NCBI GenBank assembly: GCA_045603565.1 | Contig: JAZUML010000003.1 | Span: 13,818-77,817 of the forward strand | From: Candidatus Nanosyncoccus sp. | GTDB lineage: Bacteria > Patescibacteriota > Saccharimonadia > Saccharimonadales > Saccharimonadaceae | Length of the DNA stretch: 64,000 nucleotides | Reading direction: 5' to 3' | Shown here: positions 1-64,000 of the stretch, piece after piece | Layout: every line of letters starts with the position of its first letter | How positions within the stretch are numbered: the stretch's first letter is position 1 | Notes under the pieces: model-generated | What the model was told of the DNA's origin: nothing | Database searches by the model: none | What the model saw: the letters and a program-made list of their open reading frames with translations, nothing else | Position numbers and translations under genes: made by a program

Positions 1-216
1 TGCTATTATCCCACTAGGCTCAGGTATTACACCACCGACGGTCAATGCCACACCTATGAGATAAGAGGGAAAAACGACCTAGACCTCTTCTTCCATAAGC
101 TTTTGGAAGATTGGGACCGTCTAGTCCTACCCAATCCCGAGGACTACCTCGGATGCGGATACTACTATGACGACGTCGAAGTCTTAATAGTAGATTCGCT
201 CAACTGGATTGCGTAG
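1..216 (+). CDS. 3' part of a hypothetical protein (runs off the window start)
   Basis: Open frame from base 1 (CYYPTRLRYYTTDG...SLNWIA) to TAG at 214-216; no family recognised. Confidence 0.5.
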   Translation, partial: CYYPTRLRYYTTDGQCHTYEIRGKNDLDLFFHKLLEDWDRLVLPNPEDYLGCGYYYDDVEVLIVDSLNWIA

Positions 217-361
217 CTGTCTGTAGTGGAAATTGGGATGTGCATCGGTAAGGAGAGAAATGAGAATACCGATGAGAGAAAAGAGAATTTTAGTTTACAA
301 AGCAAAGCCAAATCTATGTAATGTAGCTAAAATCTGGTGTACATCCTTCTTTTCTGGGGAC

Positions 362-385
362 AGCCCGCCAAGCGGGCTTTTTCTT
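362..385 (+). terminator. Intrinsic terminator
   Basis: AGCCCGC-CAA-GCGGGCT stem followed by TTTTCTT. Confidence 0.75.
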
Positions 386-431
386 ACCCAAAATATGTTA
401 TTATAAGAATAAGCATAATGAGGAGAACAAA

Positions 432-1331
432 ATGGAACCAAGCGCAGAACAGGCGCCAGCCCCACAAGGCGAAGCTAATATTCAAACCCCAATCTCGCCA
501 GAGCCAATAGAGCCGGTAAAATCAAAAAACACCAAAACCCTTACCTGGATTTTTGGCATTTTAGCAGTCATCGCTCTCGTCGCCACCGGAGTTTTTGCCT
601 ACCTCTATTTCACAAGTCAACCCCAACCAACGCCAACCAGTGATACGCCAACCACTATAATCGAACCCACCGACGATGTTCAGGCATCATCTATCCCTAC
701 CGCAGCGGAAGTTGCACAACTCTTAGAAGACAAATATGATTTTAGTGCAGAAGAAAGATATTTCTGTATTGGAGCACGAGACATAGTCTGTGGCATTAAT
801 AATTTTGATACTGATAAAAAATTACAATTTATTATCGGACATGCACCAGAGACCTTATTTACTAATGAAAGATATGTTGATGTGTCGTACATAAGAAACA
901 TAAAATACGACGATTTAAATAAATTATATAACGACTATTTCGGTTCACTAGAGAATATCAATAAAGAAGATCACGACTTTGAAAATAGTTATTTGATTGG
1001 TATGAAATATCTATCAGAGAGTGACAGTTTTGATATTCAATTTAAAGACGGGCTCGGTGGGACTACAACCGTAAGTGTATTTAATAAAGTTGTGGAAACT
1101 AATGAGAGTGAGAATGGTTTTGTGGCAACTATTATATCAGTGACCATCAATAATGTCGTCAGTTCTACTGAGGAACCATTTTCAGGAAATTCGGTTGATG
1201 GGCAAAAGCTGTATCAGATGGGGATTCCGTCTGAAGATGTAGCTGAAATTCAAGAAAGTCTTTCTGCTTATCACTTTAATTTTCTTGAAGAGAACGGTGA
1301 GCATAAGTTAATTTCAATCGAAAAACTCTAG
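432..1331 (+). CDS. Hypothetical membrane-anchored secreted protein
   Basis: AGGAG RBS; Pro/Glu-rich N-terminus, one TM helix (WIFGILAVIALVATGVFAYLYF), Pro/Thr linker, acidic extracellular domain. Confidence 0.75.
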   Translation: MEPSAEQAPAPQGEANIQTPISPEPIEPVKSKNTKTLTWIFGILAVIALVATGVFAYLYFTSQPQPTPTSDTPTTIIEPTDDVQASSIPTAAEVAQLLEDKYDFSAEERYFCIGARDIVCGINNFDTDKKLQFIIGHAPETLFTNERYVDVSYIRNIKYDDLNKLYNDYFGSLENINKEDHDFENSYLIGMKYLSESDSFDIQFKDGLGGTTTVSVFNKVVETNESENGFVATIISVTINNVVSSTEEPFSGNSVDGQKLYQMGIPSEDVAEIQESLSAYHFNFLEENGEHKLISIEKL

Positions 1332-2464
1332 TCTTCAATCGATATTCTCGGGTAAATATTAAGGGAGTATGGGTCGGTCGGCTCTACGCCGGACTCAATC
1401 TCGAAATAGCACGCTGCGGATACCATCGCCCCGTTATCACCCGAGAGCGAAGGAGCAGGGAAATACGCATCGGGCAAGGCTTTTCTTAGTTCTTCGTTTG
1501 CGCTCACTCCACCAGCGACGACAATAGACTTCACGTCTGGATACATTTCGCACGCTTTATCTAGTTTTTCAATCAAAATCTCAACTGCAGTCTTTTGGAA
1601 CGATGCCGCAAAATCACAGACTTGCTGTTCGCTTAGCAGTTCTTTCAATTTATGCGACGGGTACGATATTGGCACTCCCACCTCTTTTTGTACAGCCCGA
1701 AGAACCGCAGTTTTTAGTCCGGAAAACGAAAAATCCAGCCCTTCTACCTTTGGGTGTGGTAATTTGTATTTCGCATCGTTACCTCCTAGAGCTGCTTTTG
1801 CAATCGATGGTCCTCCCGGATATGGCAACCCCAAAATTTTCGCCACCTTATCAAAGCACTCCCCTACCGCATCATCTCTTGTCGTCCCAATAATCTCAAA
1901 CTGATTGTGTTCCCGCATATACAAAATCTGTGTATGTCCCCCACTTACTACAAGTGCAAGTAGTGGAAATGATGGATGGCAATCAGAAATAACACTTTCG
2001 AGACCGTCCGCGACTAACGAGGAGCGGATTGAGCGAGCTCGCCCCGTAACGACGGGCGAGAGCGAGCGTGTCGAGGAAGTGTTGTTTTGATTGCCACCAC
2101 CAAGCCAATTTGCATACACATGCGATTTCAAATGATGCACCGCATATAGTGGTTTATTGTGTAAGATCGCCAGAGTCCTCGCCGTCAGTGTTCCAATCAA
2201 GAGGGAACCAAGTAACCCCGGCGCATGCGTCACCGCAATCGCGTCAATATCATCCCAACCACAACCCGCATCAGCCAAAGCCTTATCAATTACCGGCATC
2301 ATCGCCTCGAGATGACTCCTCGCTGCTACTTCAGGTATCACTCCCCCATATTCTGCAAAAATATCAATTTGGGAAACCACGACATTAGACAAAATCTCCG
2401 CCCCATTATCGACCACGGCCGCCGCTGTTTCGTCACAACTTGTCTCTATCCCCATAATCTTCAT
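1328..2464 (-). CDS. tsaD: tRNA N6-adenosine threonylcarbamoyltransferase TsaD, with a ~40-aa in-frame palindromic insertion
   Basis: GIETSCDETAAAV, GGVIPEVAARSH, HHLKSH metal motif, VSGGHT, DDAVGECFDK, FSFSGLKTA, DNGAMV. Confidence 0.96.
   Translation of the reverse strand: MKIMGIETSCDETAAAVVDNGAEILSNVVVSQIDIFAEYGGVIPEVAARSHLEAMMPVIDKALADAGCGWDDIDAIAVTHAPGLLGSLLIGTLTARTLAILHNKPLYAVHHLKSHVYANWLGGGNQNNTSSTRSLSPVVTGRARSIRSSLVADGLESVISDCHPSFPLLALVVSGGHTQILYMREHNQFEIIGTTRDDAVGECFDKVAKILGLPYPGGPSIAKAALGGNDAKYKLPHPKVEGLDFSFSGLKTAVLRAVQKEVGVPISYPSHKLKELLSEQQVCDFAASFQKTAVEILIEKLDKACEMYPDVKSIVVAGGVSANEELRKALPDAYFPAPSLSGDNGAMVSAACYFEIESGVEPTDPYSLNIYPRISIED
1977..2096. repeat. Family A palindromic element, in frame within tsaD (120 bp)
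   Basis: Arms 1977-2001 and 2071-2096 are imperfect inverted repeats; core 2007-2058 matches 23050-23101 at 42/52 nt ungapped. Confidence 0.9.
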
Positions 2465-2491
2465 AGCTTAATTATATCACAAAATGAATAA

Positions 2492-2923
2492 TTATTCATG
2501 ATGATATTTCCCGCCTCGGGCAATTTCTTGCGCACGATACGTCTGTTCGGTCACCAATAATCTAGCAATCATATGCGGAAAAACCAATCGCGAAAAGCTC
2601 CACACGAAATCAGCGCGTTTTCTTACTTCTTCAGAGAAACCATAAGCTCCTCCAATTAGAATCACCACTTCGCGTGAGTCCAAAAATACTTTTTCCAACC
2701 TCTTAGAATATTCATCTGATGATATATTTTCGCCTCTCTCGTCGCAACAGATTACATACTCTCGGTGTGAAAATGGCCAGTCTGCCAAAAACCGCATCAG
2801 CTTTTCTTCATCCATCAATTGCCACGTAATATCAAACGGTTTCCGTAGTCTTTTTTCATATTCCACACAGGCTTCTGTACACCATGCGGTACTTTTCTTT
2901 CCACCAGCTATTATCTTAATCAT
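2492..2923 (-). CDS. rlmH: 23S rRNA pseudouridine-1915 N3-methyltransferase RlmH
   Basis: SPOUT motifs CDERGENISS, ILIGGAYGFS, SFSRLVFPHMIARLLVTEQTYRAQEI..GGKYHH; start moved to MIKIIAGGK. Confidence 0.92.
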   Translation of the reverse strand: MIKIIAGGKKSTAWCTEACVEYEKRLRKPFDITWQLMDEEKLMRFLADWPFSHREYVICCDERGENISSDEYSKRLEKVFLDSREVVILIGGAYGFSEEVRKRADFVWSFSRLVFPHMIARLLVTEQTYRAQEIARGGKYHHE

Positions 2924-3018
2924 GCCAAAATTATACCACAAAAAAGGTAACCAAAATTCAGATAAAGAATAGGTAGCCATTCACAAAAAACCCAATCCGT
3001 GATAAAATCTATTCCAGT

Positions 3019-3093
3019 TGGGATGTCGCCAAGTGGTAAGGCAACGGGTTTTGGTCCCGTCATTCGCAGGTTCGAATCCTGCCATCCCAGCCA
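3019..3093 (+). tRNA. tRNA-Gln(TTG)
   Basis: Cloverleaf TGGGATG/CATCCCA, anticodon arm ACGGG-TT TTG GT-CCCGT, T-loop TTCGAAT, encoded CCA. Confidence 0.96.
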
Positions 3094-3154
3094 GAAAAGA
3101 AAATGAGAGAGTTTACTCTCTTATTTTGTTTTTTGCGGATGGCAAAGGATAGCC

Positions 3155-3173
3155 AATCCTGCCATCCCAGCCA
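3155..3173 (+). repeat. 19-bp direct duplication of the tRNA-Gln 3' end
   Basis: AATCCTGCCATCCCAGCCA identical to 3075-3093. Confidence 0.9.
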
Positions 3174-3206
3174 TTTTTGATTCCCCTTGTGTTTTTCCTA
3201 AAAGTG

Positions 3207-3215
3207 TGCTATAAT
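3207..3215 (+). promoter_or_regulatory. Extended -10 promoter (TGnTATAAT) of ftsK, leaderless geometry
   Basis: TGCTATAAT ends 7 nt before the ATG at 3223; no SD. Confidence 0.65.
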
Positions 3216-3222
3216 AAAAGGC

Positions 3223-5415
3223 ATGGCTACCAAAAAGCGAAAATCCACAAAAAAATCAACCAAACGAGCCAAAAAAGAAGCTCCTGTTGAACATGAGCTT
3301 CCCGGTGGTTTTTGGCGCCAAGTAATGGCGGTCGTCATGATCGCACTAGCCCTCTTTTTCGTTGTCACTTGGTTTGGCCAAGGTGGTTCAGTCTTAAATG
3401 CAGTTCACAAATTTATCCTTAGTGGCCTCGGTTTTGCAACTTATTTTATTCCTGCCCTTTTAGTCTATTTAGCTGTTCGAATTTTCCGCAGCGACGACAA
3501 TCGTGTAGCAGCGCCAGTTTACGTCGCTTCAATTTTAATGATTGTTTGGCTTTCAGGGATTGCTGCTATTTGGAAAGCTGGCGGCGTAGTCGGCGAATGG
3601 CTCAACTCTATTTTTACCAATTTTCTAAGCCAAGGCGTTGTCATTTTTATCTACATTGTTCTAATTTTTATCACCACCGCCTTTATTCTACAACTTTCGC
3701 CGGTTACATTTTTTAAGGGCACCAAAAACATTGCCAAACGCAACAAAAAACTTAGTGAAGAATCCACCAAAAAAGACAAAAAACTTGGCCAGCTCGAAAT
3801 CAAAGTTAATTCTGGTGTCAGCACATTAGAAACTTCACCCGCTACCCCCAAAAAGGCCACAGCAAAAACCGAGCCAGTCAAACCACAAGAAGAAAAAGCC
3901 CTGGTATCAGTCTCCGATCCGAACTGGAAAATGCCTAGCACCAACCTTCTTTCCAAAAAACAATCTCCAGCAGACGCCGGCAATATTCAACAAAATGCCT
4001 TCATTATCAAGAACACATTTGCCGAATTCGGCATCGATGTTGAGATGGAGGGCGCCAACGTTGGTCCGCGTGTCACTCAATATACTCTTCGCGCACCAGG
4101 CGGTGTCAATCTCGCCAAAATTGCAGCTCGCGACAAGGAGCTTGCCTACAAACTTTCAGCCACAAGCGTCCGCATCGAAGCGCCAATTCCTGGCACTCAA
4201 CTTATCGGCGTAGAGGTTCCAAACACTCGTTCTGCTTCTGTTCCGCTTCGTGGTATTATTGAATCCGAAGAATGGAAAAAATCCAACGGCCCACTTACCT
4301 TTGCTGTAGGTAAAGATATCTCCGGCAAACCTGTGGTTGCAGATCTTGCTGACATGCGCCATCTTCTCATTGCGGGTACCACCGGTTCTGGTAAATCCGT
4401 CATGACCAATACACTGATTATGTCATTGCTTTATCGTAATGCGCCTTCCGATATGCGTCTAATCATCGTCGATCCAAAACAGGTAGAAATGGTAGCATAC
4501 AACAACATCCCTCACCTCCTCACTCCGGTCATTACTGATACATCCAAAGCCCTATCTGCCATGAAATGGGCTGCCGGCGAAATGGATCGCCGCTACAAAT
4601 TAATGGCCGAAGAGCACGTCAAAAAAATCTCCGACTACAACAAAAAAATGGCCAAAAAAGCCTCCAGTGATGACAAACCAGAAGATTCCGACGAACAAAA
4701 CGGCAAAATGCCATATATCGTTATCGTTATTGATGAAATGTCTGACCTTATGATGCAGGCAGGCAAAGAGCTAGAGCCTCTTATCGTGCGTATCGCTCAA
4801 CTTGGTCGTGCCGCTGGTATGCACCTCGTACTAGCCACCCAGAAGCCAGTAGTTAAAGTCATCACCGGCCTCATCAAAGGAAACATCCCATCTCGTATCG
4901 CTTTCCGCGTCCTTACCTCTATGGAGTCGCGTATCATTTTAGATCTATCTGGCGCCGAAAAACTTCTCGGTCAAGGCGACATGTTGCTCTCTACCGAAGA
5001 AACTCAAAACGGCCCCGAACGTATCCAGGGCGCCTTTACACCAGACGAAGACATCGACAAAGTCACGTCTTTCTTGCGTGCTCAACGCCCACCGCAATAC
5101 AACGATGAAATACTCGCGCAACAAGTCGCTATCAAGGGTATGGGTGGTAGCGCCGGTTTAGACGGCATGGACGGGCTCGGTCGTAAGTTTGACCCCCAAG
5201 ACCCTCTAGTACGAAAAGCTGTCGAAATCTGTCTAAACAAAGGCAAATTCTCTACCTCATTACTTCAAACCTACCTTAGCAAATCCCACGGATTCGTCTC
5301 TGGCCTTGGCATCTGGCTTGAAGAAATCGGTGCCATCGGTCCAGCTAACGGCAACAAACCTCGCGAGTTACTTATTACATCTATGGAAGAGTTTGACGCA
5401 TTAGTCAACGTATGA
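3223..5415 (+). CDS. ftsK: DNA translocase FtsK/SpoIIIE
   Basis: N-terminal TM region; HLLIAGTTGSGKS Walker A, IVIDEMSDLM Walker B, RAAGMHLVLATQKP, GAEKLLGQGDML. Confidence 0.96.
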   Translation: MATKKRKSTKKSTKRAKKEAPVEHELPGGFWRQVMAVVMIALALFFVVTWFGQGGSVLNAVHKFILSGLGFATYFIPALLVYLAVRIFRSDDNRVAAPVYVASILMIVWLSGIAAIWKAGGVVGEWLNSIFTNFLSQGVVIFIYIVLIFITTAFILQLSPVTFFKGTKNIAKRNKKLSEESTKKDKKLGQLEIKVNSGVSTLETSPATPKKATAKTEPVKPQEEKALVSVSDPNWKMPSTNLLSKKQSPADAGNIQQNAFIIKNTFAEFGIDVEMEGANVGPRVTQYTLRAPGGVNLAKIAARDKELAYKLSATSVRIEAPIPGTQLIGVEVPNTRSASVPLRGIIESEEWKKSNGPLTFAVGKDISGKPVVADLADMRHLLIAGTTGSGKSVMTNTLIMSLLYRNAPSDMRLIIVDPKQVEMVAYNNIPHLLTPVITDTSKALSAMKWAAGEMDRRYKLMAEEHVKKISDYNKKMAKKASSDDKPEDSDEQNGKMPYIVIVIDEMSDLMMQAGKELEPLIVRIAQLGRAAGMHLVLATQKPVVKVITGLIKGNIPSRIAFRVLTSMESRIILDLSGAEKLLGQGDMLLSTEETQNGPERIQGAFTPDEDIDKVTSFLRAQRPPQYNDEILAQQVAIKGMGGSAGLDGMDGLGRKFDPQDPLVRKAVEICLNKGKFSTSLLQTYLSKSHGFVSGLGIWLEEIGAIGPANGNKPRELLITSMEEFDALVNV

Positions 5416-5429
5416 TAACATAAAACCAT

Positions 5430-6137
5430 ATGCAGGATGGGAGTGTCTCGCCACTAAAGGCTTTTTTCAGGAACAAATGGGTTCGAATCATTTTGATTAT
5501 TGATATTATCGCTTTTCTTGTTGTTATCGGTATCATCATTATGAATTCCACCAAAGTATCCACAATCAATTTCAATATTGCGCCAGTAGATGCTACTATT
5601 TCCGTCAACGGTAATACTAGCTACACCAATGGCCAATACGCTATTACGCCCGGCTCTTACGAGGTTGTAGTTTCTCATGAGGGTCTCGAAACCAAAACCT
5701 TCAATATTAATATAGAACCACACTATGTTGTTACCCTCACCACCTTCCTCAAAGGTACCGAAAACAGCTTTGGATTCTACGAACTTAACGCCAACTACGA
5801 ATCTTACGAAAAACTTAAAGCAATCGCCTCAAAAGACAACAATCTCACTACCGACCAAGACGCCTCCGCCGAGCAATTCATATCCGATTCTGAGCATAAA
5901 CTATCTATCGTAAACGTCCTCCCAATCAAGGGATATGTCTATGCGGATCCAAGCGTAGGCGCATCCACGGCTGGGTTTGCGATTCGTGACGGGAAAAGCC
6001 GAAGAGACTGCGAGAAAATTGCCTGTCTTCTAGTAAATTATTACGGAGAAGGTTACGAAGAGACAGTGGCAGAAAAAATAAAAGCAGCAGGGTACAACCC
6101 AGCAGATTATCAACTTCTCTACGAAAGGTACAAATAA
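5430..6137 (+). CDS. Membrane-anchored protein with a PEGA-like domain
   Basis: N-terminal TM helix then DATISVNG...ITPGSYEVVVSHEG PEGA-like strand pattern. Confidence 0.7.
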   Translation: MQDGSVSPLKAFFRNKWVRIILIIDIIAFLVVIGIIIMNSTKVSTINFNIAPVDATISVNGNTSYTNGQYAITPGSYEVVVSHEGLETKTFNINIEPHYVVTLTTFLKGTENSFGFYELNANYESYEKLKAIASKDNNLTTDQDASAEQFISDSEHKLSIVNVLPIKGYVYADPSVGASTAGFAIRDGKSRRDCEKIACLLVNYYGEGYEETVAEKIKAAGYNPADYQLLYERYK

Positions 6138-8554
6138 TGCGACGTACAATGCTTAAACCATTTGTCCAACCATTCATGATTTGCGCTTTCGCCTCATTGT
6201 CTTGTCTCTTTTTACTAAACTATCCTTGTTTTGCAAAGGATTTTTCTAGTAACGCAGCCCAAAAAATGCGCGGCATGACGCAACAAATGTTAGATTCTTT
6301 TTCGCAAAACTATATCGAAATCCACGATCCGACCGAATGTATAAGCACAGGAGGAGTCGGTTCAGATACTTGCTTTAAAGTAGACAGCAATATAGATGTA
6401 TATAGTTCATGGTATCCAGAAGGGTGTCTGAGTAATTGTATAAGCGGAAGTTATGCTCATAATGCGTATGACGACGCGAATCCCTTCCTTCGGGGCGATA
6501 CTCAAACCGACGGAGATTTCGGAGACATGCAATATATCTATGCAGAAAACTACGACATTGATTATGAAGTCTGGCCAACAAAATATACACCAAACGGAGG
6601 AAATAGCACACGAAAGTATTATTGGATAGTCTTACCTACCGAAGCGTATTCGAACGGGGCTGGAGAGACCTATGTTGCAACCTTCGAAAACCTGAGCGAA
6701 CCAGTTTATTTCATCACCTACGATACGCACCAATGCGGACATCAGAGTGAAGATTATTGTGGCCAAGCAAGCGCAAATCCAGATGGAGTCGAAATTGGTG
6801 ATCAATTTTTTGGGGCCTTCACGAATAACGGCGGAAATTACACAAAGGTAGCAGAAATTGCTGGTAAGCTAACGTCTTTTTGTCGAATTAATGGTAAGGG
6901 CGAAGTTACAGCAAGCGCAAACAGTAGTAACGGAACCGTGGTAGGCGGAGGCTCTTCCGAATCATCTGCTACGCCTCCATCCGGCGATGAAGTTACTTGG
7001 ATTGGAGATTCCTATTCTGTAGAAGCAAGATCGATTATCGGAGCAAAACTCTCAGGAATATCATTTGGTGGGACAGTAGAAACTTCAAGTTCATATATAC
7101 AATCAGACAAAGGTGTAAGCGATAGGTATGGTGGTGGGGACAGTAATCCCCCGGCCCTTACTATATTGAAAAGAATCGTAGATGAAGGTAATCTAAAACC
7201 GTATTTAGTAATGGCCGTAGGTACTAATGCCGGATGGACGGATGACGAAGTGAATCAGTTTAAAACCATCATATCTTCCAATCCAGACACCAAAGTAGTA
7301 TTCGTAACGGCAAAAGCCAAAGCCCATCTAGCATCCGACGATAATGGGACTAACCAGCGCCTCAAAGAATTAGCAGACAGCGACAATAATTATTTCCTAG
7401 CCGACTGGGCTGCTGTTTATGATGCTAGCTATTATGCCGAAAATGATACTCATCCGACCGCAAATGGTGGCTACGAAAAATGGGTCGACACAATTGTTAG
7501 CGCATTAACTAGCGCCGCTAGTAGCGACTGTTCAAGCGGTGAAGGAAACCAAACTATAGTGGACACCGCGCTTAAATTAGCCTGGGACGACAACAGTCAT
7601 TATAGTGTCACAAAACCAGAATTTGCAGAAGCTCAAGCAGAACTTGGCGACGTTGGATTAAATCCATTAGACTGTGGCATATATGTTTCGGCAGTAATAC
7701 GTTATGCAGGAATAGATCCAGATTACCCAAAAAGCTACACCATGAATTTACTAGAACATATGGCCTCCTCCGATTTATGGGAAGAAATCGACAACAATTA
7801 TAATGAAGATAATTTACAACCAGGAGACGTCTTCGTTAACCACAATTACGCTACTAATGGGGGTCACATCTTTATCTATCTAGGTGACGGAAGAATCGCT
7901 CAAGCTAACCTCAACACCTATACCGGCAAAGCTACAGAAAGTGACCTAGTATACTTCACTGATAGCAGAGGAGATTACAGGATTTTCCGTGCCAAAAACA
8001 ATTCCATTAAAAGCGACCTATGTAACTACTGCGCAGTAGAAGAGAGCAACACGACTGGGGATCCACTTTCGGACGACCAAGCCGATAAACTGGCCAACAA
8101 CTACAACAACAATACCGATAATTGGGATCAACGGGCGGGGAAAAACCTCTTTTGTCAGGGCGGAGAGTGCGCTTCCAAATATGCTAACTGTTCATTGTTC
8201 TCAGCATTTTTCGTAGAAATGTTTACCGATATAGGCGAAAACCAAAACTGGAGCGGTATGTATGGCGGCAATGTCGTCAATAAACTCAGCGAATATGGAT
8301 TTAGAACAGGAAGCGAACCAGAGGCTTTCTCCGTCTTTTCGTGCGGAGCTACGAATTGGGGACATACAGGTGTAGTAGTTAGGGTAGATGGAGACACCAT
8401 CACTACGGTAGAGGCAGGATACCCAAGCCAAATTGCACAAAGAAACATCAACTCCTTTAACACCTGCTCCTGGGGAGGTGGATCAACTATGTCATACGCG
8501 TATTTAAACGATAGATTAGATTATAGTAAACTAATGGATTTTATAAGTAAATAA
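6137..8554 (+). CDS. Secreted multidomain cell-wall hydrolase (SGNH + NlpC/P60 + CHAP)
   Basis: Signal peptide; GDSYS/GTN/DTHP SGNH blocks; LDCGIYVS...GDVFV...GHIFIY (NlpC/P60); NCSLF...WGHTGVV...TVEAG (CHAP). Confidence 0.75.
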   Translation: MRRTMLKPFVQPFMICAFASLSCLFLLNYPCFAKDFSSNAAQKMRGMTQQMLDSFSQNYIEIHDPTECISTGGVGSDTCFKVDSNIDVYSSWYPEGCLSNCISGSYAHNAYDDANPFLRGDTQTDGDFGDMQYIYAENYDIDYEVWPTKYTPNGGNSTRKYYWIVLPTEAYSNGAGETYVATFENLSEPVYFITYDTHQCGHQSEDYCGQASANPDGVEIGDQFFGAFTNNGGNYTKVAEIAGKLTSFCRINGKGEVTASANSSNGTVVGGGSSESSATPPSGDEVTWIGDSYSVEARSIIGAKLSGISFGGTVETSSSYIQSDKGVSDRYGGGDSNPPALTILKRIVDEGNLKPYLVMAVGTNAGWTDDEVNQFKTIISSNPDTKVVFVTAKAKAHLASDDNGTNQRLKELADSDNNYFLADWAAVYDASYYAENDTHPTANGGYEKWVDTIVSALTSAASSDCSSGEGNQTIVDTALKLAWDDNSHYSVTKPEFAEAQAELGDVGLNPLDCGIYVSAVIRYAGIDPDYPKSYTMNLLEHMASSDLWEEIDNNYNEDNLQPGDVFVNHNYATNGGHIFIYLGDGRIAQANLNTYTGKATESDLVYFTDSRGDYRIFRAKNNSIKSDLCNYCAVEESNTTGDPLSDDQADKLANNYNNNTDNWDQRAGKNLFCQGGECASKYANCSLFSAFFVEMFTDIGENQNWSGMYGGNVVNKLSEYGFRTGSEPEAFSVFSCGATNWGHTGVVVRVDGDTITTVEAGYPSQIAQRNINSFNTCSWGGGSTMSYAYLNDRLDYSKLMDFISK

Positions 8555-8556
8555 TT

Positions 8557-9309
8557 ATGGATAATCAGAATAAAAGCAACAAATCAATCTTACTAATAGC
8601 ATTTATTGTCTCTCAAATCATTATTCTTGCTATTATCATATCGATATATCTTCTAAATGTAAAAAGCGATGAAATTGGGCAAATGGAGACTGATAGGCAG
8701 CCCACCATTTCAATCCAAGACTTAGAAGCACGATTACCAGGCAACAAACACCAAGAAACCATAGAAATAGCATTAGCAAAAACCCTCGAACTTAATTCCG
8801 GAGAGTTTAATACAAGTGATGTAGTTGCAAATATACGCGAAGGCTCCCTCATTACGGTTGAATTCAAAGATATAGACGGAGTTTATTATAGCGCGGTAGT
8901 AGACATTCCAAATCTTCAACAATCTTACCAAATCTATTCATTCTACTCAGTTGGCGACAAGACTCCAGAAGGTCTTTCATATTCCACACAATACGTCTTG
9001 TGTTTAGACGATCATTCCGAAAAAATCTACAAAGACTTTAATTGCAGGGATTTATTCCCATCTGATACCCGAAGAACTATAGTATTCGACTATCTCAAAT
9101 ACTTCCAGTTTGATAGTTTTGGGGTATTTACGACTAAAAAAGCAGATTCTTCAACAATTTATATCGACGTCGACCCTACCATTGATCTCCCTTCAAGCGT
9201 TGAACAATCATATATCCAAGAAACAAAAGAGGCTGTTCGCTCGTTAGGGGTATCGCCGGAACTGTTTGAATATAAGATTAATAGACAAAGTAGTATCGTA
9301 GATTTGTAA
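8557..9309 (+). CDS. Hypothetical membrane-anchored protein
   Basis: Single N-terminal TM helix, 250 aa, co-oriented directly after the hydrolase. Confidence 0.7.
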   Translation: MDNQNKSNKSILLIAFIVSQIIILAIIISIYLLNVKSDEIGQMETDRQPTISIQDLEARLPGNKHQETIEIALAKTLELNSGEFNTSDVVANIREGSLITVEFKDIDGVYYSAVVDIPNLQQSYQIYSFYSVGDKTPEGLSYSTQYVLCLDDHSEKIYKDFNCRDLFPSDTRRTIVFDYLKYFQFDSFGVFTTKKADSSTIYIDVDPTIDLPSSVEQSYIQETKEAVRSLGVSPELFEYKINRQSSIVDL

Positions 9310-9361
9310 TCTCTTCCCAAATCCTCTAATCTGTGCTATAATAACCCCACAATATTAGCTC

Positions 9362-9411
9362 AGCAAACGAGTCAACCTCTCGATAGACCACGAGAAAGAA
9401 CGACGTTTGCT
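9362..9411 (+). promoter_or_regulatory. Structured 5' leader of rpsF (candidate S6:S18 autoregulatory leader)
   Basis: AGCAAAC/GTTTGCT outer stem and TCTCG/CGAGA inner stem between TGCTATAAT (~9334) and the GGAG RBS; S6:S18 leaders are known upstream of rpsF, match not verified. Confidence 0.4.
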
Positions 9412-9430
9412 TTAACCAAAGGAGTGTCTT

Positions 9431-9793
9431 ATGAAAGACTACGAACTCACAGTCTTGTTTCATCCTGATTTAGAGATGAATCTAGACCCTGCTCTCGAAA
9501 AGGTCAAAAGCCTCATCGAGACAAACAAAGGCAAAATCACAAAAGAAGAAAACGACGGCAAAAAACGCCTCGCCTATTCTATCAACAACCAAGAATTTGC
9601 CATTTATTACTATTTTGACCTTGAGCTACCAGCTACAGCCCCGGCCAAAATTTCGTCTAGCCTCAATATCAGCGACGAAGTAATACGCTATCTTTTAGTC
9701 CGCGTGGACGAAAGAAAAGCCAAATTAGCTGCCCGCAAAAAAGACAGCGAAAAAACAGAAGCTCAAGAATCTAAAGAAGAAAAAGGAGAATAA
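9431..9793 (+). CDS. rpsF: 30S ribosomal protein S6
   Basis: YELTVLFHPDL...GKKRLAYSI...VIRYLLV. Confidence 0.96.
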   Translation: MKDYELTVLFHPDLEMNLDPALEKVKSLIETNKGKITKEENDGKKRLAYSINNQEFAIYYYFDLELPATAPAKISSSLNISDEVIRYLLVRVDERKAKLAARKKDSEKTEAQESKEEKGE

Positions 9794-9795
9794 TC

Positions 9796-10248
9796 ATGCG
9801 CGGATTTTCAAAAGCCATCATTACTGGCAACCTTACTCGTGATCCAGAACTCAGAAATACTCCCAACGGCGCCTCTGTCTGTAGTTTTTCTGTAGCGGTT
9901 AATCGTGTCTATCGTGATTCGAATGGCGAGCAAAAAGAAGATGTATCATTTATCGACTGTTCTGCCTGGGGCAAACTTGGTGAAATGATTAGTCAATACG
10001 CCAAAAAAGGTTCTGGAGTCCTAGTCTCTGGTCGTCTTGACCAACGCAGCTGGGAAGACAAAACCACCGGTCAAAAACGTTCCCGTGTCGAAATCGTAGT
10101 CGAAGATTTCAACTTTACCGGTAGCGCCCGCGACAATGGTGGTTCCTCTAGCTTTGGTGCTAGCGATGTTACACCATCAGATAATGTCGAAAACATCCCC
10201 GATGACATCCCGGACGAAGAAATTGATTTAAGTGATGTCCCATTCTAA
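9796..10248 (+). CDS. ssb: Single-stranded DNA-binding protein
   Basis: GNLTRDPELR OB fold; acidic tail ending DVPF. Confidence 0.96.
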   Translation: MRGFSKAIITGNLTRDPELRNTPNGASVCSFSVAVNRVYRDSNGEQKEDVSFIDCSAWGKLGEMISQYAKKGSGVLVSGRLDQRSWEDKTTGQKRSRVEIVVEDFNFTGSARDNGGSSSFGASDVTPSDNVENIPDDIPDEEIDLSDVPF

Positions 10249-10276
10249 ATGGTAAAATTAAACGAAGGAGAATTTT

Positions 10277-10474
10277 ATGAAAAGGATAAAAAGCGATCCA
10301 GATTTATACTTTGATTATCGCGATGCAAAATCTTTGCAACGTTATTTGGATAGCTATGGCCGCATTGAGCCAATCGCCAAGACTGGCCTCTCTGCCAAAC
10401 AACAACGCCAACTAGCAGTTGCAGTCAAGCGTGCTCGTCACCTAGCATATTTACCATTTGTATCGAAAGGATAA
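10277..10474 (+). CDS. rpsR: 30S ribosomal protein S18
   Basis: FDYRD...GRI....[26 protein letters not shown]. Confidence 0.95.
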
Positions 10475-10481
10475 GGATAAA

Positions 10482-11042
10482 ATGTACGGACCAACAGATC
10501 TAAAGAAAAATACACTCATTACTTTAGACGGACAGCCGTATAAGGTGGTGGAATATTCTCAAAAAGTCATGGGCCGTGGCGGCTCGATTGTTAACGTCAA
10601 GGTCAAAAACTTAATCACCGGCGCACTTTTACCCAAAACATTCAAAGGGCAAGAAAAGATCGAACCCGCCGAGGTAACTACTCGCAAGGTTCAGTACCTT
10701 TACAAGGATGACGAAAAGTTTTATTTCATGAATCCAGAAAGTTTCGAACAATATGAACTTCCAGCCGATATGGTAGGCGAGTCCAAAGATTACATGAAAG
10801 ATGGAGACGAAATGGAAATCCAGTTCTATAATGGCACTCCAATTAATCTCGTACTACCAAAGAATCTTTGGCTCGAAGTAGTTTATACCGAGAATGCCGT
10901 AAAGGGCGATACTACGAGTTCTGTTATGAAAGACGCCAAACTTGAAACAGGCATCGTAATCAAAGTTCCTGCTTTTATCAAAGAAGGCGATATCGTATCA
11001 GTCGATACGGAGTCTGGTGCTTACCGTGAGCGTAAAAAATAG
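10482..11042 (+). CDS. efp: Elongation factor P (loop MGRGG)
   Basis: KVKNLITG, YLYKD, VKGDT, KVPAFIKEGDIVSVDTESGAYRER; start set at MYGPTDLKK. Confidence 0.94.
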   Translation: MYGPTDLKKNTLITLDGQPYKVVEYSQKVMGRGGSIVNVKVKNLITGALLPKTFKGQEKIEPAEVTTRKVQYLYKDDEKFYFMNPESFEQYELPADMVGESKDYMKDGDEMEIQFYNGTPINLVLPKNLWLEVVYTENAVKGDTTSSVMKDAKLETGIVIKVPAFIKEGDIVSVDTESGAYRERKK

Positions 11043-11679
11043 AGGGTATTACAAAATTGAAGGTGCAGCTCGCGCCTTCAATTTTGATTTCAAAAACAAA
11101 ATCGTATTAGACATCGGTTCATCTACTGGAGGTTTCACTCAATACGCCTTAGATCATGGCGCTAAAAAAGTCATCGCCATAGAAAAGGGAACCAAACAAA
11201 TGGCACCCTCACTCCGCCAAGACCCCCGTGTCGAACTTCACGAAAAAACCGACATCTTTGACGTAAAAACAACAGAACTGTCTTCTTCGGGACGCTCCTC
11301 GCGTCCATCTTCATGGGGCTCGTCGCTGAGTCCTCGTAGCGACTGCGGATTCCCCTCAGAAGACAATTCTGTTGTTTTTGATGTTATTGTAGCTGATGTT
11401 TCATTTACTAGTCTTACAAAAGTTTTAGCTCATACCAAGGCAAATTTAGCGAGCGAAGCCACTAAATTTCTCGTAATGTTAAAACCCCAGTTCGAGGCCA
11501 GGCCAGATCAACTCAACAAAGGCGTTATCAAAAACGAGTCAATTCGTCGCGACATTATCAAACAATTCGAACAATGGCTCAAAGATCACGATTTTGTCAT
11601 TATCAAAAAACGCGACAATCTCTTGAAAGGGAAGACCGGAAATCAGGAAAGATTTTATTATTTAACACTTGCAAAATAA
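11026..11679 (+). CDS. TlyA-family SAM methyltransferase lacking the S4 domain, with a ~35-aa palindromic insertion
   Basis: VLDIGSSTGGFT, DVSFTSL, MLKPQFEA, GKTGNQERF; start codon uncertain (GTG 11017 or 11026). Confidence 0.85.
   Translation: MSVKNRGYYKIEGAARAFNFDFKNKIVLDIGSSTGGFTQYALDHGAKKVIAIEKGTKQMAPSLRQDPRVELHEKTDIFDVKTTELSSSGRSSRPSSWGSSLSPRSDCGFPSEDNSVVFDVIVADVSFTSLTKVLAHTKANLASEATKFLVMLKPQFEARPDQLNKGVIKNESIRRDIIKQFEQWLKDHDFVIIKKRDNLLKGKTGNQERFYYLTLAK
11265..11379. repeat. Family A palindromic element, in frame within the tlyA-like gene
   Basis: 22-bp arms 11265-11286 and 11358-11379 (21/22 complementary); core CCATCTTCATGGGGCTCGTCGCTGAGTCC resembles the reverse complement of 23050-23101. 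Confidence 0.88.
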
Positions 11680-11697
11680 AAAGTTTAAGCTTATAAT
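11669..11697 (+). promoter_or_regulatory. Sigma70 promoter of the pil operon
   Basis: TTGCAA-17 bp-TATAAT, 6 nt before the pilM ATG. Confidence 0.7.
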
Positions 11698-11703
11698 AAA
11701 CTT

Positions 11704-12750
11704 ATGAACTTATTACATGGCGTGGGCGATTTCTTCTCTCTTGATATAGGGACGAACTCGATGCGATTAGTACAGCTTTCTGGTAGCGGCCAACGTGGTT
11801 GGGCTTTGCAAAAATTCGCATACGTGCCGATTGACCAAAGATTGACTCAAGACTCATCAGATTTAGGTAAAAAACGCTTCGGTGAGGCTATTTTGGGCGC
11901 CGTAGAACAAGCCGGCATCAAGACCAAAAACCTAGCCCTCGGTTTACCCGCCAGCAAGACCTTTACCTCAATTGTAGAGACCGAAACTTTACCAGACAAA
12001 GAGCTTCGCAAAGCCTTCAAATACGAGATGGACAAATATATTCCGATGTCGTCAAACGACGCCAAGGCTGACTATCTAATTCTCGGCCCCAGCCCTAACG
12101 ATCCCGCCAAGACCGAAGTTCTGGTTTCTTCAGTTGCTAAGGAATATGCCGAATCCGTCATGGAAATGATTGAAAAAACCGGACTCAATATTATCGCCAT
12201 GGAACCAGAACCACTCGCCATGGCACGCTCTCTAGCTATTCCAGGTGCTATCGACGCCACTATGATTGTAGACTTTGGTGAAAAATCCACCGATTTAGTT
12301 ATCGTTTACAAAGAACAACCGCGACTGGTTCGCTCAATTCCAGGTGGTTTCGAGGTCTTAATTCATGCTATCGCTAATGGCCTAAATGTGCGCGAAGACC
12401 AAGCCAGGCAATTTATCCTCAAGTTTGGTCTAGACGAAACTCAAGTAGAAGGCCAAGTCTTTAAGATTCTCAACACCCACCTAGATAATTTCGCTTCCGA
12501 ACTTGCCAAATCCATCCGTTTCTTCCAGACCAAGTACTTGGGTGGCAAAATCGGCGGTATCGTTCTTTCTGGCTATGCTGGTATTATTCCACTCTTCACT
12601 GAATTTATCGAAGCCAAGACCAATGTTCCGACCATGAAAGGCAACCCATGGCAACTAGTTCGCACCACCCAAGAGCAACAACAGGTCTTGATGAATGTCG
12701 CGAGCGAATTTGCTGTCGCGATTGGTTTGTCGGAAAGGAGTAACGATTAA
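11704..12750 (+). CDS. pilM: Type IV pilus assembly ATPase-like protein PilM
   Basis: SLDIGTNSMRLVQL, actin-like fold, IVDFGEKST, IVLSGYAG, FAVAIGLS. Confidence 0.92.
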   Translation: MNLLHGVGDFFSLDIGTNSMRLVQLSGSGQRGWALQKFAYVPIDQRLTQDSSDLGKKRFGEAILGAVEQAGIKTKNLALGLPASKTFTSIVETETLPDKELRKAFKYEMDKYIPMSSNDAKADYLILGPSPNDPAKTEVLVSSVAKEYAESVMEMIEKTGLNIIAMEPEPLAMARSLAIPGAIDATMIVDFGEKSTDLVIVYKEQPRLVRSIPGGFEVLIHAIANGLNVREDQARQFILKFGLDETQVEGQVFKILNTHLDNFASELAKSIRFFQTKYLGGKIGGIVLSGYAGIIPLFTEFIEAKTNVPTMKGNPWQLVRTTQEQQQVLMNVASEFAVAIGLSERSND

Positions 12751-13928
12751 TGGCGCGTGAAGTAAACCTTGTTCCAGATATCAAAGACGAGATGATCAAA
12801 GCGCTCAAGCTTCGCAATTTTATCTTCTTTATCTGCGCTGTTGTAGCGGCTGCTAGTATTGGCATTACAATTCTAGTCGCCTTAATCGCGGGTGGTCAAA
12901 AACTAGCTCTAGACAGCAAGAAAAACACCATCGATACCTTATCATCCAAACTCAACTCATTCAGCGATCTCAATGACTTTCTCACCTACAAAGACCAGCT
13001 TGGTAATATCGCTGCTCTAACTAGCAACAAGCAAGTGATGTCTAGAACTTTCGACATTCTTTCTGCCATTATTCCTACTGGAGCTGACACTATCACGCTC
13101 TCCGAATTAAGTGTCAGTCTTTCTGGAGATCAGCCTACTTTTACTTTTGATGCAATCGCGAATGCCGGCGAAGAACCTTATATCGATTATCGCGTTCTCG
13201 AATCATTCAAAAAGAGTATGAGCTTCTTGCGTTATGATTACGGTAACTATGTCGACAAAAATGGTTGGGTCATCCCAGCTTACTGCATGATCGAGCACGG
13301 AACTGACGGCGCCATCCTTAATGATTCTTCAAAGGGTACCTATGCCTACTGGACAATTAACGCTGAAGGTTGTAAACCTACCACAAGTGAAGGCTCTACT
13401 ACTTCCTCAGAAGAATACTCTACCGAAGATTACGAAGGTCAACAAGTCGTCCGAATTTGGCGCACTCCGCAATTCTCGGATTGGTACAAAGAGACCGAAC
13501 AATCGGGTCAACCATACATAAGTCTGACTGGACAAATTTCAAACGTTCCACATTTCGTGAGCTCCTGTATCACCTATACAGGCGACGCTAGCCAAGACAA
13601 ATCTAATCCAAAATGGACTTCCACAAATGAAAGCTGCTTATTGGTCCCAGCCGGGAGTGATGGCTTCAATATATCAAACTCTTCTAATGGTCGAAACAGT
13701 AACGAAGAATTGGTCTTAAGCTTTTCGGTAACAATTTCTTTGTCACCCGAAATCTTCTCGTTTAACAATCATCATGTGTTAGCTATCGCTCCGTCTGGCC
13801 GTCATAATGTCACTGACTCATATTCCCAGATTCAGTCTATGTTTGGAGAAAAAGCATCGGAATGCGCTGAAGACGACGAGGCATGTAATAACGCCACAAA
13901 TATACCAAACGAAGAGGAGGATGAGTAA
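12750..13928 (+). CDS. pilN: PilN-like alignment protein with a large periplasmic insertion
   Basis: EVNLVPD PilM-binding motif followed by a TM helix and coiled coil; position after pilM. Confidence 0.7.
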   Translation: MAREVNLVPDIKDEMIKALKLRNFIFFICAVVAAASIGITILVALIAGGQKLALDSKKNTIDTLSSKLNSFSDLNDFLTYKDQLGNIAALTSNKQVMSRTFDILSAIIPTGADTITLSELSVSLSGDQPTFTFDAIANAGEEPYIDYRVLESFKKSMSFLRYDYGNYVDKNGWVIPAYCMIEHGTDGAILNDSSKGTYAYWTINAEGCKPTTSEGSTTSSEEYSTEDYEGQQVVRIWRTPQFSDWYKETEQSGQPYISLTGQISNVPHFVSSCITYTGDASQDKSNPKWTSTNESCLLVPAGSDGFNISNSSNGRNSNEELVLSFSVTISLSPEIFSFNNHHVLAIAPSGRHNVTDSYSQIQSMFGEKASECAEDDEACNNATNIPNEEEDE

Positions 13929-14812
13929 TGGCCAAAGAAGTAGCAATCGGAAAACGTGCCAAAATCTCTGAGGCCCAGCAATACATGTTGCTTTCCGTGC
14001 TTGGTGCCGCCATCTTTCTAGGCGCAGCCATATCACTGGTTTCTCACTTTGTCCAGCAAATTGCTTTCAATGCCGAGATTATTGCCGCTGAAGAACAATC
14101 CATTGTCTCATATTCTGATGCAATCAAAGCCATTGGTATCTGCGAAAGTCCCAAAGGCAACATATACTCCGACGCAGAACTCAAGAAATGCGATCCAGAC
14201 TCCATCGAAACATCGCAAGTCCCAGGTACCCTAAGAGCAAACATTTTAGAGAATCTTGCCACCAACTCAGCACTAAATTCTGTACCAAAAGAAGGCAATT
14301 CTGAGTGTGTTGATACCGAGGGTAAACCCTATACCTACAAAGAATTAAATCAAATGTATAAAGACGCGATCGGCGCTGATGCTTTGCGCGCCGCCGCCAA
14401 CCGCATCAAAAACTGTTCCGCTCTTCGTATTATTCCAGATGCCTTACCAGCATTTCAAAACGAGGAAGCTTTGCTTTCTAGTTTGAACAAACTGTTTATT
14501 GTGTCCGAAGTAGAACCAAAACATTTTGGCGCCTCTGGATCTACTCAAAAATCCAGCTCAAAAACAACCGTTCATCCAGTAACTATTAGTTTTGGCTTTG
14601 ATAACGTTGATGCAAATACGGTTACTACAATCCTTCGCAACGTAGAGCGTTCGATTCGCGAATTCGACGTCCGAAGGATAAAACTAGAATATAAGAATAC
14701 AGGATCGGGTTTTAATTTTGACCTCTCCGCATCGGACGCCAGTGCTTATTATATGGATGCTTCAAAATTAAATGAAACCACAGTTACTATAGAACCGGAG
14801 GATAAAAAATGA
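13928..14812 (+). CDS. PilO-like alignment protein
   Basis: N-terminal TM, coiled coil, C-terminal ..LRNVERSIREFDV ferredoxin-like region; synteny. Confidence 0.6.
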   Translation: MAKEVAIGKRAKISEAQQYMLLSVLGAAIFLGAAISLVSHFVQQIAFNAEIIAAEEQSIVSYSDAIKAIGICESPKGNIYSDAELKKCDPDSIETSQVPGTLRANILENLATNSALNSVPKEGNSECVDTEGKPYTYKELNQMYKDAIGADALRAAANRIKNCSALRIIPDALPAFQNEEALLSSLNKLFIVSEVEPKHFGASGSTQKSSSKTTVHPVTISFGFDNVDANTVTTILRNVERSIREFDVRRIKLEYKNTGSGFNFDLSASDASAYYMDASKLNETTVTIEPEDKK

Positions 14813-15081
14813 AAACCGACCTCATCTCATCAATTGGAGTAGCTATCGCGGGAGCAGTTATTGCCTACTTTGTCTGCAACATGTTTATCGGTCCACTAGA
14901 GAGCTTCTCTTTCTCGGCCCTTGATTCTAGTTCCAAAATCAGCGCTGATGTCGAGCAGCCGAGCGTCGAAGTCTTTAATTACAAAGCCCTCAATCCCACC
15001 GTCGAAGTCTATGTTGGTAACTGTCAAGAATACGTTGACGGAGAATGCGTTGATGATACCAATCAGAATGGAGGACAGTAA
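14809..15081 (+). CDS. Small membrane protein in the pil operon
   Basis: ATGA overlap with the upstream gene; N-terminal hydrophobic helix. Confidence 0.7.
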   Translation: MKTDLISSIGVAIAGAVIAYFVCNMFIGPLESFSFSALDSSSKISADVEQPSVEVFNYKALNPTVEVYVGNCQEYVDGECVDDTNQNGGQ

Positions 15082-16847
15082 TGGCATTACTGACCAAAGA
15101 GGCCGAGAACAAAATCGTCAACCTCCTCTTGATGGAGGGCTTAGCTGACACCGAATTAGTTAACAAAATTCGTGAACAAGTCGAAGTAGAGAACAAGCCA
15201 ATCTTAGCCGAACTATTATCTCGCAATCTCATCAACAACGAAATGGTAGCACACGCTACCGCCGTCATTATTGGTGTACCATATGTTGAACTCAAAAACA
15301 TCACCTTAGACCAAGATACTCTTTCCAAGATTCCGGGCGACGCCTCATCTAGGGTGCTTGCCGTTCCGCTAGGAGAGAAAGACGGACTTCTTAATGTCGC
15401 AATGGTCGACGTAACCAACGTCCAAGCCACAGACTACATCTCAAATCTGGTTAATCAGCCGATCCGCGTCTGGATGTCTTCTGAGCGTGGTATTCGTGAC
15501 GCATTAGAGCAATATCACGGTGATTTTTCAAGCGTCAACGAAGCTGTCCGCGAAACTGATGAAGAAATCGCCGATCAAGAAGCCCGCTCCGATGTCAAAA
15601 CCATTGTCCAAGACTCGCCAATCTCAAAAGCCCTTACGACCATTTTAAGTTATGCTGCTAAGACTAAAGCTTCCGATATTCACATCGAGCCACTCGAAAA
15701 CTCGCTGATCATTCGTTGTCGTATTGATGGCGTATTGAGAAAAATCATGGAGCTTCCCAAGACTGTTGCCCCAGCACTCGTTTCTCGTATCAAAATTCTC
15801 TCCAGTCTCAAAATCGACGAGCACCGTATTCCGCAGGACGGTCAGTTTACTGTCTTAGTCGATGGTCAAGAAATCGACTTGCGTATCGCTACCTCACCAG
15901 TCACTTGGGGGGAACAAGTCGTTATTCGTCTTTTGGACAAAACTGGCGTCACTATGGAAGTCGAAAAAATGGGCATGAGCGGCCGCGCTCTAAGAGCTGT
16001 GCTAGACGGTATCAAAAAACCAAATGGCATGATTCTAACTTCTGGTCCTACCGGTTCTGGTAAGTCGACTACTCTCTACGCCTTAATTCAGCAAATCAAA
16101 TCCGAAGCTATTAATATTGTTACCCTCGAAGATCCGGTCGAGTACAAAATGGACGGCATTAATCAGATTCAAGTCAACGTTGATGCCGGCCTTACTTTTG
16201 CATCTGGTCTCCGCTCAATCTTGCGTCAAGACCCTGACGTAGTCATGGTGGGTGAGATTCGTGACTCCGAAACCGCAGGTTTGGCTGTACAGGCTGCCCT
16301 TACTGGTCACTTGGTCTTCTCGACCCTACACACCAACTCTGCTGCCGGTATTTTGCCTCGTCTTCTTGATATGGGTATCGAACCATTCCTTCTCGCCTCG
16401 ACTTTGAATGTCGTTATTGGTCAGCGCTTGGTTCGACGCACTACTGAAAAACGCGAAACTTACAAGTCTTCTGAACTCGAAACCGAAAGTATCAATGCTC
16501 TTGTGGGCGATTTATTGCCAGAAGACAAAGAATCCGTCGACAAAGTCAGTGAAGATTTGGGTTATCCTGGTTTACCCGTCAAAAACGATACCACTTATCT
16601 ATTATCTCGTGGTATGGATACCAAAGAAACTCCAGGTGGTTATTCTGGTCGTACCGGCTTGTACGAAACCATTATCGTGGACGAAGACATTCAAAAAATG
16701 ATTATTAATCATTCTACTGCCAATGAAATCATGCGACTAGCAAAAACCAAAGGGACTGTCACGATGCGTCAAGACGGCATCCTAAAAAGCCTATCTGGAT
16801 TAACAACATTAGAGGAGGTAAACCGCGTGGCCAGTGATTTGTCATAA
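15081..16847 (+). CDS. pilB: Type IV pilus extension ATPase PilB (GspE/PulE family)
   Basis: ASDIHIEP, SGPTGSGKSTT, TLEDPVE, LRQDPDVVMVGEIRD, GHLVFSTLHTN. Confidence 0.95.
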   Translation: MALLTKEAENKIVNLLLMEGLADTELVNKIREQVEVENKPILAELLSRNLINNEMVAHATAVIIGVPYVELKNITLDQDTLSKIPGDASSRVLAVPLGEKDGLLNVAMVDVTNVQATDYISNLVNQPIRVWMSSERGIRDALEQYHGDFSSVNEAVRETDEEIADQEARSDVKTIVQDSPISKALTTILSYAAKTKASDIHIEPLENSLIIRCRIDGVLRKIMELPKTVAPALVSRIKILSSLKIDEHRIPQDGQFTVLVDGQEIDLRIATSPVTWGEQVVIRLLDKTGVTMEVEKMGMSGRALRAVLDGIKKPNGMILTSGPTGSGKSTTLYALIQQIKSEAINIVTLEDPVEYKMDGINQIQVNVDAGLTFASGLRSILRQDPDVVMVGEIRDSETAGLAVQAALTGHLVFSTLHTNSAAGILPRLLDMGIEPFLLASTLNVVIGQRLVRRTTEKRETYKSSELETESINALVGDLLPEDKESVDKVSEDLGYPGLPVKNDTTYLLSRGMDTKETPGGYSGRTGLYETIIVDEDIQKMIINHSTANEIMRLAKTKGTVTMRQDGILKSLSGLTTLEEVNRVASDLS

Positions 16848-16852
16848 ACCTC

Positions 16853-17950
16853 GTGGCGAGAAAAAATATGGATAATACTACACAAGCTACTATACCAAAA
16901 ATCGAAACCTTGCTCGAGGAGTGTATTCGCCGCAAGGCTTCAGATTTGCACGTTCAATATGGTCTTCCTCCGATTCTACGTATCGACGGAGTACTTACAC
17001 CTATAGCCGGCACCGCTACCCTAAACGAAGAAATGCTAAAAAATATCATCTTTGCTACCCTAGACGAAGACCAACAAAAAATCCTCATGAAAGACAAAGA
17101 ATTTGATTACTCCTTTGCTTTTGGCGATATCGCGCGCTTTCGTGTAAACGCTTTTCATGAAAGAGGTAAACTAGCTGCCGCCTTCCGTTTGATTCCTAAT
17201 CAAATCCGTAGCATCAACGACCTCGGCATGCCAACCATCGTCGAATCCTTTGCAGAATTTCCACGCGGTTTAGTACTCGTGACGGGCCCTACTGGCTCTG
17301 GTAAATCTACCACCCTCGCTGCACTTGTCGACAAAATCAATCGTGAAAAATCTACTCACATTATCACTATCGAAGATCCAATCGAATTTACTCACAAATC
17401 TCAACGTTCTGTCATCGTGCAAAGGGAAGTGCATTACGATACTTTTAGCTTTGCCGCCGCATTGCGCTCGGTACTTCGTGAAGATCCCGACGTAGTATTA
17501 ATCGGTGAGATGCGCGACCTAGAAACCATCCAAGCTGCTATTACTATTGCTGAGACCGGCCACTTAGTGTTCGCTACCTTGCATACCAACTCCGCCGCTC
17601 AGTCTATCGACCGCATGATTGATGTTTTCCCAGCCCACCAGCAACCTCAGGTTCGTTCACAGTTGTCTAATATGCTGATGGCAGTATGCGCACAGCGACT
17701 TGTGCCAGCTATCGGTGGTGGCCGCGTAGTAGCTGCCGAAATCATGGTAGCTAATTCCGCTATTCGTTCGCTCATCCGCGAGGGCAAAACCCATCAAATT
17801 GACACCGCAATTCAGACGGGTGCCGAGCAAGGCATGCAGACTATGGACCGCACCCTAGCAAAACTCGTCCAGACCGGTGTAATCACCTACGATTCTGCCC
17901 GCGAATTTGCCGTCGATATCAACGAGCTAAACAGGTTAGTCAGAGGTTAA
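16853..17950 (+). CDS. pilT: Type IV pilus retraction ATPase PilT
   Basis: TGPTGSGKSTTLAA, TIEDPIE, LREDPDVVLIGEMRD, AIRSLIRE (AIRNLIRE motif), GMQTMD. Confidence 0.96.
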   Translation: MARKNMDNTTQATIPKIETLLEECIRRKASDLHVQYGLPPILRIDGVLTPIAGTATLNEEMLKNIIFATLDEDQQKILMKDKEFDYSFAFGDIARFRVNAFHERGKLAAAFRLIPNQIRSINDLGMPTIVESFAEFPRGLVLVTGPTGSGKSTTLAALVDKINREKSTHIITIEDPIEFTHKSQRSVIVQREVHYDTFSFAAALRSVLREDPDVVLIGEMRDLETIQAAITIAETGHLVFATLHTNSAAQSIDRMIDVFPAHQQPQVRSQLSNMLMAVCAQRLVPAIGGGRVVAAEIMVANSAIRSLIREGKTHQIDTAIQTGAEQGMQTMDRTLAKLVQTGVITYDSAREFAVDINELNRLVRG

Positions 17951-17951
17951 A

Positions 17952-19157
17952 ATGAGACGTTTTGCTTATAGAGTCAAAGAGAAAGAAACCGGCAAAATCA
18001 TCAAGGGTAATATTCAAGCCGAAAACGAAAAAACCGCAGGAAAACTCTTGGTAGAGCAAGGCTACATTCCGGAATCTATCACCGAAGAAGGAGAAGGCCT
18101 TTTTGGCGGCAAAGGACATGTCACTACCAAAGATCGCATTACCTTCACGCGCCAGCTTTCTACTCTTGTTGGTGCAGGGTTGCCACTCGCTACGAGCCTT
18201 CGTACTGTTTCCGAGCAGACCAGTGCCAAAGCCATGAAAACCATTGTCGAAGAAATCCTCGCCAGCGTAGAAGCCGGCAAGAGTCTCTACGAGTCGTTTG
18301 CTCAGTACCCAGATACCTTTAATGGTATCTATCTCGCCCTTATTCGTGCCGGCGAAACTTCCGGTACGCTAGATTTAGCCCTCAAGCGCCTAGCCGACCA
18401 AGAAGAAAAAGACGCCGCCCTTTTGTCCAAGATTCGTGGCGCCCTAGTCTATCCCGCAATTATTCTCGTAGTTATTATTGCCGTGCTTGCCTTCATGATG
18501 ATCATGGTGGTACCTCAAGTCAAAGGTCTCTACGAAGATATGGGCGAAGAACTCCCTGCTCTCACTCAGGCTCTTGTAAATATATCCGACTTCTTTGGCC
18601 AATTCTGGTGGCTTGTTATTATCATTGTTGGCATTATCGGTGCAGCTATTTGGTATGCAGTCAAAAAGACTCCAGCCGGCCGCAAGGTTGCCGACACTTT
18701 TAAGATTCGTGTCCCGTTATTCGGTGCTCTCTTCCGCAAACTTTACGTTTCACGCTTTGCACGTACTTGTGAGATGATGCTAGCGACCGGCGTCCCTATG
18801 CTTGATTCCGTCAAAATCGCCATCGATGCTACTAGCAACGTAATTGTAGAAGCAGAATTTAGCAAATCTCTTGAAACCATCAAAGGTGGCAAAGCCCTCT
18901 CCGAATCCATCAAAGACCTAAATTACATGCTGCCACTTGTACCACAGATGGCTTCCATTGGCGAAGAATCAGGTAAGATTGATGAAATGCTCGGCAAGGC
19001 CGCCCAGGTATACGAAAATGAGCTCGACGAGCAAGTCAACGCGATTTCTACTATGATTGAACCGATCTTGATGGTAATCATGGCCGGGCTTATCGGTGTA
19101 GTTGTAGGCGGTACTTTACTCCCGATTTACTCTCTTGTCAATTCCGTCGCCGTATAA
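17952..19157 (+). CDS. pilC: Type IV pilus platform protein PilC (GspF family)
   Basis: FTRQLSTLVGAGLPL, AGETSGTL, ALVYP, IGEESGKID, IEPIL. Confidence 0.95.
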   Translation: MRRFAYRVKEKETGKIIKGNIQAENEKTAGKLLVEQGYIPESITEEGEGLFGGKGHVTTKDRITFTRQLSTLVGAGLPLATSLRTVSEQTSAKAMKTIVEEILASVEAGKSLYESFAQYPDTFNGIYLALIRAGETSGTLDLALKRLADQEEKDAALLSKIRGALVYPAIILVVIIAVLAFMMIMVVPQVKGLYEDMGEELPALTQALVNISDFFGQFWWLVIIIVGIIGAAIWYAVKKTPAGRKVADTFKIRVPLFGALFRKLYVSRFARTCEMMLATGVPMLDSVKIAIDATSNVIVEAEFSKSLETIKGGKALSESIKDLNYMLPLVPQMASIGEESGKIDEMLGKAAQVYENELDEQVNAISTMIEPILMVIMAGLIGVVVGGTLLPIYSLVNSVAV

Positions 19158-19225
19158 AACTCTTGATTTTTTGGGAAAAATCATTTAATATAAACATAAG
19201 GATATAAATCTAGAAAGGATTATGT

Positions 19226-19855
19226 ATGGCTAAAGAAAATATCAACAATAAAAAAGGCTTCACCATCATCGAGGTCGTACTTGTGCTCGCTATCGCAGGT
19301 CTTATCTTCTTGATGGTCTTCGTCGCGCTCCCAGCGCTCCAGCGCTCACAGCGTGATACTGCTCGCCGTAACGATTTGGCTCGGGTAGATACCTCTTTGG
19401 TGCAATACCAAACCAACAACCAAGGCACAAACGGTGGCTCTAATTTGCCGTTCGATTCAGCAGTCTATTATGGTGCTGAAGATTTTGCAGCAGCATCGAA
19501 AACAATAAAAATTGGTGGTCAAGATGTGACGGCTGGTGGGCCATGCGGAGACCGCCCCACCACTAATAGCGGCGATACTAATGACATGGCATGTATCTTT
19601 ATTAGAGATTACATGAATACGGGCACCGCAGGCACCAACAAACAAAACGAGTTCCAAGATCCATCCGGTACATATTATGGTATGGAAATTGGTCAAGGTG
19701 CCTATTCCTACAGTGGAACAGACATGGATTTCGTTGTTCATGTGCGTACTGGTGCTAGATGCTCCGGTGAAGCAGCTATAGATGATACTCCTCGCCACTT
19801 CGCCATCATCTATCGCCTAGAAGGTGCTGGTACTTACTGTATCGACGATCAGTAA
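19226..19855 (+). CDS. Type IV pilin (class III signal peptide)
   Basis: KKG|FTIIEVVLVLAIAGLIFLMVFVALP; C-terminal Cys pair. Confidence 0.92.
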   Translation: MAKENINNKKGFTIIEVVLVLAIAGLIFLMVFVALPALQRSQRDTARRNDLARVDTSLVQYQTNNQGTNGGSNLPFDSAVYYGAEDFAAASKTIKIGGQDVTAGGPCGDRPTTNSGDTNDMACIFIRDYMNTGTAGTNKQNEFQDPSGTYYGMEIGQGAYSYSGTDMDFVVHVRTGARCSGEAAIDDTPRHFAIIYRLEGAGTYCIDDQ

Positions 19856-19866
19856 AAATAGCCTAC

Positions 19867-19897
19867 AAAAATTCCCCTCTAATGAGGGGAATTTTTT
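19867..19897. terminator. Bidirectional terminator between convergent pilins
   Basis: AAAAATTCCCCTC-TAAT-GAGGGGAATTTTTT. Confidence 0.85.
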
Positions 19898-19914
19898 TAT
19901 AAAGTATTTTTTAA

Positions 19915-20427
19915 TTACATATCATCACAAAATACACCAGACCCTTCAAGGCGGTACACAATTGCGATTTTACGTGGGTTCTCAGTCTTTACGGCATGTT
20001 CGCCGTCGCATCTCGCGCTAATCTCTATGTGCATGGTGTAATCCATCGCTGTACTAGTATATGTATATTGCTTTTTACTTTCTGTTAGCGTCTCTACGTT
20101 CAACTTGTACCTAGTTCCACTAGGATCATTAAAGTTCTCACCTAGATATGTCTTATAAAAACCCCGCCAAGTACCCGATGTGACGTTTCCGTTAGTATAT
20201 TCAACCGTTCCGGACCCAGTTGGTAGTCCTTGACGGTTATTAGTCATAAACTTCTTTATCGAATTCATCAATTGAGTTACGTCTTCTTTTCTTTGACTAT
20301 CACGTGCCAACCTCTGCATTGAGGGCAGAGCCACGAACACCATCAAAAAAATCAAGCCACCCACTGCAAGCACCAGTGATACCTCAATTATCGTAAAACC
20401 ATTCTGTTTATCACTTTTCTTTCGCAT
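19915..20427 (-). CDS. Second type IV pilin paralog
   Basis: QNG|FTIIEVSLVLAVGGLIFLMVFVALP; shares DPSGT and IVYRLEGSGVFC motifs with 19226-19855. Confidence 0.92.
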   Translation of the reverse strand: MRKKSDKQNGFTIIEVSLVLAVGGLIFLMVFVALPSMQRLARDSQRKEDVTQLMNSIKKFMTNNRQGLPTGSGTVEYTNGNVTSGTWRGFYKTYLGENFNDPSGTRYKLNVETLTESKKQYTYTSTAMDYTMHIEISARCDGEHAVKTENPRKIAIVYRLEGSGVFCDDM

Positions 20428-20494
20428 ATTACTCCTTATGCTTATTATAGATGATTCTCCATAAAAAACAAGTGCTCTGTGCTAAAATAAGATT

Positions 20495-21295
20495 ATGCAG
20501 ATAGCGTTTTTTGTCATGATGTTTATCCTCGGCGCTTGCTTTGGCTCATTTTTGTGCTGTCAAGCTCGCCGTCTCAAACTCAAAGAAACTCACCATCATT
20601 CACTAGGGAACCGCTCCATCTGTCTTAACTGCAAAGCCAAGCTCAAATGGTACGAAAATCTACCAATCATCTCTTGGCTTTTTTTGCGCGGCAAATGCCG
20701 CCACTGTGGCAAAAAAATTGGCCTCGCTGAGCTTCTGTCCGAGCTAGGTTTAGCACTTGCGTTTTTGACGCTTGCTACAACTATCGATATAACTTCGTCT
20801 AATATAATAGAATGGCTCATTTTTGCTTTCACGCTTGCGCTTACCTTAAGCCTGGGCTTTTTAGCTATTTATGATGGTATTTACGGCGAACTACCAGTTC
20901 CATTTCTTATCCTCTCCATCATTCTGGCCACCATTGTTTTGGGTCTCAAAGAGTGGCTTTGGCTATCTACTTCAGCCTTTTCCGTTCAATTTGTTTTAAA
21001 CCCTCTTTTCTCGGTCCTCATTCTAGCTGGATTGTATCTAACTTTATATTTAATATCCAAAGGCAAATGGGTCGGAGACGGTGATTGGCTACTGGGGTTA
21101 TCTATCGGCTTAGCTCTTGCCGATGCCTGGCTTGCCCTGATTACATTATTCCTCGCCAATCTTATCGCTTGTCTAGTAATGTTACCCAAAGTCAAAAAAT
21201 CCAAAAACAAGAGAATCTATTTTGGCCCATTTCTGGTAATTGCTTTTATTATTACCATATCTTTACCATCATGTGTTATAATAAGCTTATGGTAA
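20495..21295 (+). CDS. pilD: Prepilin peptidase PilD
   Basis: GACFGSFL, RSICLNC..LKWYENLPIISWLFLRGKCRHC zinc motif, GDGD, FGPFL. Confidence 0.93.
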   Translation: MQIAFFVMMFILGACFGSFLCCQARRLKLKETHHHSLGNRSICLNCKAKLKWYENLPIISWLFLRGKCRHCGKKIGLAELLSELGLALAFLTLATTIDITSSNIIEWLIFAFTLALTLSLGFLAIYDGIYGELPVPFLILSIILATIVLGLKEWLWLSTSAFSVQFVLNPLFSVLILAGLYLTLYLISKGKWVGDGDWLLGLSIGLALADAWLALITLFLANLIACLVMLPKVKKSKNKRIYFGPFLVIAFIITISLPSCVIISLW

Positions 21296-22062
21296 AAAAG
21301 GGTGATACTCTTATCGAAGTAGTGTTAGCTATCGGAATTTTTTCGATGATCGCCATTGCCGTAGTTGCCGTGATGAGTGGTGGTACTTCGAGTTCTCAAA
21401 CCGCCCTCGAGACTTCACTTGCTCGTAACGAAATTGATTCCCAAGCCGAATCGCTCAGGTTCATTCATAATTCTTATATTGCCGAAAAGAACTCTGCTAG
21501 CACCAAATACCAGGACTTGTGGGAGGCGATTACCGCTTCCGCCATCGAGGCCAGTGACGACGAAGGCACTCCGCAGGCCCCATCCGAAGAGTTTCTTCAA
21601 TTCGCCCCCGAATCATGTAGCGCACTCTACGAAAACGACGAAATAATGAACCACGCTTTTGCTATTGATTATGGTGCACTTGGTGATTATCTAAGTGCCA
21701 CCACCAGCGAAGGTGAGAACCCAGAGCTTACCCCATTCGTCAAAGCCAGAGATAATCTCGATAACGATTCAGGAAAACTTAAACCCGCTACAACTTATCC
21801 AAGATTAGTCTACACTATAAAAGATCAAATGAATAGTAATTCCAACAACTATACAGCCTATCTCAAAAGCCTTTATCAAGTTGAAGGCATTTTCATAGTT
21901 GGAGTCAAAGATGCCGGCAACACGAATATCGTTAATAAAAGCGCAAACACTTCTGCTTATTATGATTTCTATATTCGTACCTGTTGGTATGGCGCTAACG
22001 CCAACGAACCATCCACGATTTCAACCGTTATTCGCCTATACGACCCCAAAGCCATCGAATAA
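21289..22062 (+). CDS. Minor pilin (PilV-like)
   Basis: MVKKG|DTLIEVVLAIGIFSMIAIAV class III signal peptide; start moved from 21085 to 21289, behind TGTTATAAT. Confidence 0.8.
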   Translation: MVKKGDTLIEVVLAIGIFSMIAIAVVAVMSGGTSSSQTALETSLARNEIDSQAESLRFIHNSYIAEKNSASTKYQDLWEAITASAIEASDDEGTPQAPSEEFLQFAPESCSALYENDEIMNHAFAIDYGALGDYLSATTSEGENPELTPFVKARDNLDNDSGKLKPATTYPRLVYTIKDQMNSNSNNYTAYLKSLYQVEGIFIVGVKDAGNTNIVNKSANTSAYYDFYIRTCWYGANANEPSTISTVIRLYDPKAIE

Positions 22063-23001
22063 TTATTTTGTTTCCGAATGAAACTTCTCATGTATCTCTT
22101 TTAGATGCGCATCTGTCACGTGAGTATATATTTGTGTCGTAGAAATATCTGCATGCCCTAGCATCGATTGCACTGCACGAAGATCCGCACCATTCATCAA
22201 AAGATCAGTCGCAAAAGAATGTCGGAGTGTATGCGGAGAAACATGCTTGGTGATACCAGCCAATCTCGCATATTTTTCAACTATTCTTTCCACCGAACGC
22301 GCAGTAATTCGGCGATAATTTCCGGAAGTATCTACCGCCTGAGTGTTACGCGAATTATTCAAAAACAAAGCCGGCAGGGAATCACTTCGTGCGTCCAAAT
22401 AATCGCGTACGCGATCTGCTGCCGATTGGCTAATAAAAATCGGTCGATCCTTACTTCCTTTCCCCCTCACCATAAACTCACGTCGCTCTAGATTAATCGA
22501 ATCACGATTAAGTCCCACTAATTCTGAAACCCGCAACCCACCAGAGTACAATAGTTCGATAATCGCCCGATCTCTTAGTCCTGACTCGGTCGATAAATCT
22601 ATCTGTTCCAACATATCTTCCACTTCATCAAAATGCAAAAAAGATACCTGTTTTCGTATCACGTGCGGCAAATCCACGAGGGAAGGATCCAATGATTTAA
22701 TATCTCGTCTAGCTAAGTATTTCAAAAAACCGCGCAATGCAATCAGATGATAAGCTTGAGTAATGGTTTTTAAATCATCTTCGCCCTTCTCAGAACCATA
22801 ACGATTTAGCTTAATTCTATACTTTCTTAACAATTCTTTTGTAATATCAGACGGCTTCATCTCGTCTTTATTCAAAATTTCTAACGAAATCTCCACAAAT
22901 CTTTCCAAGTACAACCTGTAGTTTTCAATCGTCTTTTTACTTCTCCCCGCCTCTATCTCCAAATGCTCCAGAAAATCATTAATCAGATCATAAATATCCA
23001 T
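22063..23001 (-). CDS. XerC/XerD-family tyrosine recombinase
   Basis: RDRAIIELLYSGGLRVSEL, GKGSKDR, HTLRHSFATDLL, LGHADISTTQIY. Confidence 0.95.
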   Translation of the reverse strand: MDIYDLINDFLEHLEIEAGRSKKTIENYRLYLERFVEISLEILNKDEMKPSDITKELLRKYRIKLNRYGSEKGEDDLKTITQAYHLIALRGFLKYLARRDIKSLDPSLVDLPHVIRKQVSFLHFDEVEDMLEQIDLSTESGLRDRAIIELLYSGGLRVSELVGLNRDSINLERREFMVRGKGSKDRPIFISQSAADRVRDYLDARSDSLPALFLNNSRNTQAVDTSGNYRRITARSVERIVEKYARLAGITKHVSPHTLRHSFATDLLMNGADLRAVQSMLGHADISTTQIYTHVTDAHLKEIHEKFHSETK

Positions 23002-23017
23002 ATCTATATTATATCAG

Positions 23018-23140
23018 AAGAAAATTAGAATGTTACCTTCTCGGGGGCTTCCGCGACCAACGGGGAGCGGACTGAGCGACTGAGCCCCATAACGATGGGT
23101 GCGAAGTAGCATACCCCGAAAGGTATATTCTAATTTTCTT
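23018..23140. repeat. Family A palindromic element, intergenic between the divergent xer and ndk genes
   Basis: Arms 23018-23039 and 23120-23140; core homologous to the tsaD, tlyA and polA copies. Confidence 0.9.
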
Positions 23141-23170
23141 ATATGCTATAATTACAAAAAGGAGTTTTTT

Positions 23171-23686
23171 ATGGCAAAATCACAAGATTACATTCAACGC
23201 ACCTTAGTCGTACTAAAACCAGACACCGTTCAACGCGGTATCATCGGCGAAATTGTCCAACGTTTTGAGCGTGTTGGCCTTAAAATTGTTGGTATGAAGA
23301 TGGTTATGCCAGAAGAGAAGCTCTACCGTCAGCACTACGAAGATATCGGCCAAATGATTACCCGCCGCGGCGAAACCACTTTTCGCTACAATGTCGAATA
23401 TATGATGAGTGGCCCAGTTATCGCGATGGTCTTAGAGGGTGTCGAAGCTCAACCATTAGTCCGCAAAATTGTCGGCCCAACCGAGCCAAAATCCGCCGAA
23501 ATGGGCACCATCCGCGGCGATTATTCTCACATGAGCTTTGGTTATTCCGATGCTAAGGGCGTTGGCGTGCCAAATCTTGTCCACGCTTCTGGCTCCGTCG
23601 AAGAAGCCAAAAAAGAAATCGACCTCTGGTTTAATGCCAACGAACTCTACGACTACAGCGATTTACACGAAAAATACACAAGATAA
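23171..23686 (+). CDS. ndk: Nucleoside diphosphate kinase
   Basis: RTLVVLKPDTVQRG, SGPVIAMV, GTIRGDY, NLVHASGS; start after the AAGGAG RBS. Confidence 0.96.
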   Translation: MAKSQDYIQRTLVVLKPDTVQRGIIGEIVQRFERVGLKIVGMKMVMPEEKLYRQHYEDIGQMITRRGETTFRYNVEYMMSGPVIAMVLEGVEAQPLVRKIVGPTEPKSAEMGTIRGDYSHMSFGYSDAKGVGVPNLVHASGSVEEAKKEIDLWFNANELYDYSDLHEKYTR

Positions 23687-23713
23687 AGTCTTAAATTTAA
23701 TATAAGGCTCTAT

Positions 23714-24448
23714 CTATAATACTTTTTGTAGAAACTCTCGTACTCTCGGAGTTTTCGGGTGCTCAAAGAACTCTTCTGGCGTTCCTTCCTCGATAATTTT
23801 TCCCTTGTCGATGAACACGACTCTAGTCGCAATCTTTTTTGCAAAACTCATTTCGTGTGTCACAATCATAATAGTCATTCCACGGTCAGCTAATTCCTCA
23901 ATCAAATTCAACACATCCTCGATTGACTCCGGATCTAATGCTGAAGTTGGTTCGTCAAATAGCAATACTTCAGGGCTCAGCATCATTGCGCGGATAATCG
24001 CAATTCTTTGTTTTTGACCACCAGACAGGGAAGCAGGATAGGCCGAAGCTTTTCCAGGTAGCCCAATATGTCTCAAGAGCTCCATGGCTCGCTTTTCTGC
24101 CGCCTCTCGCTTCATCAGTTTCAGCTTTAGCGGCGCTAACGTCAAATTCTCCATCACAGTAAGATTATTAATCAGATTGAAATGCTGGAATACCATTCCT
24201 AGATTTCGTCTGATTCTACGAATATTTTTAGCGGTCACCACCTCGCCATTAAAGATTATCTCACCAGAAGTCGGTGTTTCCATCCAATTGATACAGCGCA
24301 GGAACGTAGATTTACCAGACCCCGAAGGCCCCAACACTACTACGCGTTCGCCTTCTTTTAATTCAAAATTAATACCGTTAAGTACTTTGTTTTTACCAAA
24401 CGACTTGTGTAAACTCTTTACTACTAAATCTGTATTTTTTTCTTCCAT
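23714..24448 (-). CDS. Polar amino-acid ABC transporter ATPase (GlnQ-like)
   Basis: GPSGSGKST, LSGGQKQR, FDEPTSALDPE, VTHEM. Confidence 0.93.
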   Translation of the reverse strand: MEEKNTDLVVKSLHKSFGKNKVLNGINFELKEGERVVVLGPSGSGKSTFLRCINWMETPTSGEIIFNGEVVTAKNIRRIRRNLGMVFQHFNLINNLTVMENLTLAPLKLKLMKREAAEKRAMELLRHIGLPGKASAYPASLSGGQKQRIAIIRAMMLSPEVLLFDEPTSALDPESIEDVLNLIEELADRGMTIMIVTHEMSFAKKIATRVVFIDKGKIIEEGTPEEFFEHPKTPRVREFLQKVL

Positions 24449-25153
24449 CTATTTCTCCGCCCTGAGGTCGCTACGCCTCAAATTCTTCTCAATTCGTTTC
24501 ACGATAAATGTGATCAAATAAATTGTCGCAAGATAGAACAGCGCCGCCACAAACATTGGTACTATATAGCTCGCCATGTTTTGCCCCGAACCAATATCTT
24601 TTGCCGCCATATTAAGGTCATACATCCCAACCATACTTACAATCGCGGTTTCCTTAATTACAGTAATTACTTCGTTGCCAAGGGCCGGAATGATATTCTT
24701 GATTGCTTGTGGCGCTACGATTTTTGAAAAAATCGTGAATCTAGAAAGCCCCAACGCCATACCAGCTTCTGTTTGGCCTGTGTCTACCGACAAAATGCCA
24801 CCACGCACCACCTCCGCTACATATGCCGCCGAATTCAAACCAAAGGCGATTATGGCAGTAATAATGCTCGGAAATCCCTTAAAGGCAAAAATCACAAAGA
24901 ACATAATAAATAGCTGCAACGCCATCGGAGTTCCACGAATCACCCCAACATAAACTCGGCAAATAAACTTCGGAATCACGAGCCATTTTGATTTTTTCGC
25001 TGTGTCAATTAGCGCAATAATCGTTCCCAAAAAGATGCCAAGCAGCAGAGCAAAATAGGCAATCTGAATAGTTAGCAAAAACCCATGTAGTAGGGAATCA
25101 AGGTATTCTGGCGTACTGAATAGTTCTCCAATTTTTTCAAAGAAATTACTCAT
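24449..25153 (-). CDS. Polar amino-acid ABC transporter permease
   Basis: IRGTPMALQL, AAYVAEVVRGGILSVDTGQTEAGMALG EAA loop, PQAIKNIIPALGNE. Confidence 0.93.
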   Translation of the reverse strand: MSNFFEKIGELFSTPEYLDSLLHGFLLTIQIAYFALLLGIFLGTIIALIDTAKKSKWLVIPKFICRVYVGVIRGTPMALQLFIMFFVIFAFKGFPSIITAIIAFGLNSAAYVAEVVRGGILSVDTGQTEAGMALGLSRFTIFSKIVAPQAIKNIIPALGNEVITVIKETAIVSMVGMYDLNMAAKDIGSGQNMASYIVPMFVAALFYLATIYLITFIVKRIEKNLRRSDLRAEK

Positions 25154-25997
25154 TCGTTAGCCCCATATATTTTAATACTAATCTATCAATCTCCGTCTGA
25201 CCGTTTTCATCTTCTATTAGCATTTCATTTAGTACTTCATTAAAGGCTTCTAGCAATTCGGTCTTATCCTTGTTCACGGCTATTGCGTAAGCCTCTTCTA
25301 CCGGATAGTCCTCTTCACGGGTTGGCCCAGAATAATATAACGGTAACGCGTCTAGTTCTGGATTCTTCTCAACAATATATTTCGCAGCGAGTTCATCCGC
25401 TATTGCAAAGTCAATCATGTGCGCCTTGATAGAATCTGCTGCTAATTGATGCGAATCGATTCCTTTGATTGTTGTATTAGTGCCAGACAGTACACCGTTT
25501 TCAATCTCATCTTCTACGAAAATGTATCCAGTACTACCGATTTGCGATCCCAACCTTGCGCCATCCAGAGCTTCCCACACTACATGATCATCGCGTAGTG
25601 ATGGTGGCAATTCGCGGTCAAAAATCACATATTGCACCGAATCGTAATACGGAACTGTGAAATCAACCTTTTCCGCCCTTGCTGGTGTAATAGTTAACCC
25701 CGCCGCACCGGCGTCTGCAATTCGTCCAGCCTCTACATTATCGATGATGACATCAAATTCAACATTTTTGATCTGTATTTTCTTATCCAACTTCTCTGCG
25801 ACTCTGTTTACTATTTCTATATCAACACCTACGATTTGTCGATTCTCATAAAACTCAAAAGGCGCAAAAAATGCATTCGTCTCAACTACATAATCATAAT
25901 CCGTCTCATCCTGAATAGTAAACCAAACGCTTACGCCCATCCCTGCCGTTACCAACAGAAATACAATTATAGCAATGGCGCGTTTAACCTTAACCAT
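25146..25997 (-). CDS. Amino-acid ABC transporter substrate-binding protein (family 3)
   Basis: FAPFEF...VGVDIEI, AGLTITPARAEKVDFTVPYY. Confidence 0.9.
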   Translation of the reverse strand: MVKVKRAIAIIVFLLVTAGMGVSVWFTIQDETDYDYVVETNAFFAPFEFYENRQIVGVDIEIVNRVAEKLDKKIQIKNVEFDVIIDNVEAGRIADAGAAGLTITPARAEKVDFTVPYYDSVQYVIFDRELPPSLRDDHVVWEALDGARLGSQIGSTGYIFVEDEIENGVLSGTNTTIKGIDSHQLAADSIKAHMIDFAIADELAAKYIVEKNPELDALPLYYSGPTREEDYPVEEAYAIAVNKDKTELLEAFNEVLNEMLIEDENGQTEIDRLVLKYMGLTNE

Positions 25998-26030
25998 AAT
26001 ATAATTATATCACACAAAAAATAAAAAAAA

Positions 26031-26106
26031 TGGTGACCCGGGTGCGATTTGAACGCACAACCTTCTCCTTAGGACGGAGCTGCTCTATCCATTGAGCTAC
26101 CAGGCC
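26031..26106 (-). tRNA. tRNA-Arg(CCT)
   Basis: GGCCTGG/CCGGGTC acceptor, GCTCAATGGATAGAGC D-arm, CTCC-GT CCT AA-GGAG, TTCAAAT, CCA. Confidence 0.9.
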
Positions 26107-26125
26107 AATATGTTATAATTATACC

Positions 26126-27163
26126 ATGAACCTATTGAAGAAGAAAGATACGAAGAAGACCGAACAAGAGAAGGTCGAAGAACGTCGCGAAGAAATTCTC
26201 GCTACCGGTCGCAAATTTAAATACCCCCTCCAATGGACCAAGCATCGCATCGTTATTAATACCATTCTAATTACATTTGTTGTTGTAGCTATGATGGTAA
26301 TTGGTGGTTGGCTAGCTTTATATCGTTTTGGCATGACTGATGAATTCCTTTTCCGCATCACCAAGATTTTCCCAGTTCCAGTCGCCAGCGTAAACTCCGA
26401 GAATGTTCCATTTTCGGACTATCTCATGCTCTACCGTAGCAGTATTACATCTATCGAGCGCCAATCTGGCACTCAGTTTGACGAAGAATCTATCGGTACT
26501 TTGCGTGCCGAATACAAGCGCGCCGCCTTGTCAGAAGCCGAAGAATACACTTATGCCGCGAATCTAGCCAAAGAATACGGTATCACGGTATCGCAAGAAG
26601 AGGTTACAAATGAATTCAATCGTCATCTTGCTGTTGGCGGTATCGAGCGGAGCGAAGAAGGTTTCATCAAAATCATTGAAGACAATTTTGGTCTCAACAA
26701 GAGCGAATACGAGCGCATGCTCTACCTCTCTCTTTTAAAAGCCAAAGTCGAAGAAAACATTGACAATACCGCCACCAAGACCGCTCAAGAAGTAGAATCT
26801 CTTTTAGCCGAAAACGACAACAATTATCAAGCCGTAGCCGAAGCCCTCGGCGAAAAGATCCAATACCAAGAAACTGGCGGTTTAGTCGATAATAAAAACA
26901 TTGATGGTGGTCGTGCCTCTGAAGCCATGAAACTAGAACCAGGCGAAAGTAGCGGCAAATTTATCTCCATGAATGGGGACGGGTATTATTTCGTTAAGCT
27001 TATCAAGAAAACCGACAACGAAGTTAATTTCGTTTCCATCAAGGTCCCATTTACTGAATTTGGTAAAAGATTTGAATCTCTAAAAGACGAAAACAAAATC
27101 GCTGAATATATCGAAATCAAAGACCCAAATCAAACTGAAGAAACGATTGAGCAACCAGAATAG
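26126..27163 (+). CDS. SurA N-terminal-domain / PrsA-like foldase
   Basis: TM anchor, PVASVNSENV, AKEYGITVSQEEV helical SurA-N pattern. Confidence 0.65.
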   Translation: MNLLKKKDTKKTEQEKVEERREEILATGRKFKYPLQWTKHRIVINTILITFVVVAMMVIGGWLALYRFGMTDEFLFRITKIFPVPVASVNSENVPFSDYLMLYRSSITSIERQSGTQFDEESIGTLRAEYKRAALSEAEEYTYAANLAKEYGITVSQEEVTNEFNRHLAVGGIERSEEGFIKIIEDNFGLNKSEYERMLYLSLLKAKVEENIDNTATKTAQEVESLLAENDNNYQAVAEALGEKIQYQETGGLVDNKNIDGGRASEAMKLEPGESSGKFISMNGDGYYFVKLIKKTDNEVNFVSIKVPFTEFGKRFESLKDENKIAEYIEIKDPNQTEETIEQPE

Positions 27164-27273
27164 AAATAGCGCGGTGCAAAGAGATTACTCTATTTCGCTA
27201 AATTATTTTTAAGCCTATCGTCGCCCCACCAATTCGTCTCGATTATATTAAAAAAAGAAGCCTCGAGAGCTTG

Positions 27274-27291
27274 TGGTGCGAGTACAGGGAG
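27274..27291 (-). repeat. 18-bp duplication of the tRNA-Gly 3' end (1 mismatch)
   Basis: TGGTGCGAGTACAGGGAG versus TGGTGCGGGTACAGGGAG at 27358-27375. Confidence 0.85.
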
Positions 27292-27357
27292 ATTGCCCTC
27301 CCTGGGCCCCACTCCCACAAACAAAAAATAAGAGCGAGCTCTCATTTTTTTATTTGC

Positions 27358-27432
27358 TGGTGCGGGTACAGGGAGTCGGACCCTGATCTCATCCTTGGGA
27401 AGGATACATAATAGCCGCTATACGATACCCGC
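27358..27432 (-). tRNA. tRNA-Gly(CCC)
   Basis: GCGGGTA/TACCCGC acceptor, ATCC-TT CCC AA-GGAT, T-arm CAGGG-TCCGACT-CCCTG, CCA. Confidence 0.92.
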
Positions 27433-27482
27433 AGCACCTATATTATATCACACCCCTTAGAATATGGTATAATAAATTTATT

Positions 27483-29150
27483 ATGCAAGAAATTAAAAAT
27501 CAGCTTAAAAATGTTATTCAAAATCTTTACGGTCTAAATTTTGATCCCGAACTCGCTCCTTCACCGGATAACATTAACGCCGATTATTCCACCAATGCTC
27601 CCTTGAAGCTTGCCAAAGAATTGCATAAATCCCCGATGGAAATTACAAGTGAGATGGAAGCATCTATATCTGATAAAGGGGGATTCGCTTCTGCCCCAGG
27701 TTTCCTAAATTTTATTATATCAGACGATTATTTAACAGACGGCATTGATAAATTATCTCAAGATTTCAATACTGCCATTACGTCGGACAAATTCAAAGGT
27801 AAAACTGTCATTTGTGAGTTCAGCGACCCTAACCCCTTCAAGGTCCTTCACGTCGGTCATCTATATACAAGCATAGTCGGCGATTCAATCTCTAGATTGT
27901 TTGAATATGCTGGCGCCAAAGTCATACGGGCTAACTTCGGTGGCGATGTTGGGCTTCATGTAGCCAAAACCATGTACGTCCTACGTCAAAAAAATCCCGC
28001 CAAGCTCACCATCGAAGACATCGCTAAGTGCTATATCGAAGGCACCGCTCTTTACGAAGATGACGAGAACGCAAAGCAAGAAATTACCGAGCTAAACAAA
28101 GAAATTTATAAAATTAATTCCGAAGACCTTCACGATTCCGATCTAGCCAAACTATACTGGCAAGGCAGGGAATTGTCCTACCAATACTTTGATAATTTTT
28201 ATAATTCAATTGGTGTCAAATTTGATAAATACTATCCAGAATCCACCGTCGCCGAGCTTGGCCTAGCAAAAGTCAAAGAACAGCTCAAAAACGGCGTTTA
28301 CGAATTAAGTAATGGTGCCATCATCTTTAACGGCGAAAAATTCGGCCTCCATACCCGTGTTTTTATTAATCAAGAAGGTGTTCCAACTTACGAGACCAAA
28401 GATGTTGGATTGATATTCACCAAATGGCAAGATTATCATTTTGATAAATCAGTTATTATCACCGGGTCTGAGCAGTTAGACTATATGAAAGTCGTTCTAA
28501 AGTCTATTGAGCAATATGCCCCAGAATTAGTCGCAAAAACTTCACACTTAACTCACGGCCTGGTCAAACTTCCTGGTAACGTCAAAATGTCATCCCGTAA
28601 AGGTAATTTCTTAAAAGCTGTCGATGTGTTAGATCTGGTTCGCAACGAACTAAAGAGCGAATACAACTCCACCGATGAGCTTGTCTCACTTGCTGCCACC
28701 AAGTATGCCTTCTTAAAATACAAAATGGGTGGAAATATTATCTTCGACCCCAAAGAATCCGTCAAAATGACCGGCAACTCCGGGCCTTACCTGCTATACT
28801 CCTGTGTCCGCGCCAAAAAAATCTTACAAAAATCTCCAAGCGAATCCAAGAACAAAGAGAATAAACTACCTAGCAAACAAGAATCCGTCCTAGATTCGCC
28901 AGAACGCATTTTAATGAAGAAACTCCTCGAATACCGCGCTATTTTAGAAGTTGCCGTGATCGAAATGGCCCCACACAAACTAGCGAATTATTTATATGAA
29001 TTAGCTCAGGAATTCTCAAGGTTCTACGAAAACTGTCCAGTAAATGGCAGCAGTCAAGAATCAGAGCGCCTTAAGCTAGTCAAAGTATATCTAGATACTA
29101 TGACCCATGGCTTAGCTATTCTCGGCATCAAAATCCCGGAGGAAATGTAA
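27483..29150 (+). CDS. argS: Arginine--tRNA ligase
   Basis: EFSDPNPFKVLHVGH (HIGH), GDVGLH, KMSSRKG, GNSGPYLLY, DALR domain. Confidence 0.96.
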   Translation: MQEIKNQLKNVIQNLYGLNFDPELAPSPDNINADYSTNAPLKLAKELHKSPMEITSEMEASISDKGGFASAPGFLNFIISDDYLTDGIDKLSQDFNTAITSDKFKGKTVICEFSDPNPFKVLHVGHLYTSIVGDSISRLFEYAGAKVIRANFGGDVGLHVAKTMYVLRQKNPAKLTIEDIAKCYIEGTALYEDDENAKQEITELNKEIYKINSEDLHDSDLAKLYWQGRELSYQYFDNFYNSIGVKFDKYYPESTVAELGLAKVKEQLKNGVYELSNGAIIFNGEKFGLHTRVFINQEGVPTYETKDVGLIFTKWQDYHFDKSVIITGSEQLDYMKVVLKSIEQYAPELVAKTSHLTHGLVKLPGNVKMSSRKGNFLKAVDVLDLVRNELKSEYNSTDELVSLAATKYAFLKYKMGGNIIFDPKESVKMTGNSGPYLLYSCVRAKKILQKSPSESKNKENKLPSKQESVLDSPERILMKKLLEYRAILEVAVIEMAPHKLANYLYELAQEFSRFYENCPVNGSSQESERLKLVKVYLDTMTHGLAILGIKIPEEM

Positions 29151-29674
29151 TGAAAAAAGCGACGCTACTCTGGGTGGATTTAGAAATGACCGGCCTAGAT
29201 CCAGCCAAGGATAGAATTCTCGAATTAGCCGCAATAGCGACAGATATAAAACTAAATCCGGTAGCAACTTACAAAGCCGTCATAAAAGTTGACGAAAAAC
29301 TAATCAAAACTCGGATGGTTGGCGACTTTTGGGAGAAAAACGCCAAATCACGCGACGCCCTCATATCGCAAAACCAAACCGGCAAACCTGTCGCGGAAGT
29401 CGAAAAAGAATTACTCGCCTTTGCTGATCAATATTTTGGCAAAACCATTTATCTAGCTGGCAATTCTATTCATCAAGACCGCAAATTTATTGAACGTGAA
29501 ATGCCAGACTTCAATCAAAAACTACACTATCGCATGCTAGACGTTTCGAGTTGGAAAATATACTTCGAGAATGCCCTGCACAAAAAATTTATCAAACCAG
29601 AAAATCACCGTGCATTAGATGATATTAATGGCTCAATTGAGGAGTTAAAATGGTACCTGACCTTTCTCAAATAG
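29150..29674 (+). CDS. orn: Oligoribonuclease
   Basis: WVDLEMTGLDP, LAGNSIHQDRKF, LHYRMLDVSS, HRALDDI. Confidence 0.95.
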   Translation: MKKATLLWVDLEMTGLDPAKDRILELAAIATDIKLNPVATYKAVIKVDEKLIKTRMVGDFWEKNAKSRDALISQNQTGKPVAEVEKELLAFADQYFGKTIYLAGNSIHQDRKFIEREMPDFNQKLHYRMLDVSSWKIYFENALHKKFIKPENHRALDDINGSIEELKWYLTFLK

Positions 29675-29937
29675 GCGGCATCGACAACTATTCAGAAAAA
29701 ACCGAAAAAGACCGCGTCTTATACCAAAAAAACGGCAAAGCATTTCTCGTCGTCAATAAACATACTATAGAAGTACGCTGCGACGAGAAACTTAGCCAAG
29801 TTCTAAAAGAAAAATACGAATCCGTCATGGAATCCCGATATTTTGGTCGCGGCGGCATTGAAATCGTCCCCACAGAACAATTAAGTCCTCAAGAGCTTGA
29901 GGACTTAATCAGGCTTAGCTACAATCTTACTTCTTAG
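29650..29937 (+). CDS. MmcQ/YjbR-like small protein
   Basis: GKAF..., VRCDEKLSQVLKEKY, LEDLIRLSYNL pattern. Confidence 0.6.
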   Translation: MVPDLSQIGGIDNYSEKTEKDRVLYQKNGKAFLVVNKHTIEVRCDEKLSQVLKEKYESVMESRYFGRGGIEIVPTEQLSPQELEDLIRLSYNLTS

Positions 29938-30319
29938 CTTCTTTTGCCGTCTTTTTCGCGTCTCGACGACGGTTTAAGCGGTTCATGCCTTTAATCACCA
30001 TAAAGATTACCCAGGCAATTACCAAGAATTGAACTACATTTTGGATGAAATTGCCATATGCAATTACCGCCTCATCGCCTGTACCAAAGAAGTTTGGTAT
30101 ACGAAGCGATAAATTCGTAAAATCTACGCCACCTAGAATTAGCCCCACGATCGGCATCACGATATCATTAACCAGGGAATTAACAATCGTAGTAAATGCA
30201 CCACCTACTGCCACACCTACAGCAAGATCAATCATCGAGCCGCGATTTATAAATTCAATGAATTCTTCTTTGATGCCTTTTTTGTCTTCTAGTTTTTGCA
30301 ATTCTTCAGATTTTGCCAT
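29927..30319 (-). CDS. mscL: Large-conductance mechanosensitive channel
   Basis: EFIEFINRGSMIDLAVGVAVGGAFTTIVNSLVNDIVMP, YGNFIQ. Confidence 0.96.
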   Translation of the reverse strand: MAKSEELQKLEDKKGIKEEFIEFINRGSMIDLAVGVAVGGAFTTIVNSLVNDIVMPIVGLILGGVDFTNLSLRIPNFFGTGDEAVIAYGNFIQNVVQFLVIAWVIFMVIKGMNRLNRRRDAKKTAKEAKK

Positions 30320-30333
30320 CTTAATCCTTTCCT

Positions 30334-30948
30334 TTATTTGGTTTCTGAAAAATTATTAAAATTATCATATAAATTTTTCAGGCTATCATAAGATGTTGAG
30401 AGGATGCTTTTTAAAGCATCATCTTTGCTAGAATTAATCAACTTAGCCTCTTCTGTCATTAGCATCGATGTTTCGTAAGACATCTTGTGCGCGTAAACCC
30501 GGTCTAGAACTCCGTTAATCTTCGCCTCAAACAATTCGTTTGATAATTCCTCTTGGTTCCCCGCCGCCGCATCCTTGAGTTTTTTATCAACGTCCTTCTC
30601 CTTAAACTCATATTTAGCAGTGACAAAATCAGTCAATTTACTATTAGTATCAGAAATCACGCTATTGAGCGAAGCGCTACTAGATCGCAAGCTCGAAGAT
30701 TTTACATTTGGTTGATACTCTTCGATTACGCTTGAGGTATTATCAAGGTGTAGTTTCAGAGCAAAACTGAGATTTTTCTCGCCACCCTTGTTCCCATTTA
30801 CGAGCGCACCAATAATTATGATAATAATTAAAGCTACTAAACCAATCGCTCCCACCAAGAAAAACTTTGATGATAGAATCCCTTTTTTCTGCTTCTGTGC
30901 CGGCCGATTATTCGCCGAGATTTGATTAAGATAATCCTGCCCTTCCAT
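30334..30948 (-). CDS. Hypothetical membrane-anchored helical protein
   Basis: Single TM helix, 204 aa, divergent from dnaG. Confidence 0.7.
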   Translation of the reverse strand: MEGQDYLNQISANNRPAQKQKKGILSSKFFLVGAIGLVALIIIIIIGALVNGNKGGEKNLSFALKLHLDNTSSVIEEYQPNVKSSSLRSSSASLNSVISDTNSKLTDFVTAKYEFKEKDVDKKLKDAAAGNQEELSNELFEAKINGVLDRVYAHKMSYETSMLMTEEAKLINSSKDDALKSILSTSYDSLKNLYDNFNNFSETK

Positions 30949-30966
30949 ATGCTATAATTATACCAT

Positions 30967-32604
30967 ATGAACGACGCGAAGGAGGAAATAAAATCCCGAC
31001 TCGCGGTGGAGGATGTCGTCGGGCAGTATATCGAATTAAAGCGTGCCGGCCGCAATCTTAAGGGCCGTTCGCCTTGGGGTGTCGACAAAACTCCAAGCTT
31101 TATGGTTTCTCCCGAAAAGGGCATCTGGCATGACTTTTCAGCAAACAAAGGCGGCGACATTTTTACTTTTGTGATGGAAGTAGAGGGAATTAGTTTCAAA
31201 GAAGCGATGGAAAAACTCGCAAATCAAGCCGGAGTTGACCTCAGTAAGTATCATGGTGGTGACGCTACAGTTTCCAAAAAGAAAGCTCGCGCGAAAGAGG
31301 CCTTAGCGCTAGCCACTAAATATTATCAAGCCTGTCTCGTACGCAACAAAAAAATCTGTGAGTACGTTTTTTACCAAAGAAATCTCAATCGCAAAACCGT
31401 CCAAGAATTCAAGATTGGCTATGCGCCAGAAAGCGGCAAAGCACTAGTCGATGTTCTCACCAAACATGGTTATGACGTCGCTGAGCTCGAGACCGCTGGT
31501 CTCCTTAATCGTTTCAAAAGTGATTTATTCCGCGGTCGCATGACAGTGCCATTTATTGATACTACTGGTAACGTAATTGGTTTTACCGCGCGTATTATTG
31601 GAAAAGGTGAACCCAAATATCTCAACACGCCCGAAACTTTATTGTTCAACAAATCAAAATTTATTTTTGGGCTATTTCAGGCCAAAGAATCTATTCGCCG
31701 CAGCGGCTTCGTGGTTATCGTGGAGGGAAACATGGACGTAATATCTTCGCATCAAGCAGGCGTCAAAGAAGCCGTTGCAACTTCTGGCACTGCCATGACC
31801 GAGCAACATCTCAAAGCTCTCTCCAAGCTTACTTCTGATATTCGCCTCGCCTATGACGGCGACGAAGCTGGGGTCAAAGCTACCGAACGCGCTATCATGA
31901 TGGCCGGTGATCTCGGTATCGATCTTACTGTTATATCAGATTATCATGGCGCCAAAGATCCAGACGAGCTTATTCAAAAGGACCCCAAACTTTGGCAAGA
32001 AGCCGTAGCAAAAAGCATTCCAGCCGTAGATTGGCTCCTTCAAAAATACGAAGAAAACCTAAACCTAAATACTGCGCCCGGCAAACGTAAATATTCTGAT
32101 ATTGCTCTCAAACTTCTAAGTTATATTACCGATGAAATCGAGCGAGCAAGCTACGAAGAAAAGATTGCCAACAAACTAGATGTCGAAGTTGAAATCTTAC
32201 GCGAAAAGGGCGAACGGCTGAACAAAAAATTAGCTCAAGCCCCCAAAAAATACCTAAAAAAACCAAAAACCGCCGCAAAAAACAGTCATCTCAAAAAGCT
32301 CGAAGATAGCCTACTTGCACTAAAACTATTTGGCGGCGTCACTAAAACCAAAATACCCCTCGAGCCTCCACAAGACGAAACTCGCCTTTCGGAATTAGAA
32401 TTAGTTTTCAGTCGCGAACACGAAAAAATCAAAAATCTTGACTTAGAAAAAGAAGCCTCCGAACTACTCGCACGCTACAATCGGGAATTAAACAAGCAAA
32501 AAATCAAAGAACTCAATCAAAAACTAGCTGAACTTAGCGAAGATGATACAGAATACGAAAAAATCCTTAAAAAGATCGTGGATATACAAAGCGCTGAAGG
32601 GTGA
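30967..32604 (+). CDS. dnaG: DNA primase
   Basis: Zn-finger-like KTPSF, DLFRGRMTVP, PKYLNTPET, IVEGNMDV, YDGDEAG, KDPDE Toprim motifs. Confidence 0.96.
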   Translation: MNDAKEEIKSRLAVEDVVGQYIELKRAGRNLKGRSPWGVDKTPSFMVSPEKGIWHDFSANKGGDIFTFVMEVEGISFKEAMEKLANQAGVDLSKYHGGDATVSKKKARAKEALALATKYYQACLVRNKKICEYVFYQRNLNRKTVQEFKIGYAPESGKALVDVLTKHGYDVAELETAGLLNRFKSDLFRGRMTVPFIDTTGNVIGFTARIIGKGEPKYLNTPETLLFNKSKFIFGLFQAKESIRRSGFVVIVEGNMDVISSHQAGVKEAVATSGTAMTEQHLKALSKLTSDIRLAYDGDEAGVKATERAIMMAGDLGIDLTVISDYHGAKDPDELIQKDPKLWQEAVAKSIPAVDWLLQKYEENLNLNTAPGKRKYSDIALKLLSYITDEIERASYEEKIANKLDVEVEILREKGERLNKKLAQAPKKYLKKPKTAAKNSHLKKLEDSLLALKLFGGVTKTKIPLEPPQDETRLSELELVFSREHEKIKNLDLEKEASELLARYNRELNKQKIKELNQKLAELSEDDTEYEKILKKIVDIQSAEG

Positions 32605-32646
32605 TGCATTTGCTTTTTTTCTATTTATGACATATAATAAACGCTA

Positions 32647-33624
32647 ATGAGCGCGAAAAAAGACGATCAAATTTTGACTGCGAAGGACCTAACTCTTGAA
32701 ATCGATGAACCAGAGACGCACGATTTAGAGAATGAAGAAGAGCTCTCCGATGAGGAGCTTGCTATTACTGCCGAAAATGTAGATTCTTTTGCAGACGATT
32801 CAGTTAGACTATATCTTCGCGAAATCGGTAAGATTCCTCTTTTGACTCCAGAGGAGGAGGCCGAGCTAGCCCAAAAAATCGTCAAAGGTGACAAAAAAGC
32901 CAAAGACAAAATGGTCGAATCAAACATGCGTCTTGTGGTTTCTATTGCAAAGCGTTATGGTGGCCGAGGTCTAGATTTTCTAGATTTAATTCAAGAAGGA
33001 AATACTGGTTTGCTGCGCGCCGTCGAAAAATTCGACCCCGACAAAGGCTTCAAGTTTTCTACTTATGCCACCTGGTGGGTGCGTCAGGCGATCACTCGCG
33101 CTATCGCCGATCAAGCCCGCACGATTCGTATTCCGGTTCACATGGTTGAGACTATCAACAAGGTTCTTCGTACTACTCGTAAACTCACCTCCGAATTAAA
33201 CCGTGAACCTACCAACGAAGAAATCGCCAAAGCCCTAGACATGGAGCCCGAAAAAGTCGACTACGTTATGCGTATCAAGCAAGATATTGCCTCGCTAGAT
33301 GCTTCCGTAGGACGTGATGGCGACGACGAAGATTCTGTATTAGGTGATTTTGTCGAAGACGAAGAGCGTGACTCTCCAGAAGATTCCGCTGCGAACCAAA
33401 TCTTAAAAGAGCAATTGTCCGAAATAATTGCCACTTTGACAGATAGGGAACAAAAGATTATCCGCCTACGTTTTGGCATCGGTGGCGGCCGCCCACACAC
33501 TCTAGAAGAGGTCGGCAACGAATTCGACGTCACGCGTGAGCGCATTCGTCAGATTGAGGCCAAAGCTCTCAGTAAGCTTCGCAAAAACAAAGAAACCCGC
33601 AAACTACACGAATATTTAAAATAG
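32647..33624 (+). CDS. rpoD: Primary sigma factor RpoD/SigA
   Basis: [70 protein letters not shown]. Confidence 0.97.
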
Positions 33625-33634
33625 GAGGCACCAA

Positions 33635-34006
33635 GTGAAGAAAATTATCGCATTATTAGCAATCATCACAATGAGCTTGTCTAGCATTAGCGCTCATGCA
33701 CTAAGCATGGTTCAAACAAGTCAATTTGGTGCAGTGGAAACAGCTATATTGAATGACTGCGGCAGCAAAGACGGCGGCGAAGGTGTAATTTGTATCATTA
33801 ATCTTGTTGTAAACATCTTGTCCGTCGGCGTTGGCATCTTGGGTGTCGTGGCTATTTCCGTAGTCGGCGTCCAATACCTTACCGCCGGAGACAGTGAAGA
33901 AAAAGTGCGCACTGCTAAGCGTCGATTATTCGAGATCGTGATTGGCCTTGCCGCCTACGCCGTAATCTATGCCTTATTACAATGGCTCTTACCAGGCTTC
34001 GGATGA
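33635..34006 (+). CDS. VirB2/TrbC-like (T4SS pilin family) protein
   Basis: GGAGG RBS + GTG; signal peptide; two hydrophobic helices around GVQYLTAGDSEEKVRTAK. Confidence 0.75.
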   Translation: MKKIIALLAIITMSLSSISAHALSMVQTSQFGAVETAILNDCGSKDGGEGVICIINLVVNILSVGVGILGVVAISVVGVQYLTAGDSEEKVRTAKRRLFEIVIGLAAYAVIYALLQWLLPGFG

Positions 34007-34983
34007 GACGCTTACTAATTATTTATAATCCTCGCTCGTCTCGTTTTTCTGATGTTAAAGACGAGGTCCTTAGTCGTCTAACGGAGCTAAAAGGCTACAT
34101 GGTTGGAAAATATGAAGTCGCTAACACCGATGTTGACGACAATGCTAAAAAGCTTGCCAAAATCCTCAAAAACGACGATCTAGTAGTTGCTGCAGGGGGT
34201 GACGCCACGGCCGTCATTGCTGCTAACGCAATCCTGCAGTCGGACAAAAACATCACTCTCGCCGTTCTCCCGTATGGTAACTTCAACGACCTCTCTCGTA
34301 CTCTCGGAACGGAAACTTTAGAAGATGTCGTTACATGGACGGGTGGCGTCGCTGGGGGGACCCCCGCCGCACGCAGCCGTGAGGCGAGTACGGCGGGGGA
34401 AACTGCGACGACAGGACTCGTCCAGAAACTATATCCTCTCGAAATATACATTGATGATAAGTTTTTCCGTTACGCTACTTGTTATGTCACCATCGGTATG
34501 ACCGCCGAGGCCGTTGAATTATTCGATAAACCTAAAGTCAGGAAAAAGCTCAAAACTTCCTCGGGTCGCTCCTTCGGCTCATATCTAAGTCTTGCGGGTT
34601 GGTATTTCAAGAACCGTCATCGCAAAACATTTTTGCCCGAGTTCAAGCTCAATGGCGAATTGCAGCACCGCAAAACGTCCGACTACGCTGCTGTCAACGG
34701 TAGCTCAATGGCTCGTGTTATGAAAGGTGGCGATGACTATCAGAATCCCACAGTCTTTCGTAGCGAAACCGACCGCTTGACTAGTTTTTGGCGTTTAGTA
34801 AAACTACTAACGAAAAGCATACTCTCTCGAATTCCAGGCTCAGAAACCAAAGGCGACATTTTGGAATTCATAAGACCATCCACCGTCGAATTACAAGCTG
34901 AAGGCGAGTATACGACTTTTGAGAACATTAATAAAATTGAAATCAAGAAAGGCAAAAAATGTCTGAAGGTAGTCAAGAAATAG
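34003..34983 (+). CDS. Diacylglycerol/lipid kinase family protein with a ~30-aa palindromic insertion
   Basis: IIYNPRSS, AAGGDATA, LPYGNFNDLSRTLG, EGE C-terminal motif; ATGA overlap with the upstream gene. Confidence 0.85.
   Translation: MRRLLIIYNPRSSRFSDVKDEVLSRLTELKGYMVGKYEVANTDVDDNAKKLAKILKNDDLVVAAGGDATAVIAANAILQSDKNITLAVLPYGNFNDLSRTLGTETLEDVVTWTGGVAGGTPAARSREASTAGETATTGLVQKLYPLEIYIDDKFFRYATCYVTIGMTAEAVELFDKPKVRKKLKTSSGRSFGSYLSLAGWYFKNRHRKTFLPEFKLNGELQHRKTSDYAAVNGSSMARVMKGGDDYQNPTVFRSETDRLTSFWRLVKLLTKSILSRIPGSETKGDILEFIRPSTVELQAEGEYTTFENINKIEIKKGKKCLKVVKK
34333..34427. repeat. Family B palindromic element, in frame within the lipid kinase gene
   Basis: ACATGGACGGGTGGCG...CAGGACTCGTCCAGAA; ends match 45887-45974. 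Confidence 0.88.
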
Positions 34984-35768
34984 AGCAAATCGTTAAATAT
35001 ATGAAGTCGCATTGGCCGTCCAATGTTAAACCAGAATGGCAAGTCGGTCTCGCCGAATATCCTGGCATCCTCAAAAAGGCATTAGCAGATTTAACCATGG
35101 CTGCGACTAAAAATTACCATCTCATCCGCATAGCAGGCGTCTCTGGTTCTGGTAAAACCACTCAGATTTTACCCGCCGTTGAAGCGTATTGCGAAAAAAA
35201 CAATTTCGAGCCAATTCTAATGGCTGCACGTCGTTTTGTAGAGTATCATCCGCACTTTGAAGAAATCAAAGAATACTATGGTGAAGAGAACTTACGCAAA
35301 AACACTGACGAATTCTGTACTATTATGCTATTCTTAACGCTTTCTGCATTGATGAAAGATGGTTACGACATTGTTTTAGACGTCACCTTATTAGACCCAG
35401 AAATGGAAGCAATTTTACTCAAAATGGTCAAAACAGAAAACTACAAGTTCTTAATTCTCATGATTGCCGTTTCACCTACCGTCACTGAAAAATACCTTAG
35501 CGGTCGTGCTTGGCGCCATTCTAAAGCCACTGAACAAGAATTTATCCGAGCCACATCCGAGGCCCTAGCCTTTTATGCCGAAAACACACCTGATACACAC
35601 ATCATTATCTGGAGCGTCTATGACAAACCGCCAGTTTACGACGGTCCAATCAAAGATTGTATCGATATATTTAGCGACTATTCAAATAGGGAAGCACTAC
35701 CAAAATCTGATGACGACGAGCGCCGCGACGCTAAAATCGATTATCTTACCAAATTAGAGTTGATTTAG
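34959..35768 (+). CDS. Zeta-toxin-family P-loop kinase
   Basis: IAGVSGSGKTT Walker A, FVEYHPHFEEI, DIVLDVTL. Confidence 0.65.
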   Translation: MSEGSQEIEQIVKYMKSHWPSNVKPEWQVGLAEYPGILKKALADLTMAATKNYHLIRIAGVSGSGKTTQILPAVEAYCEKNNFEPILMAARRFVEYHPHFEEIKEYYGEENLRKNTDEFCTIMLFLTLSALMKDGYDIVLDVTLLDPEMEAILLKMVKTENYKFLILMIAVSPTVTEKYLSGRAWRHSKATEQEFIRATSEALAFYAENTPDTHIIIWSVYDKPPVYDGPIKDCIDIFSDYSNREALPKSDDDERRDAKIDYLTKLELI

Positions 35769-36566
35769 ATTAATTTCCGGAAAATGCGCCCTAATGTGTT
35801 CGGCGTAGCCATTATCGATATTTTTCCAAGCCTCTTTCATTCTATCAATATTATCTAACTTATCAAATTGTGCCAGAAAAGCCGTTTCAAAATCGTCTGG
35901 TACCGGCCTCGACAGCATTCTCGCTACATCCATCTCTGGATTTCCAGTTCCGGCAAAACAAAAGTCAATCACACCAATCACTTTGTTATTTTTGTCTAAC
36001 AGGATATTCCCAAGATTCAAATCACCATGTACTAGTTTTTTGAGTTCTGTTTCTTTGATAAAACTATGATCCGCATCGATGTGTTTGTCGTAATGCTCAT
36101 AATCTAATTCGTGTAAAAACTCGCTCAAGGGGAATTGAACTTCTTTTGGTGCACCACTAAGATCAATGCCAGACAACTCTTTGATGAACTTTGCCGTATC
36201 ATAAGCAACCCCCAGTAGCGCCGTATGCGACAAGTGATAAATTCTATCACCCAAAGTGTATCCTTCAATTTTTTGATGCAAAGAAAACGGACGTCCGTCT
36301 TTGTCATAGCAAAGCTTCATTTGTGGCGTATAATAACTAGTTTTTCCGTCTACAAAACTACAAACTGCAGCATCTTTTACAATCATTTTTGACCAAAAAG
36401 GATTTCGCGGAAATCTAAAAAAATACGCGCCATCATCTGTCGTCACTTCAATTACGATATTTGTCCACCCAGTCAAAATATGCTTAGTTTTCTCAATTTT
36501 CTTCTCTGGCAAAGTTTCTGCAATAATCAAATCAAGATTGTCAGAGGTAGTGAAATAATTCGCCAT
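35754..36566 (-). CDS. Aminoglycoside phosphotransferase/choline kinase-family protein
   Basis: GWTNIV, FRFPR, LVHGDLNLGNILL, GVIDF. Confidence 0.85.
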   Translation of the reverse strand: MANYFTTSDNLDLIIAETLPEKKIEKTKHILTGWTNIVIEVTTDDGAYFFRFPRNPFWSKMIVKDAAVCSFVDGKTSYYTPQMKLCYDKDGRPFSLHQKIEGYTLGDRIYHLSHTALLGVAYDTAKFIKELSGIDLSGAPKEVQFPLSEFLHELDYEHYDKHIDADHSFIKETELKKLVHGDLNLGNILLDKNNKVIGVIDFCFAGTGNPEMDVARMLSRPVPDDFETAFLAQFDKLDNIDRMKEAWKNIDNGYAEHIRAHFPEINLNQL

Positions 36567-36595
36567 AACCTATTATACCATGCTATAATAAAGCT

Positions 36596-37162
36596 ATGGA
36601 GAATATCAAGATACTCGCAATTGTTGGTATGTCTGGCTCCGGCAAATCTGTCGCAGTTGATTATCTCACCGAAAAAGGTTATCCCAAAGTTTATTTCGGC
36701 GGCATGATTTACAAAGAAATGGAAAAGCGCGGTATCGAACGCACCGAAGATGGCGAATCTGAGAAGAAATTCCGTGAAGAAATACGCGAAAAAGAAGGCA
36801 AAGACTGGGTAGTAAAGCAAGCCATCGCCGAGACTAAGGATTTAATTAGCGCTGGCCAAAAACACATCATTCTTGACGGTGTTTATTCCTGGACCGAATA
36901 CAAAACTTTAAAACACGAATTCCCCAAAGCACTAACATTTATCGCAATCGTAGTCGACAAAAAACTCCGCTACGATAGAGTAGCCGACCGTCCGGGTCGC
37001 GCTTTTGATGCTGCTGCTATCCGTGAGCGCGATCGTAGCGAAATTGAAAACCTCGAAAAAGGCGGTCCTATCGCCGCCGCTGATTATTATATTTTAAACA
37101 ACGGCACAGTCCCAGAATTACACGAAAGATTAAATCAAATATTAAAGGAGATAGAGTTTTGA
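36596..37162 (+). CDS. Dephospho-CoA kinase-like P-loop protein (archaeal-type/AAA family)
   Basis: VGMSGSGKS, ILDGVYSWTEY, IRERDRSEI, ADYYILNNGT. Confidence 0.75.
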   Translation: MENIKILAIVGMSGSGKSVAVDYLTEKGYPKVYFGGMIYKEMEKRGIERTEDGESEKKFREEIREKEGKDWVVKQAIAETKDLISAGQKHIILDGVYSWTEYKTLKHEFPKALTFIAIVVDKKLRYDRVADRPGRAFDAAAIRERDRSEIENLEKGGPIAAADYYILNNGTVPELHERLNQILKEIEF

Positions 37163-37596
37163 CAAGCATAGATAACATATCAAATGTAGCATACAAAAAA
37201 GGCAACCTCATGCGATATACTCTCTGGGCTCTTGCTGCAGTTTGTATCGGCACGCTAATTTATACTTTTATCAACACTATGAGTGGCGATGTCTCTGCCT
37301 CCGTTCCAGAAGGATACCGTTTTTCCGTTACTGATAATTATACCGAGGGAAGTAATATTCGGACAATTTATTATGTTTACGATGATAGGATTATGGTCGA
37401 AGACGAAAGCATAGACAACAACAACGTCAATCGCGCGATTTTGGTGTACGACAACATCAATACAACGCCGCTAGCGTATGATGATGAAACCATCGAACTG
37501 TGTGAATTGGGTGATTGTAGCGAAAAACCCAGAATTCTCGCCACCATTAAATCGCTAATCTCGCGCAAAATTGGCCGCGAATACATAGGTTTTTAG
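37159..37596 (+). CDS. Hypothetical membrane-anchored protein
   Basis: TM helix near the N-terminus; fills the gap before polA; start uncertain. Confidence 0.6.
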   Translation: MTSIDNISNVAYKKGNLMRYTLWALAAVCIGTLIYTFINTMSGDVSASVPEGYRFSVTDNYTEGSNIRTIYYVYDDRIMVEDESIDNNNVNRAILVYDNINTTPLAYDDETIELCELGDCSEKPRILATIKSLISRKIGREYIGF

Positions 37597-40050
37597 ATGA
37601 AAAAGCTGGTCTTAATTGACGGAAAATCGGTTTTTTACCGAGGTTATTATGCAATGGGCGCACTCAGCCTTCCAGACGGTACGCCGACCGGCGGAGTATA
37701 TGGTTTTGCCGCTATCGCCATGGAAATCGTCAAAAAAATCAATCCCACCAAAATAGTTGTGGCTTGGGACTCCAAAACTTCTACCTCCAAACGCCGCGCA
37801 ATTTATCCGGAGTATAAAGCCGGTCGCGTTAAGCCAGGCGAAGATTTTTATGCCCAAATCCCACTTTTAAAGGAACTAATTCAAGATTTAGGTTGGAGTT
37901 TTGTTGAAATTGATGATTATGAAGCCGATGATATTATTGGCACGCTTTCAAAACAAGCCGACGAGACCTTAGATCAAAACGGCAAATGTGAGTACGAAAC
38001 ATTTATTATTTCTTCCGATCTCGATATGCTCCAAATAGTAGATAGCAACACCCATATGTGGCGCATCCTCAAGGGGTTTACTAACATTGAACAAATAAAT
38101 GTTCCAGAAATCGAAGCCAAATACGGCATCAAAAAGTCTCAATTCTTAGACCTCAAAGCCCTGAAGGGCGATTCGTCCGACAACATCCCCGGCGTACCCG
38201 GTATTGGCGAAAAAACCGCCGCCAAGCTTTTGAATGAATACAAAGATTTAGACGGTATATATCATAATATAGATAAAATTACCGGTTCAACCAAAGCCAA
38301 ACTCGAAGCAGGCGTCGCCTCCGCCCTCATGTCCAAAACTTTAGCTCAAATCATGTTTGACGCTCCTGTCTACCTAAACGACATCCCCGACTTCATATTC
38401 GACCGCGACCGCATCATTGCTGGCTTGAAAAAACTCCAATTCAACTCTCTCATCCGCAAAACTAGTCAAGAGGGCAAAGAAGCTGCAATTTCGAGGGGAT
38501 CCGGAGCCTGGCAAGGCGAGGACGAGCGCGTCGCCCCCGTGGCGACCGCCCCCCGGGACGCGGACGACCTCTGGTCGACGGGTGGCGACGACGCGCCCCG
38601 AGAAAGTGCTGATTCTTTGCCTGTCGATACTATTATTGATTGGAACATCAAATCTCTGATGCATCACGACGGAAAAATCGCTTCCGAAATCCTGCACGGC
38701 AAAAACTATTGGGATCTCGGCCAAGCAGAATTCTTACTCAATCCTCTCGAACGTGGACAATCAGATTTATATGACCCTATGGATTTTAAAACTGCTTATC
38801 AGGTTCAGCACAGGGAACTAAACAAGCTCCCTAGACTATATAATATATACAAAGAATTTGATTTGCCCCTAATTCCGATTCTTTACAAAATGGAAAAGCA
38901 GGGCATGTTAATCGACCGAGAATATTTCAAAAACCTCCAAGTCGAATACACCAAAGAAGTCGCCGCGCTTGAGCAGGATATTCAAAAACTCGCCGATACA
39001 GAATTCAACGTCAATTCTCCGATTCAGCTTTCCGAAGTGCTATTTTCCAAGCTCGAACTCCCAACCAAGGGCATCAAAAAGACCACTCGTGGCTATTCTA
39101 CTGGAGCAAAAGAGTTAGACAAACTCAAAGACCTCCATCCTATTATTGCCAAAATTATCGAATACCGCGAAGCGGCTAAGCTTCTTAACACTTATATCAT
39201 CCCAATTCCAGGCCTTGCGGGCGAAGACGGTCGTATCCACACCACTTTTACCCAAAATGTTACCGCTACTGGGCGCTTAAGTTCCAAAGATCCTAACCTC
39301 CAAAACATTCCAGTTCGTACCGACGAAGGCAAACGCATTCGTACTGGCTTCATTGCACCAGAGGGCAAAGTTTTGGTCTCGGCTGACTATTCTCAATTTG
39401 AGCTCCGTCTTGCCGCGATTCTGTCTGGTGATCAAGCCCTAATCGATGATTTCAATCACGACGTGGATATCCACACCAAGACCGCTTCAGAAGCCTTCAA
39501 AGTCCCGATGGACAAAGTCACCAAAGCCCAAAGACGCGCCGCCAAAGTCATTAATTTTGGTATTCTTTATGGCATGAGTGTCAAAGGTCTTTCTGACGCC
39601 GCCAAAATGCCAATTTATGAAGCAAAACGATTCATTGATAATTATTTTGAACTTCGCGCCCCAATCAAACAAAAACTGGAAAGCATCCTAAAACAGGCTA
39701 GGGAAGAAGGCTTTGTCGAAACTTTCTATGGTCGCCGTCGCCCTACACCAGACGTCAAATCCAGCAATTTCTTGATTCGCCAAGCCGCTGAGCGCGCCGC
39801 TCAAAATATGCCAATTCAGGGCACTGAAGCCGACTTAATGAAACGCGCTATGATCAAGGTCGATCAAAAGCTTCCCGAGGGCGCTAATCTCGTTATGCAA
39901 GTGCACGATTCTTTAATTGTTGAATGCGATAAATCTCAAGCCAAAGCAGTCGCTAAGATTTTGAAGACCGAAATGGAGTCTGTTGCCCCCGAGCTAGATA
40001 TCAAACTCGCCGTCGAAATCTCCACCGGTCAAAACTGGGGCGAACTCTAA
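37597..40050 (+). CDS. polA: DNA polymerase I with a ~50-aa palindromic insertion in the interdomain linker
   Basis: LIDGKSVFYRGYY, YEADDIIGT, GDSSDNIPGVPGIGEKT, TGRLSSKDPNLQNIP, DYSQFELR, NFGILYG, QVHDSL. Confidence 0.97.
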   Translation: MKKLVLIDGKSVFYRGYYAMGALSLPDGTPTGGVYGFAAIAMEIVKKINPTKIVVAWDSKTSTSKRRAIYPEYKAGRVKPGEDFYAQIPLLKELIQDLGWSFVEIDDYEADDIIGTLSKQADETLDQNGKCEYETFIISSDLDMLQIVDSNTHMWRILKGFTNIEQINVPEIEAKYGIKKSQFLDLKALKGDSSDNIPGVPGIGEKTAAKLLNEYKDLDGIYHNIDKITGSTKAKLEAGVASALMSKTLAQIMFDAPVYLNDIPDFIFDRDRIIAGLKKLQFNSLIRKTSQEGKEAAISRGSGAWQGEDERVAPVATAPRDADDLWSTGGDDAPRESADSLPVDTIIDWNIKSLMHHDGKIASEILHGKNYWDLGQAEFLLNPLERGQSDLYDPMDFKTAYQVQHRELNKLPRLYNIYKEFDLPLIPILYKMEKQGMLIDREYFKNLQVEYTKEVAALEQDIQKLADTEFNVNSPIQLSEVLFSKLELPTKGIKKTTRGYSTGAKELDKLKDLHPIIAKIIEYREAAKLLNTYIIPIPGLAGEDGRIHTTFTQNVTATGRLSSKDPNLQNIPVRTDEGKRIRTGFIAPEGKVLVSADYSQFELRLAAILSGDQALIDDFNHDVDIHTKTASEAFKVPMDKVTKAQRRAAKVINFGILYGMSVKGLSDAAKMPIYEAKRFIDNYFELRAPIKQKLESILKQAREEGFVETFYGRRRPTPDVKSSNFLIRQAAERAAQNMPIQGTEADLMKRAMIKVDQKLPEGANLVMQVHDSLIVECDKSQAKAVAKILKTEMESVAPELDIKLAVEISTGQNWGEL
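38473..38621. repeat. Family A palindromic element with an expanded central hairpin, in frame within polA
   Basis: 26-bp arms 38473-38498 and 38596-38621; GC-rich core TCGAGGGGATCCG...CGAGGACGAGCG resembles the tlyA copy. Confidence 0.82.
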
Positions 40051-40129
40051 ACTTATCAGATTTCTTTACAAGTTGAAGCCCTGGCGTTATTATTAGTATG
40101 TGTGTTGTGCACATACTGAAAGGGAAAAT

Positions 40130-41104
40130 ATGGATAAAAGTATAGAGATCTACAAAATTCATGAAGGCGAAATTGTTTTTCGCGTCGATGCAGACAAAGA
40201 GACCATTTGGACTACACAGGAACAACTTTCAAATCTTTTTGGTGTAGATCGTACCGTGATTGGTCGTCATTTGCGCAATATTTTTCGCGACGGAGAATTA
40301 GACGAAAATTCAGTATGTGCAAAAATTGCACATACTGCCACAGACGGCAAAACTTATCAGGTCAAAATGTACAATCTCGACGCCATTATCTCTGTTGGTT
40401 ATCGTGTCAACTCCAAAAAGGCCACCGATTTTCGTATTTGGGCTACCAAAGTTCTCCACCATTATGTTATTGACGGCGTTTCGGTTAACGAGCGTCGTTT
40501 AAAAGAACTCGATGCCAAAAAACTCCACGAAATCGAAGGCGCCCTCGGTATTGTCAAGCGCCTTGTTGCCTCTTCCGATCTTTCCGCTGATGAAGCTGGC
40601 GGCGTGCTAGAAGTTATCACTAAGTACGGCCCGAGTTTTAAGGCCCTTAAAGAATACGACGAAGGCCACATCTCTTTTGCAAAAGGGAAGAAGGCCACCA
40701 AAATCATTTCCAAAGACGACGGAATTAACATTATTAAAGAACTCAAAAAATCCGTCAAAGGCGACGACTTATTTGGCAAGCCGCGTGGCGAAGCCTTTGA
40801 ATCGTCACTCAGTGCCATCACTCAGACTTTCGATGGTAAGGATGTTTACCCCTCCATTTCCGAAAAAGCTGCCAACCTCCTCTATCTTATCATCAAAGAT
40901 CACCCCTTTTATGATGGCAACAAACGCATTGGCGCTCTGCTTTTTGTAGTCTTTCTCACTATCAACGACTATCACCTCACCAAAAATGGCGAAACCAAAA
41001 TTTCCGACCGCGCTCTCACCGCCCTCGCCCTCTTAATTGCCGAATCAAATCCCAAAGAAAAAGGGCTACTAATAGCCCTCATCTGTAAACTTTTGGAAAA
41101 TTAA
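40130..41104 (+). CDS. RhuM-family DNA-binding domain fused to a Fic/Doc domain
   Basis: YNLDAIISVGYRVNSKKATDFRIWAT (RhuM); HPFYDGNKRIG (Fic motif); start set at MDKSIE. Confidence 0.88.
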   Translation: MDKSIEIYKIHEGEIVFRVDADKETIWTTQEQLSNLFGVDRTVIGRHLRNIFRDGELDENSVCAKIAHTATDGKTYQVKMYNLDAIISVGYRVNSKKATDFRIWATKVLHHYVIDGVSVNERRLKELDAKKLHEIEGALGIVKRLVASSDLSADEAGGVLEVITKYGPSFKALKEYDEGHISFAKGKKATKIISKDDGINIIKELKKSVKGDDLFGKPRGEAFESSLSAITQTFDGKDVYPSISEKAANLLYLIIKDHPFYDGNKRIGALLFVVFLTINDYHLTKNGETKISDRALTALALLIAESNPKEKGLLIALICKLLEN

Positions 41105-41538
41105 CGCACGTAAGCGATATTATGCTCCATCGCCTGAGTCTCGAGCGCCACCAATCTTTCAGCATCATCAATAGATGAATTTACACAGTGTTTCACTCGA
41201 GCCTTCTCCTCGGCCTTCTTAGCATCATTCCAGCGATCCAAAGTACCTACCAAATAGCCAGTAATTCGGCGCAACCTCTCGAATTTACCTTCGTCAAAAT
41301 AATCAGCATATTGATCGAAATATTCTCTCGCGGCGTCCTCACCCACCTTATCATTAATTAATTTCATTCCGGCCTCTACCAGGCAGGAAACATGCATCGT
41401 TTCATATTGGTCAAATTCAGCCAAAGCTTCCTTTGCTTCTTTTTCTGTTACCTTTGCGTACCTTCCGAGCGACTTCAAGAATCTTTTCATGTCAAAATTC
41501 GCCACCTCATTTTGATTCCGATATAATATTTTCTTCAT
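41101..41538 (-). CDS. Miniature NrdD-related protein: ATP-cone-like domain + glycyl-radical C-terminal peptide
   Basis: ERLRRITGYLVGTLDRWNDAKKAEEKARVKH resembles the NrdD C-terminus (RVCGYL...RVKH); only 145 aa. Confidence 0.75.
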   Translation of the reverse strand: MKKILYRNQNEVANFDMKRFLKSLGRYAKVTEKEAKEALAEFDQYETMHVSCLVEAGMKLINDKVGEDAAREYFDQYADYFDEGKFERLRRITGYLVGTLDRWNDAKKAEEKARVKHCVNSSIDDAERLVALETQAMEHNIAYVR

Positions 41539-41625
41539 GACTTTCCTTTCTCGGCAATTGGTTGATTATAGTATAGTATTTTGGCCGATTTTTAATTTTA
41601 TAAGCATTACCTGAAATTATTGTAA

Positions 41626-41674
41626 TCCCTATATATAGCGTTTGTCAAGACTTTTTTGACACTAAATATGGTGT
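41626..41674. promoter_or_regulatory. Tandem NrdR-box-like operators
   Basis: TCCCTATATATAGCGT (41626-41641) and ACACTAAATATGGTGT (41659-41674) fit acaCwAtATaTwGtgt, 33 bp apart, upstream of the NrdD-like gene. Confidence 0.7.
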
Positions 41675-41724
41675 TTTTCCACAATTTCGCATTTTAAGAG
41701 GAAGCCATATGATAAAATAAAAAC

Positions 41725-42579
41725 ATGCCAGAGTTGCCAGAAGTTGAAACCATTCGTCGTGGGCTAAATAATTTTATTGTTCAAAAGAAAATCAAAAAAA
41801 TCGACATTCTTTGCGAAAAATCGTTCATCGGCGAACCGAAAATCGGCACAATTACAAACATTCGCCGTTTCGGCAAAGCCCTAATTTTAGACTTAGACAA
41901 TGATTATTCATTCATGATTCATCTCCGCATGACGGGGCAACTAATTTTTGATGGCAAAGAGCGCTACGCCGCCGGTCATCCGAGTGATAATTTTGTAGCA
42001 AAACTACCCAACAAACAGACCAGGGTAATTATAGAGCTAGAAAATGGCAAACTGTATTTTAACGACCAAAGAAAATTTGGCTTCATCAAAAGTCTCAAAA
42101 CCGATCAAGTAGGCAACGATTCTTTTATCAAAAAACTAGCCAAAGAGCCCTGGCAAATGACTGTAGAAGAATTCCACGAAAAACTTCAGCGCCATTCCAA
42201 ATCTCCAATCAAAGCTGTTGTCTTGGATCAAACTATCATTTGTGGCCTAGGCAACATTTATGCGGACGAAGCGTTATTTGCCGCCAAGATTCATCCCGAG
42301 ACTAAAGCCGGCAATCTTAGTCAAGCCGAGGCAAACAAGCTTCTTCTCGCCGCTCGTGACGTCATGCAAAAATCTATCGATTCCGGCGGCTCCACCATGA
42401 AAGACTACGTCAAAGCCGATGGCACCAAAGGTGATTATTTAGAAAAATTCGCTCAAGTCTTTAGAAGAGAGCATCAGCCTTGTCCACGATGCGGTCATGA
42501 AATCATCAAAATCAAGGTCGCCGGCCGCGGCACTCATATTTGCCCATGTTGTCAAAAACAGGAGGCCACCCATGATTAA
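41725..42579 (+). CDS. mutM: Formamidopyrimidine-DNA glycosylase
   Basis: MPELPEVETI, HLRMTGQ, DQRKFG, GLGNIYADEALF, CPRCG...CPCCQ zinc finger. Confidence 0.97.
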   Translation: MPELPEVETIRRGLNNFIVQKKIKKIDILCEKSFIGEPKIGTITNIRRFGKALILDLDNDYSFMIHLRMTGQLIFDGKERYAAGHPSDNFVAKLPNKQTRVIIELENGKLYFNDQRKFGFIKSLKTDQVGNDSFIKKLAKEPWQMTVEEFHEKLQRHSKSPIKAVVLDQTIICGLGNIYADEALFAAKIHPETKAGNLSQAEANKLLLAARDVMQKSIDSGGSTMKDYVKADGTKGDYLEKFAQVFRREHQPCPRCGHEIIKIKVAGRGTHICPCCQKQEATHD

Positions 42580-43177
42580 GATTTTTTATGGCGATAATCG
42601 CATCGCCGCAAAGCAGGCTATTGATAAATTCTTGGGCCCAAACTATGAAATCGTTGAAGGGAAAGAACTCTCTCCAAATGATTTACCCAGTCTTTTGCTT
42701 GGACAGTCACTTTTTGCTAGTCAGCGCAATATTCTTATCAGAGACATCTCCGACAACAAAGCAGTTTTTGAAAAAATTTCAGATTATCTAAATTCGCCTC
42801 ACAATATTGTTATTTTCGAAATCAAACTCGACAAGCGCTCAAGCGCTTACAAAACCCTCAAAAACCAAGTCGAAATCAAGGAATTTACTTTGCCAAAAGA
42901 CCCAAACTTAGGCTTAGTATTTGATATTTACAAAACCGCCAAAATCGACGGCAAAAAAGCAATCCAAATACTCGCCAAAATCAAACCCCAACAAGACCCC
43001 ATGATGTTTTTTGGTCTTATGGCTTCTCAGGCCATCAAAGATTTCACCAAAAAACAGGGAACCAAAGAAAAGAAAGCTCTCAAAGAGCTTTCTAAACTTG
43101 ATCAAGAATTAAAATCTTCTAAGCTGTCTTCTTGGCTTTTGATTGAGTCGTTTTTGTTGCGGCTTTCTTCGTTGTAG
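42572..43177 (+). CDS. holA: DNA polymerase III delta subunit-like protein (shortened)
   Basis: IFYGDN N-terminus, GQSLFASQRNILI, LSKLDQELKSS C-terminus; start at ATG 42572 after GGAGG. Confidence 0.6.
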   Translation: MIKIFYGDNRIAAKQAIDKFLGPNYEIVEGKELSPNDLPSLLLGQSLFASQRNILIRDISDNKAVFEKISDYLNSPHNIVIFEIKLDKRSSAYKTLKNQVEIKEFTLPKDPNLGLVFDIYKTAKIDGKKAIQILAKIKPQQDPMMFFGLMASQAIKDFTKKQGTKEKKALKELSKLDQELKSSKLSSWLLIESFLLRLSSL

Positions 43178-43520
43178 TTTTTGCAACAGGTTTTTTCTCG
43201 ACTGGCTTTTTAGCCACAGTAGCCTTCTTAGCGGTAGTCTTTGCTGCGGTCTTTTTTGCGGCTTTTGCCACTAATTTCACTCCAGCTGCTTTTGCGATAA
43301 CGTGTAATTTGGCCTTACGACGCGCAGCGGTGTTTTTCTTCAGCAAATCCTTTTTCACAGCCTTATCATATTCAGATTGAGCCTTTGCTAGAGTTTCTGC
43401 AGTTGGTTTAGCTTTAAAAGCCTTTACGGCAGCTTTGATATCTTTCTTAATTTGTACATTATGCTCAGTTCTTTTGGTAGCTTGACGAGCAGCCTTCTTG
43501 GCAGATTTAATAATTGGCAT
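43119..43520 (-). CDS. rpsT: 30S ribosomal protein S20 with a Lys/Ala/Thr-rich C-terminal tail
   Basis: MPIIKSAKKAARQ...N...K, DKAVKK..L.KNTAARRKAKL. Confidence 0.92.
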   Translation of the reverse strand: MPIIKSAKKAARQATKRTEHNVQIKKDIKAAVKAFKAKPTAETLAKAQSEYDKAVKKDLLKKNTAARRKAKLHVIAKAAGVKLVAKAAKKTAAKTTAKKATVAKKPVEKKPVAKTTTKKAATKTTQSKAKKTA

Positions 43521-43675
43521 TTTCTTCCTATATAGTTAAAAATTAATGAATTTTCACTATTATAACTCTTTTATCTCAAAAAGTAAAGAGTATTTATCTA
43601 TAATCACTCTGGTATTTTCTCTTGATTTTTTTAAAAGCTTATGTTAACATTAACGTATAACACGTAAGGAAGCTC

Positions 43676-45436
43676 ATGCCTGAAGAAAAGAAAACCAATA
43701 CTCCCCAAAAACCTGCTACCGACGATGCGCCTAAAGCACCAGAAACTACAGAGGCGCCAGTTGATGTTGTTTCTGAAGTCACCAGTAAAATCAATGACTC
43801 TCATAATGTTTTGATTGCTTTATCTAGTGATCCATCTGTTGATGAGATGTCTACTGCTATTGGTCTTTCACTTTATTTAGACAAATTAGGCAAACGCACC
43901 ACCGCGATTTATTCCGGTAATACCCCAAATGCTCTCGAATTTCTAAAGCCCGAAGAGACCTTTGAGACCAACGTTGGTTCCTTACAAGATTTCATCGTCG
44001 CCCTAAACAAAGACAAAGCCGACCACCTGAGGTACAAATTAGATGGGGATTTCGTCAAAATATATATCACCCCTTATCACTCTCGTATCGTCAAAGACGA
44101 CCTTGAATTCTCCTATGGTGATTACAACGTAGATTTGGTTTTAGCTCTCAACGTTGCTAACGGTATTGATTTAGATTCCGCCCTGCGCGAGCACGGTCGC
44201 ATCATGCACGACGCTACTATCATCAATATTACCACTGGCAATCCTGGCAAACTAGGCGAAATAGAGTGGACTGACAAGAGCGCCAGCTCCGTCGCCGAGA
44301 TGATTTCCAAATTACTATACACGATGGGCGCTAGCGTTCCAATCGAAAAAGACGAAGCCACCGCATTTCTTACCGGTATTGTTGCAGCCACTAATCGTTT
44401 TTCAAATGCCAAAACTACCTCAGAATGTATGGAGCTTGCCTCTAGATTAATGGAGTCGGGCGCCAATCAACAGCTTATTTCTAAAAACATTACCCCAGAC
44501 GTCGAAGACAAATTCTTTGGCCCTAGTCGAGGTAACGCTCTACGCATTGAAAGCGAAAAAGCCAGCAATGAAGACCCAACCAACCTCGACATCGAACACG
44601 ACGAAGAGGATGCAAAAGAAGCCAAAAAAGCTGAAAAAGCCCCCGAAAAAGTAGATCCACTACTAGCCGACCTCAAAGCGGCCGAAGCTAGCTTGTCTCA
44701 GGCTGGCGCCGAGACTGTGCCAGAAGCCGGGGATTCTCCCGTAGATATCGACAATCAAGATGCTCTCGGTACCTCTACCGAGCAACCAGCGGAGCCTGTC
44801 GAAATCGCAGAGCCAGTAGCTTCTACGAAATTTACCGAACCAGAAGAAGAATCAACCGAAAGCCCAGCAGAATCAACAGAAGAAACAGTGGAAGAAGAAC
44901 CCAAAGAAGAAACCGAACCATCCATAGAGCCATCGGAGGGAACTGAACTATCTGGATCAATAGAATCACCCGAACCATCTATCGAAACTGGTTCTATCGA
45001 ATCAGCCCAACCCGAGAAGGTAATTCAACCCCCAGCAGACCTTAGCGCAAATCTCTCTGCCGGTGATGATACCAATAAATATGGACAAATGCTAGAAGAC
45101 GCGCTAAAAAGCGCCGGTATTTCTGACGCGCCAGCCTCAGGCCCTAATCCAGCCGCTATGAATGCTCCAAGCGTACCTGCAAACCCAGAAATTAACGGTG
45201 TTCCGTCAATCAATTATATGCCAATGCCAGGCGAGGAGGTCTTACCTCCACCGCCAGCTCCACCAATTGCTCCAATGGGTCAAATGGCGCCCACTGGGCC
45301 AATGACTCCGATTACTCCAGCAGCGCCTATGACGCTCCCCGCCCCAGAGCCACTCGGCAGTCAGCCAGCCATGCAAGATCAGGTTTATGGTCCTCAATCA
45401 TCAGATCCAGGCGCTTTCAAAATCCCTGGCATGTAG
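43676..45436 (+). CDS. Degenerate DHH-phosphoesterase-like domain + long acidic/Pro-rich disordered tail
   Basis: NVLIALSSDPSVDEMSTAIGL, ASSVAEMI, ATAFLTGIVAATNRFS follow the DHH layout but the catalytic motifs are altered. Confidence 0.65.
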   Translation: MPEEKKTNTPQKPATDDAPKAPETTEAPVDVVSEVTSKINDSHNVLIALSSDPSVDEMSTAIGLSLYLDKLGKRTTAIYSGNTPNALEFLKPEETFETNVGSLQDFIVALNKDKADHLRYKLDGDFVKIYITPYHSRIVKDDLEFSYGDYNVDLVLALNVANGIDLDSALREHGRIMHDATIINITTGNPGKLGEIEWTDKSASSVAEMISKLLYTMGASVPIEKDEATAFLTGIVAATNRFSNAKTTSECMELASRLMESGANQQLISKNITPDVEDKFFGPSRGNALRIESEKASNEDPTNLDIEHDEEDAKEAKKAEKAPEKVDPLLADLKAAEASLSQAGAETVPEAGDSPVDIDNQDALGTSTEQPAEPVEIAEPVASTKFTEPEEESTESPAESTEETVEEEPKEETEPSIEPSEGTELSGSIESPEPSIETGSIESAQPEKVIQPPADLSANLSAGDDTNKYGQMLEDALKSAGISDAPASGPNPAAMNAPSVPANPEINGVPSINYMPMPGEEVLPPPPAPPIAPMGQMAPTGPMTPITPAAPMTLPAPEPLGSQPAMQDQVYGPQSSDPGAFKIPGM

Positions 45437-45477
45437 CCCTTGCTTTTCTCTAAAAAGTACGTTATAATAACAATGCT

Positions 45478-45554
45478 GGAATCGTAGCTCAGTTGGTTAG
45501 AGCGCTGCCCTGTCACGGCAGAGGTCGCGAGTTCGAGTCTCGTCGGTTCCGCCA
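45478..45554 (+). tRNA. tRNA-Asp(GTC)
   Basis: GGAATCG/CGGTTCC acceptor, CTGCC-CT GTC AC-GGCAG, TTCGAGT, CCA. Confidence 0.96.
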
Positions 45555-45596
45555 TTGAAAATAAAATAGACCCAAAGGGTCTAATTTTATTTTCAA
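45555..45596 (+). terminator. Long hairpin after tRNA-Asp (probable terminator)
   Basis: TTGAAAATAAAATAGACCC-AAA-GGGTCTAATTTTATTTTCAA. Confidence 0.7.
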
Positions 45597-45658
45597 CAGA
45601 CGAAACCAACGAGTCGTACTTGTTTTTTTCTAATACTCGTGGTATAATACCTCCCAAT

Positions 45659-45877
45659 ATGGCAATAAAAGTTACAAGAAAAGATCAGGGTGAGGCAAAC
45701 GAGAATATTATTCGTCGTTTCAACCGCAAAGTCCTTCAGAGCGGCATGATGCCTTTAAAGAAGTCGCAGATGCGTTTTAGTAAGCCTATTTCTAAGCGTG
45801 AGCGCCGCCTTAAAGCTATTATCCGCGAAGCCCGCAAGGCCGAAAAAACCGAGCGCATCAAACTAGGACTTAAATAA
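45659..45877 (+). CDS. rpsU: 30S ribosomal protein S21
   Basis: IKVTRKD..E..ENIIRRFNRKV...RF.KP.SKRERR; start after TGGTATAAT. Confidence 0.8.
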   Translation: MAIKVTRKDQGEANENIIRRFNRKVLQSGMMPLKKSQMRFSKPISKRERRLKAIIREARKAEKTERIKLGLK

Positions 45878-45886
45878 AATATATCT

Positions 45887-45974
45887 ACATGGACGGGTGG
45901 CGGACATGGAGGGGGTCCCCCCAAATTGTTACCAATTTTGGGGGAGGAGAATGTCCGCCAGGACCCGTCCAGAA
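45887..45974. repeat. Family B palindromic element, intergenic rpsU-adk
   Basis: TGGACGGGT/ACCCGTCCA and GGCGGACAT/ATGTCCGCC perfect stems; ends match 34333-34427. Confidence 0.88.
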
Positions 45975-46006
45975 TATGATATAATTTCCTTAAAGGAGAT
46001 TTTTTT

Positions 46007-46600
46007 ATGATTATATTATTTGGTTTAGCAGGTTCAGGTAAAGGAACACAGGGGAAGGCTCTATCCGAACTTTTCGGCTGGCGTTGGCTTTCGGTTGGCG
46101 ATGTTATTCGTCAAACCGGCGAATTCAAAGAACTTACCGACAAAGGTGAGCTAATCCCAGACGAAAAAGTAATCGAATTAATGGATAAGCAGATCAACAA
46201 AGCCGAAGCAGAAGGTTTTGATGTGATATTAGATGGCTATCCTCGTAATCAGGCTCAAGCCAAATATATCGTAGATCATATGCCAGAAAAGATCGACGGC
46301 GCTCTAATTCTTGAAGTCCCAAAAGAAGAACTAATCGAACGTTTGGCGTTGCGCGGTCGCGATGACGATAAAGAACGAGCCAGCATCGAACGTCGATTCG
46401 ACATCTTTGAACAAAATATTAGTTCAATTTTACCTCTGTTAGAGTCCAAAAACATTCCTATTGAACGCGTAGATGGCGTCGGCACAGTAGAAGCTGTAAC
46501 CGACCGTCTAGTAGAAGTTGTTCAAAAAATCTGCCCGAATGCTACAATTCAAAACGACGATGTCAATGGTGGAGAAATCGAGAAAAGTTATGGTGAATAA
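46007..46600 (+). CDS. adk: Adenylate kinase (short LID)
   Basis: GLAGSGKGTQ, SVGDVIR, GELIPDE, LDGYPRN, RGRDDD. Confidence 0.94.
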   Translation: MIILFGLAGSGKGTQGKALSELFGWRWLSVGDVIRQTGEFKELTDKGELIPDEKVIELMDKQINKAEAEGFDVILDGYPRNQAQAKYIVDHMPEKIDGALILEVPKEELIERLALRGRDDDKERASIERRFDIFEQNISSILPLLESKNIPIERVDGVGTVEAVTDRLVEVVQKICPNATIQNDDVNGGEIEKSYGE

Positions 46601-47372
46601 AGATACCGCCGACACCAAGACTTTGCAATCCAAGATCACTGCCATGCGCGAAGGCGGCAAAATCATGGGCAATCTTTTAAAAGACCTCGAAAACTATGTC
46701 AAGCCCGGCATGACAGGGAAGGAAATTGACGCTTGGGTCCGCCAGGAAATCGTTAAACGTGGCGCCACCGTAGCGTACGATGATTTAAAAGAGAAATTTC
46801 CAGGAGCAATCTGTATTTCCATTAATGACGAATTGGTTCACGGCGCCCCTAAGGATGAACCCCTAGAAGAGGGCGACAAAGCTTCTTTTGACCTCGTCAT
46901 CGGTTATAAAGGCTACTATACTGACTCCGCTTTTACAATGATAGTTGGCGAAAAAGGCTCACCAGCCGTTAAAAAAATGATTAATATTACCAAAGAATCT
47001 CTCTGGGCCGGCATTGAGCAAGTTAGGCCCGGCGCCCATATCGGCGATATTGGCCACGCCGTCGAAACAGTCCTAAGAAAAGGTCATCTCGGCGTAATAG
47101 AAAACTACATCGGCCACGGCATCGGCAAAGAAATGCACGAACCGCCCGAAGTCCCCAATTATGGCAAAAAAGGTCACGGCTACAAACTAGTTGAAGGCGA
47201 TACTATTTGCATCGAACCAATGTCTTGTCTTGGTAAACCCGCTAATTACGTAGACAAAGATGACAACTGGAGCGTCAAAATGAAAGACGGCTCCATCGGC
47301 TGTCACTGCGAACACACCATTCTCGTCACCAAAGACGGTTACGAAGTGCTAACACTAGCAGATGGCGAGTAA
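46590..47372 (+). CDS. map: Methionine aminopeptidase type I
   Basis: CISINDELVHG, D..YYTDSAFT, GHGIG..MHEPP, IEPM, HCEHTI. Confidence 0.96.
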   Translation: MVNKDTADTKTLQSKITAMREGGKIMGNLLKDLENYVKPGMTGKEIDAWVRQEIVKRGATVAYDDLKEKFPGAICISINDELVHGAPKDEPLEEGDKASFDLVIGYKGYYTDSAFTMIVGEKGSPAVKKMINITKESLWAGIEQVRPGAHIGDIGHAVETVLRKGHLGVIENYIGHGIGKEMHEPPEVPNYGKKGHGYKLVEGDTICIEPMSCLGKPANYVDKDDNWSVKMKDGSIGCHCEHTILVTKDGYEVLTLADGE

Positions 47373-47462
47373 GAATTCCTAAGATGTCCTGCGGGACATA
47401 AAGACTTGGCCCGAGTGACCCGGAACGTGCCCGAAGGGCACGCTTGGAATTCTTACTCGCCA
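47363..47462. repeat. Family C palindromic element overlapping the map stop codon
   Basis: Perfect 17-bp inverted repeat TGGCGAGTAAGAATTCC/GGAATTCTTACTCGCCA enclosing two small hairpins. Confidence 0.85.
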
Positions 47463-47487
47463 ACACAAAATGTGTTATAATTAACTC

Positions 47488-48720
47488 ATGGATAACGATA
47501 AACGTTTTGTCACAGGCCTTGACGTCGGAACAGAAAACGTCCGCGCCGTCATCGCCACTGTCTCAAAGGGCGGGGAAGTATCAATTGTTGGCTATAACGA
47601 AGGCAAGTCTGCCGGTATGCGCAAGGGCATTCCTGCCAACCTTACTGGCCCAGCCGAAGCTATCGACCGCATGCTTGGCGACGCTGAGCGCATGGGCGGT
47701 TACGATGTACGAAGCGCTTACGTTTCTATCAATGGTTCTACTGTTATTTCTACTCATACCGAAGGCATGATTGCTGTTGGCGCCGTCGAACACGAAATTG
47801 ACGACGAAGACTTAAATCGCGTCGAAGATGTTGCCGTGACCGGTCGCATCCCGGCCAATCGCGATGTTTTGGATGTGATACCGTTAGAATATGCTCTAGA
47901 CGGCCAAGGTGGGATTAAGGACCCGCTCGGCATGGCTGGCGCCAGGCTCGAAATGCGCGCCTGTGTAATATCTGCCCTTACACCAAATTGCGAAAACTTA
48001 AAACGCGCCACTATGACTGCCGATGTCAAAGCCGAGAGATTAGTCCCTAGCGTCGTCGCTGCCGCAAAAGCTGTCTTGAATGAACGTCAAAAAGAAAACG
48101 GCGTTGCCGTAGTTGACCTCGGCGCCGCTACTACTTCAGTAGCAGTTTACGAAGAGGGCGATTTACAATACGTTGGCGTAGTGCCAGCTGGTTCCAATAA
48201 CGTCACTAATGATCTTGCAATCGTTCTTGCTATCGAGCCAGAACTCGCCGAAGAGATTAAGACGCGATTTATAACAGGAGATTTTGATCACGAAAAAAGT
48301 GTCGCTATTAAAGTAGGGAAGAACAATGAACGTACCTTTGATCGCAAAGAAGTTGAAGAAGTTGTAAAAGCTCGTCTAGAAGAAATTTTCTCCGAAATTC
48401 GCAAGAAATTGAAGACTGCTAAATATGATCAACGCCTACCGGAGGGAATTATTCTCACTGGAGGTGGTGCCAAGATGCGCGACATTGAAATATTCGCCAA
48501 AAAAGCCCTCGAAGCCGCCGTCAAAGTCGGCATACCATCTGGTCTTAACGGCGTCGCTGAAGCTATCGAAAAGCCCGAATTTGCTACCGCCGTTGGACTC
48601 GCTTTGTTTGCTGCAGAAGAAAGTCAATATTCTGCACCAGTTTCCAAAAAATCCGCAAAATCCAAAAAGTCCGCCAAAACCTCTGGTGGATTCCTCAAAA
48701 AAATCTTCTCAAAATTCTAA
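47488..48720 (+). CDS. ftsA: Cell division protein FtsA
   Basis: GLDVGTENV, SAGMRKG, VDLGAATT, AEEIK, ILTGGGAKM, FATAVGL. Confidence 0.96.
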   Translation: MDNDKRFVTGLDVGTENVRAVIATVSKGGEVSIVGYNEGKSAGMRKGIPANLTGPAEAIDRMLGDAERMGGYDVRSAYVSINGSTVISTHTEGMIAVGAVEHEIDDEDLNRVEDVAVTGRIPANRDVLDVIPLEYALDGQGGIKDPLGMAGARLEMRACVISALTPNCENLKRATMTADVKAERLVPSVVAAAKAVLNERQKENGVAVVDLGAATTSVAVYEEGDLQYVGVVPAGSNNVTNDLAIVLAIEPELAEEIKTRFITGDFDHEKSVAIKVGKNNERTFDRKEVEEVVKARLEEIFSEIRKKLKTAKYDQRLPEGIILTGGGAKMRDIEIFAKKALEAAVKVGIPSGLNGVAEAIEKPEFATAVGLALFAAEESQYSAPVSKKSAKSKKSAKTSGGFLKKIFSKF

Positions 48721-48833
48721 AAAACGCTTGTGTTTTTACTTCTGTTGAGTTATAATTTTAATAGAGTGTAGAGTTAAACAAAAAGATATCAATTTTAAGG
48801 GTTGTACATATCAAAAAAGGCTAAATTCAAATA

Positions 48834-51800
48834 ATGTTAAAATTTTTGGGAGACAAAAATAGAATTGTTGACGCAACTTCATTTTGTGCGTCTATTTTTA
48901 GTTCTCTCTGTTTTGTATTAGCTTCTAGTTTATTCGTCGTGATTCTTTCTTTGATTAGTTCCTTATTGTTTAACTCTTCCAATGTCTCCGCTTACACCGC
49001 CTCTCTCTCCACTTCCGGCACAGTTACTACTAATGTCACTCCTAATACAGAAGGAGATAAAAGTATTAGTATTAATCAAGATTCAGTCAATGTCATCACG
49101 GACTGTAGAGCAGGTTATAACCTCACTATCTCTTCATCTGTTACTGACAGAAACCTATATAAAGACGGTAATAGTGCTAATAATACATCAGGGCAATACT
49201 TCACTCCAGTTAATGGTACAGCACAACTAAACAACACTACTAACCAATATGGCTATTCCTTAACAGCTAATACAGAATCAGGTGTATTTACTCCTCTTCC
49301 TCTTCCTTCTGCTCCTACCTTTATTAAGACTCCATCACAAACCGCCAGTGAGTCAGATATTGATGATGATATCTCAGTCTACTATGGTGTATCTACTGCT
49401 AATACTGTAAGTCCAGGCTTATATAAGATGCCAAACAATGGCTATGTCCTTTATCAGCTTACACTAGATGATAGCTGTAGATCCTATACGGTAGCCTTTA
49501 ATGCTAATGGTGGTACTGGCACTATGACTAACCAAGACGTTACTGTAGACCAAGCTATTAACATAAAAGCCAACTCCTTTACTGCTCCAGCAAGGGGTCA
49601 ATCCTACCAAAACGCAGATGGCAACACTATACCAGCTATAGCAGACAAGATGTGGGCCTTCTGGGGCTGGAACACTGAAGTAGATGGCTCTGGTGACTGG
49701 TATAAAGACAGAGAATCTGTCACTAACCTCGCTAATGATGGTGATACTATTACCTTCTATGCCCAATGGAAACAAGCTACCCTAGCAGATCTTACCGCGT
49801 CTACTCCAGGACAAAACAAAACTATAGACCACAATACTATGCAAGATATGAGCAGTGCTACTTGTTGGAACTCAGACAAGTTCACTGCCATCGGTACTCC
49901 ATATGGCCAAGCTACTTTAGTAGACACTAGAGATGGTAACACTAGAACCTATACTGTAGCTAGACTTCCAGATGGCTATTGTTGGATGACTCAAAACCTT
50001 AACTTGGGTACCTCCACTCCTATCACCCTTACTTCAAACGACACAGACCTAGAAGAAGGTACCACCTTTACTTTACCTGCTTCTGATCCAAATGATTTTG
50101 CTACCAGTTCTGGTAGCGCCAACGTAAACAAAGCTACCGTCCTAAACGATATGACCATCCCAGATTATACCGTAAATGGCACCACTTATTCCGGCAAAGT
50201 CACTGGCTACTATTCCTATGCTGCTGCCACAGCAGATACGAGTACATATAGTAAATCTAGTGCTACTGAAGTAACTACTTCTATTTGTCCTAAGAACTGG
50301 GATCTTCCTACTAATACCCAATACTACGATTTAAGAACTAAAGGTAGCATTGCAACCTATAATAACACAACGGCAAGCTACGAGGGTAAAAACGCCGGCA
50401 ATGAACCATATTACTTCATTTATGGCGGCTATCGTAGGGCTGCTGGTAGCGAAGTAAACACAACAAACTTTTACAATCCAACTACTTATGGTTACCTTTG
50501 GACAGCGAATAACTACGGCTCTTCTTCTGGTCGCGGTACATACGTATATTCTAGTGGATTATATAATAGCTCTGCTGGAACGACCTATAGTAAGTATTAT
50601 GGTTTAGGGGTGAGATGCATATCCAATATGGATGAAGTTATGGCCAAGATTACCTTTGTAAACACTGAAACCGGCGAAACGCAAACTCAAATAATTGGTC
50701 TAATCGGTGAAAATAATACGATAACATTGCAACAACATCCCGCTATTTGGACTAAGTCTAATTATAGTATTGCTGGTTGGGATACTAATGATGCTGGAAC
50801 TAATGTAGTCTATACTAAGGGACAATCTGTTACTTTATCAGACGACATCACTTTATACACTGTTTGGAAACCAGCTTACAATATCCAATATGACGGGAAT
50901 GGGGCAGACGAGGGTGTAATGACCAACGTAAAACACACTAGTACTTTTGAAGGGGACACCTTTGATCTTTTTGCTAGTAATTACAGTAAAGCAAACTACG
51001 GCTTTGTTGGTTGGTCTTTTGATCAGAATGCGCAACCAGGTGGCTCATCCAGAATTTATGGTCCGAATGAAACTATTATTGCTCCAGCAGCATCTATGCC
51101 AGGAGAAACTAAAACCCTCTATGCTGTATGGATTCAATCTGCCGGTAATCTCCAAGATTGGAACGGCTGCTCTAATATGAACATAGGAGACGTAACAGCC
51201 TTAAAAGATACACGAGATAATCAGGTTTATACCGTAGGCAAACTAGCCGATGGAAACTGCTGGATGACGGAAAACTTGAGATTAAATAATACCGCTATTG
51301 GTAACTCTGATGCTTCATTGGCGCAAGGTTATGGTGGAGTATTTGCGGGGTTAGCCGATCCAGAAGGGACTTCAAGTTTTTATAGCGCTACTACGCCAAA
51401 TAGCCTTTATACGGTTGATGATTCTTCTACGACGCTTAATATAATTGTTGGCAGTAATCTGGGTTATCGTTTTCCGCGTTACGACAATACTAATACTGAT
51501 TCTAGAGACACAAATCCAAGTATAGATGATGATCGTGCCATTGCTACATCTGCACATGTTGCGGGACTTACTTCTGCTATTTATTCTTATGGTAATTATT
51601 ATACTTGGGCTGCCGCTAAAGCCAACACAGAAGATTTAGCCACTAGCGCCGTATCTGAGGCTGCAAATACCTCTATTTGCCCATCTGGTTGGAAACTTCC
51701 ATATGGCGGTAGTTCTAACAATAGTAATGCCAGTGGTGGCTTTTATTATTTGAGTGCACAATTGGGTGCTACTGCGTCAAATGTAACGAGTGCTCGGATT

Positions 51801-54728
51801 TGGCGTGGTTATCCAAATAACTTTGTTTATGCTGGACAGAAAGGATCGGGTTTAAATTCTCAGCGTGGTACGGGTGGGTATTATTTATCGGCTAGTAGCT
51901 ACAATGATGGTAATCCCTATTCTATGTATATTGGTCCACAGACTATTATTCGAAATGAGACAAGTAATAAATATTATGGTAAACCAATTAGATGTCTTGC
52001 AGAAGATGGTCTAGGAGTAAAGTTGATGCTTAATGATGGTACTAATAGGGTGGGTGGTCGTGTATATGGTAAAGCTGGCTCTACGGTAACTCTCCCAAAT
52101 ATTAATAGAAAAGAAGGATATTATCTTGCGGGTTGGAATACAGCTGCAGACGGAAGCGGTACGCAATACACTAGTTCTTATACCTTTAGCCCTTCTGCTA
52201 CGACTGGTATTACACTTTACGCACAATTAGTCGTAACTGATTGTCCTGCCGGAAAAATTTGTTACGATACTAATGGTAATAATGTAGAGGGCACGATGGG
52301 GCAGCAGACAATATCTAATACTGATACTTCTGTTACTTTAATGCCTTCTAATTTCTCTAGATCTGGTTACGGCTTTGCGGGTTGGAATACTAAGGCTGAT
52401 GGTACTGGTATAAGTTATGGTCCAAACGAAACTATAGAATTCTCGGCCGGAGCTTTTCAGTTTGGTGGGCTGAAATTATATGCTATGTGGGTGCAATCCG
52501 CAGGTAATCTTCAAAGTTGGGGCGAATGCAACAATTTAGCTGTTGGTGCTGTAACTGCGTTGACTGATCAACGGGATAATCAAACATATACCGTGGCTAG
52601 ACTAGCTGATGGCAAATGTTGGATGGTAGAAAACCTAAGACTAGAGGCGAATAATTCTGGCAATAGTAATTATGCTCAGGGGTTTGGTGGAGTATTCTCG
52701 GGTTTAGCAACAGCTGAACCTGATACTAATTTTGATAACTCTACTACTTCAAATAGTAAGTATAGTGATTCTAATATTACTGGTAGTTATCAAGCTTATC
52801 GTTTCCCGCGTTACAATAATGTAAACACTCAGTCTAGAGCTAGCAGTCCAACTAGTGCTAATGCGAGTATTTTTAGTTATGGCAATTATTATTCTTGGGC
52901 TGCTGCTAGAGCTAACACTGAGCATTTGATAAACGATGTTACTTTGGATACTGTCAATACGTCTATTTGTCCAGCTGGCTGGCGTTTGCCTAATGGTACT
53001 AATTTTGGCGATTACAGTATGCTTAGCAATAGTTTGGGGGGTTACAAAGATGTTAGTGGTGCGGCTCAGGCTATGAATTCTTCTACTATTCCTACTGGGG
53101 CTGAAATGTCTAAGGTCTTAAGAAGCTTCCCGAATAACTTTCTTTATTCTGGCGGTATAGGTGGAACTGGAAGCTCAGGTTCGCTTGTTGGGCGTGGTTA
53201 CATGGGGAGTTATTGGACCTCAACTTCCTCTACTGTCACTGCTGATTACTTTAATATCGGTGGAAATACGAGTGGTGATTTAGTTGTTCGTCCCAATGCG
53301 AGTAGTGGTGCATATGTTTATAGCTCGAAGTATAACGGCTATTTGGTTCGTTGCGTGGCTGATCAATCTAATACTGGATCTACGAGAATAACCTTCAATA
53401 AGAACAACTCATCTGCTACAGGTTCCATGAGTGTTCAGACTATTAATGCGGGAACATCAACTGCTCTTACGACTAATGGTTTCAGTAGCTCTGGGTATGT
53501 ATTCAATGGTTGGAATACTAAGGCAGATGGGAGTGGTATAAGCTATGCCGATGAAGGAGCATATTATGCTATTGCGGGCAATGAAACCAATAATGCAACG
53601 TTATATGCTCAATGGGATCAATTAGTTACAATTACATTTAGTTTGGACAGTAATACCACTGGTATTAACTTTGATGGGACAACATATACTAATGGGCAAA
53701 CTACACAAGCTATAGTAGGAAAAGAATATACTATAATTAGCATGTTTAATACTAAATATGGTGTTAATAGTTGGAGTGCTACAGCTGGTACGATTGCCAA
53801 TAATACTTATAACACTACTACTTATACTCCTACAGAAAGTAGTGCCACTATTTCGGTCACTGCTAAAGAAGCTACGGTCAGTATTAGTTCTCTCACTAAT
53901 CCTTCTACTCCAGTCTCCAGTAACTGTAAGAATGAAGCAGTAGTACCAGAGCTAGTCTATGATCCACGCGATAATGAAGCTTACTATGTAGCTAGACTTT
54001 GTGATGGCAAATACTGGATGCTAGATAATTTAAGATTAGACTTAACTAATTCTACAGTTATAAATAATCTAACTTCTAGTAATACTAATGCTACTGCAAC
54101 GCAGCTTGACTACTTGAAGAATGGTGGTGGTACCGCTACGGATCAATATCCTACGGCTGGATTAACTGGTTCAGGATGGGTTAGTAGTTATTATTATTCT
54201 GTTCCACAGATAAACAATAATTTTAAAGACATAATTGCTCCGGTTGTTTATGGCGTGGGCTCTAGCAAGCTTGGCATATATTATAATTATTGTGCTGCTT
54301 CTGCTGGCTCTTACTGTTGGGGTAATCGTACGGACTCTATTGGCTCTCCAACTACCGATCCAAGACCTAGTTCTTATCGTGATATAGAAGGTGATATTTG
54401 CCCGGCTGGATGGCGTTTGCCTACCGGCGGGGCTAATGATGGTTCTGACTATAGATATTTATATTCGGTTTATAATGGATCTATTGCAGGTCAAAATGTT
54501 GCGATGCGTAATGCGTTGTCTTGGTTATTATCTGGCAATATAAGTAATGATAGTAGTTCGCTGAGTGATATTGGTGAACTTGGTGTGCGCGGTCGATTCC
54601 AGTCATCTTCTTGGGGTAGTCAAGATAATATGTTTACTCGAACATATAATAGTTCTAGTAATAACGGAAGTTTTTCAGATACTTCTTTGAGTCGTACCAC
54701 GAGAGTTCCTATTAGATGTGTGCGATGA
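48834..54728 (+). CDS. Giant (1964 aa) surface protein with four FISUMP (Fib_succ_major) domains and Listeria-Bacteroides-type repeats
   Basis: Four D.RD...Y.V..L.DG.CWM..NL ... ICP.GW.LP ... RC blocks; repeated F.GWNT.ADG.G..Y ... LYA.W units; N-terminal hydrophobic anchor. Confidence 0.85.
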   Translation: MLKFLGDKNRIVDATSFCASIFSSLCFVLASSLFVVILSLISSLLFNSSNVSAYTASLSTSGTVTTNVTPNTEGDKSISINQDSVNVITDCRAGYNLTISSSVTDRNLYKDGNSANNTSGQYFTPVNGTAQLNNTTNQYGYSLTANTESGVFTPLPLPSAPTFIKTPSQTASESDIDDDISVYYGVSTANTVSPGLYKMPNNGYVLYQLTLDDSCRSYTVAFNANGGTGTMTNQDVTVDQAINIKANSFTAPARGQSYQNADGNTIPAIADKMWAFWGWNTEVDGSGDWYKDRESVTNLANDGDTITFYAQWKQATLADLTASTPGQNKTIDHNTMQDMSSATCWNSDKFTAIGTPYGQATLVDTRDGNTRTYTVARLPDGYCWMTQNLNLGTSTPITLTSNDTDLEEGTTFTLPASDPNDFATSSGSANVNKATVLNDMTIPDYTVNGTTYSGKVTGYYSYAAATADTSTYSKSSATEVTTSICPKNWDLPTNTQYYDLRTKGSIATYNNTTASYEGKNAGNEPYYFIYGGYRRAAGSEVNTTNFYNPTTYGYLWTANNYGSSSGRGTYVYSSGLYNSSAGTTYSKYYGLGVRCISNMDEVMAKITFVNTETGETQTQIIGLIGENNTITLQQHPAIWTKSNYSIAGWDTNDAGTNVVYTKGQSVTLSDDITLYTVWKPAYNIQYDGNGADEGVMTNVKHTSTFEGDTFDLFASNYSKANYGFVGWSFDQNAQPGGSSRIYGPNETIIAPAASMPGETKTLYAVWIQSAGNLQDWNGCSNMNIGDVTALKDTRDNQVYTVGKLADGNCWMTENLRLNNTAIGNSDASLAQGYGGVFAGLADPEGTSSFYSATTPNSLYTVDDSSTTLNIIVGSNLGYRFPRYDNTNTDSRDTNPSIDDDRAIATSAHVAGLTSAIYSYGNYYTWAAAKANTEDLATSAVSEAANTSICPSGWKLPYGGSSNNSNASGGFYYLSAQLGATASNVTSARIWRGYPNNFVYAGQKGSGLNSQRGTGGYYLSASSYNDGNPYSMYIGPQTIIRNETSNKYYGKPIRCLAEDGLGVKLMLNDGTNRVGGRVYGKAGSTVTLPNINRKEGYYLAGWNTAADGSGTQYTSSYTFSPSATTGITLYAQLVVTDCPAGKICYDTNGNNVEGTMGQQTISNTDTSVTLMPSNFSRSGYGFAGWNTKADGTGISYGPNETIEFSAGAFQFGGLKLYAMWVQSAGNLQSWGECNNLAVGAVTALTDQRDNQTYTVARLADGKCWMVENLRLEANNSGNSNYAQGFGGVFSGLATAEPDTNFDNSTTSNSKYSDSNITGSYQAYRFPRYNNVNTQSRASSPTSANASIFSYGNYYSWAAARANTEHLINDVTLDTVNTSICPAGWRLPNGTNFGDYSMLSNSLGGYKDVSGAAQAMNSSTIPTGAEMSKVLRSFPNNFLYSGGIGGTGSSGSLVGRGYMGSYWTSTSSTVTADYFNIGGNTSGDLVVRPNASSGAYVYSSKYNGYLVRCVADQSNTGSTRITFNKNNSSATGSMSVQTINAGTSTALTTNGFSSSGYVFNGWNTKADGSGISYADEGAYYAIAGNETNNATLYAQWDQLVTITFSLDSNTTGINFDGTTYTNGQTTQAIVGKEYTIISMFNTKYGVNSWSATAGTIANNTYNTTTYTPTESSATISVTAKEATVSISSLTNPSTPVSSNCKNEAVVPELVYDPRDNEAYYVARLCDGKYWMLDNLRLDLTNSTVINNLTSSNTNATATQLDYLKNGGGTATDQYPTAGLTGSGWVSSYYYSVPQINNNFKDIIAPVVYGVGSSKLGIYYNYCAASAGSYCWGNRTDSIGSPTTDPRPSSYRDIEGDICPAGWRLPTGGANDGSDYRYLYSVYNGSIAGQNVAMRNALSWLLSGNISNDSSSLSDIGELGVRGRFQSSSWGSQDNMFTRTYNSSSNNGSFSDTSLSRTTRVPIRCVR

Positions 54729-54780
54729 GCGACCAGTGTAAAGGTGTGGAGGATCATGATAGTATGCTATAATAAAAGGT

Positions 54781-55209
54781 ATGAAGATTCTTTGGACTGA
54801 TGGCAGTGCATCGCCAAATCCGGGGCCGGGGGGATTTGCAGTGATTGAAGTAAATGATGGCGTGGGGCAACCAGTGGCTTTGGGGCGCGAGAAAGATACG
54901 ACGAATATTCGGATGGAAGGTTCGGCGATGATTGCAGCGATTAAATATGCTGACGCAGAAGGTTGTGAAATCCATTCCGATTCGGAATTTTGGATTAATG
55001 TGCTTACGAAATGGGCGCTGGGGTGGCAAGCGAATGGTTGGAAAAAATCGAAAGGTGAGATAAAAAATCTAGATCTGGTGCAAGAATTATATGAGTTATA
55101 TTGTAAATATCCGGTGAAATTGGTGTGGGAAAAAGGTCACGATGGAATAGAGTTTAACGAAATGGCAGACGAGTGGGCCAATAAGGCGCGCGAAGGTGCG
55201 GAATTGTAG
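54781..55209 (+). CDS. rnhA: Ribonuclease HI
   Basis: WTDGSASPNPGPGG, TTNIRME, SDSEF, KNLDL, KGH.G..FNEMADEWA. Confidence 0.95.
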   Translation: MKILWTDGSASPNPGPGGFAVIEVNDGVGQPVALGREKDTTNIRMEGSAMIAAIKYADAEGCEIHSDSEFWINVLTKWALGWQANGWKKSKGEIKNLDLVQELYELYCKYPVKLVWEKGHDGIEFNEMADEWANKAREGAEL

Positions 55210-55292
55210 TTTGCGATAAAACTTGCGTTTTTTCAAGTCTTTTGCTATAATAGGGATACTGTTTTGAATACTTGTAATAAAAAAGGAATTTT

Positions 55293-57425
55293 ATGAATTT
55301 AAAAGAAGAAGAGCGTCGTGCCCGGCTCTTAAAATCTAGGGCAGAAAGATTACCAGATATTAAGAAGCAATTTGAAGAGGCACAGAATCGGAATTTTAAT
55401 TCGAACTTTCAGCCTGGTGGTAAAGATGAAAAGTTGGTGAAAAAACCTAAGACTACCAAGGCGACTAAGGCCAAGAAGGCTACTGCGAAAGCAGCGCCTT
55501 TAACGGCGAAGGACAAGGCGAGACAAGAAGCCGAACAGCGCAAGGTAAATCTGTCTGTATCTGTCAAAAAAGGCGACATGGTGCACCACCAAAGAATGTT
55601 GTCGCAAGACGTGAATGCGCAAGCTACTCAACATATTATTGGAATTCCAGTCAATAAGTCGAAATACAATGGTTATAATGGCGAGCAGGTAACCAATGCG
55701 AAGATTAAGCAGGCTCGTCCTGATCCGGATGCGGTAAGAATTATTCCGATTGGCGGACTTGGTGAATTTGGTATTGGTAAAAACATGACGATTTTTGAGT
55801 ATAAGTCCGAAATAATTGTCGTAGATATGGGTGTGTTGTTTGCGGGCGAGGATTACCCTGGCGTTAATTATATGATTCCGGATATTAAATACTTGGAAGA
55901 CAATCGTGATAAAGTGAAGGCGATTTTGTTTTCGCACGCACATCTAGATCATATTGGAGCGTGTCGTCATCTTTTGCCAAAATTTGGACCGCTAGTTCCG
56001 ATTTATGGAACTGATTTTACGATTGGAATGATTAAGAAACAAATGTCCGAATTAGAAGAAGAGCCGGATTTGAATTATCAAGTGGTGGATCCGCTGAAGC
56101 ACGAAAAGTTCCAGGTGAGTGAGCATTTTTCGGTAGAGTTTATTCATACTTTACATTCGATTCCGGGAAATACTGCAATAGTGCTGCGTACCCCGAATGG
56201 CGTGATTTATCTTTCGGGTGACTGGCGTCACGAGGAAAATCCGATGGGTGTACAGACGGATTACGAAAGAATTGATGAAATTGTGGCAAAAGAGGGGATC
56301 GACTTGATGCTCAACGAATCTACTAATATTGATTCGCCAGGGCGTCACCCACATTCAGAATATGATATTGGCGAAAACATGGGTAAAGTGATGGACCATT
56401 ATGTGAATGGCCGGGTGATTATTTCGTGTTTCTCGTCGCAGATTGCGAGAATTGAGTTAGTCCTGAAGGAAGCGGCGAAGCGTGGTCGCAAGGTAGCGTT
56501 TAGTGGATTTTCGATGATAAACAACTTGGAAGTGGCACTTCGCGCGCGAGCGATTAAGGTGCCAAAAGATACAATTGTAAAAATGGAAGATATTATTAAA
56601 CTTCCAGACGAGAAAGTTTGTATTGTTTGTACGGGCTCGCAAGGTGAGTTAAACGCGGTCCTCAGTCGGATGATTAGTGGCGCGCATAAATATATCAAGA
56701 TTAAGTCCACCGACACGATAGTATTTTCGTCTAATCCGATTCCTGGTAACGAGCCGCATGTGGTGTCGACAGTGGACGGACTTTTGCGCGAAGGTGCGCA
56801 GGTGATTCAAAACGGTAAAACGCACCTTACTAATATTGGGCCACTTCATTTGTCGGGTCACGCATACTATGAGGATCATGTGGAATTTGTAACTAGGCTA
56901 CATCCGACTAACTATTTGCCATATCACGGTGAGTTTTATATGTTGGAACATAACGCAGAGATGGCGGAGAACGTGCTTGGTATTCCGCACGACAATATTC
57001 TAGTGGCGGATGACGGCGATGTGGTGGAATTTACAAAAGACAAGAAAATCCGCAAGGCTGGGAGAATTCAGGTAGGGAATAAACTTTATGATGATGCGGA
57101 TCAGCAAGTTCATGAAGCTGTGATCAAAGACCGGATTCATATTTCGCGTGAAGGAATATTTGTGATAATTTTGACTTTGAATAAAAAGACTGGGCATTTG
57201 ATGAAGACACCAGATATTGTGTCGCGGGCGTTTATTTATCTAGATAATTCGGAAGAGTTGATTGGCAAGATTCGACATTATCTGCGACAAAAGACTGATA
57301 AATCGATTTCGACCGACCCGGAAATGAAGGTATTAAAAGAAGAAATCAAAGAAGACATTACACATATTTTGTTTGATGCGACTGGCCATACGCCAATTGT
57401 AATTCCGGTGATAAATAAGGTATAA
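55293..57425 (+). CDS. rnj: Ribonuclease J with a ~145-aa N-terminal extension
   Basis: IIPIGGLGEFGIGKN, SHAHLDHIGA, HSIPG, CTGSQGE, PIPGNE, HLSGHA, PYHGE. Confidence 0.96.
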   Translation: MNLKEEERRARLLKSRAERLPDIKKQFEEAQNRNFNSNFQPGGKDEKLVKKPKTTKATKAKKATAKAAPLTAKDKARQEAEQRKVNLSVSVKKGDMVHHQRMLSQDVNAQATQHIIGIPVNKSKYNGYNGEQVTNAKIKQARPDPDAVRIIPIGGLGEFGIGKNMTIFEYKSEIIVVDMGVLFAGEDYPGVNYMIPDIKYLEDNRDKVKAILFSHAHLDHIGACRHLLPKFGPLVPIYGTDFTIGMIKKQMSELEEEPDLNYQVVDPLKHEKFQVSEHFSVEFIHTLHSIPGNTAIVLRTPNGVIYLSGDWRHEENPMGVQTDYERIDEIVAKEGIDLMLNESTNIDSPGRHPHSEYDIGENMGKVMDHYVNGRVIISCFSSQIARIELVLKEAAKRGRKVAFSGFSMINNLEVALRARAIKVPKDTIVKMEDIIKLPDEKVCIVCTGSQGELNAVLSRMISGAHKYIKIKSTDTIVFSSNPIPGNEPHVVSTVDGLLREGAQVIQNGKTHLTNIGPLHLSGHAYYEDHVEFVTRLHPTNYLPYHGEFYMLEHNAEMAENVLGIPHDNILVADDGDVVEFTKDKKIRKAGRIQVGNKLYDDADQQVHEAVIKDRIHISREGIFVIILTLNKKTGHLMKTPDIVSRAFIYLDNSEELIGKIRHYLRQKTDKSISTDPEMKVLKEEIKEDITHILFDATGHTPIVIPVINKV

Positions 57426-57433
57426 TAATATAT

Positions 57434-58195
57434 ATGTACGACGTAATAGTTGTGGGGGCAGGAATTGCAGGTTTGACCGCGGGGATTTATGTGGTGCGAG
57501 CTGGGAAAAAAGTATTAGTGTTAGAGTCTGGTGCGATTGGTGGACAAATTATTACCGCGCCGAGATTGGAAAATTGGCCAGGAGGATTTGGTGTTTCTGG
57601 TGCAGATTTGATGAAAGATATTCACAAGCAAGCTACCGAACTTGGAGTGAAAGTAGAATATGAAGAAGTAGAAAAAATCGAAAAAAAGGATGACAGTTTT
57701 TTGGTGACGACGGATGACGGCGAGTATACTTCGTATGCCGTGATATTGGCAACTGGCACGGTACCGAGAGAACTAAGCGAGAAGCAGACGAAGGATGCAG
57801 GAAAAAGAGCGATTTCTTATTGCGCGACTTGTGATGGAGCTTTGTATAAAGGAAAACCCGTAGTGGTAGTGGGCAGTGGGGATACGGCCAAGCAAGAAAT
57901 GGACTATTTGGAGAATATTGCTTCTCGTGTTTACCATATTCACCACGACGATCCCATTCCGGAAGAGGCGGTGGCGGTATTTGTAGCGATTGGACGGATT
58001 CCTGCGACGAAGAATTTTTCTGATTTGGTCGAATTAGATCAAAACGGTTATATTATTGCTGGAGAAGATTGTAAAACTTCTTGTCCGGGTGTGTTTGTGG
58101 CAGGAGATTGCCGGACGAAATTAGTGAAACAGCTAGTGACAGCAGCTTCTGATGGTGCGGTAGCAGCTAAGGCCGCTATTGACTATCTGAAATAA
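57434..58195 (+). CDS. trxB: Thioredoxin reductase-like flavoprotein, internally shortened (253 aa)
   Basis: GAGIAG FAD motif, SYCATCDG redox CxxC, VFVAGD, QLVTAASDGAVAA. Confidence 0.85.
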   Translation: MYDVIVVGAGIAGLTAGIYVVRAGKKVLVLESGAIGGQIITAPRLENWPGGFGVSGADLMKDIHKQATELGVKVEYEEVEKIEKKDDSFLVTTDDGEYTSYAVILATGTVPRELSEKQTKDAGKRAISYCATCDGALYKGKPVVVVGSGDTAKQEMDYLENIASRVYHIHHDDPIPEEAVAVFVAIGRIPATKNFSDLVELDQNGYIIAGEDCKTSCPGVFVAGDCRTKLVKQLVTAASDGAVAAKAAIDYLK

Positions 58196-58260
58196 ATATG
58201 TGATAATAAAGGTAGCTATTTGTTTTGTAGGTACCTTAATTCGTTTGAAAGGGGGTAAAA

Positions 58261-58383
58261 ATGGGCGAGAAACTAAAAAGAGTCGCAATAGGCTCTTTTG
58301 CGATAATTGGTGTAGTGACAGTAGCGACGACAATGATGCTGTTCGCTATGGTGGTTATGCCAGAATATGTGAGGTATAGTTAG
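58261..58383 (+). CDS. Small (40 aa) single-TM peptide
   Basis: GGGGG RBS; MGEKLKRVAIGSFAIIGVVTVATTMMLFAMVVMPEYVRYS*; followed by a terminator; below the ORF track cutoff. Confidence 0.5.
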   Translation: MGEKLKRVAIGSFAIIGVVTVATTMMLFAMVVMPEYVRYS

Positions 58384-58397
58384 GAGCAAATAGCATG

Positions 58398-58421
58398 AGC
58401 GGGGTTAAAATACCCCGCTTT
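58398..58421 (+). terminator. Intrinsic terminator
   Basis: AGCGGGGT-TAAAAT-ACCCCGCT-TT. Confidence 0.65.
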
Positions 58422-58448
58422 GCCATATCTGTGATATAATAATAGCGT

Positions 58449-58533
58449 GCCCGAGTGGCGGAATTGGTATACGCGTTCGACTTAAAATCGAATGGAGAAA
58501 TCCATATGGGTTCAAGTCCCATCTCGGGCACCA
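58449..58533 (+). tRNA. tRNA-Leu(TAA)
   Basis: GCCCGAG/CTCGGGC acceptor, TTCGA-CT TAA AA-TCGAA, long variable arm, TTCAAGT, CCA. Confidence 0.96.
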
Positions 58534-58576
58534 TGCATCTGAAGATGCATGAAAAAGTAGGACGTTGTTCTGCGAA

Positions 58577-58598
58577 TCAAGTCCCATCTCGGGCACCA
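58577..58598 (+). repeat. 22-bp direct duplication of the tRNA-Leu 3' end
   Basis: TCAAGTCCCATCTCGGGCACCA identical to 58512-58533. Confidence 0.92.
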
Positions 58599-58607
58599 CT
58601 GAATTTG

Positions 58608-59963
58608 ATGAGTTATATTGCGATTGATCTTAAGTCTTTTTATGCTTCCGTAGAATGCGTGGAGCGAGGGTTGGACCCTTTGACTGCGAAATTGGTAGTG
58701 GCGGATGAGTCGCGAACTGATAAAACAATTTGTTTGGCAGTTTCGCCGGCCTTGAAAGCTCTTGGTATTCCTGGGCGCGCAAGGTTATACGAGGTGAAGC
58801 AAAAAGCAAAGGATTTTATTATCGCTCCGCCGAGAATGGCTTATTATATTAGCTATAGTACACGTATATATAATATATATCTTCGTTATATTGCCGAAGA
58901 AGACATGCATGTTTATTCGATTGACGAAGTTTTTATTGATGCAACGCCGTATTTAAAAAACTATAAAATGACAGCTAGGGAATTAGCAATAAAAATAATA
59001 AAAGAGGTTTTGGCTGAGACTGGCGTGACGGCCACAGTGGGAATTGGAACGAATTTGTATCTTGCGAAGGTGGCGATGGATATTGTGGCAAAACACGAAG
59101 AGCCGGATGAGGACGGAGTGCGTATTGCTGAGCTAGACGAGATGAGCTACCGACAAAAACTGTGGGAGCACAAGCCGTTGACGGATTTTTGGCGTGTGGG
59201 TAAAGGCTATGCGAGGAGATTAAAAAGCGCAGGGCTAAATACGATGGGCGATATTGCGCTTTGTTCGGAGCATGATGAAGACTATTTATATAAAATGTTT
59301 GGTGTAAATGCGGAACTTTTGATTGACCACGCGTGGGGATGGGAGCCGTGTGAAATAGCTGACATCCGAAAATATCGACCAAAAAGTAATTCGTTTTCGT
59401 CTGGGCAAGTTTTGAAGGAGCCGTATAGTTTTGAAAAGGCACGTACGGTGGCAAGGGAAATGGCGGAAGAGGTGGGCTTGTCGCTACTTAGGAAGGGCTT
59501 AGTAACAGAGCAGGTGGTTTTGACGGTGGGCTATGATAAGGCTAGTTTAGTTAATTATAGTGGCGAAACAAAAGCGGACTTTTATGGTAGGACAGTGCCA
59601 AAGCCTGCCCATGGTACTCATAATTTGCGCGAATATAGCGCTTCGACTGAGGAAATATCGCGAGCAGTGGCGGATTTGTTTGAAAGAATAGTTGATCCGA
59701 AGCTATTGGTGCGTAGAATCAATATTGACGTAAATCACGTCATAAGAGAAGAAGATGCGGCAAAAATTCCGAGACAACTTGATTTGTTTGTAGATTTGAA
59801 TAAGCCAAAAAATCAGAAATTAAAAAAAGAGAAACGTGCGAACGAGGCAATTATTGCGATAAAAAGACGATACGGTAAGAATGCAATTTTGAAGGGAATA
59901 AATTTTGAAGAGGGAGCGACGGGGCGAGAGCGTAATACGCAAATCGGAGGACACCGAGGATGA
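58608..59963 (+). CDS. Y-family DNA polymerase (UmuC/DinB-like)
   Basis: IAIDLKSFYASVEC, YSIDEVFID, GIGTNLYLAK, FWRVGKG, IKRRYGKNAILKG; start moved out of the tRNA to ATG 58608. Confidence 0.93.
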   Translation: MSYIAIDLKSFYASVECVERGLDPLTAKLVVADESRTDKTICLAVSPALKALGIPGRARLYEVKQKAKDFIIAPPRMAYYISYSTRIYNIYLRYIAEEDMHVYSIDEVFIDATPYLKNYKMTARELAIKIIKEVLAETGVTATVGIGTNLYLAKVAMDIVAKHEEPDEDGVRIAELDEMSYRQKLWEHKPLTDFWRVGKGYARRLKSAGLNTMGDIALCSEHDEDYLYKMFGVNAELLIDHAWGWEPCEIADIRKYRPKSNSFSSGQVLKEPYSFEKARTVAREMAEEVGLSLLRKGLVTEQVVLTVGYDKASLVNYSGETKADFYGRTVPKPAHGTHNLREYSASTEEISRAVADLFERIVDPKLLVRRINIDVNHVIREEDAAKIPRQLDLFVDLNKPKNQKLKKEKRANEAIIAIKRRYGKNAILKGINFEEGATGRERNTQIGGHRG

Positions 59964-60163
59964 AAAAATACGATGAGATTAAAAATCACCCGCACTATGA
60001 GCCAAAAAACCATCCAAGGATGTCTCGCGAGATGAGGGCAGCGCAATTTGCACCATATGCGGCTTTAACCGGTTATGCAGAGGCAATAAAAAAGACGGCA
60101 AAATTTGCCGAAATGAGGAAAGCCCCCGGTGCGCGCATTGTGCGCGGAACCGAGGGCTTGTAG
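59960..60163 (+). CDS. YolD-like accessory protein, apparently truncated
   Basis: HPRMSREMRAAQFAPYAALTGY motif typical of small genes downstream of umuC; the C-terminus is read through a GC hairpin. Confidence 0.6.
   Translation: MKKYDEIKNHPHYEPKNHPRMSREMRAAQFAPYAALTGYAEAIKKTAKFAEMRKAPGARIVRGTEGL
60119..60159. terminator. GC-rich hairpin, probable terminator of the convergent gene
   Basis: AAGCCC..CGGT..CGCGCA/TGCGCG..ACCG..GGGCTT. Confidence 0.55.
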
Positions 60164-60177
60164 TCACCTCCTAATTG

Positions 60178-60924
60178 TTAGATGAATTTCGGTAACGAGT
60201 CGAACTTCGCTTTTAGCTCTGGATCGAGGACTCCTCTACCGTCGCGAAGTGATGGGGCGTAGATGTTTTTGCATGTCAGGAATCCGGCGAGGTTCAACTC
60301 GTTTAGAATCCACGAGCCTCGCGCGAGATAGGTCTTGCCATCCAGATAGACGAACGCGACCAGGACCTTGTTTGTGCAGTAATGTCCGAGCTTTTCGCGG
60401 CCGGTCTCGTTTAGAATACCGACTGATTGAAGAGCTGGATAGTACGTAGACTCTATGCCATTCACTTGAATTCGCATACCTTTTTCGGGAACTTGCAGGC
60501 ACTTGCTGAGCGCACGATCGCTGATCTCACGGATGTGATGAGCGGCGCAATATGCGCGGCACTCTTTTTCGAACGCTTGTTCGTACGACTTCTGTGCGGC
60601 TGCGCGAAGCTTAGCCCATTTGTCGGCTTGCTCGAACGGTAGATCGCCATTAGAGCAGGGGACGTAGAACCATTCTTTGGTGAAGCCGGCATCTTCGAGG
60701 GTCTCTTCGGTCTCGTGCGTGTAAGGAGTGACGAAGAACTGGTTGTCGCAAATGTATGCGATGGTAGAGTTGTTCGTCGCGTAGACGGAACGACCATTGA
60801 ACTCGCCGATTGCTTCTGACATGTCGAGAGCTCCGATCCTATTGCCCTGATGAGGCCAGATGACCTTAGTACCCTCCTTGATCAGGATGCTGTTGCTTTT
60901 GAGCTCTTGCAGTGCTTCCTTCAT
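60178..60924 (-). CDS. Hypothetical protein, visibly higher GC, with an internal two-domain repeat
   Basis: AAGGAG RBS before MKEALQELK; IAYICDNQFFV...AGF...YVP..NG and VAFVYLDGKTY...AGF...YAP..DG halves. Confidence 0.7.
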   Translation of the reverse strand: MKEALQELKSNSILIKEGTKVIWPHQGNRIGALDMSEAIGEFNGRSVYATNNSTIAYICDNQFFVTPYTHETEETLEDAGFTKEWFYVPCSNGDLPFEQADKWAKLRAAAQKSYEQAFEKECRAYCAAHHIREISDRALSKCLQVPEKGMRIQVNGIESTYYPALQSVGILNETGREKLGHYCTNKVLVAFVYLDGKTYLARGSWILNELNLAGFLTCKNIYAPSLRDGRGVLDPELKAKFDSLPKFI

Positions 60925-61094
60925 TTGCTTCTCCTTTGCTTTTGGTGAAGGATGGTTGCGGCGTATTCCGCAACTCAGTCTAACCACTTTTATGATTAGG
61001 CTGAGTTGCAGAATATTAGGGGTGACTGTTAAGGTGCTGTGTATTTATATTATATCACGCTTGTGATATTTTGTCAATAGTGTATAATAGAGGT

Positions 61095-61916
61095 GTGAAT
61101 ATAATGTATTGTGGCGATAAAGGTATTAACAGGGGGGTTTTGGTATCGATTTTGTCGATTTTGAAGCATAACAGGGGTGTTTTACATTTTTATATTTTGA
61201 CGATTAATTACGAGAATACAGAGGCGTTTACTGAGAAGTCTGCGAAATTTTTGGATGAATTAGTGAAAAAAACTAATCCGAAGAGTTTTGTGAAACTAAT
61301 TGACGCTTCGGAAGTGTTTACGGCGAATTTGCCGTCTAAAAATATGAAATCGTATTTTACGCCCTGTTCGATGCTCCGGCTTTATGCAGATAAGGTGCCG
61401 GAAATTGCGGCTTTAGATAGGGTGTTGTATTTAGATTACGATGTGATGTGTCGGGGAGATTTGACGGAGTTTTATAATACGAATATGGAAGGAGTTGAGG
61501 CGGCGGGAGTATTGGATATTTATGGAAAGAATTTTTATCATTACCATGGTTTGTTCAAGTTTGATTATATGAACTCGGGAGTGATGTTGTTTAATATGGA
61601 AGAATGTCTAGAGACGGGAATGTTTGAAAAGGCCGTGACTCTATGTGCTAAAAGGTGGATGATGCTAGCGGATCAGGCGGCGCTGAACAAGAGTATTAGT
61701 GAACGGAAATTGATGCCGAGAAAGTATAATGAACAAGGAGAGAGACCTAGGGAAGATACGGTTTTACATCATTTCAGTAATAATTTTAAGTTTTGGCCGT
61801 TTTTCCATGTGCAAAAAGTGAAGCCATTTGAGATTGAGAAAATACATACTGTTTTAAAAATTACGGAATACGACGATATTTTGAATGAATACCGTAGACT
61901 AAAAAGTAATTTATAG
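61095..61916 (+). CDS. Glycosyltransferase family 8
   Basis: SILSILKH, MLRLY, VLYLDYD (DxD), YMNSGVML, ADQAALN; start likely GTG 61095. Confidence 0.9.
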   Translation: MNIMYCGDKGINRGVLVSILSILKHNRGVLHFYILTINYENTEAFTEKSAKFLDELVKKTNPKSFVKLIDASEVFTANLPSKNMKSYFTPCSMLRLYADKVPEIAALDRVLYLDYDVMCRGDLTEFYNTNMEGVEAAGVLDIYGKNFYHYHGLFKFDYMNSGVMLFNMEECLETGMFEKAVTLCAKRWMMLADQAALNKSISERKLMPRKYNEQGERPREDTVLHHFSNNFKFWPFFHVQKVKPFEIEKIHTVLKITEYDDILNEYRRLKSNL

Positions 61917-61992
61917 CATGAAATATCCTTTTTCGGACACGCTCGAGGGCGCTCGCCCAGGCTTATGGTCCTCAAAAGGATAATTCATGCTA
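61914..61992. repeat. Short family A-like palindromic element between GT8 and the acyltransferase
   Basis: 19-bp arms TAGCATGAAATATCCTTTT/AAAAGGATAATTCATGCTA; inner ends GACACGCTCG...GGTCCTCAAAAG match the tsaD copy (GACACGCTCG...GGTCTCGAAAG). Confidence 0.7.
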
Positions 61993-62002
61993 TTATATAT
62001 TT

Positions 62003-62836
62003 ATGGCGCAGGCGGAATTGTTTCAAAAAGATATACCGAAGGATGAACGGGTTTTTTATTATGAATCGGAAGAGGATGACCCGATTAAAACTGATGAGCA
62101 AGTAAAGAAAGTGGAAGTCGGGTTGCCGGAAGGTTATGAATTTATTCCGAAGCATTGGTGGACGAGGGTGTGGTCGGCGATTTTATTTCGATTGTTTTGG
62201 ATTTTTGGACAGTGGTACGAAAGACACTATTGGCAGGCGAATTTTTATGGACGCGAAAAATTGAAAGAAGCGCAGGGAAAGGGATATGTGATTTATGCAA
62301 ATCACACCAATCCGTTTCATGATGTATTTGGACCGGCGGTGGCAGCGGATAGGCGGATTTTTACAATTATTAGCCCGGTGAATTTGAAGGTACCCGGGAT
62401 TGGTAAGTTTTTGCCTTTGATTGGCGGAATGCCACTTGGGAAAACTAAGGAAGAAAAAGCGGCTTTTCATGAGGCAATCGACAAAAGATTGGCGCAAAAA
62501 AAGTGCGTGGTGATTTATCCGGAAGCGCATGTGTGGCCGTATGCAACGAATATTCGTAAATTTCCGGCAGGAGATAAGTCATTTAAATATGCTACGAGAA
62601 ATAACTTGCCGATTTTTACGATGACTACAACTTATCACAAGAGAAATAATAAGAAACATGGTGATTTACCGCGGATGGAAGTGTATTTGGATGGGCCGTT
62701 TTTCCCTGATGCTGATAAGACCGAGGAAGAAAACCGCGCAATTTTAGCAAAAAAAGCTTATGATTCTATGGTAAAATATAGCAAGAAAAGTACTTACGAA
62801 TACTTTAAATATATCAAGAAATCAGATAAGAAATAG
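62003..62836 (+). CDS. Lysophospholipid/glycerol acyltransferase (PlsC/LPLAT family)
   Basis: ANHTNPFHD (HxxxxD), IYPEAH, F.YA..NNLPI. Confidence 0.85.
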   Translation: MAQAELFQKDIPKDERVFYYESEEDDPIKTDEQVKKVEVGLPEGYEFIPKHWWTRVWSAILFRLFWIFGQWYERHYWQANFYGREKLKEAQGKGYVIYANHTNPFHDVFGPAVAADRRIFTIISPVNLKVPGIGKFLPLIGGMPLGKTKEEKAAFHEAIDKRLAQKKCVVIYPEAHVWPYATNIRKFPAGDKSFKYATRNNLPIFTMTTTYHKRNNKKHGDLPRMEVYLDGPFFPDADKTEEENRAILAKKAYDSMVKYSKKSTYEYFKYIKKSDKK

Positions 62837-63817
62837 ATGAGTATATTCAATACGGGGATGAATCCCTTCAAAAAAACTAAAGTCGTGCCGATTTTTTATA
62901 CGATTACGGATGACTATGCTAAATATGCAGCGGCGTCGATTCATTCTTTGATGAAGCATGCGGACCCAAAGCGGCATTATAGAGTGATTATCATGTATGA
63001 TCGATTGAGTTTGCCGAATCGATGGCGGCTGCGCAATATGGTGACAAAGAATGTGGCGATTGAATTTAGCAAAATGAAATATAATCTCTACATGCAGATA
63101 ATTGTGCGATACTGCGCAAAGCGTTCTGGGTCGGGAGATTTCTTTGCAAGAGCGGTTTATTACTATCGTTCTTTTATTGCGAGGTTATTTCCTCAGTACG
63201 ATAAGGGAATATATGTAGATAGTGATACGATTTTGATGGGAGATATTGGGGAATTATACGACATAGATTTAGGTGAAAAGGTGATTGCGGCACGCGTAGA
63301 TCCGAAGGTGGCGATGGTGCCAGAGTTCGTAAGCTACGTGGAGAATGCGCTAGATATCCCAGCTAAGGAATATGTAAACTCTGGTGTATTGTTGATGGAT
63401 CTTAAAAAATTACGCAAATTACATTATATTACAAGGATGACGGATATGATCCGTGAATACGATGCGGATTTGGTGGCGCCAGATCAAGATTATTTGAATG
63501 TAATTTTGAAGGGTAAAATAATGAAACTTGGCAAGGAGTGGAATTTGCAGCCAGAGGGTGAAGAACCAAAAGGTGCCAAATTACTTCATTTTAATTTGTC
63601 GAAAAAACCGTGGTTTCATGATGACGTAAACTCGGGAGAATTGTTTTGGGAAGCAGCGCGGGGAACTGGATTTTATGGTGACTTGATGCGCGGAAAAGAG
63701 CGATATACTCTGGATGATGAGCGAGTAAATGATTTACAAATTAAGGCTCTGGTAGAGAAAGCAGCAAAACTTGCCGAGGTTAAAGAGCCAGTGATAAAAA
63801 TTGTTGAGAAGCAATAG
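62837..63817 (+). CDS. Glycosyltransferase family 8
   Basis: YAKYAAASIHSL, YYRSFI, YVDSD, YVNSGVLL, PDQDYLN, LHFNLSKKPW. Confidence 0.92.
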   Translation: MSIFNTGMNPFKKTKVVPIFYTITDDYAKYAAASIHSLMKHADPKRHYRVIIMYDRLSLPNRWRLRNMVTKNVAIEFSKMKYNLYMQIIVRYCAKRSGSGDFFARAVYYYRSFIARLFPQYDKGIYVDSDTILMGDIGELYDIDLGEKVIAARVDPKVAMVPEFVSYVENALDIPAKEYVNSGVLLMDLKKLRKLHYITRMTDMIREYDADLVAPDQDYLNVILKGKIMKLGKEWNLQPEGEEPKGAKLLHFNLSKKPWFHDDVNSGELFWEAARGTGFYGDLMRGKERYTLDDERVNDLQIKALVEKAAKLAEVKEPVIKIVEKQ

Positions 63818-63830
63818 ATTCTTTAGTTAA

Positions 63831-63862
63831 ATAAAAATCCCAGACTTGGTGCTGGGTTTTAT
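63831..63862. terminator. Bidirectional terminator between GT8 and tRNA-Cys
   Basis: ATAAAAATCCCAG...CTGGGTTTTAT. Confidence 0.65.
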
Positions 63863-63864
63863 GA

Positions 63865-63938
63865 TGGAGGCGCCTACCGGAATTGAACCGGTGTACGCGG
63901 TTTTGCAGACCGCTGCGTAACCACTCCGCCAAAGCGCC
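63865..63938 (-). tRNA. tRNA-Cys(GCA)
   Basis: GGCGCTT/AGGCGCC acceptor, GCGGT-CT GCA AA-ACCGC, TTCAATT, CCA. Confidence 0.96.
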
Positions 63939-64000
63939 CCATATATTTATTATATCACAATATTAAAACTGCATTAAGATGATGCCACAAACTACAAGGA

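Follow-up and report, generated by a model that had tools for sequence, protein, structure and literature searches.

Two GC-rich hairpins in the 64,000-nucleotide stretch of Candidatus Nanosyncoccus DNA analysed here (the window) were found to belong to a dispersed family, family B, which is probably a non-autonomous mobile repeat, rich in GC, about 80-96 bp in size and itself non-coding. We consider it likely that family B is a selfish hairpin element, similar in behaviour to the RPE and REPIN repeats and moved via a folded single strand. New here is the strand polarity of its copies relative to GC skew.

The positions of both copies, their stems and the neighbouring genes are listed in Table 1. 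According to the initial annotation the two copies share an identical 16-nt 5' end and a near-identical 3' end, which was borne out: the window contains exactly two occurrences of ACATGGACGGGTGGCG, both on the + strand, starting at 34333 and at 45887, and CAGGACYCGTCCAGAA is found exactly at 34412 and 45959. Each copy folds into one long hairpin, of -55.2 kcal/mol for copy 1 (z = -5.3) and -49.7 kcal/mol for copy 2 (z = -5.7), with none of 200 shuffles equally stable. The inner stems indeed differ in sequence and still pair, both in GTCGC/GCGAC versus GGACAT/ATGTCC and in CCCCGCCG/CGGCGGGG versus CCCCCC.AAATTG/CAATTT.GGGGG. Copy 1 carries a conserved unpaired G-run (34354-34359) 5' of P3 and an apical hairpin of a type that recurs at loci L126, L123b, L205 and L224, and in copy 2 a 3-nt AGG bulge (45960-45962) lies between P1 and P2 on the 3' side. 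Copy 1 is also present in a relative (L072/L150, 97% identical) and copy 2 in L125.

Table 1. Family-B copies, their predicted stems and adjacent genes in the window
Feature	Position	Strand	Remarks
DAGK_cat-family lipid kinase, host of copy 1	33982..34983	+	333 aa, ORF intact
Family-B copy 1	34333..34427	+	95 nt by covariance model; 85.1 bits, E = 3e-20
Copy 1, P1 5' arm (TGGACGGGT)	34336..34344	+	partner 34416-34424 (ACTCGTCCA), one G-U pair; fold prediction
Copy 1, P2 5' arm (CGTCGC)	34347..34352	+	partner 34405-34410 (GCGACG); variable covarying stem; centroid structure, per-pair counts
Copy 1, P3 (CCCCCGCCG / CGGCGGGGG) and apical hairpin	34361..34399	+	fold prediction
Copy 1, P1 3' arm	34416..34424	+	fold prediction
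Ribosomal protein S21-like ORF, upstream neighbour of copy 2	45620..45877	+	Pfam E = 4.8e-5, below curated cutoff
Family-B copy 2	45887..45974	+	88 nt, intergenic rpsU/adk; covariance model 85.6 bits, E = 2e-20
Copy 2, P1 5' arm	45890..45898	+	partner 45963-45971; fold prediction
Copy 2, P2 5' arm (GGCGGACAT)	45899..45907	+	partner 45951-45959 (ATGTCCGCC); fold prediction
Copy 2, P3 (CCCCCC/GGGGGG) and AT-rich apical hairpin (AAATTG-TTAC-CAATTT)	45916..45945	+	fold prediction
Adenylate kinase (adk), downstream neighbour of copy 2	46007..46600	+	Pfam ADK, E = 8e-24

A covariance model search identified 139 copies at 103 loci among the matches listed, so that the window pair are members of a larger family and the proposition that no other copies exist is refuted. 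An initial pattern scan returned 14 loci in genomes, Saccharibacteria throughout, and a relaxed one at least 119 loci; a scan of metagenomes gave 5 loci only. The covariance model discards GC-rich chance matches from actinomycetes and others, and the 16-mer alone, used as a genome-wide probe, returned at least 120 mostly chance matches in GC-rich genomes and one true relative. All traceable copies come from ruminant-gut Saccharibacteria/Nanosyncoccus, where the family is present in upwards of 45 species-level genomes, patchily among species; viral contigs contained no family-B copy. Among the rejected candidates, the metagenome locus L159 (GC 71%) was a chance match, and L156/L157 share the ends within a conserved coding segment (LDGSCPP...PPVHG) of an unrelated 478-aa ORF, at a covariance score of only 31 bits. 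A search of the accessible literature returned no paper tying Saccharibacteria or CPR bacteria to palindromic or in-frame repeat elements.

On the sense strand, which is the better-folding one, the hairpin has a 9-bp basal stem P1 at its base, followed by the AGG bulge, which adjoins a covarying A.G/G.A mismatch, by the variable P2, a purine-rich internal loop (GGAGGGGG / AGGAG), the C5/G5 stem P3 and a variable apical hairpin. The element ends in CATGGRCGGGTG and CAGGACCCGYCCAG, and outside (A)CATGG...CCAGAR the information content is at most 0.4 bit. Pairing, not sequence, is maintained, as had been surmised from the two window copies: across 118 copies 95.4% of stem cells are paired, 18 of 24 pairs show both-sided changes and 510 cells are compensated, statistics that are to be read with shared descent of the copies and with an alignment fitted to the model. 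Slid controls pair at 39-50% only, and 0 of 500 shuffles match the observed covariation values. All three stems covary strongly, P1 alone alternating among GGAC/GTCC, GGGC/GCCC, CGAC/GTCG and CGGC/GCCG in other copies; the mismatch covaries as well (A.G versus G.A, 107 to about 11), and conservation extends to the unpaired purine motifs. Of the 139 copies, 135 fold more stably as sense than as antisense strand under DNA parameters and 127 under RNA parameters, the stability gap between strands being 3-4 kcal/mol.

Such strong covariation in three stems, together with the conserved purine motifs and the covarying mismatch, is also what would be expected of a functional structured RNA kept by the host, whether as a cis-regulatory element of mRNAs, as a stabiliser, as a terminator or as the gene of a small RNA. 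The excess of G-U over A-C pairs on the sense strand (55 to 29) and the presence of the element in transcripts point the same way, and in RNA contigs of a relative a plain terminator hairpin stands 3' of rpsU at the place of copy 2. However, the family-B hairpin has no T-run 3' of it, and apart from tRNAs the whole window is without an Rfam match; permissive Rfam scans of both copies gave 11-17 bits only, against gathering scores of 34-90. Moreover, one in three copies within genes runs antisense to the mRNA of its host, most kinase orthologues lack the element, near-identical copies stand in unrelated contexts, decay by deletion and truncated copies are both seen, and orientation tracks GC skew rather than gene direction. 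A functional RNA motif, one of the two possibilities raised at the outset, thus fits poorly and is quite unlikely, and the mobile hairpin remains our preferred reading.

Half of the family lives inside genes: 70 of the 139 copies, 47 in sense and 23 in antisense orientation, are internal to ORFs that are 150 aa or longer, in hosts such as ExoI, QueA, Tgt, cysteine desulfurase, MnmA, PriA and the kinase, which retain full Pfam domain matches. Copies persist only where they are harmless, in short intergenic spacers and in permissive surface or linker loops. Copy 2 does lie between genes, namely the S21-like ORF and adk, as had been noted. Copy 1 is in sense orientation and in frame within the kinase gene and would add to this DAGK-family protein the peptide that had been proposed, with TWTGGVAGGTPAAR as the predicted sequence spanning the insert. 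The kinase ORF matches Pfam DAGK_cat at residues 10-115 (E = 1.8e-15), and its PDB relatives DgkB/BmrU align with residues 2-110. The orthologue alignment and these PDB relatives place the insert behind the catalytic N-domain, within the loop between the domains. The empty alleles that had been called for exist, 18 of 21 kinase orthologues being empty, with a short loop at the site.

Of 126 reading frames 98 are open, against 63.8 expected, and all in-ORF copies leave the host frame stop-free and the downstream frame intact. RNA contigs, of low depth and carrying no strand information, run continuously from flank into element across both borders, and the element is retained in the kinase transcript. 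The open frames and the transcript retention together suggest that the element would be translated into about 27-33 extra Gly/Pro/Ala/Arg/Thr-rich residues. Could such a segment instead be kept out of the protein, by intron-like removal or by ribosomal bypass? Translational bypass of GC-rich hairpin inserts is known in some yeast mitochondria, family B likewise places a stable hairpin within ORFs, and by the model boundaries the lengths of in-ORF copies span every residue class modulo 3. Yet lengths that become divisible by three upon addition of one nucleotide are enriched among in-ORF copies (odds ratio 3.2, p = 0.0017), copy 1 with its preceding T (34332) amounting to 96 nt or 32 codons, and the net inserts relative to empty orthologues at two coding sites are 81 and 90 nt, both multiples of 3. 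Frame-keeping, stop-free inserts argue against removal, because removal would make both properties needless. Skip joints were found in neither DNA nor RNA contigs, a contig-level result that rare forms could escape. An intervening sequence of this kind is therefore extremely improbable.

That family B has been mobile is suggested by its copies themselves. Twenty-six copy pairs are at least 94% identical, mostly with unrelated flanks, and near-identical copies occur within one genome or locus (L241 3185/3615, 98%; L185 4551/5790, 97%). In the filled/empty pair L241 versus L168 the insert equals the model plus 1 nt, no target duplication is seen, and the junction reads ...TATATCAT | insert | TGTTGTA.... 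Borders of copies show no excess of direct repeats, no target-site motif and no stem extension into the flanks; on the 5' side there is a weak T-rich preference only. Decay is equally visible: at the Tgt site L123 holds a full copy and L129 what a deletion has left, about 30 nt, and L127 5348 and L128 4234 are truncated or degenerate copies. In metagenomes the element is covered 3-5 times as deeply as its flanks, and many metagenome contigs end at 34331-34340 and 34424-34426. In related species the same loop of the kinase, QueA or cysteine desulfurase holds different subtypes or even different families. Random insertion followed by selection may incompletely explain this same-loop occupancy, and copies may in addition replace or convert one another.

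The other possibility raised by the initial annotation was a single-stranded substrate of an HUH transposase recognising TTAC or CTAC. These tetranucleotides do precede the two window copies, but they fail as a general target: TTAC, the commonest preceding 4-mer, is found at 25 of 138 copies (18%) and CTAC at 8 of 138 (6%), so that a fixed, GTAG-like target is not upheld. Nor did a linked Y1/RAYT transposase turn up, tblastn giving no Y1, RAYT or TnpA match at E <= 1 in 8-kb windows totalling 1.06 Mb of Saccharibacteria DNA, a weak negative, obtained with E. coli RAYT and IS608 TnpA probes. The single-strand substrate as such gains indirect support, because insertion is clean and without duplication and because orientation is strongly biased relative to GC skew.

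GC skew of the flanks, read on the sense strand, is negative for 126 of 138 copies (91%, p = 4e-25), and genes show almost no bias with respect to skew (275 to 242); element orientation thus follows GC skew, whichever way the genes run. If, as is usual, the G-rich strand is taken to be the leading one, a rule that is not calibrated here, the better-folding strand would be the leading-strand template, the opposite of the active strand of IS608. The gene dnaA is absent near the skew flip of the window (52-55 kb) and from all loci examined. The genes at this flip encode FtsA, RNase H, RNase J, an oxidoreductase and a Y-family polymerase.

The polarity might reflect a host-level role, in which the element or its G-rich motif would serve as a replication- or segregation-polar sequence of the KOPS or Chi kind, or a survival filter instead of the insertion mechanism; in the latter case insertion would be random and hairpins in the lagging-strand template would subsequently be lost by slippage or hairpin cleavage. 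A value of 91% resembles that of known polar motifs, some subtypes carry GGGGAGGG, and the stabler strand lies on the negative-skew strand, by the usual rule the leading-strand template, on which hairpins are tolerated more readily. In sedentary integrons, too, the attC strand that folds is kept on the template of the leading strand (PMC5371416). On the other hand, the patchy species distribution speaks against an essential polar function, the gap of 3-4 kcal/mol between strands seems too small to produce so strong a bias by survival alone, and the sign of the skew is uncalibrated. We regard a host-level or filter origin of the polarity as unlikely, and retain insertion via a folded single strand as the probable source.

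The element has multiplied to many loci and inserts precisely, leaving the target site unduplicated. Under the preferred reading it would be mobilised in trans via a folded single-stranded intermediate, in all likelihood single-stranded DNA at the replication fork. The mobilising enzyme would read shape and a few conserved unpaired bases, not stem sequence, which would explain both why the stems covary and why the copies are polar to a replication-associated GC skew. At a later stage, copies decay through deletion. Two sister families, A and C, occur in genomes with family B. It is conceivable, though we put it forward as a speculation, that families A, B and C constitute a new class of mobile elements in CPR bacteria, recognised by structure as single strands, coupled to the replication fork, routinely remodelling the loops of essential proteins and moved by an enzyme other than the known HUH transposases or by fold-back copying that preserves the complementarity of the two arms. 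If this is true, they would provide a tractable model for the spread of RPE-type in-frame elements.

In-frame palindromic repeats have been a Rickettsia curiosity for 25 years, and family B suggests that RPE-like behaviour arises independently in ultra-small episymbiotic Saccharibacteria. With recent near-identical copies, filled, empty and decayed sites and a defined covarying structure, it provides ample data with which to track down the enzyme and the intermediate, the 91% strand polarity being a concrete mechanistic clue. In practical terms, the inserts add disordered loops to essential enzymes (PriA, Tgt, QueA, MnmA and IscS-like proteins) and inflate or distort CPR protein alignments, gene calls and structure predictions, and the repeats break metagenome assemblies at their borders.

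Among known systems, members of the IS200/IS605 family and the MITEs derived from them resemble family B in precise insertion without duplication and, on the preferred reading, in dependence on a folded single strand; their replication-linked orientation bias would be shared if the GC-skew bias of family B stems from replication. However, their ends are two different subterminal hairpins, whereas in family B one hairpin spans the element, and IS608 inserts 3' of a fixed TTAC, which precedes only 18% of family-B copies. The orientation bias of IS608 follows the lagging-strand template (PMC5027513), and that of family B would be reversed by the usual, here uncalibrated, skew rule.

The attC sites of integrons share conserved ends, a free interior and conservation of structure on one strand, their recognition by shape plus unpaired bases matches what is proposed for family B, and their strand placement relative to replication matters (PMC5371416). 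Family B could accordingly be taken for an attC-type folded single-strand recombination site of a tyrosine recombinase, as its conserved ends, variable paired interior, single better-folding strand and strand polarity are all compatible with this. Its copies, however, are solitary in ORFs and spacers instead of bordering promoterless cassettes in an array, and its ends are without the GTTRRRY/RYYYAAC boxes, that is, without R and L core sites, which makes this reading very unlikely.

Classical MITEs (Correia, ERIC, BOX and others) are small, non-autonomous and dispersed, possess terminal inverted repeats and sometimes form in-frame ORF fusions (PMC10969869). In family B the terminal inverted repeats are present as P1, but target-site duplication is absent, selection acts on the entire element as a hairpin with covarying stems, and polarity is strong.

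REP and REPIN sequences likewise are GC-rich hairpin repeats in which pairing is maintained, the REPINs being of similar total length. A RAYT (Y1 HUH) gene is typically flanked by REPs. REPs are extragenic, in contrast to family B with 50% of its copies within ORFs; family B has no conserved GTAG-type tetranucleotide (CTAC, the complement of GTAG, precedes 8 of 138 copies), and unlike REPINs it is not composed of two inverted REP units. For REPs, too, action on folded single-stranded DNA has been proposed, and they lack target duplication (PMC3333891).

The closest likeness in behaviour is to the Rickettsia palindromic elements (RPE): short palindromic repeats of several families, in the reduced genome of a host-dependent bacterium, inserted in frame in intact protein genes (in family B, 70 of 139 copies within ORFs). 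RPE are about 100-150 bp long compared to 80-96 bp for family B, and they encode one conserved peptide, whereas family B uses both orientations and several frames. To our knowledge the mobilisation mechanism of RPE is not known, and we know of no report of strong stem covariation or GC-skew polarity in them, both of which are seen in family B. The resemblance to this element of a different phylum (Patescibacteria/Saccharibacteria) is one of behaviour, with neither descent claimed nor a sequence relation expected; a large share of RPE also lie in frame in unrelated housekeeping genes, where the peptide is compatible with protein function (PMC10969869).

Both copies of the hairpin repeat named family B in the window fold into one long hairpin (copy 1 at -55.2 kcal/mol, z = -5.3; copy 2 at -49.7 kcal/mol, z = -5.7), with none of 200 dinucleotide shuffles folding as well as either copy, and the GC content of family-B copies is 59-71% compared to ~43% for the window. 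The shared ends reported in the initial annotation were confirmed, as the 5' 16-mer and the 3' 16-mer pattern each occur exactly twice in the window, and so were its covarying inner stems, which are unlike in sequence and pair in both copies. The positions it had assigned, one in frame in a lipid kinase gene and one intergenic, were found as well (Table). In the kinase, the insert comes after the segment aligning to domain 1 of DgkB/BmrU (residues 2-110); an ORF for a zeta-toxin/AAA_33-type kinase (34959-35768, Pfam E = 7e-16) shares 25 nt with the 3' end of this gene. At the intergenic site (window 45878 onward), family B lies, without a T-run after the copy, at the place directly after rpsU where RNA-derived contigs of a related organism (run X28) have a classical terminator, CTCCCC-ACAA-GGGGAG followed by a T-run.

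On its own, the 5' 16-mer lacked the specificity needed to probe a 596-Gb collection; its scan yielded a near-identical relative, a Nanosyncoccus MAG with the same kinase insert. A two-anchor pattern returned 14 loci, all from Saccharibacteria/Nanosyncoccus MAGs (cattle, sheep and similar hosts), and relaxing it for variants of the basal stem P1 gave at least 119 loci, with about 45 different species-representative Saccharibacteria assemblies among the matches listed. A covariance model trained on 16 copies, which detected only the two family-B copies in the window and was strand-specific (85 bits on the + strand versus 8-12 bits on the - strand), recovered 118 copies from the relaxed-pattern loci listed, a few GC-rich chance matches being passed over. 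Together with the earlier set, the family, for which such a search had been proposed, amounts to 139 copies in 103 loci among the matches listed. Its density in carrier genomes is roughly one copy per 20-30 kb, as estimated from the window and from secondary copies in pattern-selected loci. Viral contigs held no family-B copy and JGI metagenomes only two true ones. The Rfam check suggested in the initial annotation gave no match at gathering or permissive thresholds, and an element of this kind in Saccharibacteria or CPR is not described in the searchable literature.

That the structure is under selection, as proposed earlier, is well supported: in an alignment of 118 copies, fitted to the model and related by descent, standard pairs fill 95.4% of cells, 18 of 24 pairs have changed on both sides (510 compensated cells) and none of 500 shuffles attains these values. 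Moving the partner by 1-3 columns lowers pairing to 39-50%, and a 21-copy set gives the same picture. Once unforced by the pattern, P1 covaries as well (GGAC/GTCC, GGGC/GCCC, CGAC/GTCG, CGGC/GCCG). Conserved unpaired elements are the termini, (A)CATGG...CCAGAR, and a 3-nt AGG bulge separating P1 from the variable middle stem P2, beside which a purine-purine mismatch alternates between A.G and G.A in a correlated manner (107 versus about 11, two mixed). A G-run 5' of the C-run and a purine-rich loop on the 3' side are conserved as well. The sense strand, with 55 G-U versus 29 A-C pairs, folds better than its complement by 3.4-4.1 kcal/mol, for 127 of the 139 copies under RNA parameters and for 135 under DNA parameters; a structured RNA motif, one of the identities initially offered for family B, is considered unlikely.

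Of the 139 copies, 70 (47 sense, 23 antisense) lie within ORFs no shorter than 150 aa and are flanked there by 40 or more codons on either side. The hosts are housekeeping enzymes whose Pfam matches are still full-length, including exonuclease I, QueA, Tgt, class-V aminotransferase/cysteine desulfurase, MnmA, PriA, CDP-alcohol phosphatidyltransferase and the DAGK_cat kinase. Empty alleles of the kinase, which had been called for, are common: of 21 species-level orthologues, 18 have a short loop. The loop is filled by family B in the window, its close relative and three further loci (L164, L182 and L224); L136 and L143 carry two other hairpin families there. In each orientation the copies occupy several reading frames. 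Stops are depleted over all six frames (98 of 126 open versus 63.8 expected from composition), model length plus one is divisible by three in 37/70 in-ORF copies versus 18/69 others (odds ratio 3.2, p = 0.0017), and the net insert compared to empty orthologues is 81 and 90 nt at two coding sites. RNA-derived contigs span the junctions between flank and element at either end, with no contig skipping the element. Taken together, these observations argue that the in-ORF insert is transcribed and suggest that it may be translated as a loop rich in Gly, Pro, Ala, Arg and Thr. In related species, one and the same loop of a host protein is occupied by different subtypes of B or by different families (kinase, QueA residues 107-135, cysteine desulfurase), which suggests that copies re-insert at permissive sites or exchange with one another.

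Copies at least 94% identical form 26 pairs, most with flanks no more alike than by chance and several within the same genome or the same 8-kb locus. One intergenic site with well conserved flanks carries the element in L241 but not in L168; the insert of 89 nt equals the model span with one additional 5' nucleotide, and target duplication is absent. Over all copies, border repeats are not in excess and a T-T preference 5' of the element is weak. In metagenome assemblies that include the organism of the window, the element is covered 3-5 times as deeply as its flanks, and many contigs match nothing but the element and break off at its borders. Decay is also seen: a Tgt gene (L129) has a ~30-nt remnant exactly at the site of a full copy in L123, and one half copy and one degenerate copy were found (Table).

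With GC skew taken over +/-3 kb and elements masked, the strand with negative skew is the sense strand for 126 of 138 copies and for 94 of the 102 loci (p between about 1e-19 and 1e-25), and multi-copy loci have co-oriented copies in 28 of 31 cases. This polarity is not a by-product of transcription, since the same loci contain 518 long ORFs that are nearly balanced for coding-strand GC3 skew (275 negative, 242 positive) and skew in the window follows the DNA strand and not gene direction. By the usual skew rule, which is uncalibrated for these genomes, the better-folding strand would be placed on the leading-strand template. Alternatively, the polarity might reflect survivorship, hairpins on the lagging-strand template having been lost, or, possibly, placement imposed by the host, comparable to the placement of attC sites in sedentary integrons (PMC5371416). 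The absent target duplication, the selected single-strand shape, the conserved unpaired bases and the skew polarity together suggest that the element is mobilised via a folded single strand, the simplest candidate being ssDNA at the replication fork. Within the window, GC3 skew at ~52000-55300 reaches very high values (about +/-0.4), and its sign on the + strand flips between a giant ORF (48834-54728) and the RNase J gene at 55293, with mostly + strand genes on both sides. The flip could be an origin or terminus, an inversion or an assembly joint; dnaA was not found near it (52-55 kb), nor in any compared locus. The giant ORF (1964 aa) has internal repeats of ~1.3-1.4 kb (direct-repeat families D1, D3, D7, D9, D11) and probably encodes a repetitive surface protein.

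Hairpin repeats in the window and in compared loci (L-numbers)
Feature	Location	Strand	Setting	Energy
Family B, copy 1	window 34333-34427	+	in frame within ORF 33982-34983, DAGK_cat-family kinase	
Family B, copy 2	window 45887-45974	+	between S21-like ORF and adk	
Family B, full and half copy	L127 5173-5395	same orientation	PriA	
Family B, full and degenerate copy	L128 3670-4325	same orientation	MnmA	
Family A	window 1975-2105		inside ORF 1328-2464 (- strand)	
Family A	window 23015-23125		intergenic	
Family A	L136 1830-1950		fills same kinase loop	
Family C	window 38450-38650		in frame in 817-aa ORF 37597-40050	-88.7 kcal/mol
Family C	L143		kinase insert	
Family C	L129 600-758		QueA, exactly at site of family B in L123	
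Long hairpin	window 11255-11390		in ORF 11017-11679	-57 kcal/mol
Long hairpin	window 47355-47470		just after map	-54 kcal/mol
Long hairpin	window 61895-62010			-40 kcal/mol

The skew tendency is shared, in small numbers, by motifs of two other hairpin families, A and C. Family A, the one already named in the initial annotation, combines a conserved three-way core (CCGCGACYAACGRGGAGCGG ... GCCCCRTAACGAYGGG) with outer stems that are not conserved, and the motif strand of this core is on the negative-skew strand in 10 of 13 matches. The third family, C, is GC-rich (TTTCGAGGGGATCCGGAG ... CCCCGAGAAA; 82% GC; -88.7 kcal/mol over 201 nt), occurs in frame in genes and includes, in its window copy, the B-like stretch GACGGGTGGCG. 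The three long hairpins, AT-rich in their outer stems and GC-rich inside, may represent additional repeat families. Several genes are preceded by a promoter-like repeat of 31 nt, CTTG(N)...TATAAT(A) (window 3186, 45439, 45619, 48727, 55222), which appears to be the strong -35/-10 consensus of this organism.

Judging from Rfam and the searchable literature, family B comprises previously undescribed, in-frame-tolerant, strand-polar hairpin mobile repeats of Saccharibacteria. IS200/IS605 elements transpose in single-strand mode, inserting into the lagging-strand template and leaving an orientation bias (PMC5027513). The ssDNA idea behind the proposed HUH transposase substrate is plausible for family B; its link to TTAC/CTAC is not general, these tetranucleotides preceding 18% and 6% of copies, respectively, and TnpA was not found by tblastn at E <= 1 with E. 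coli RAYT and IS608 TnpA probes in 1.06 Mb of Saccharibacteria DNA. Family B also differs from IS200/IS605 in having neither a fixed target tetranucleotide nor two different end hairpins, and its better-folding strand would fall, by the usual skew rule, on the opposite, leading-strand template. It resembles REPINs in hairpin logic, whereas the extragenic location and the GTAG of REPs are lacking. Finally, Rickettsia palindromic elements are short palindromic repeats found in frame in many unrelated genes (PMC10969869), and family B behaves alike.
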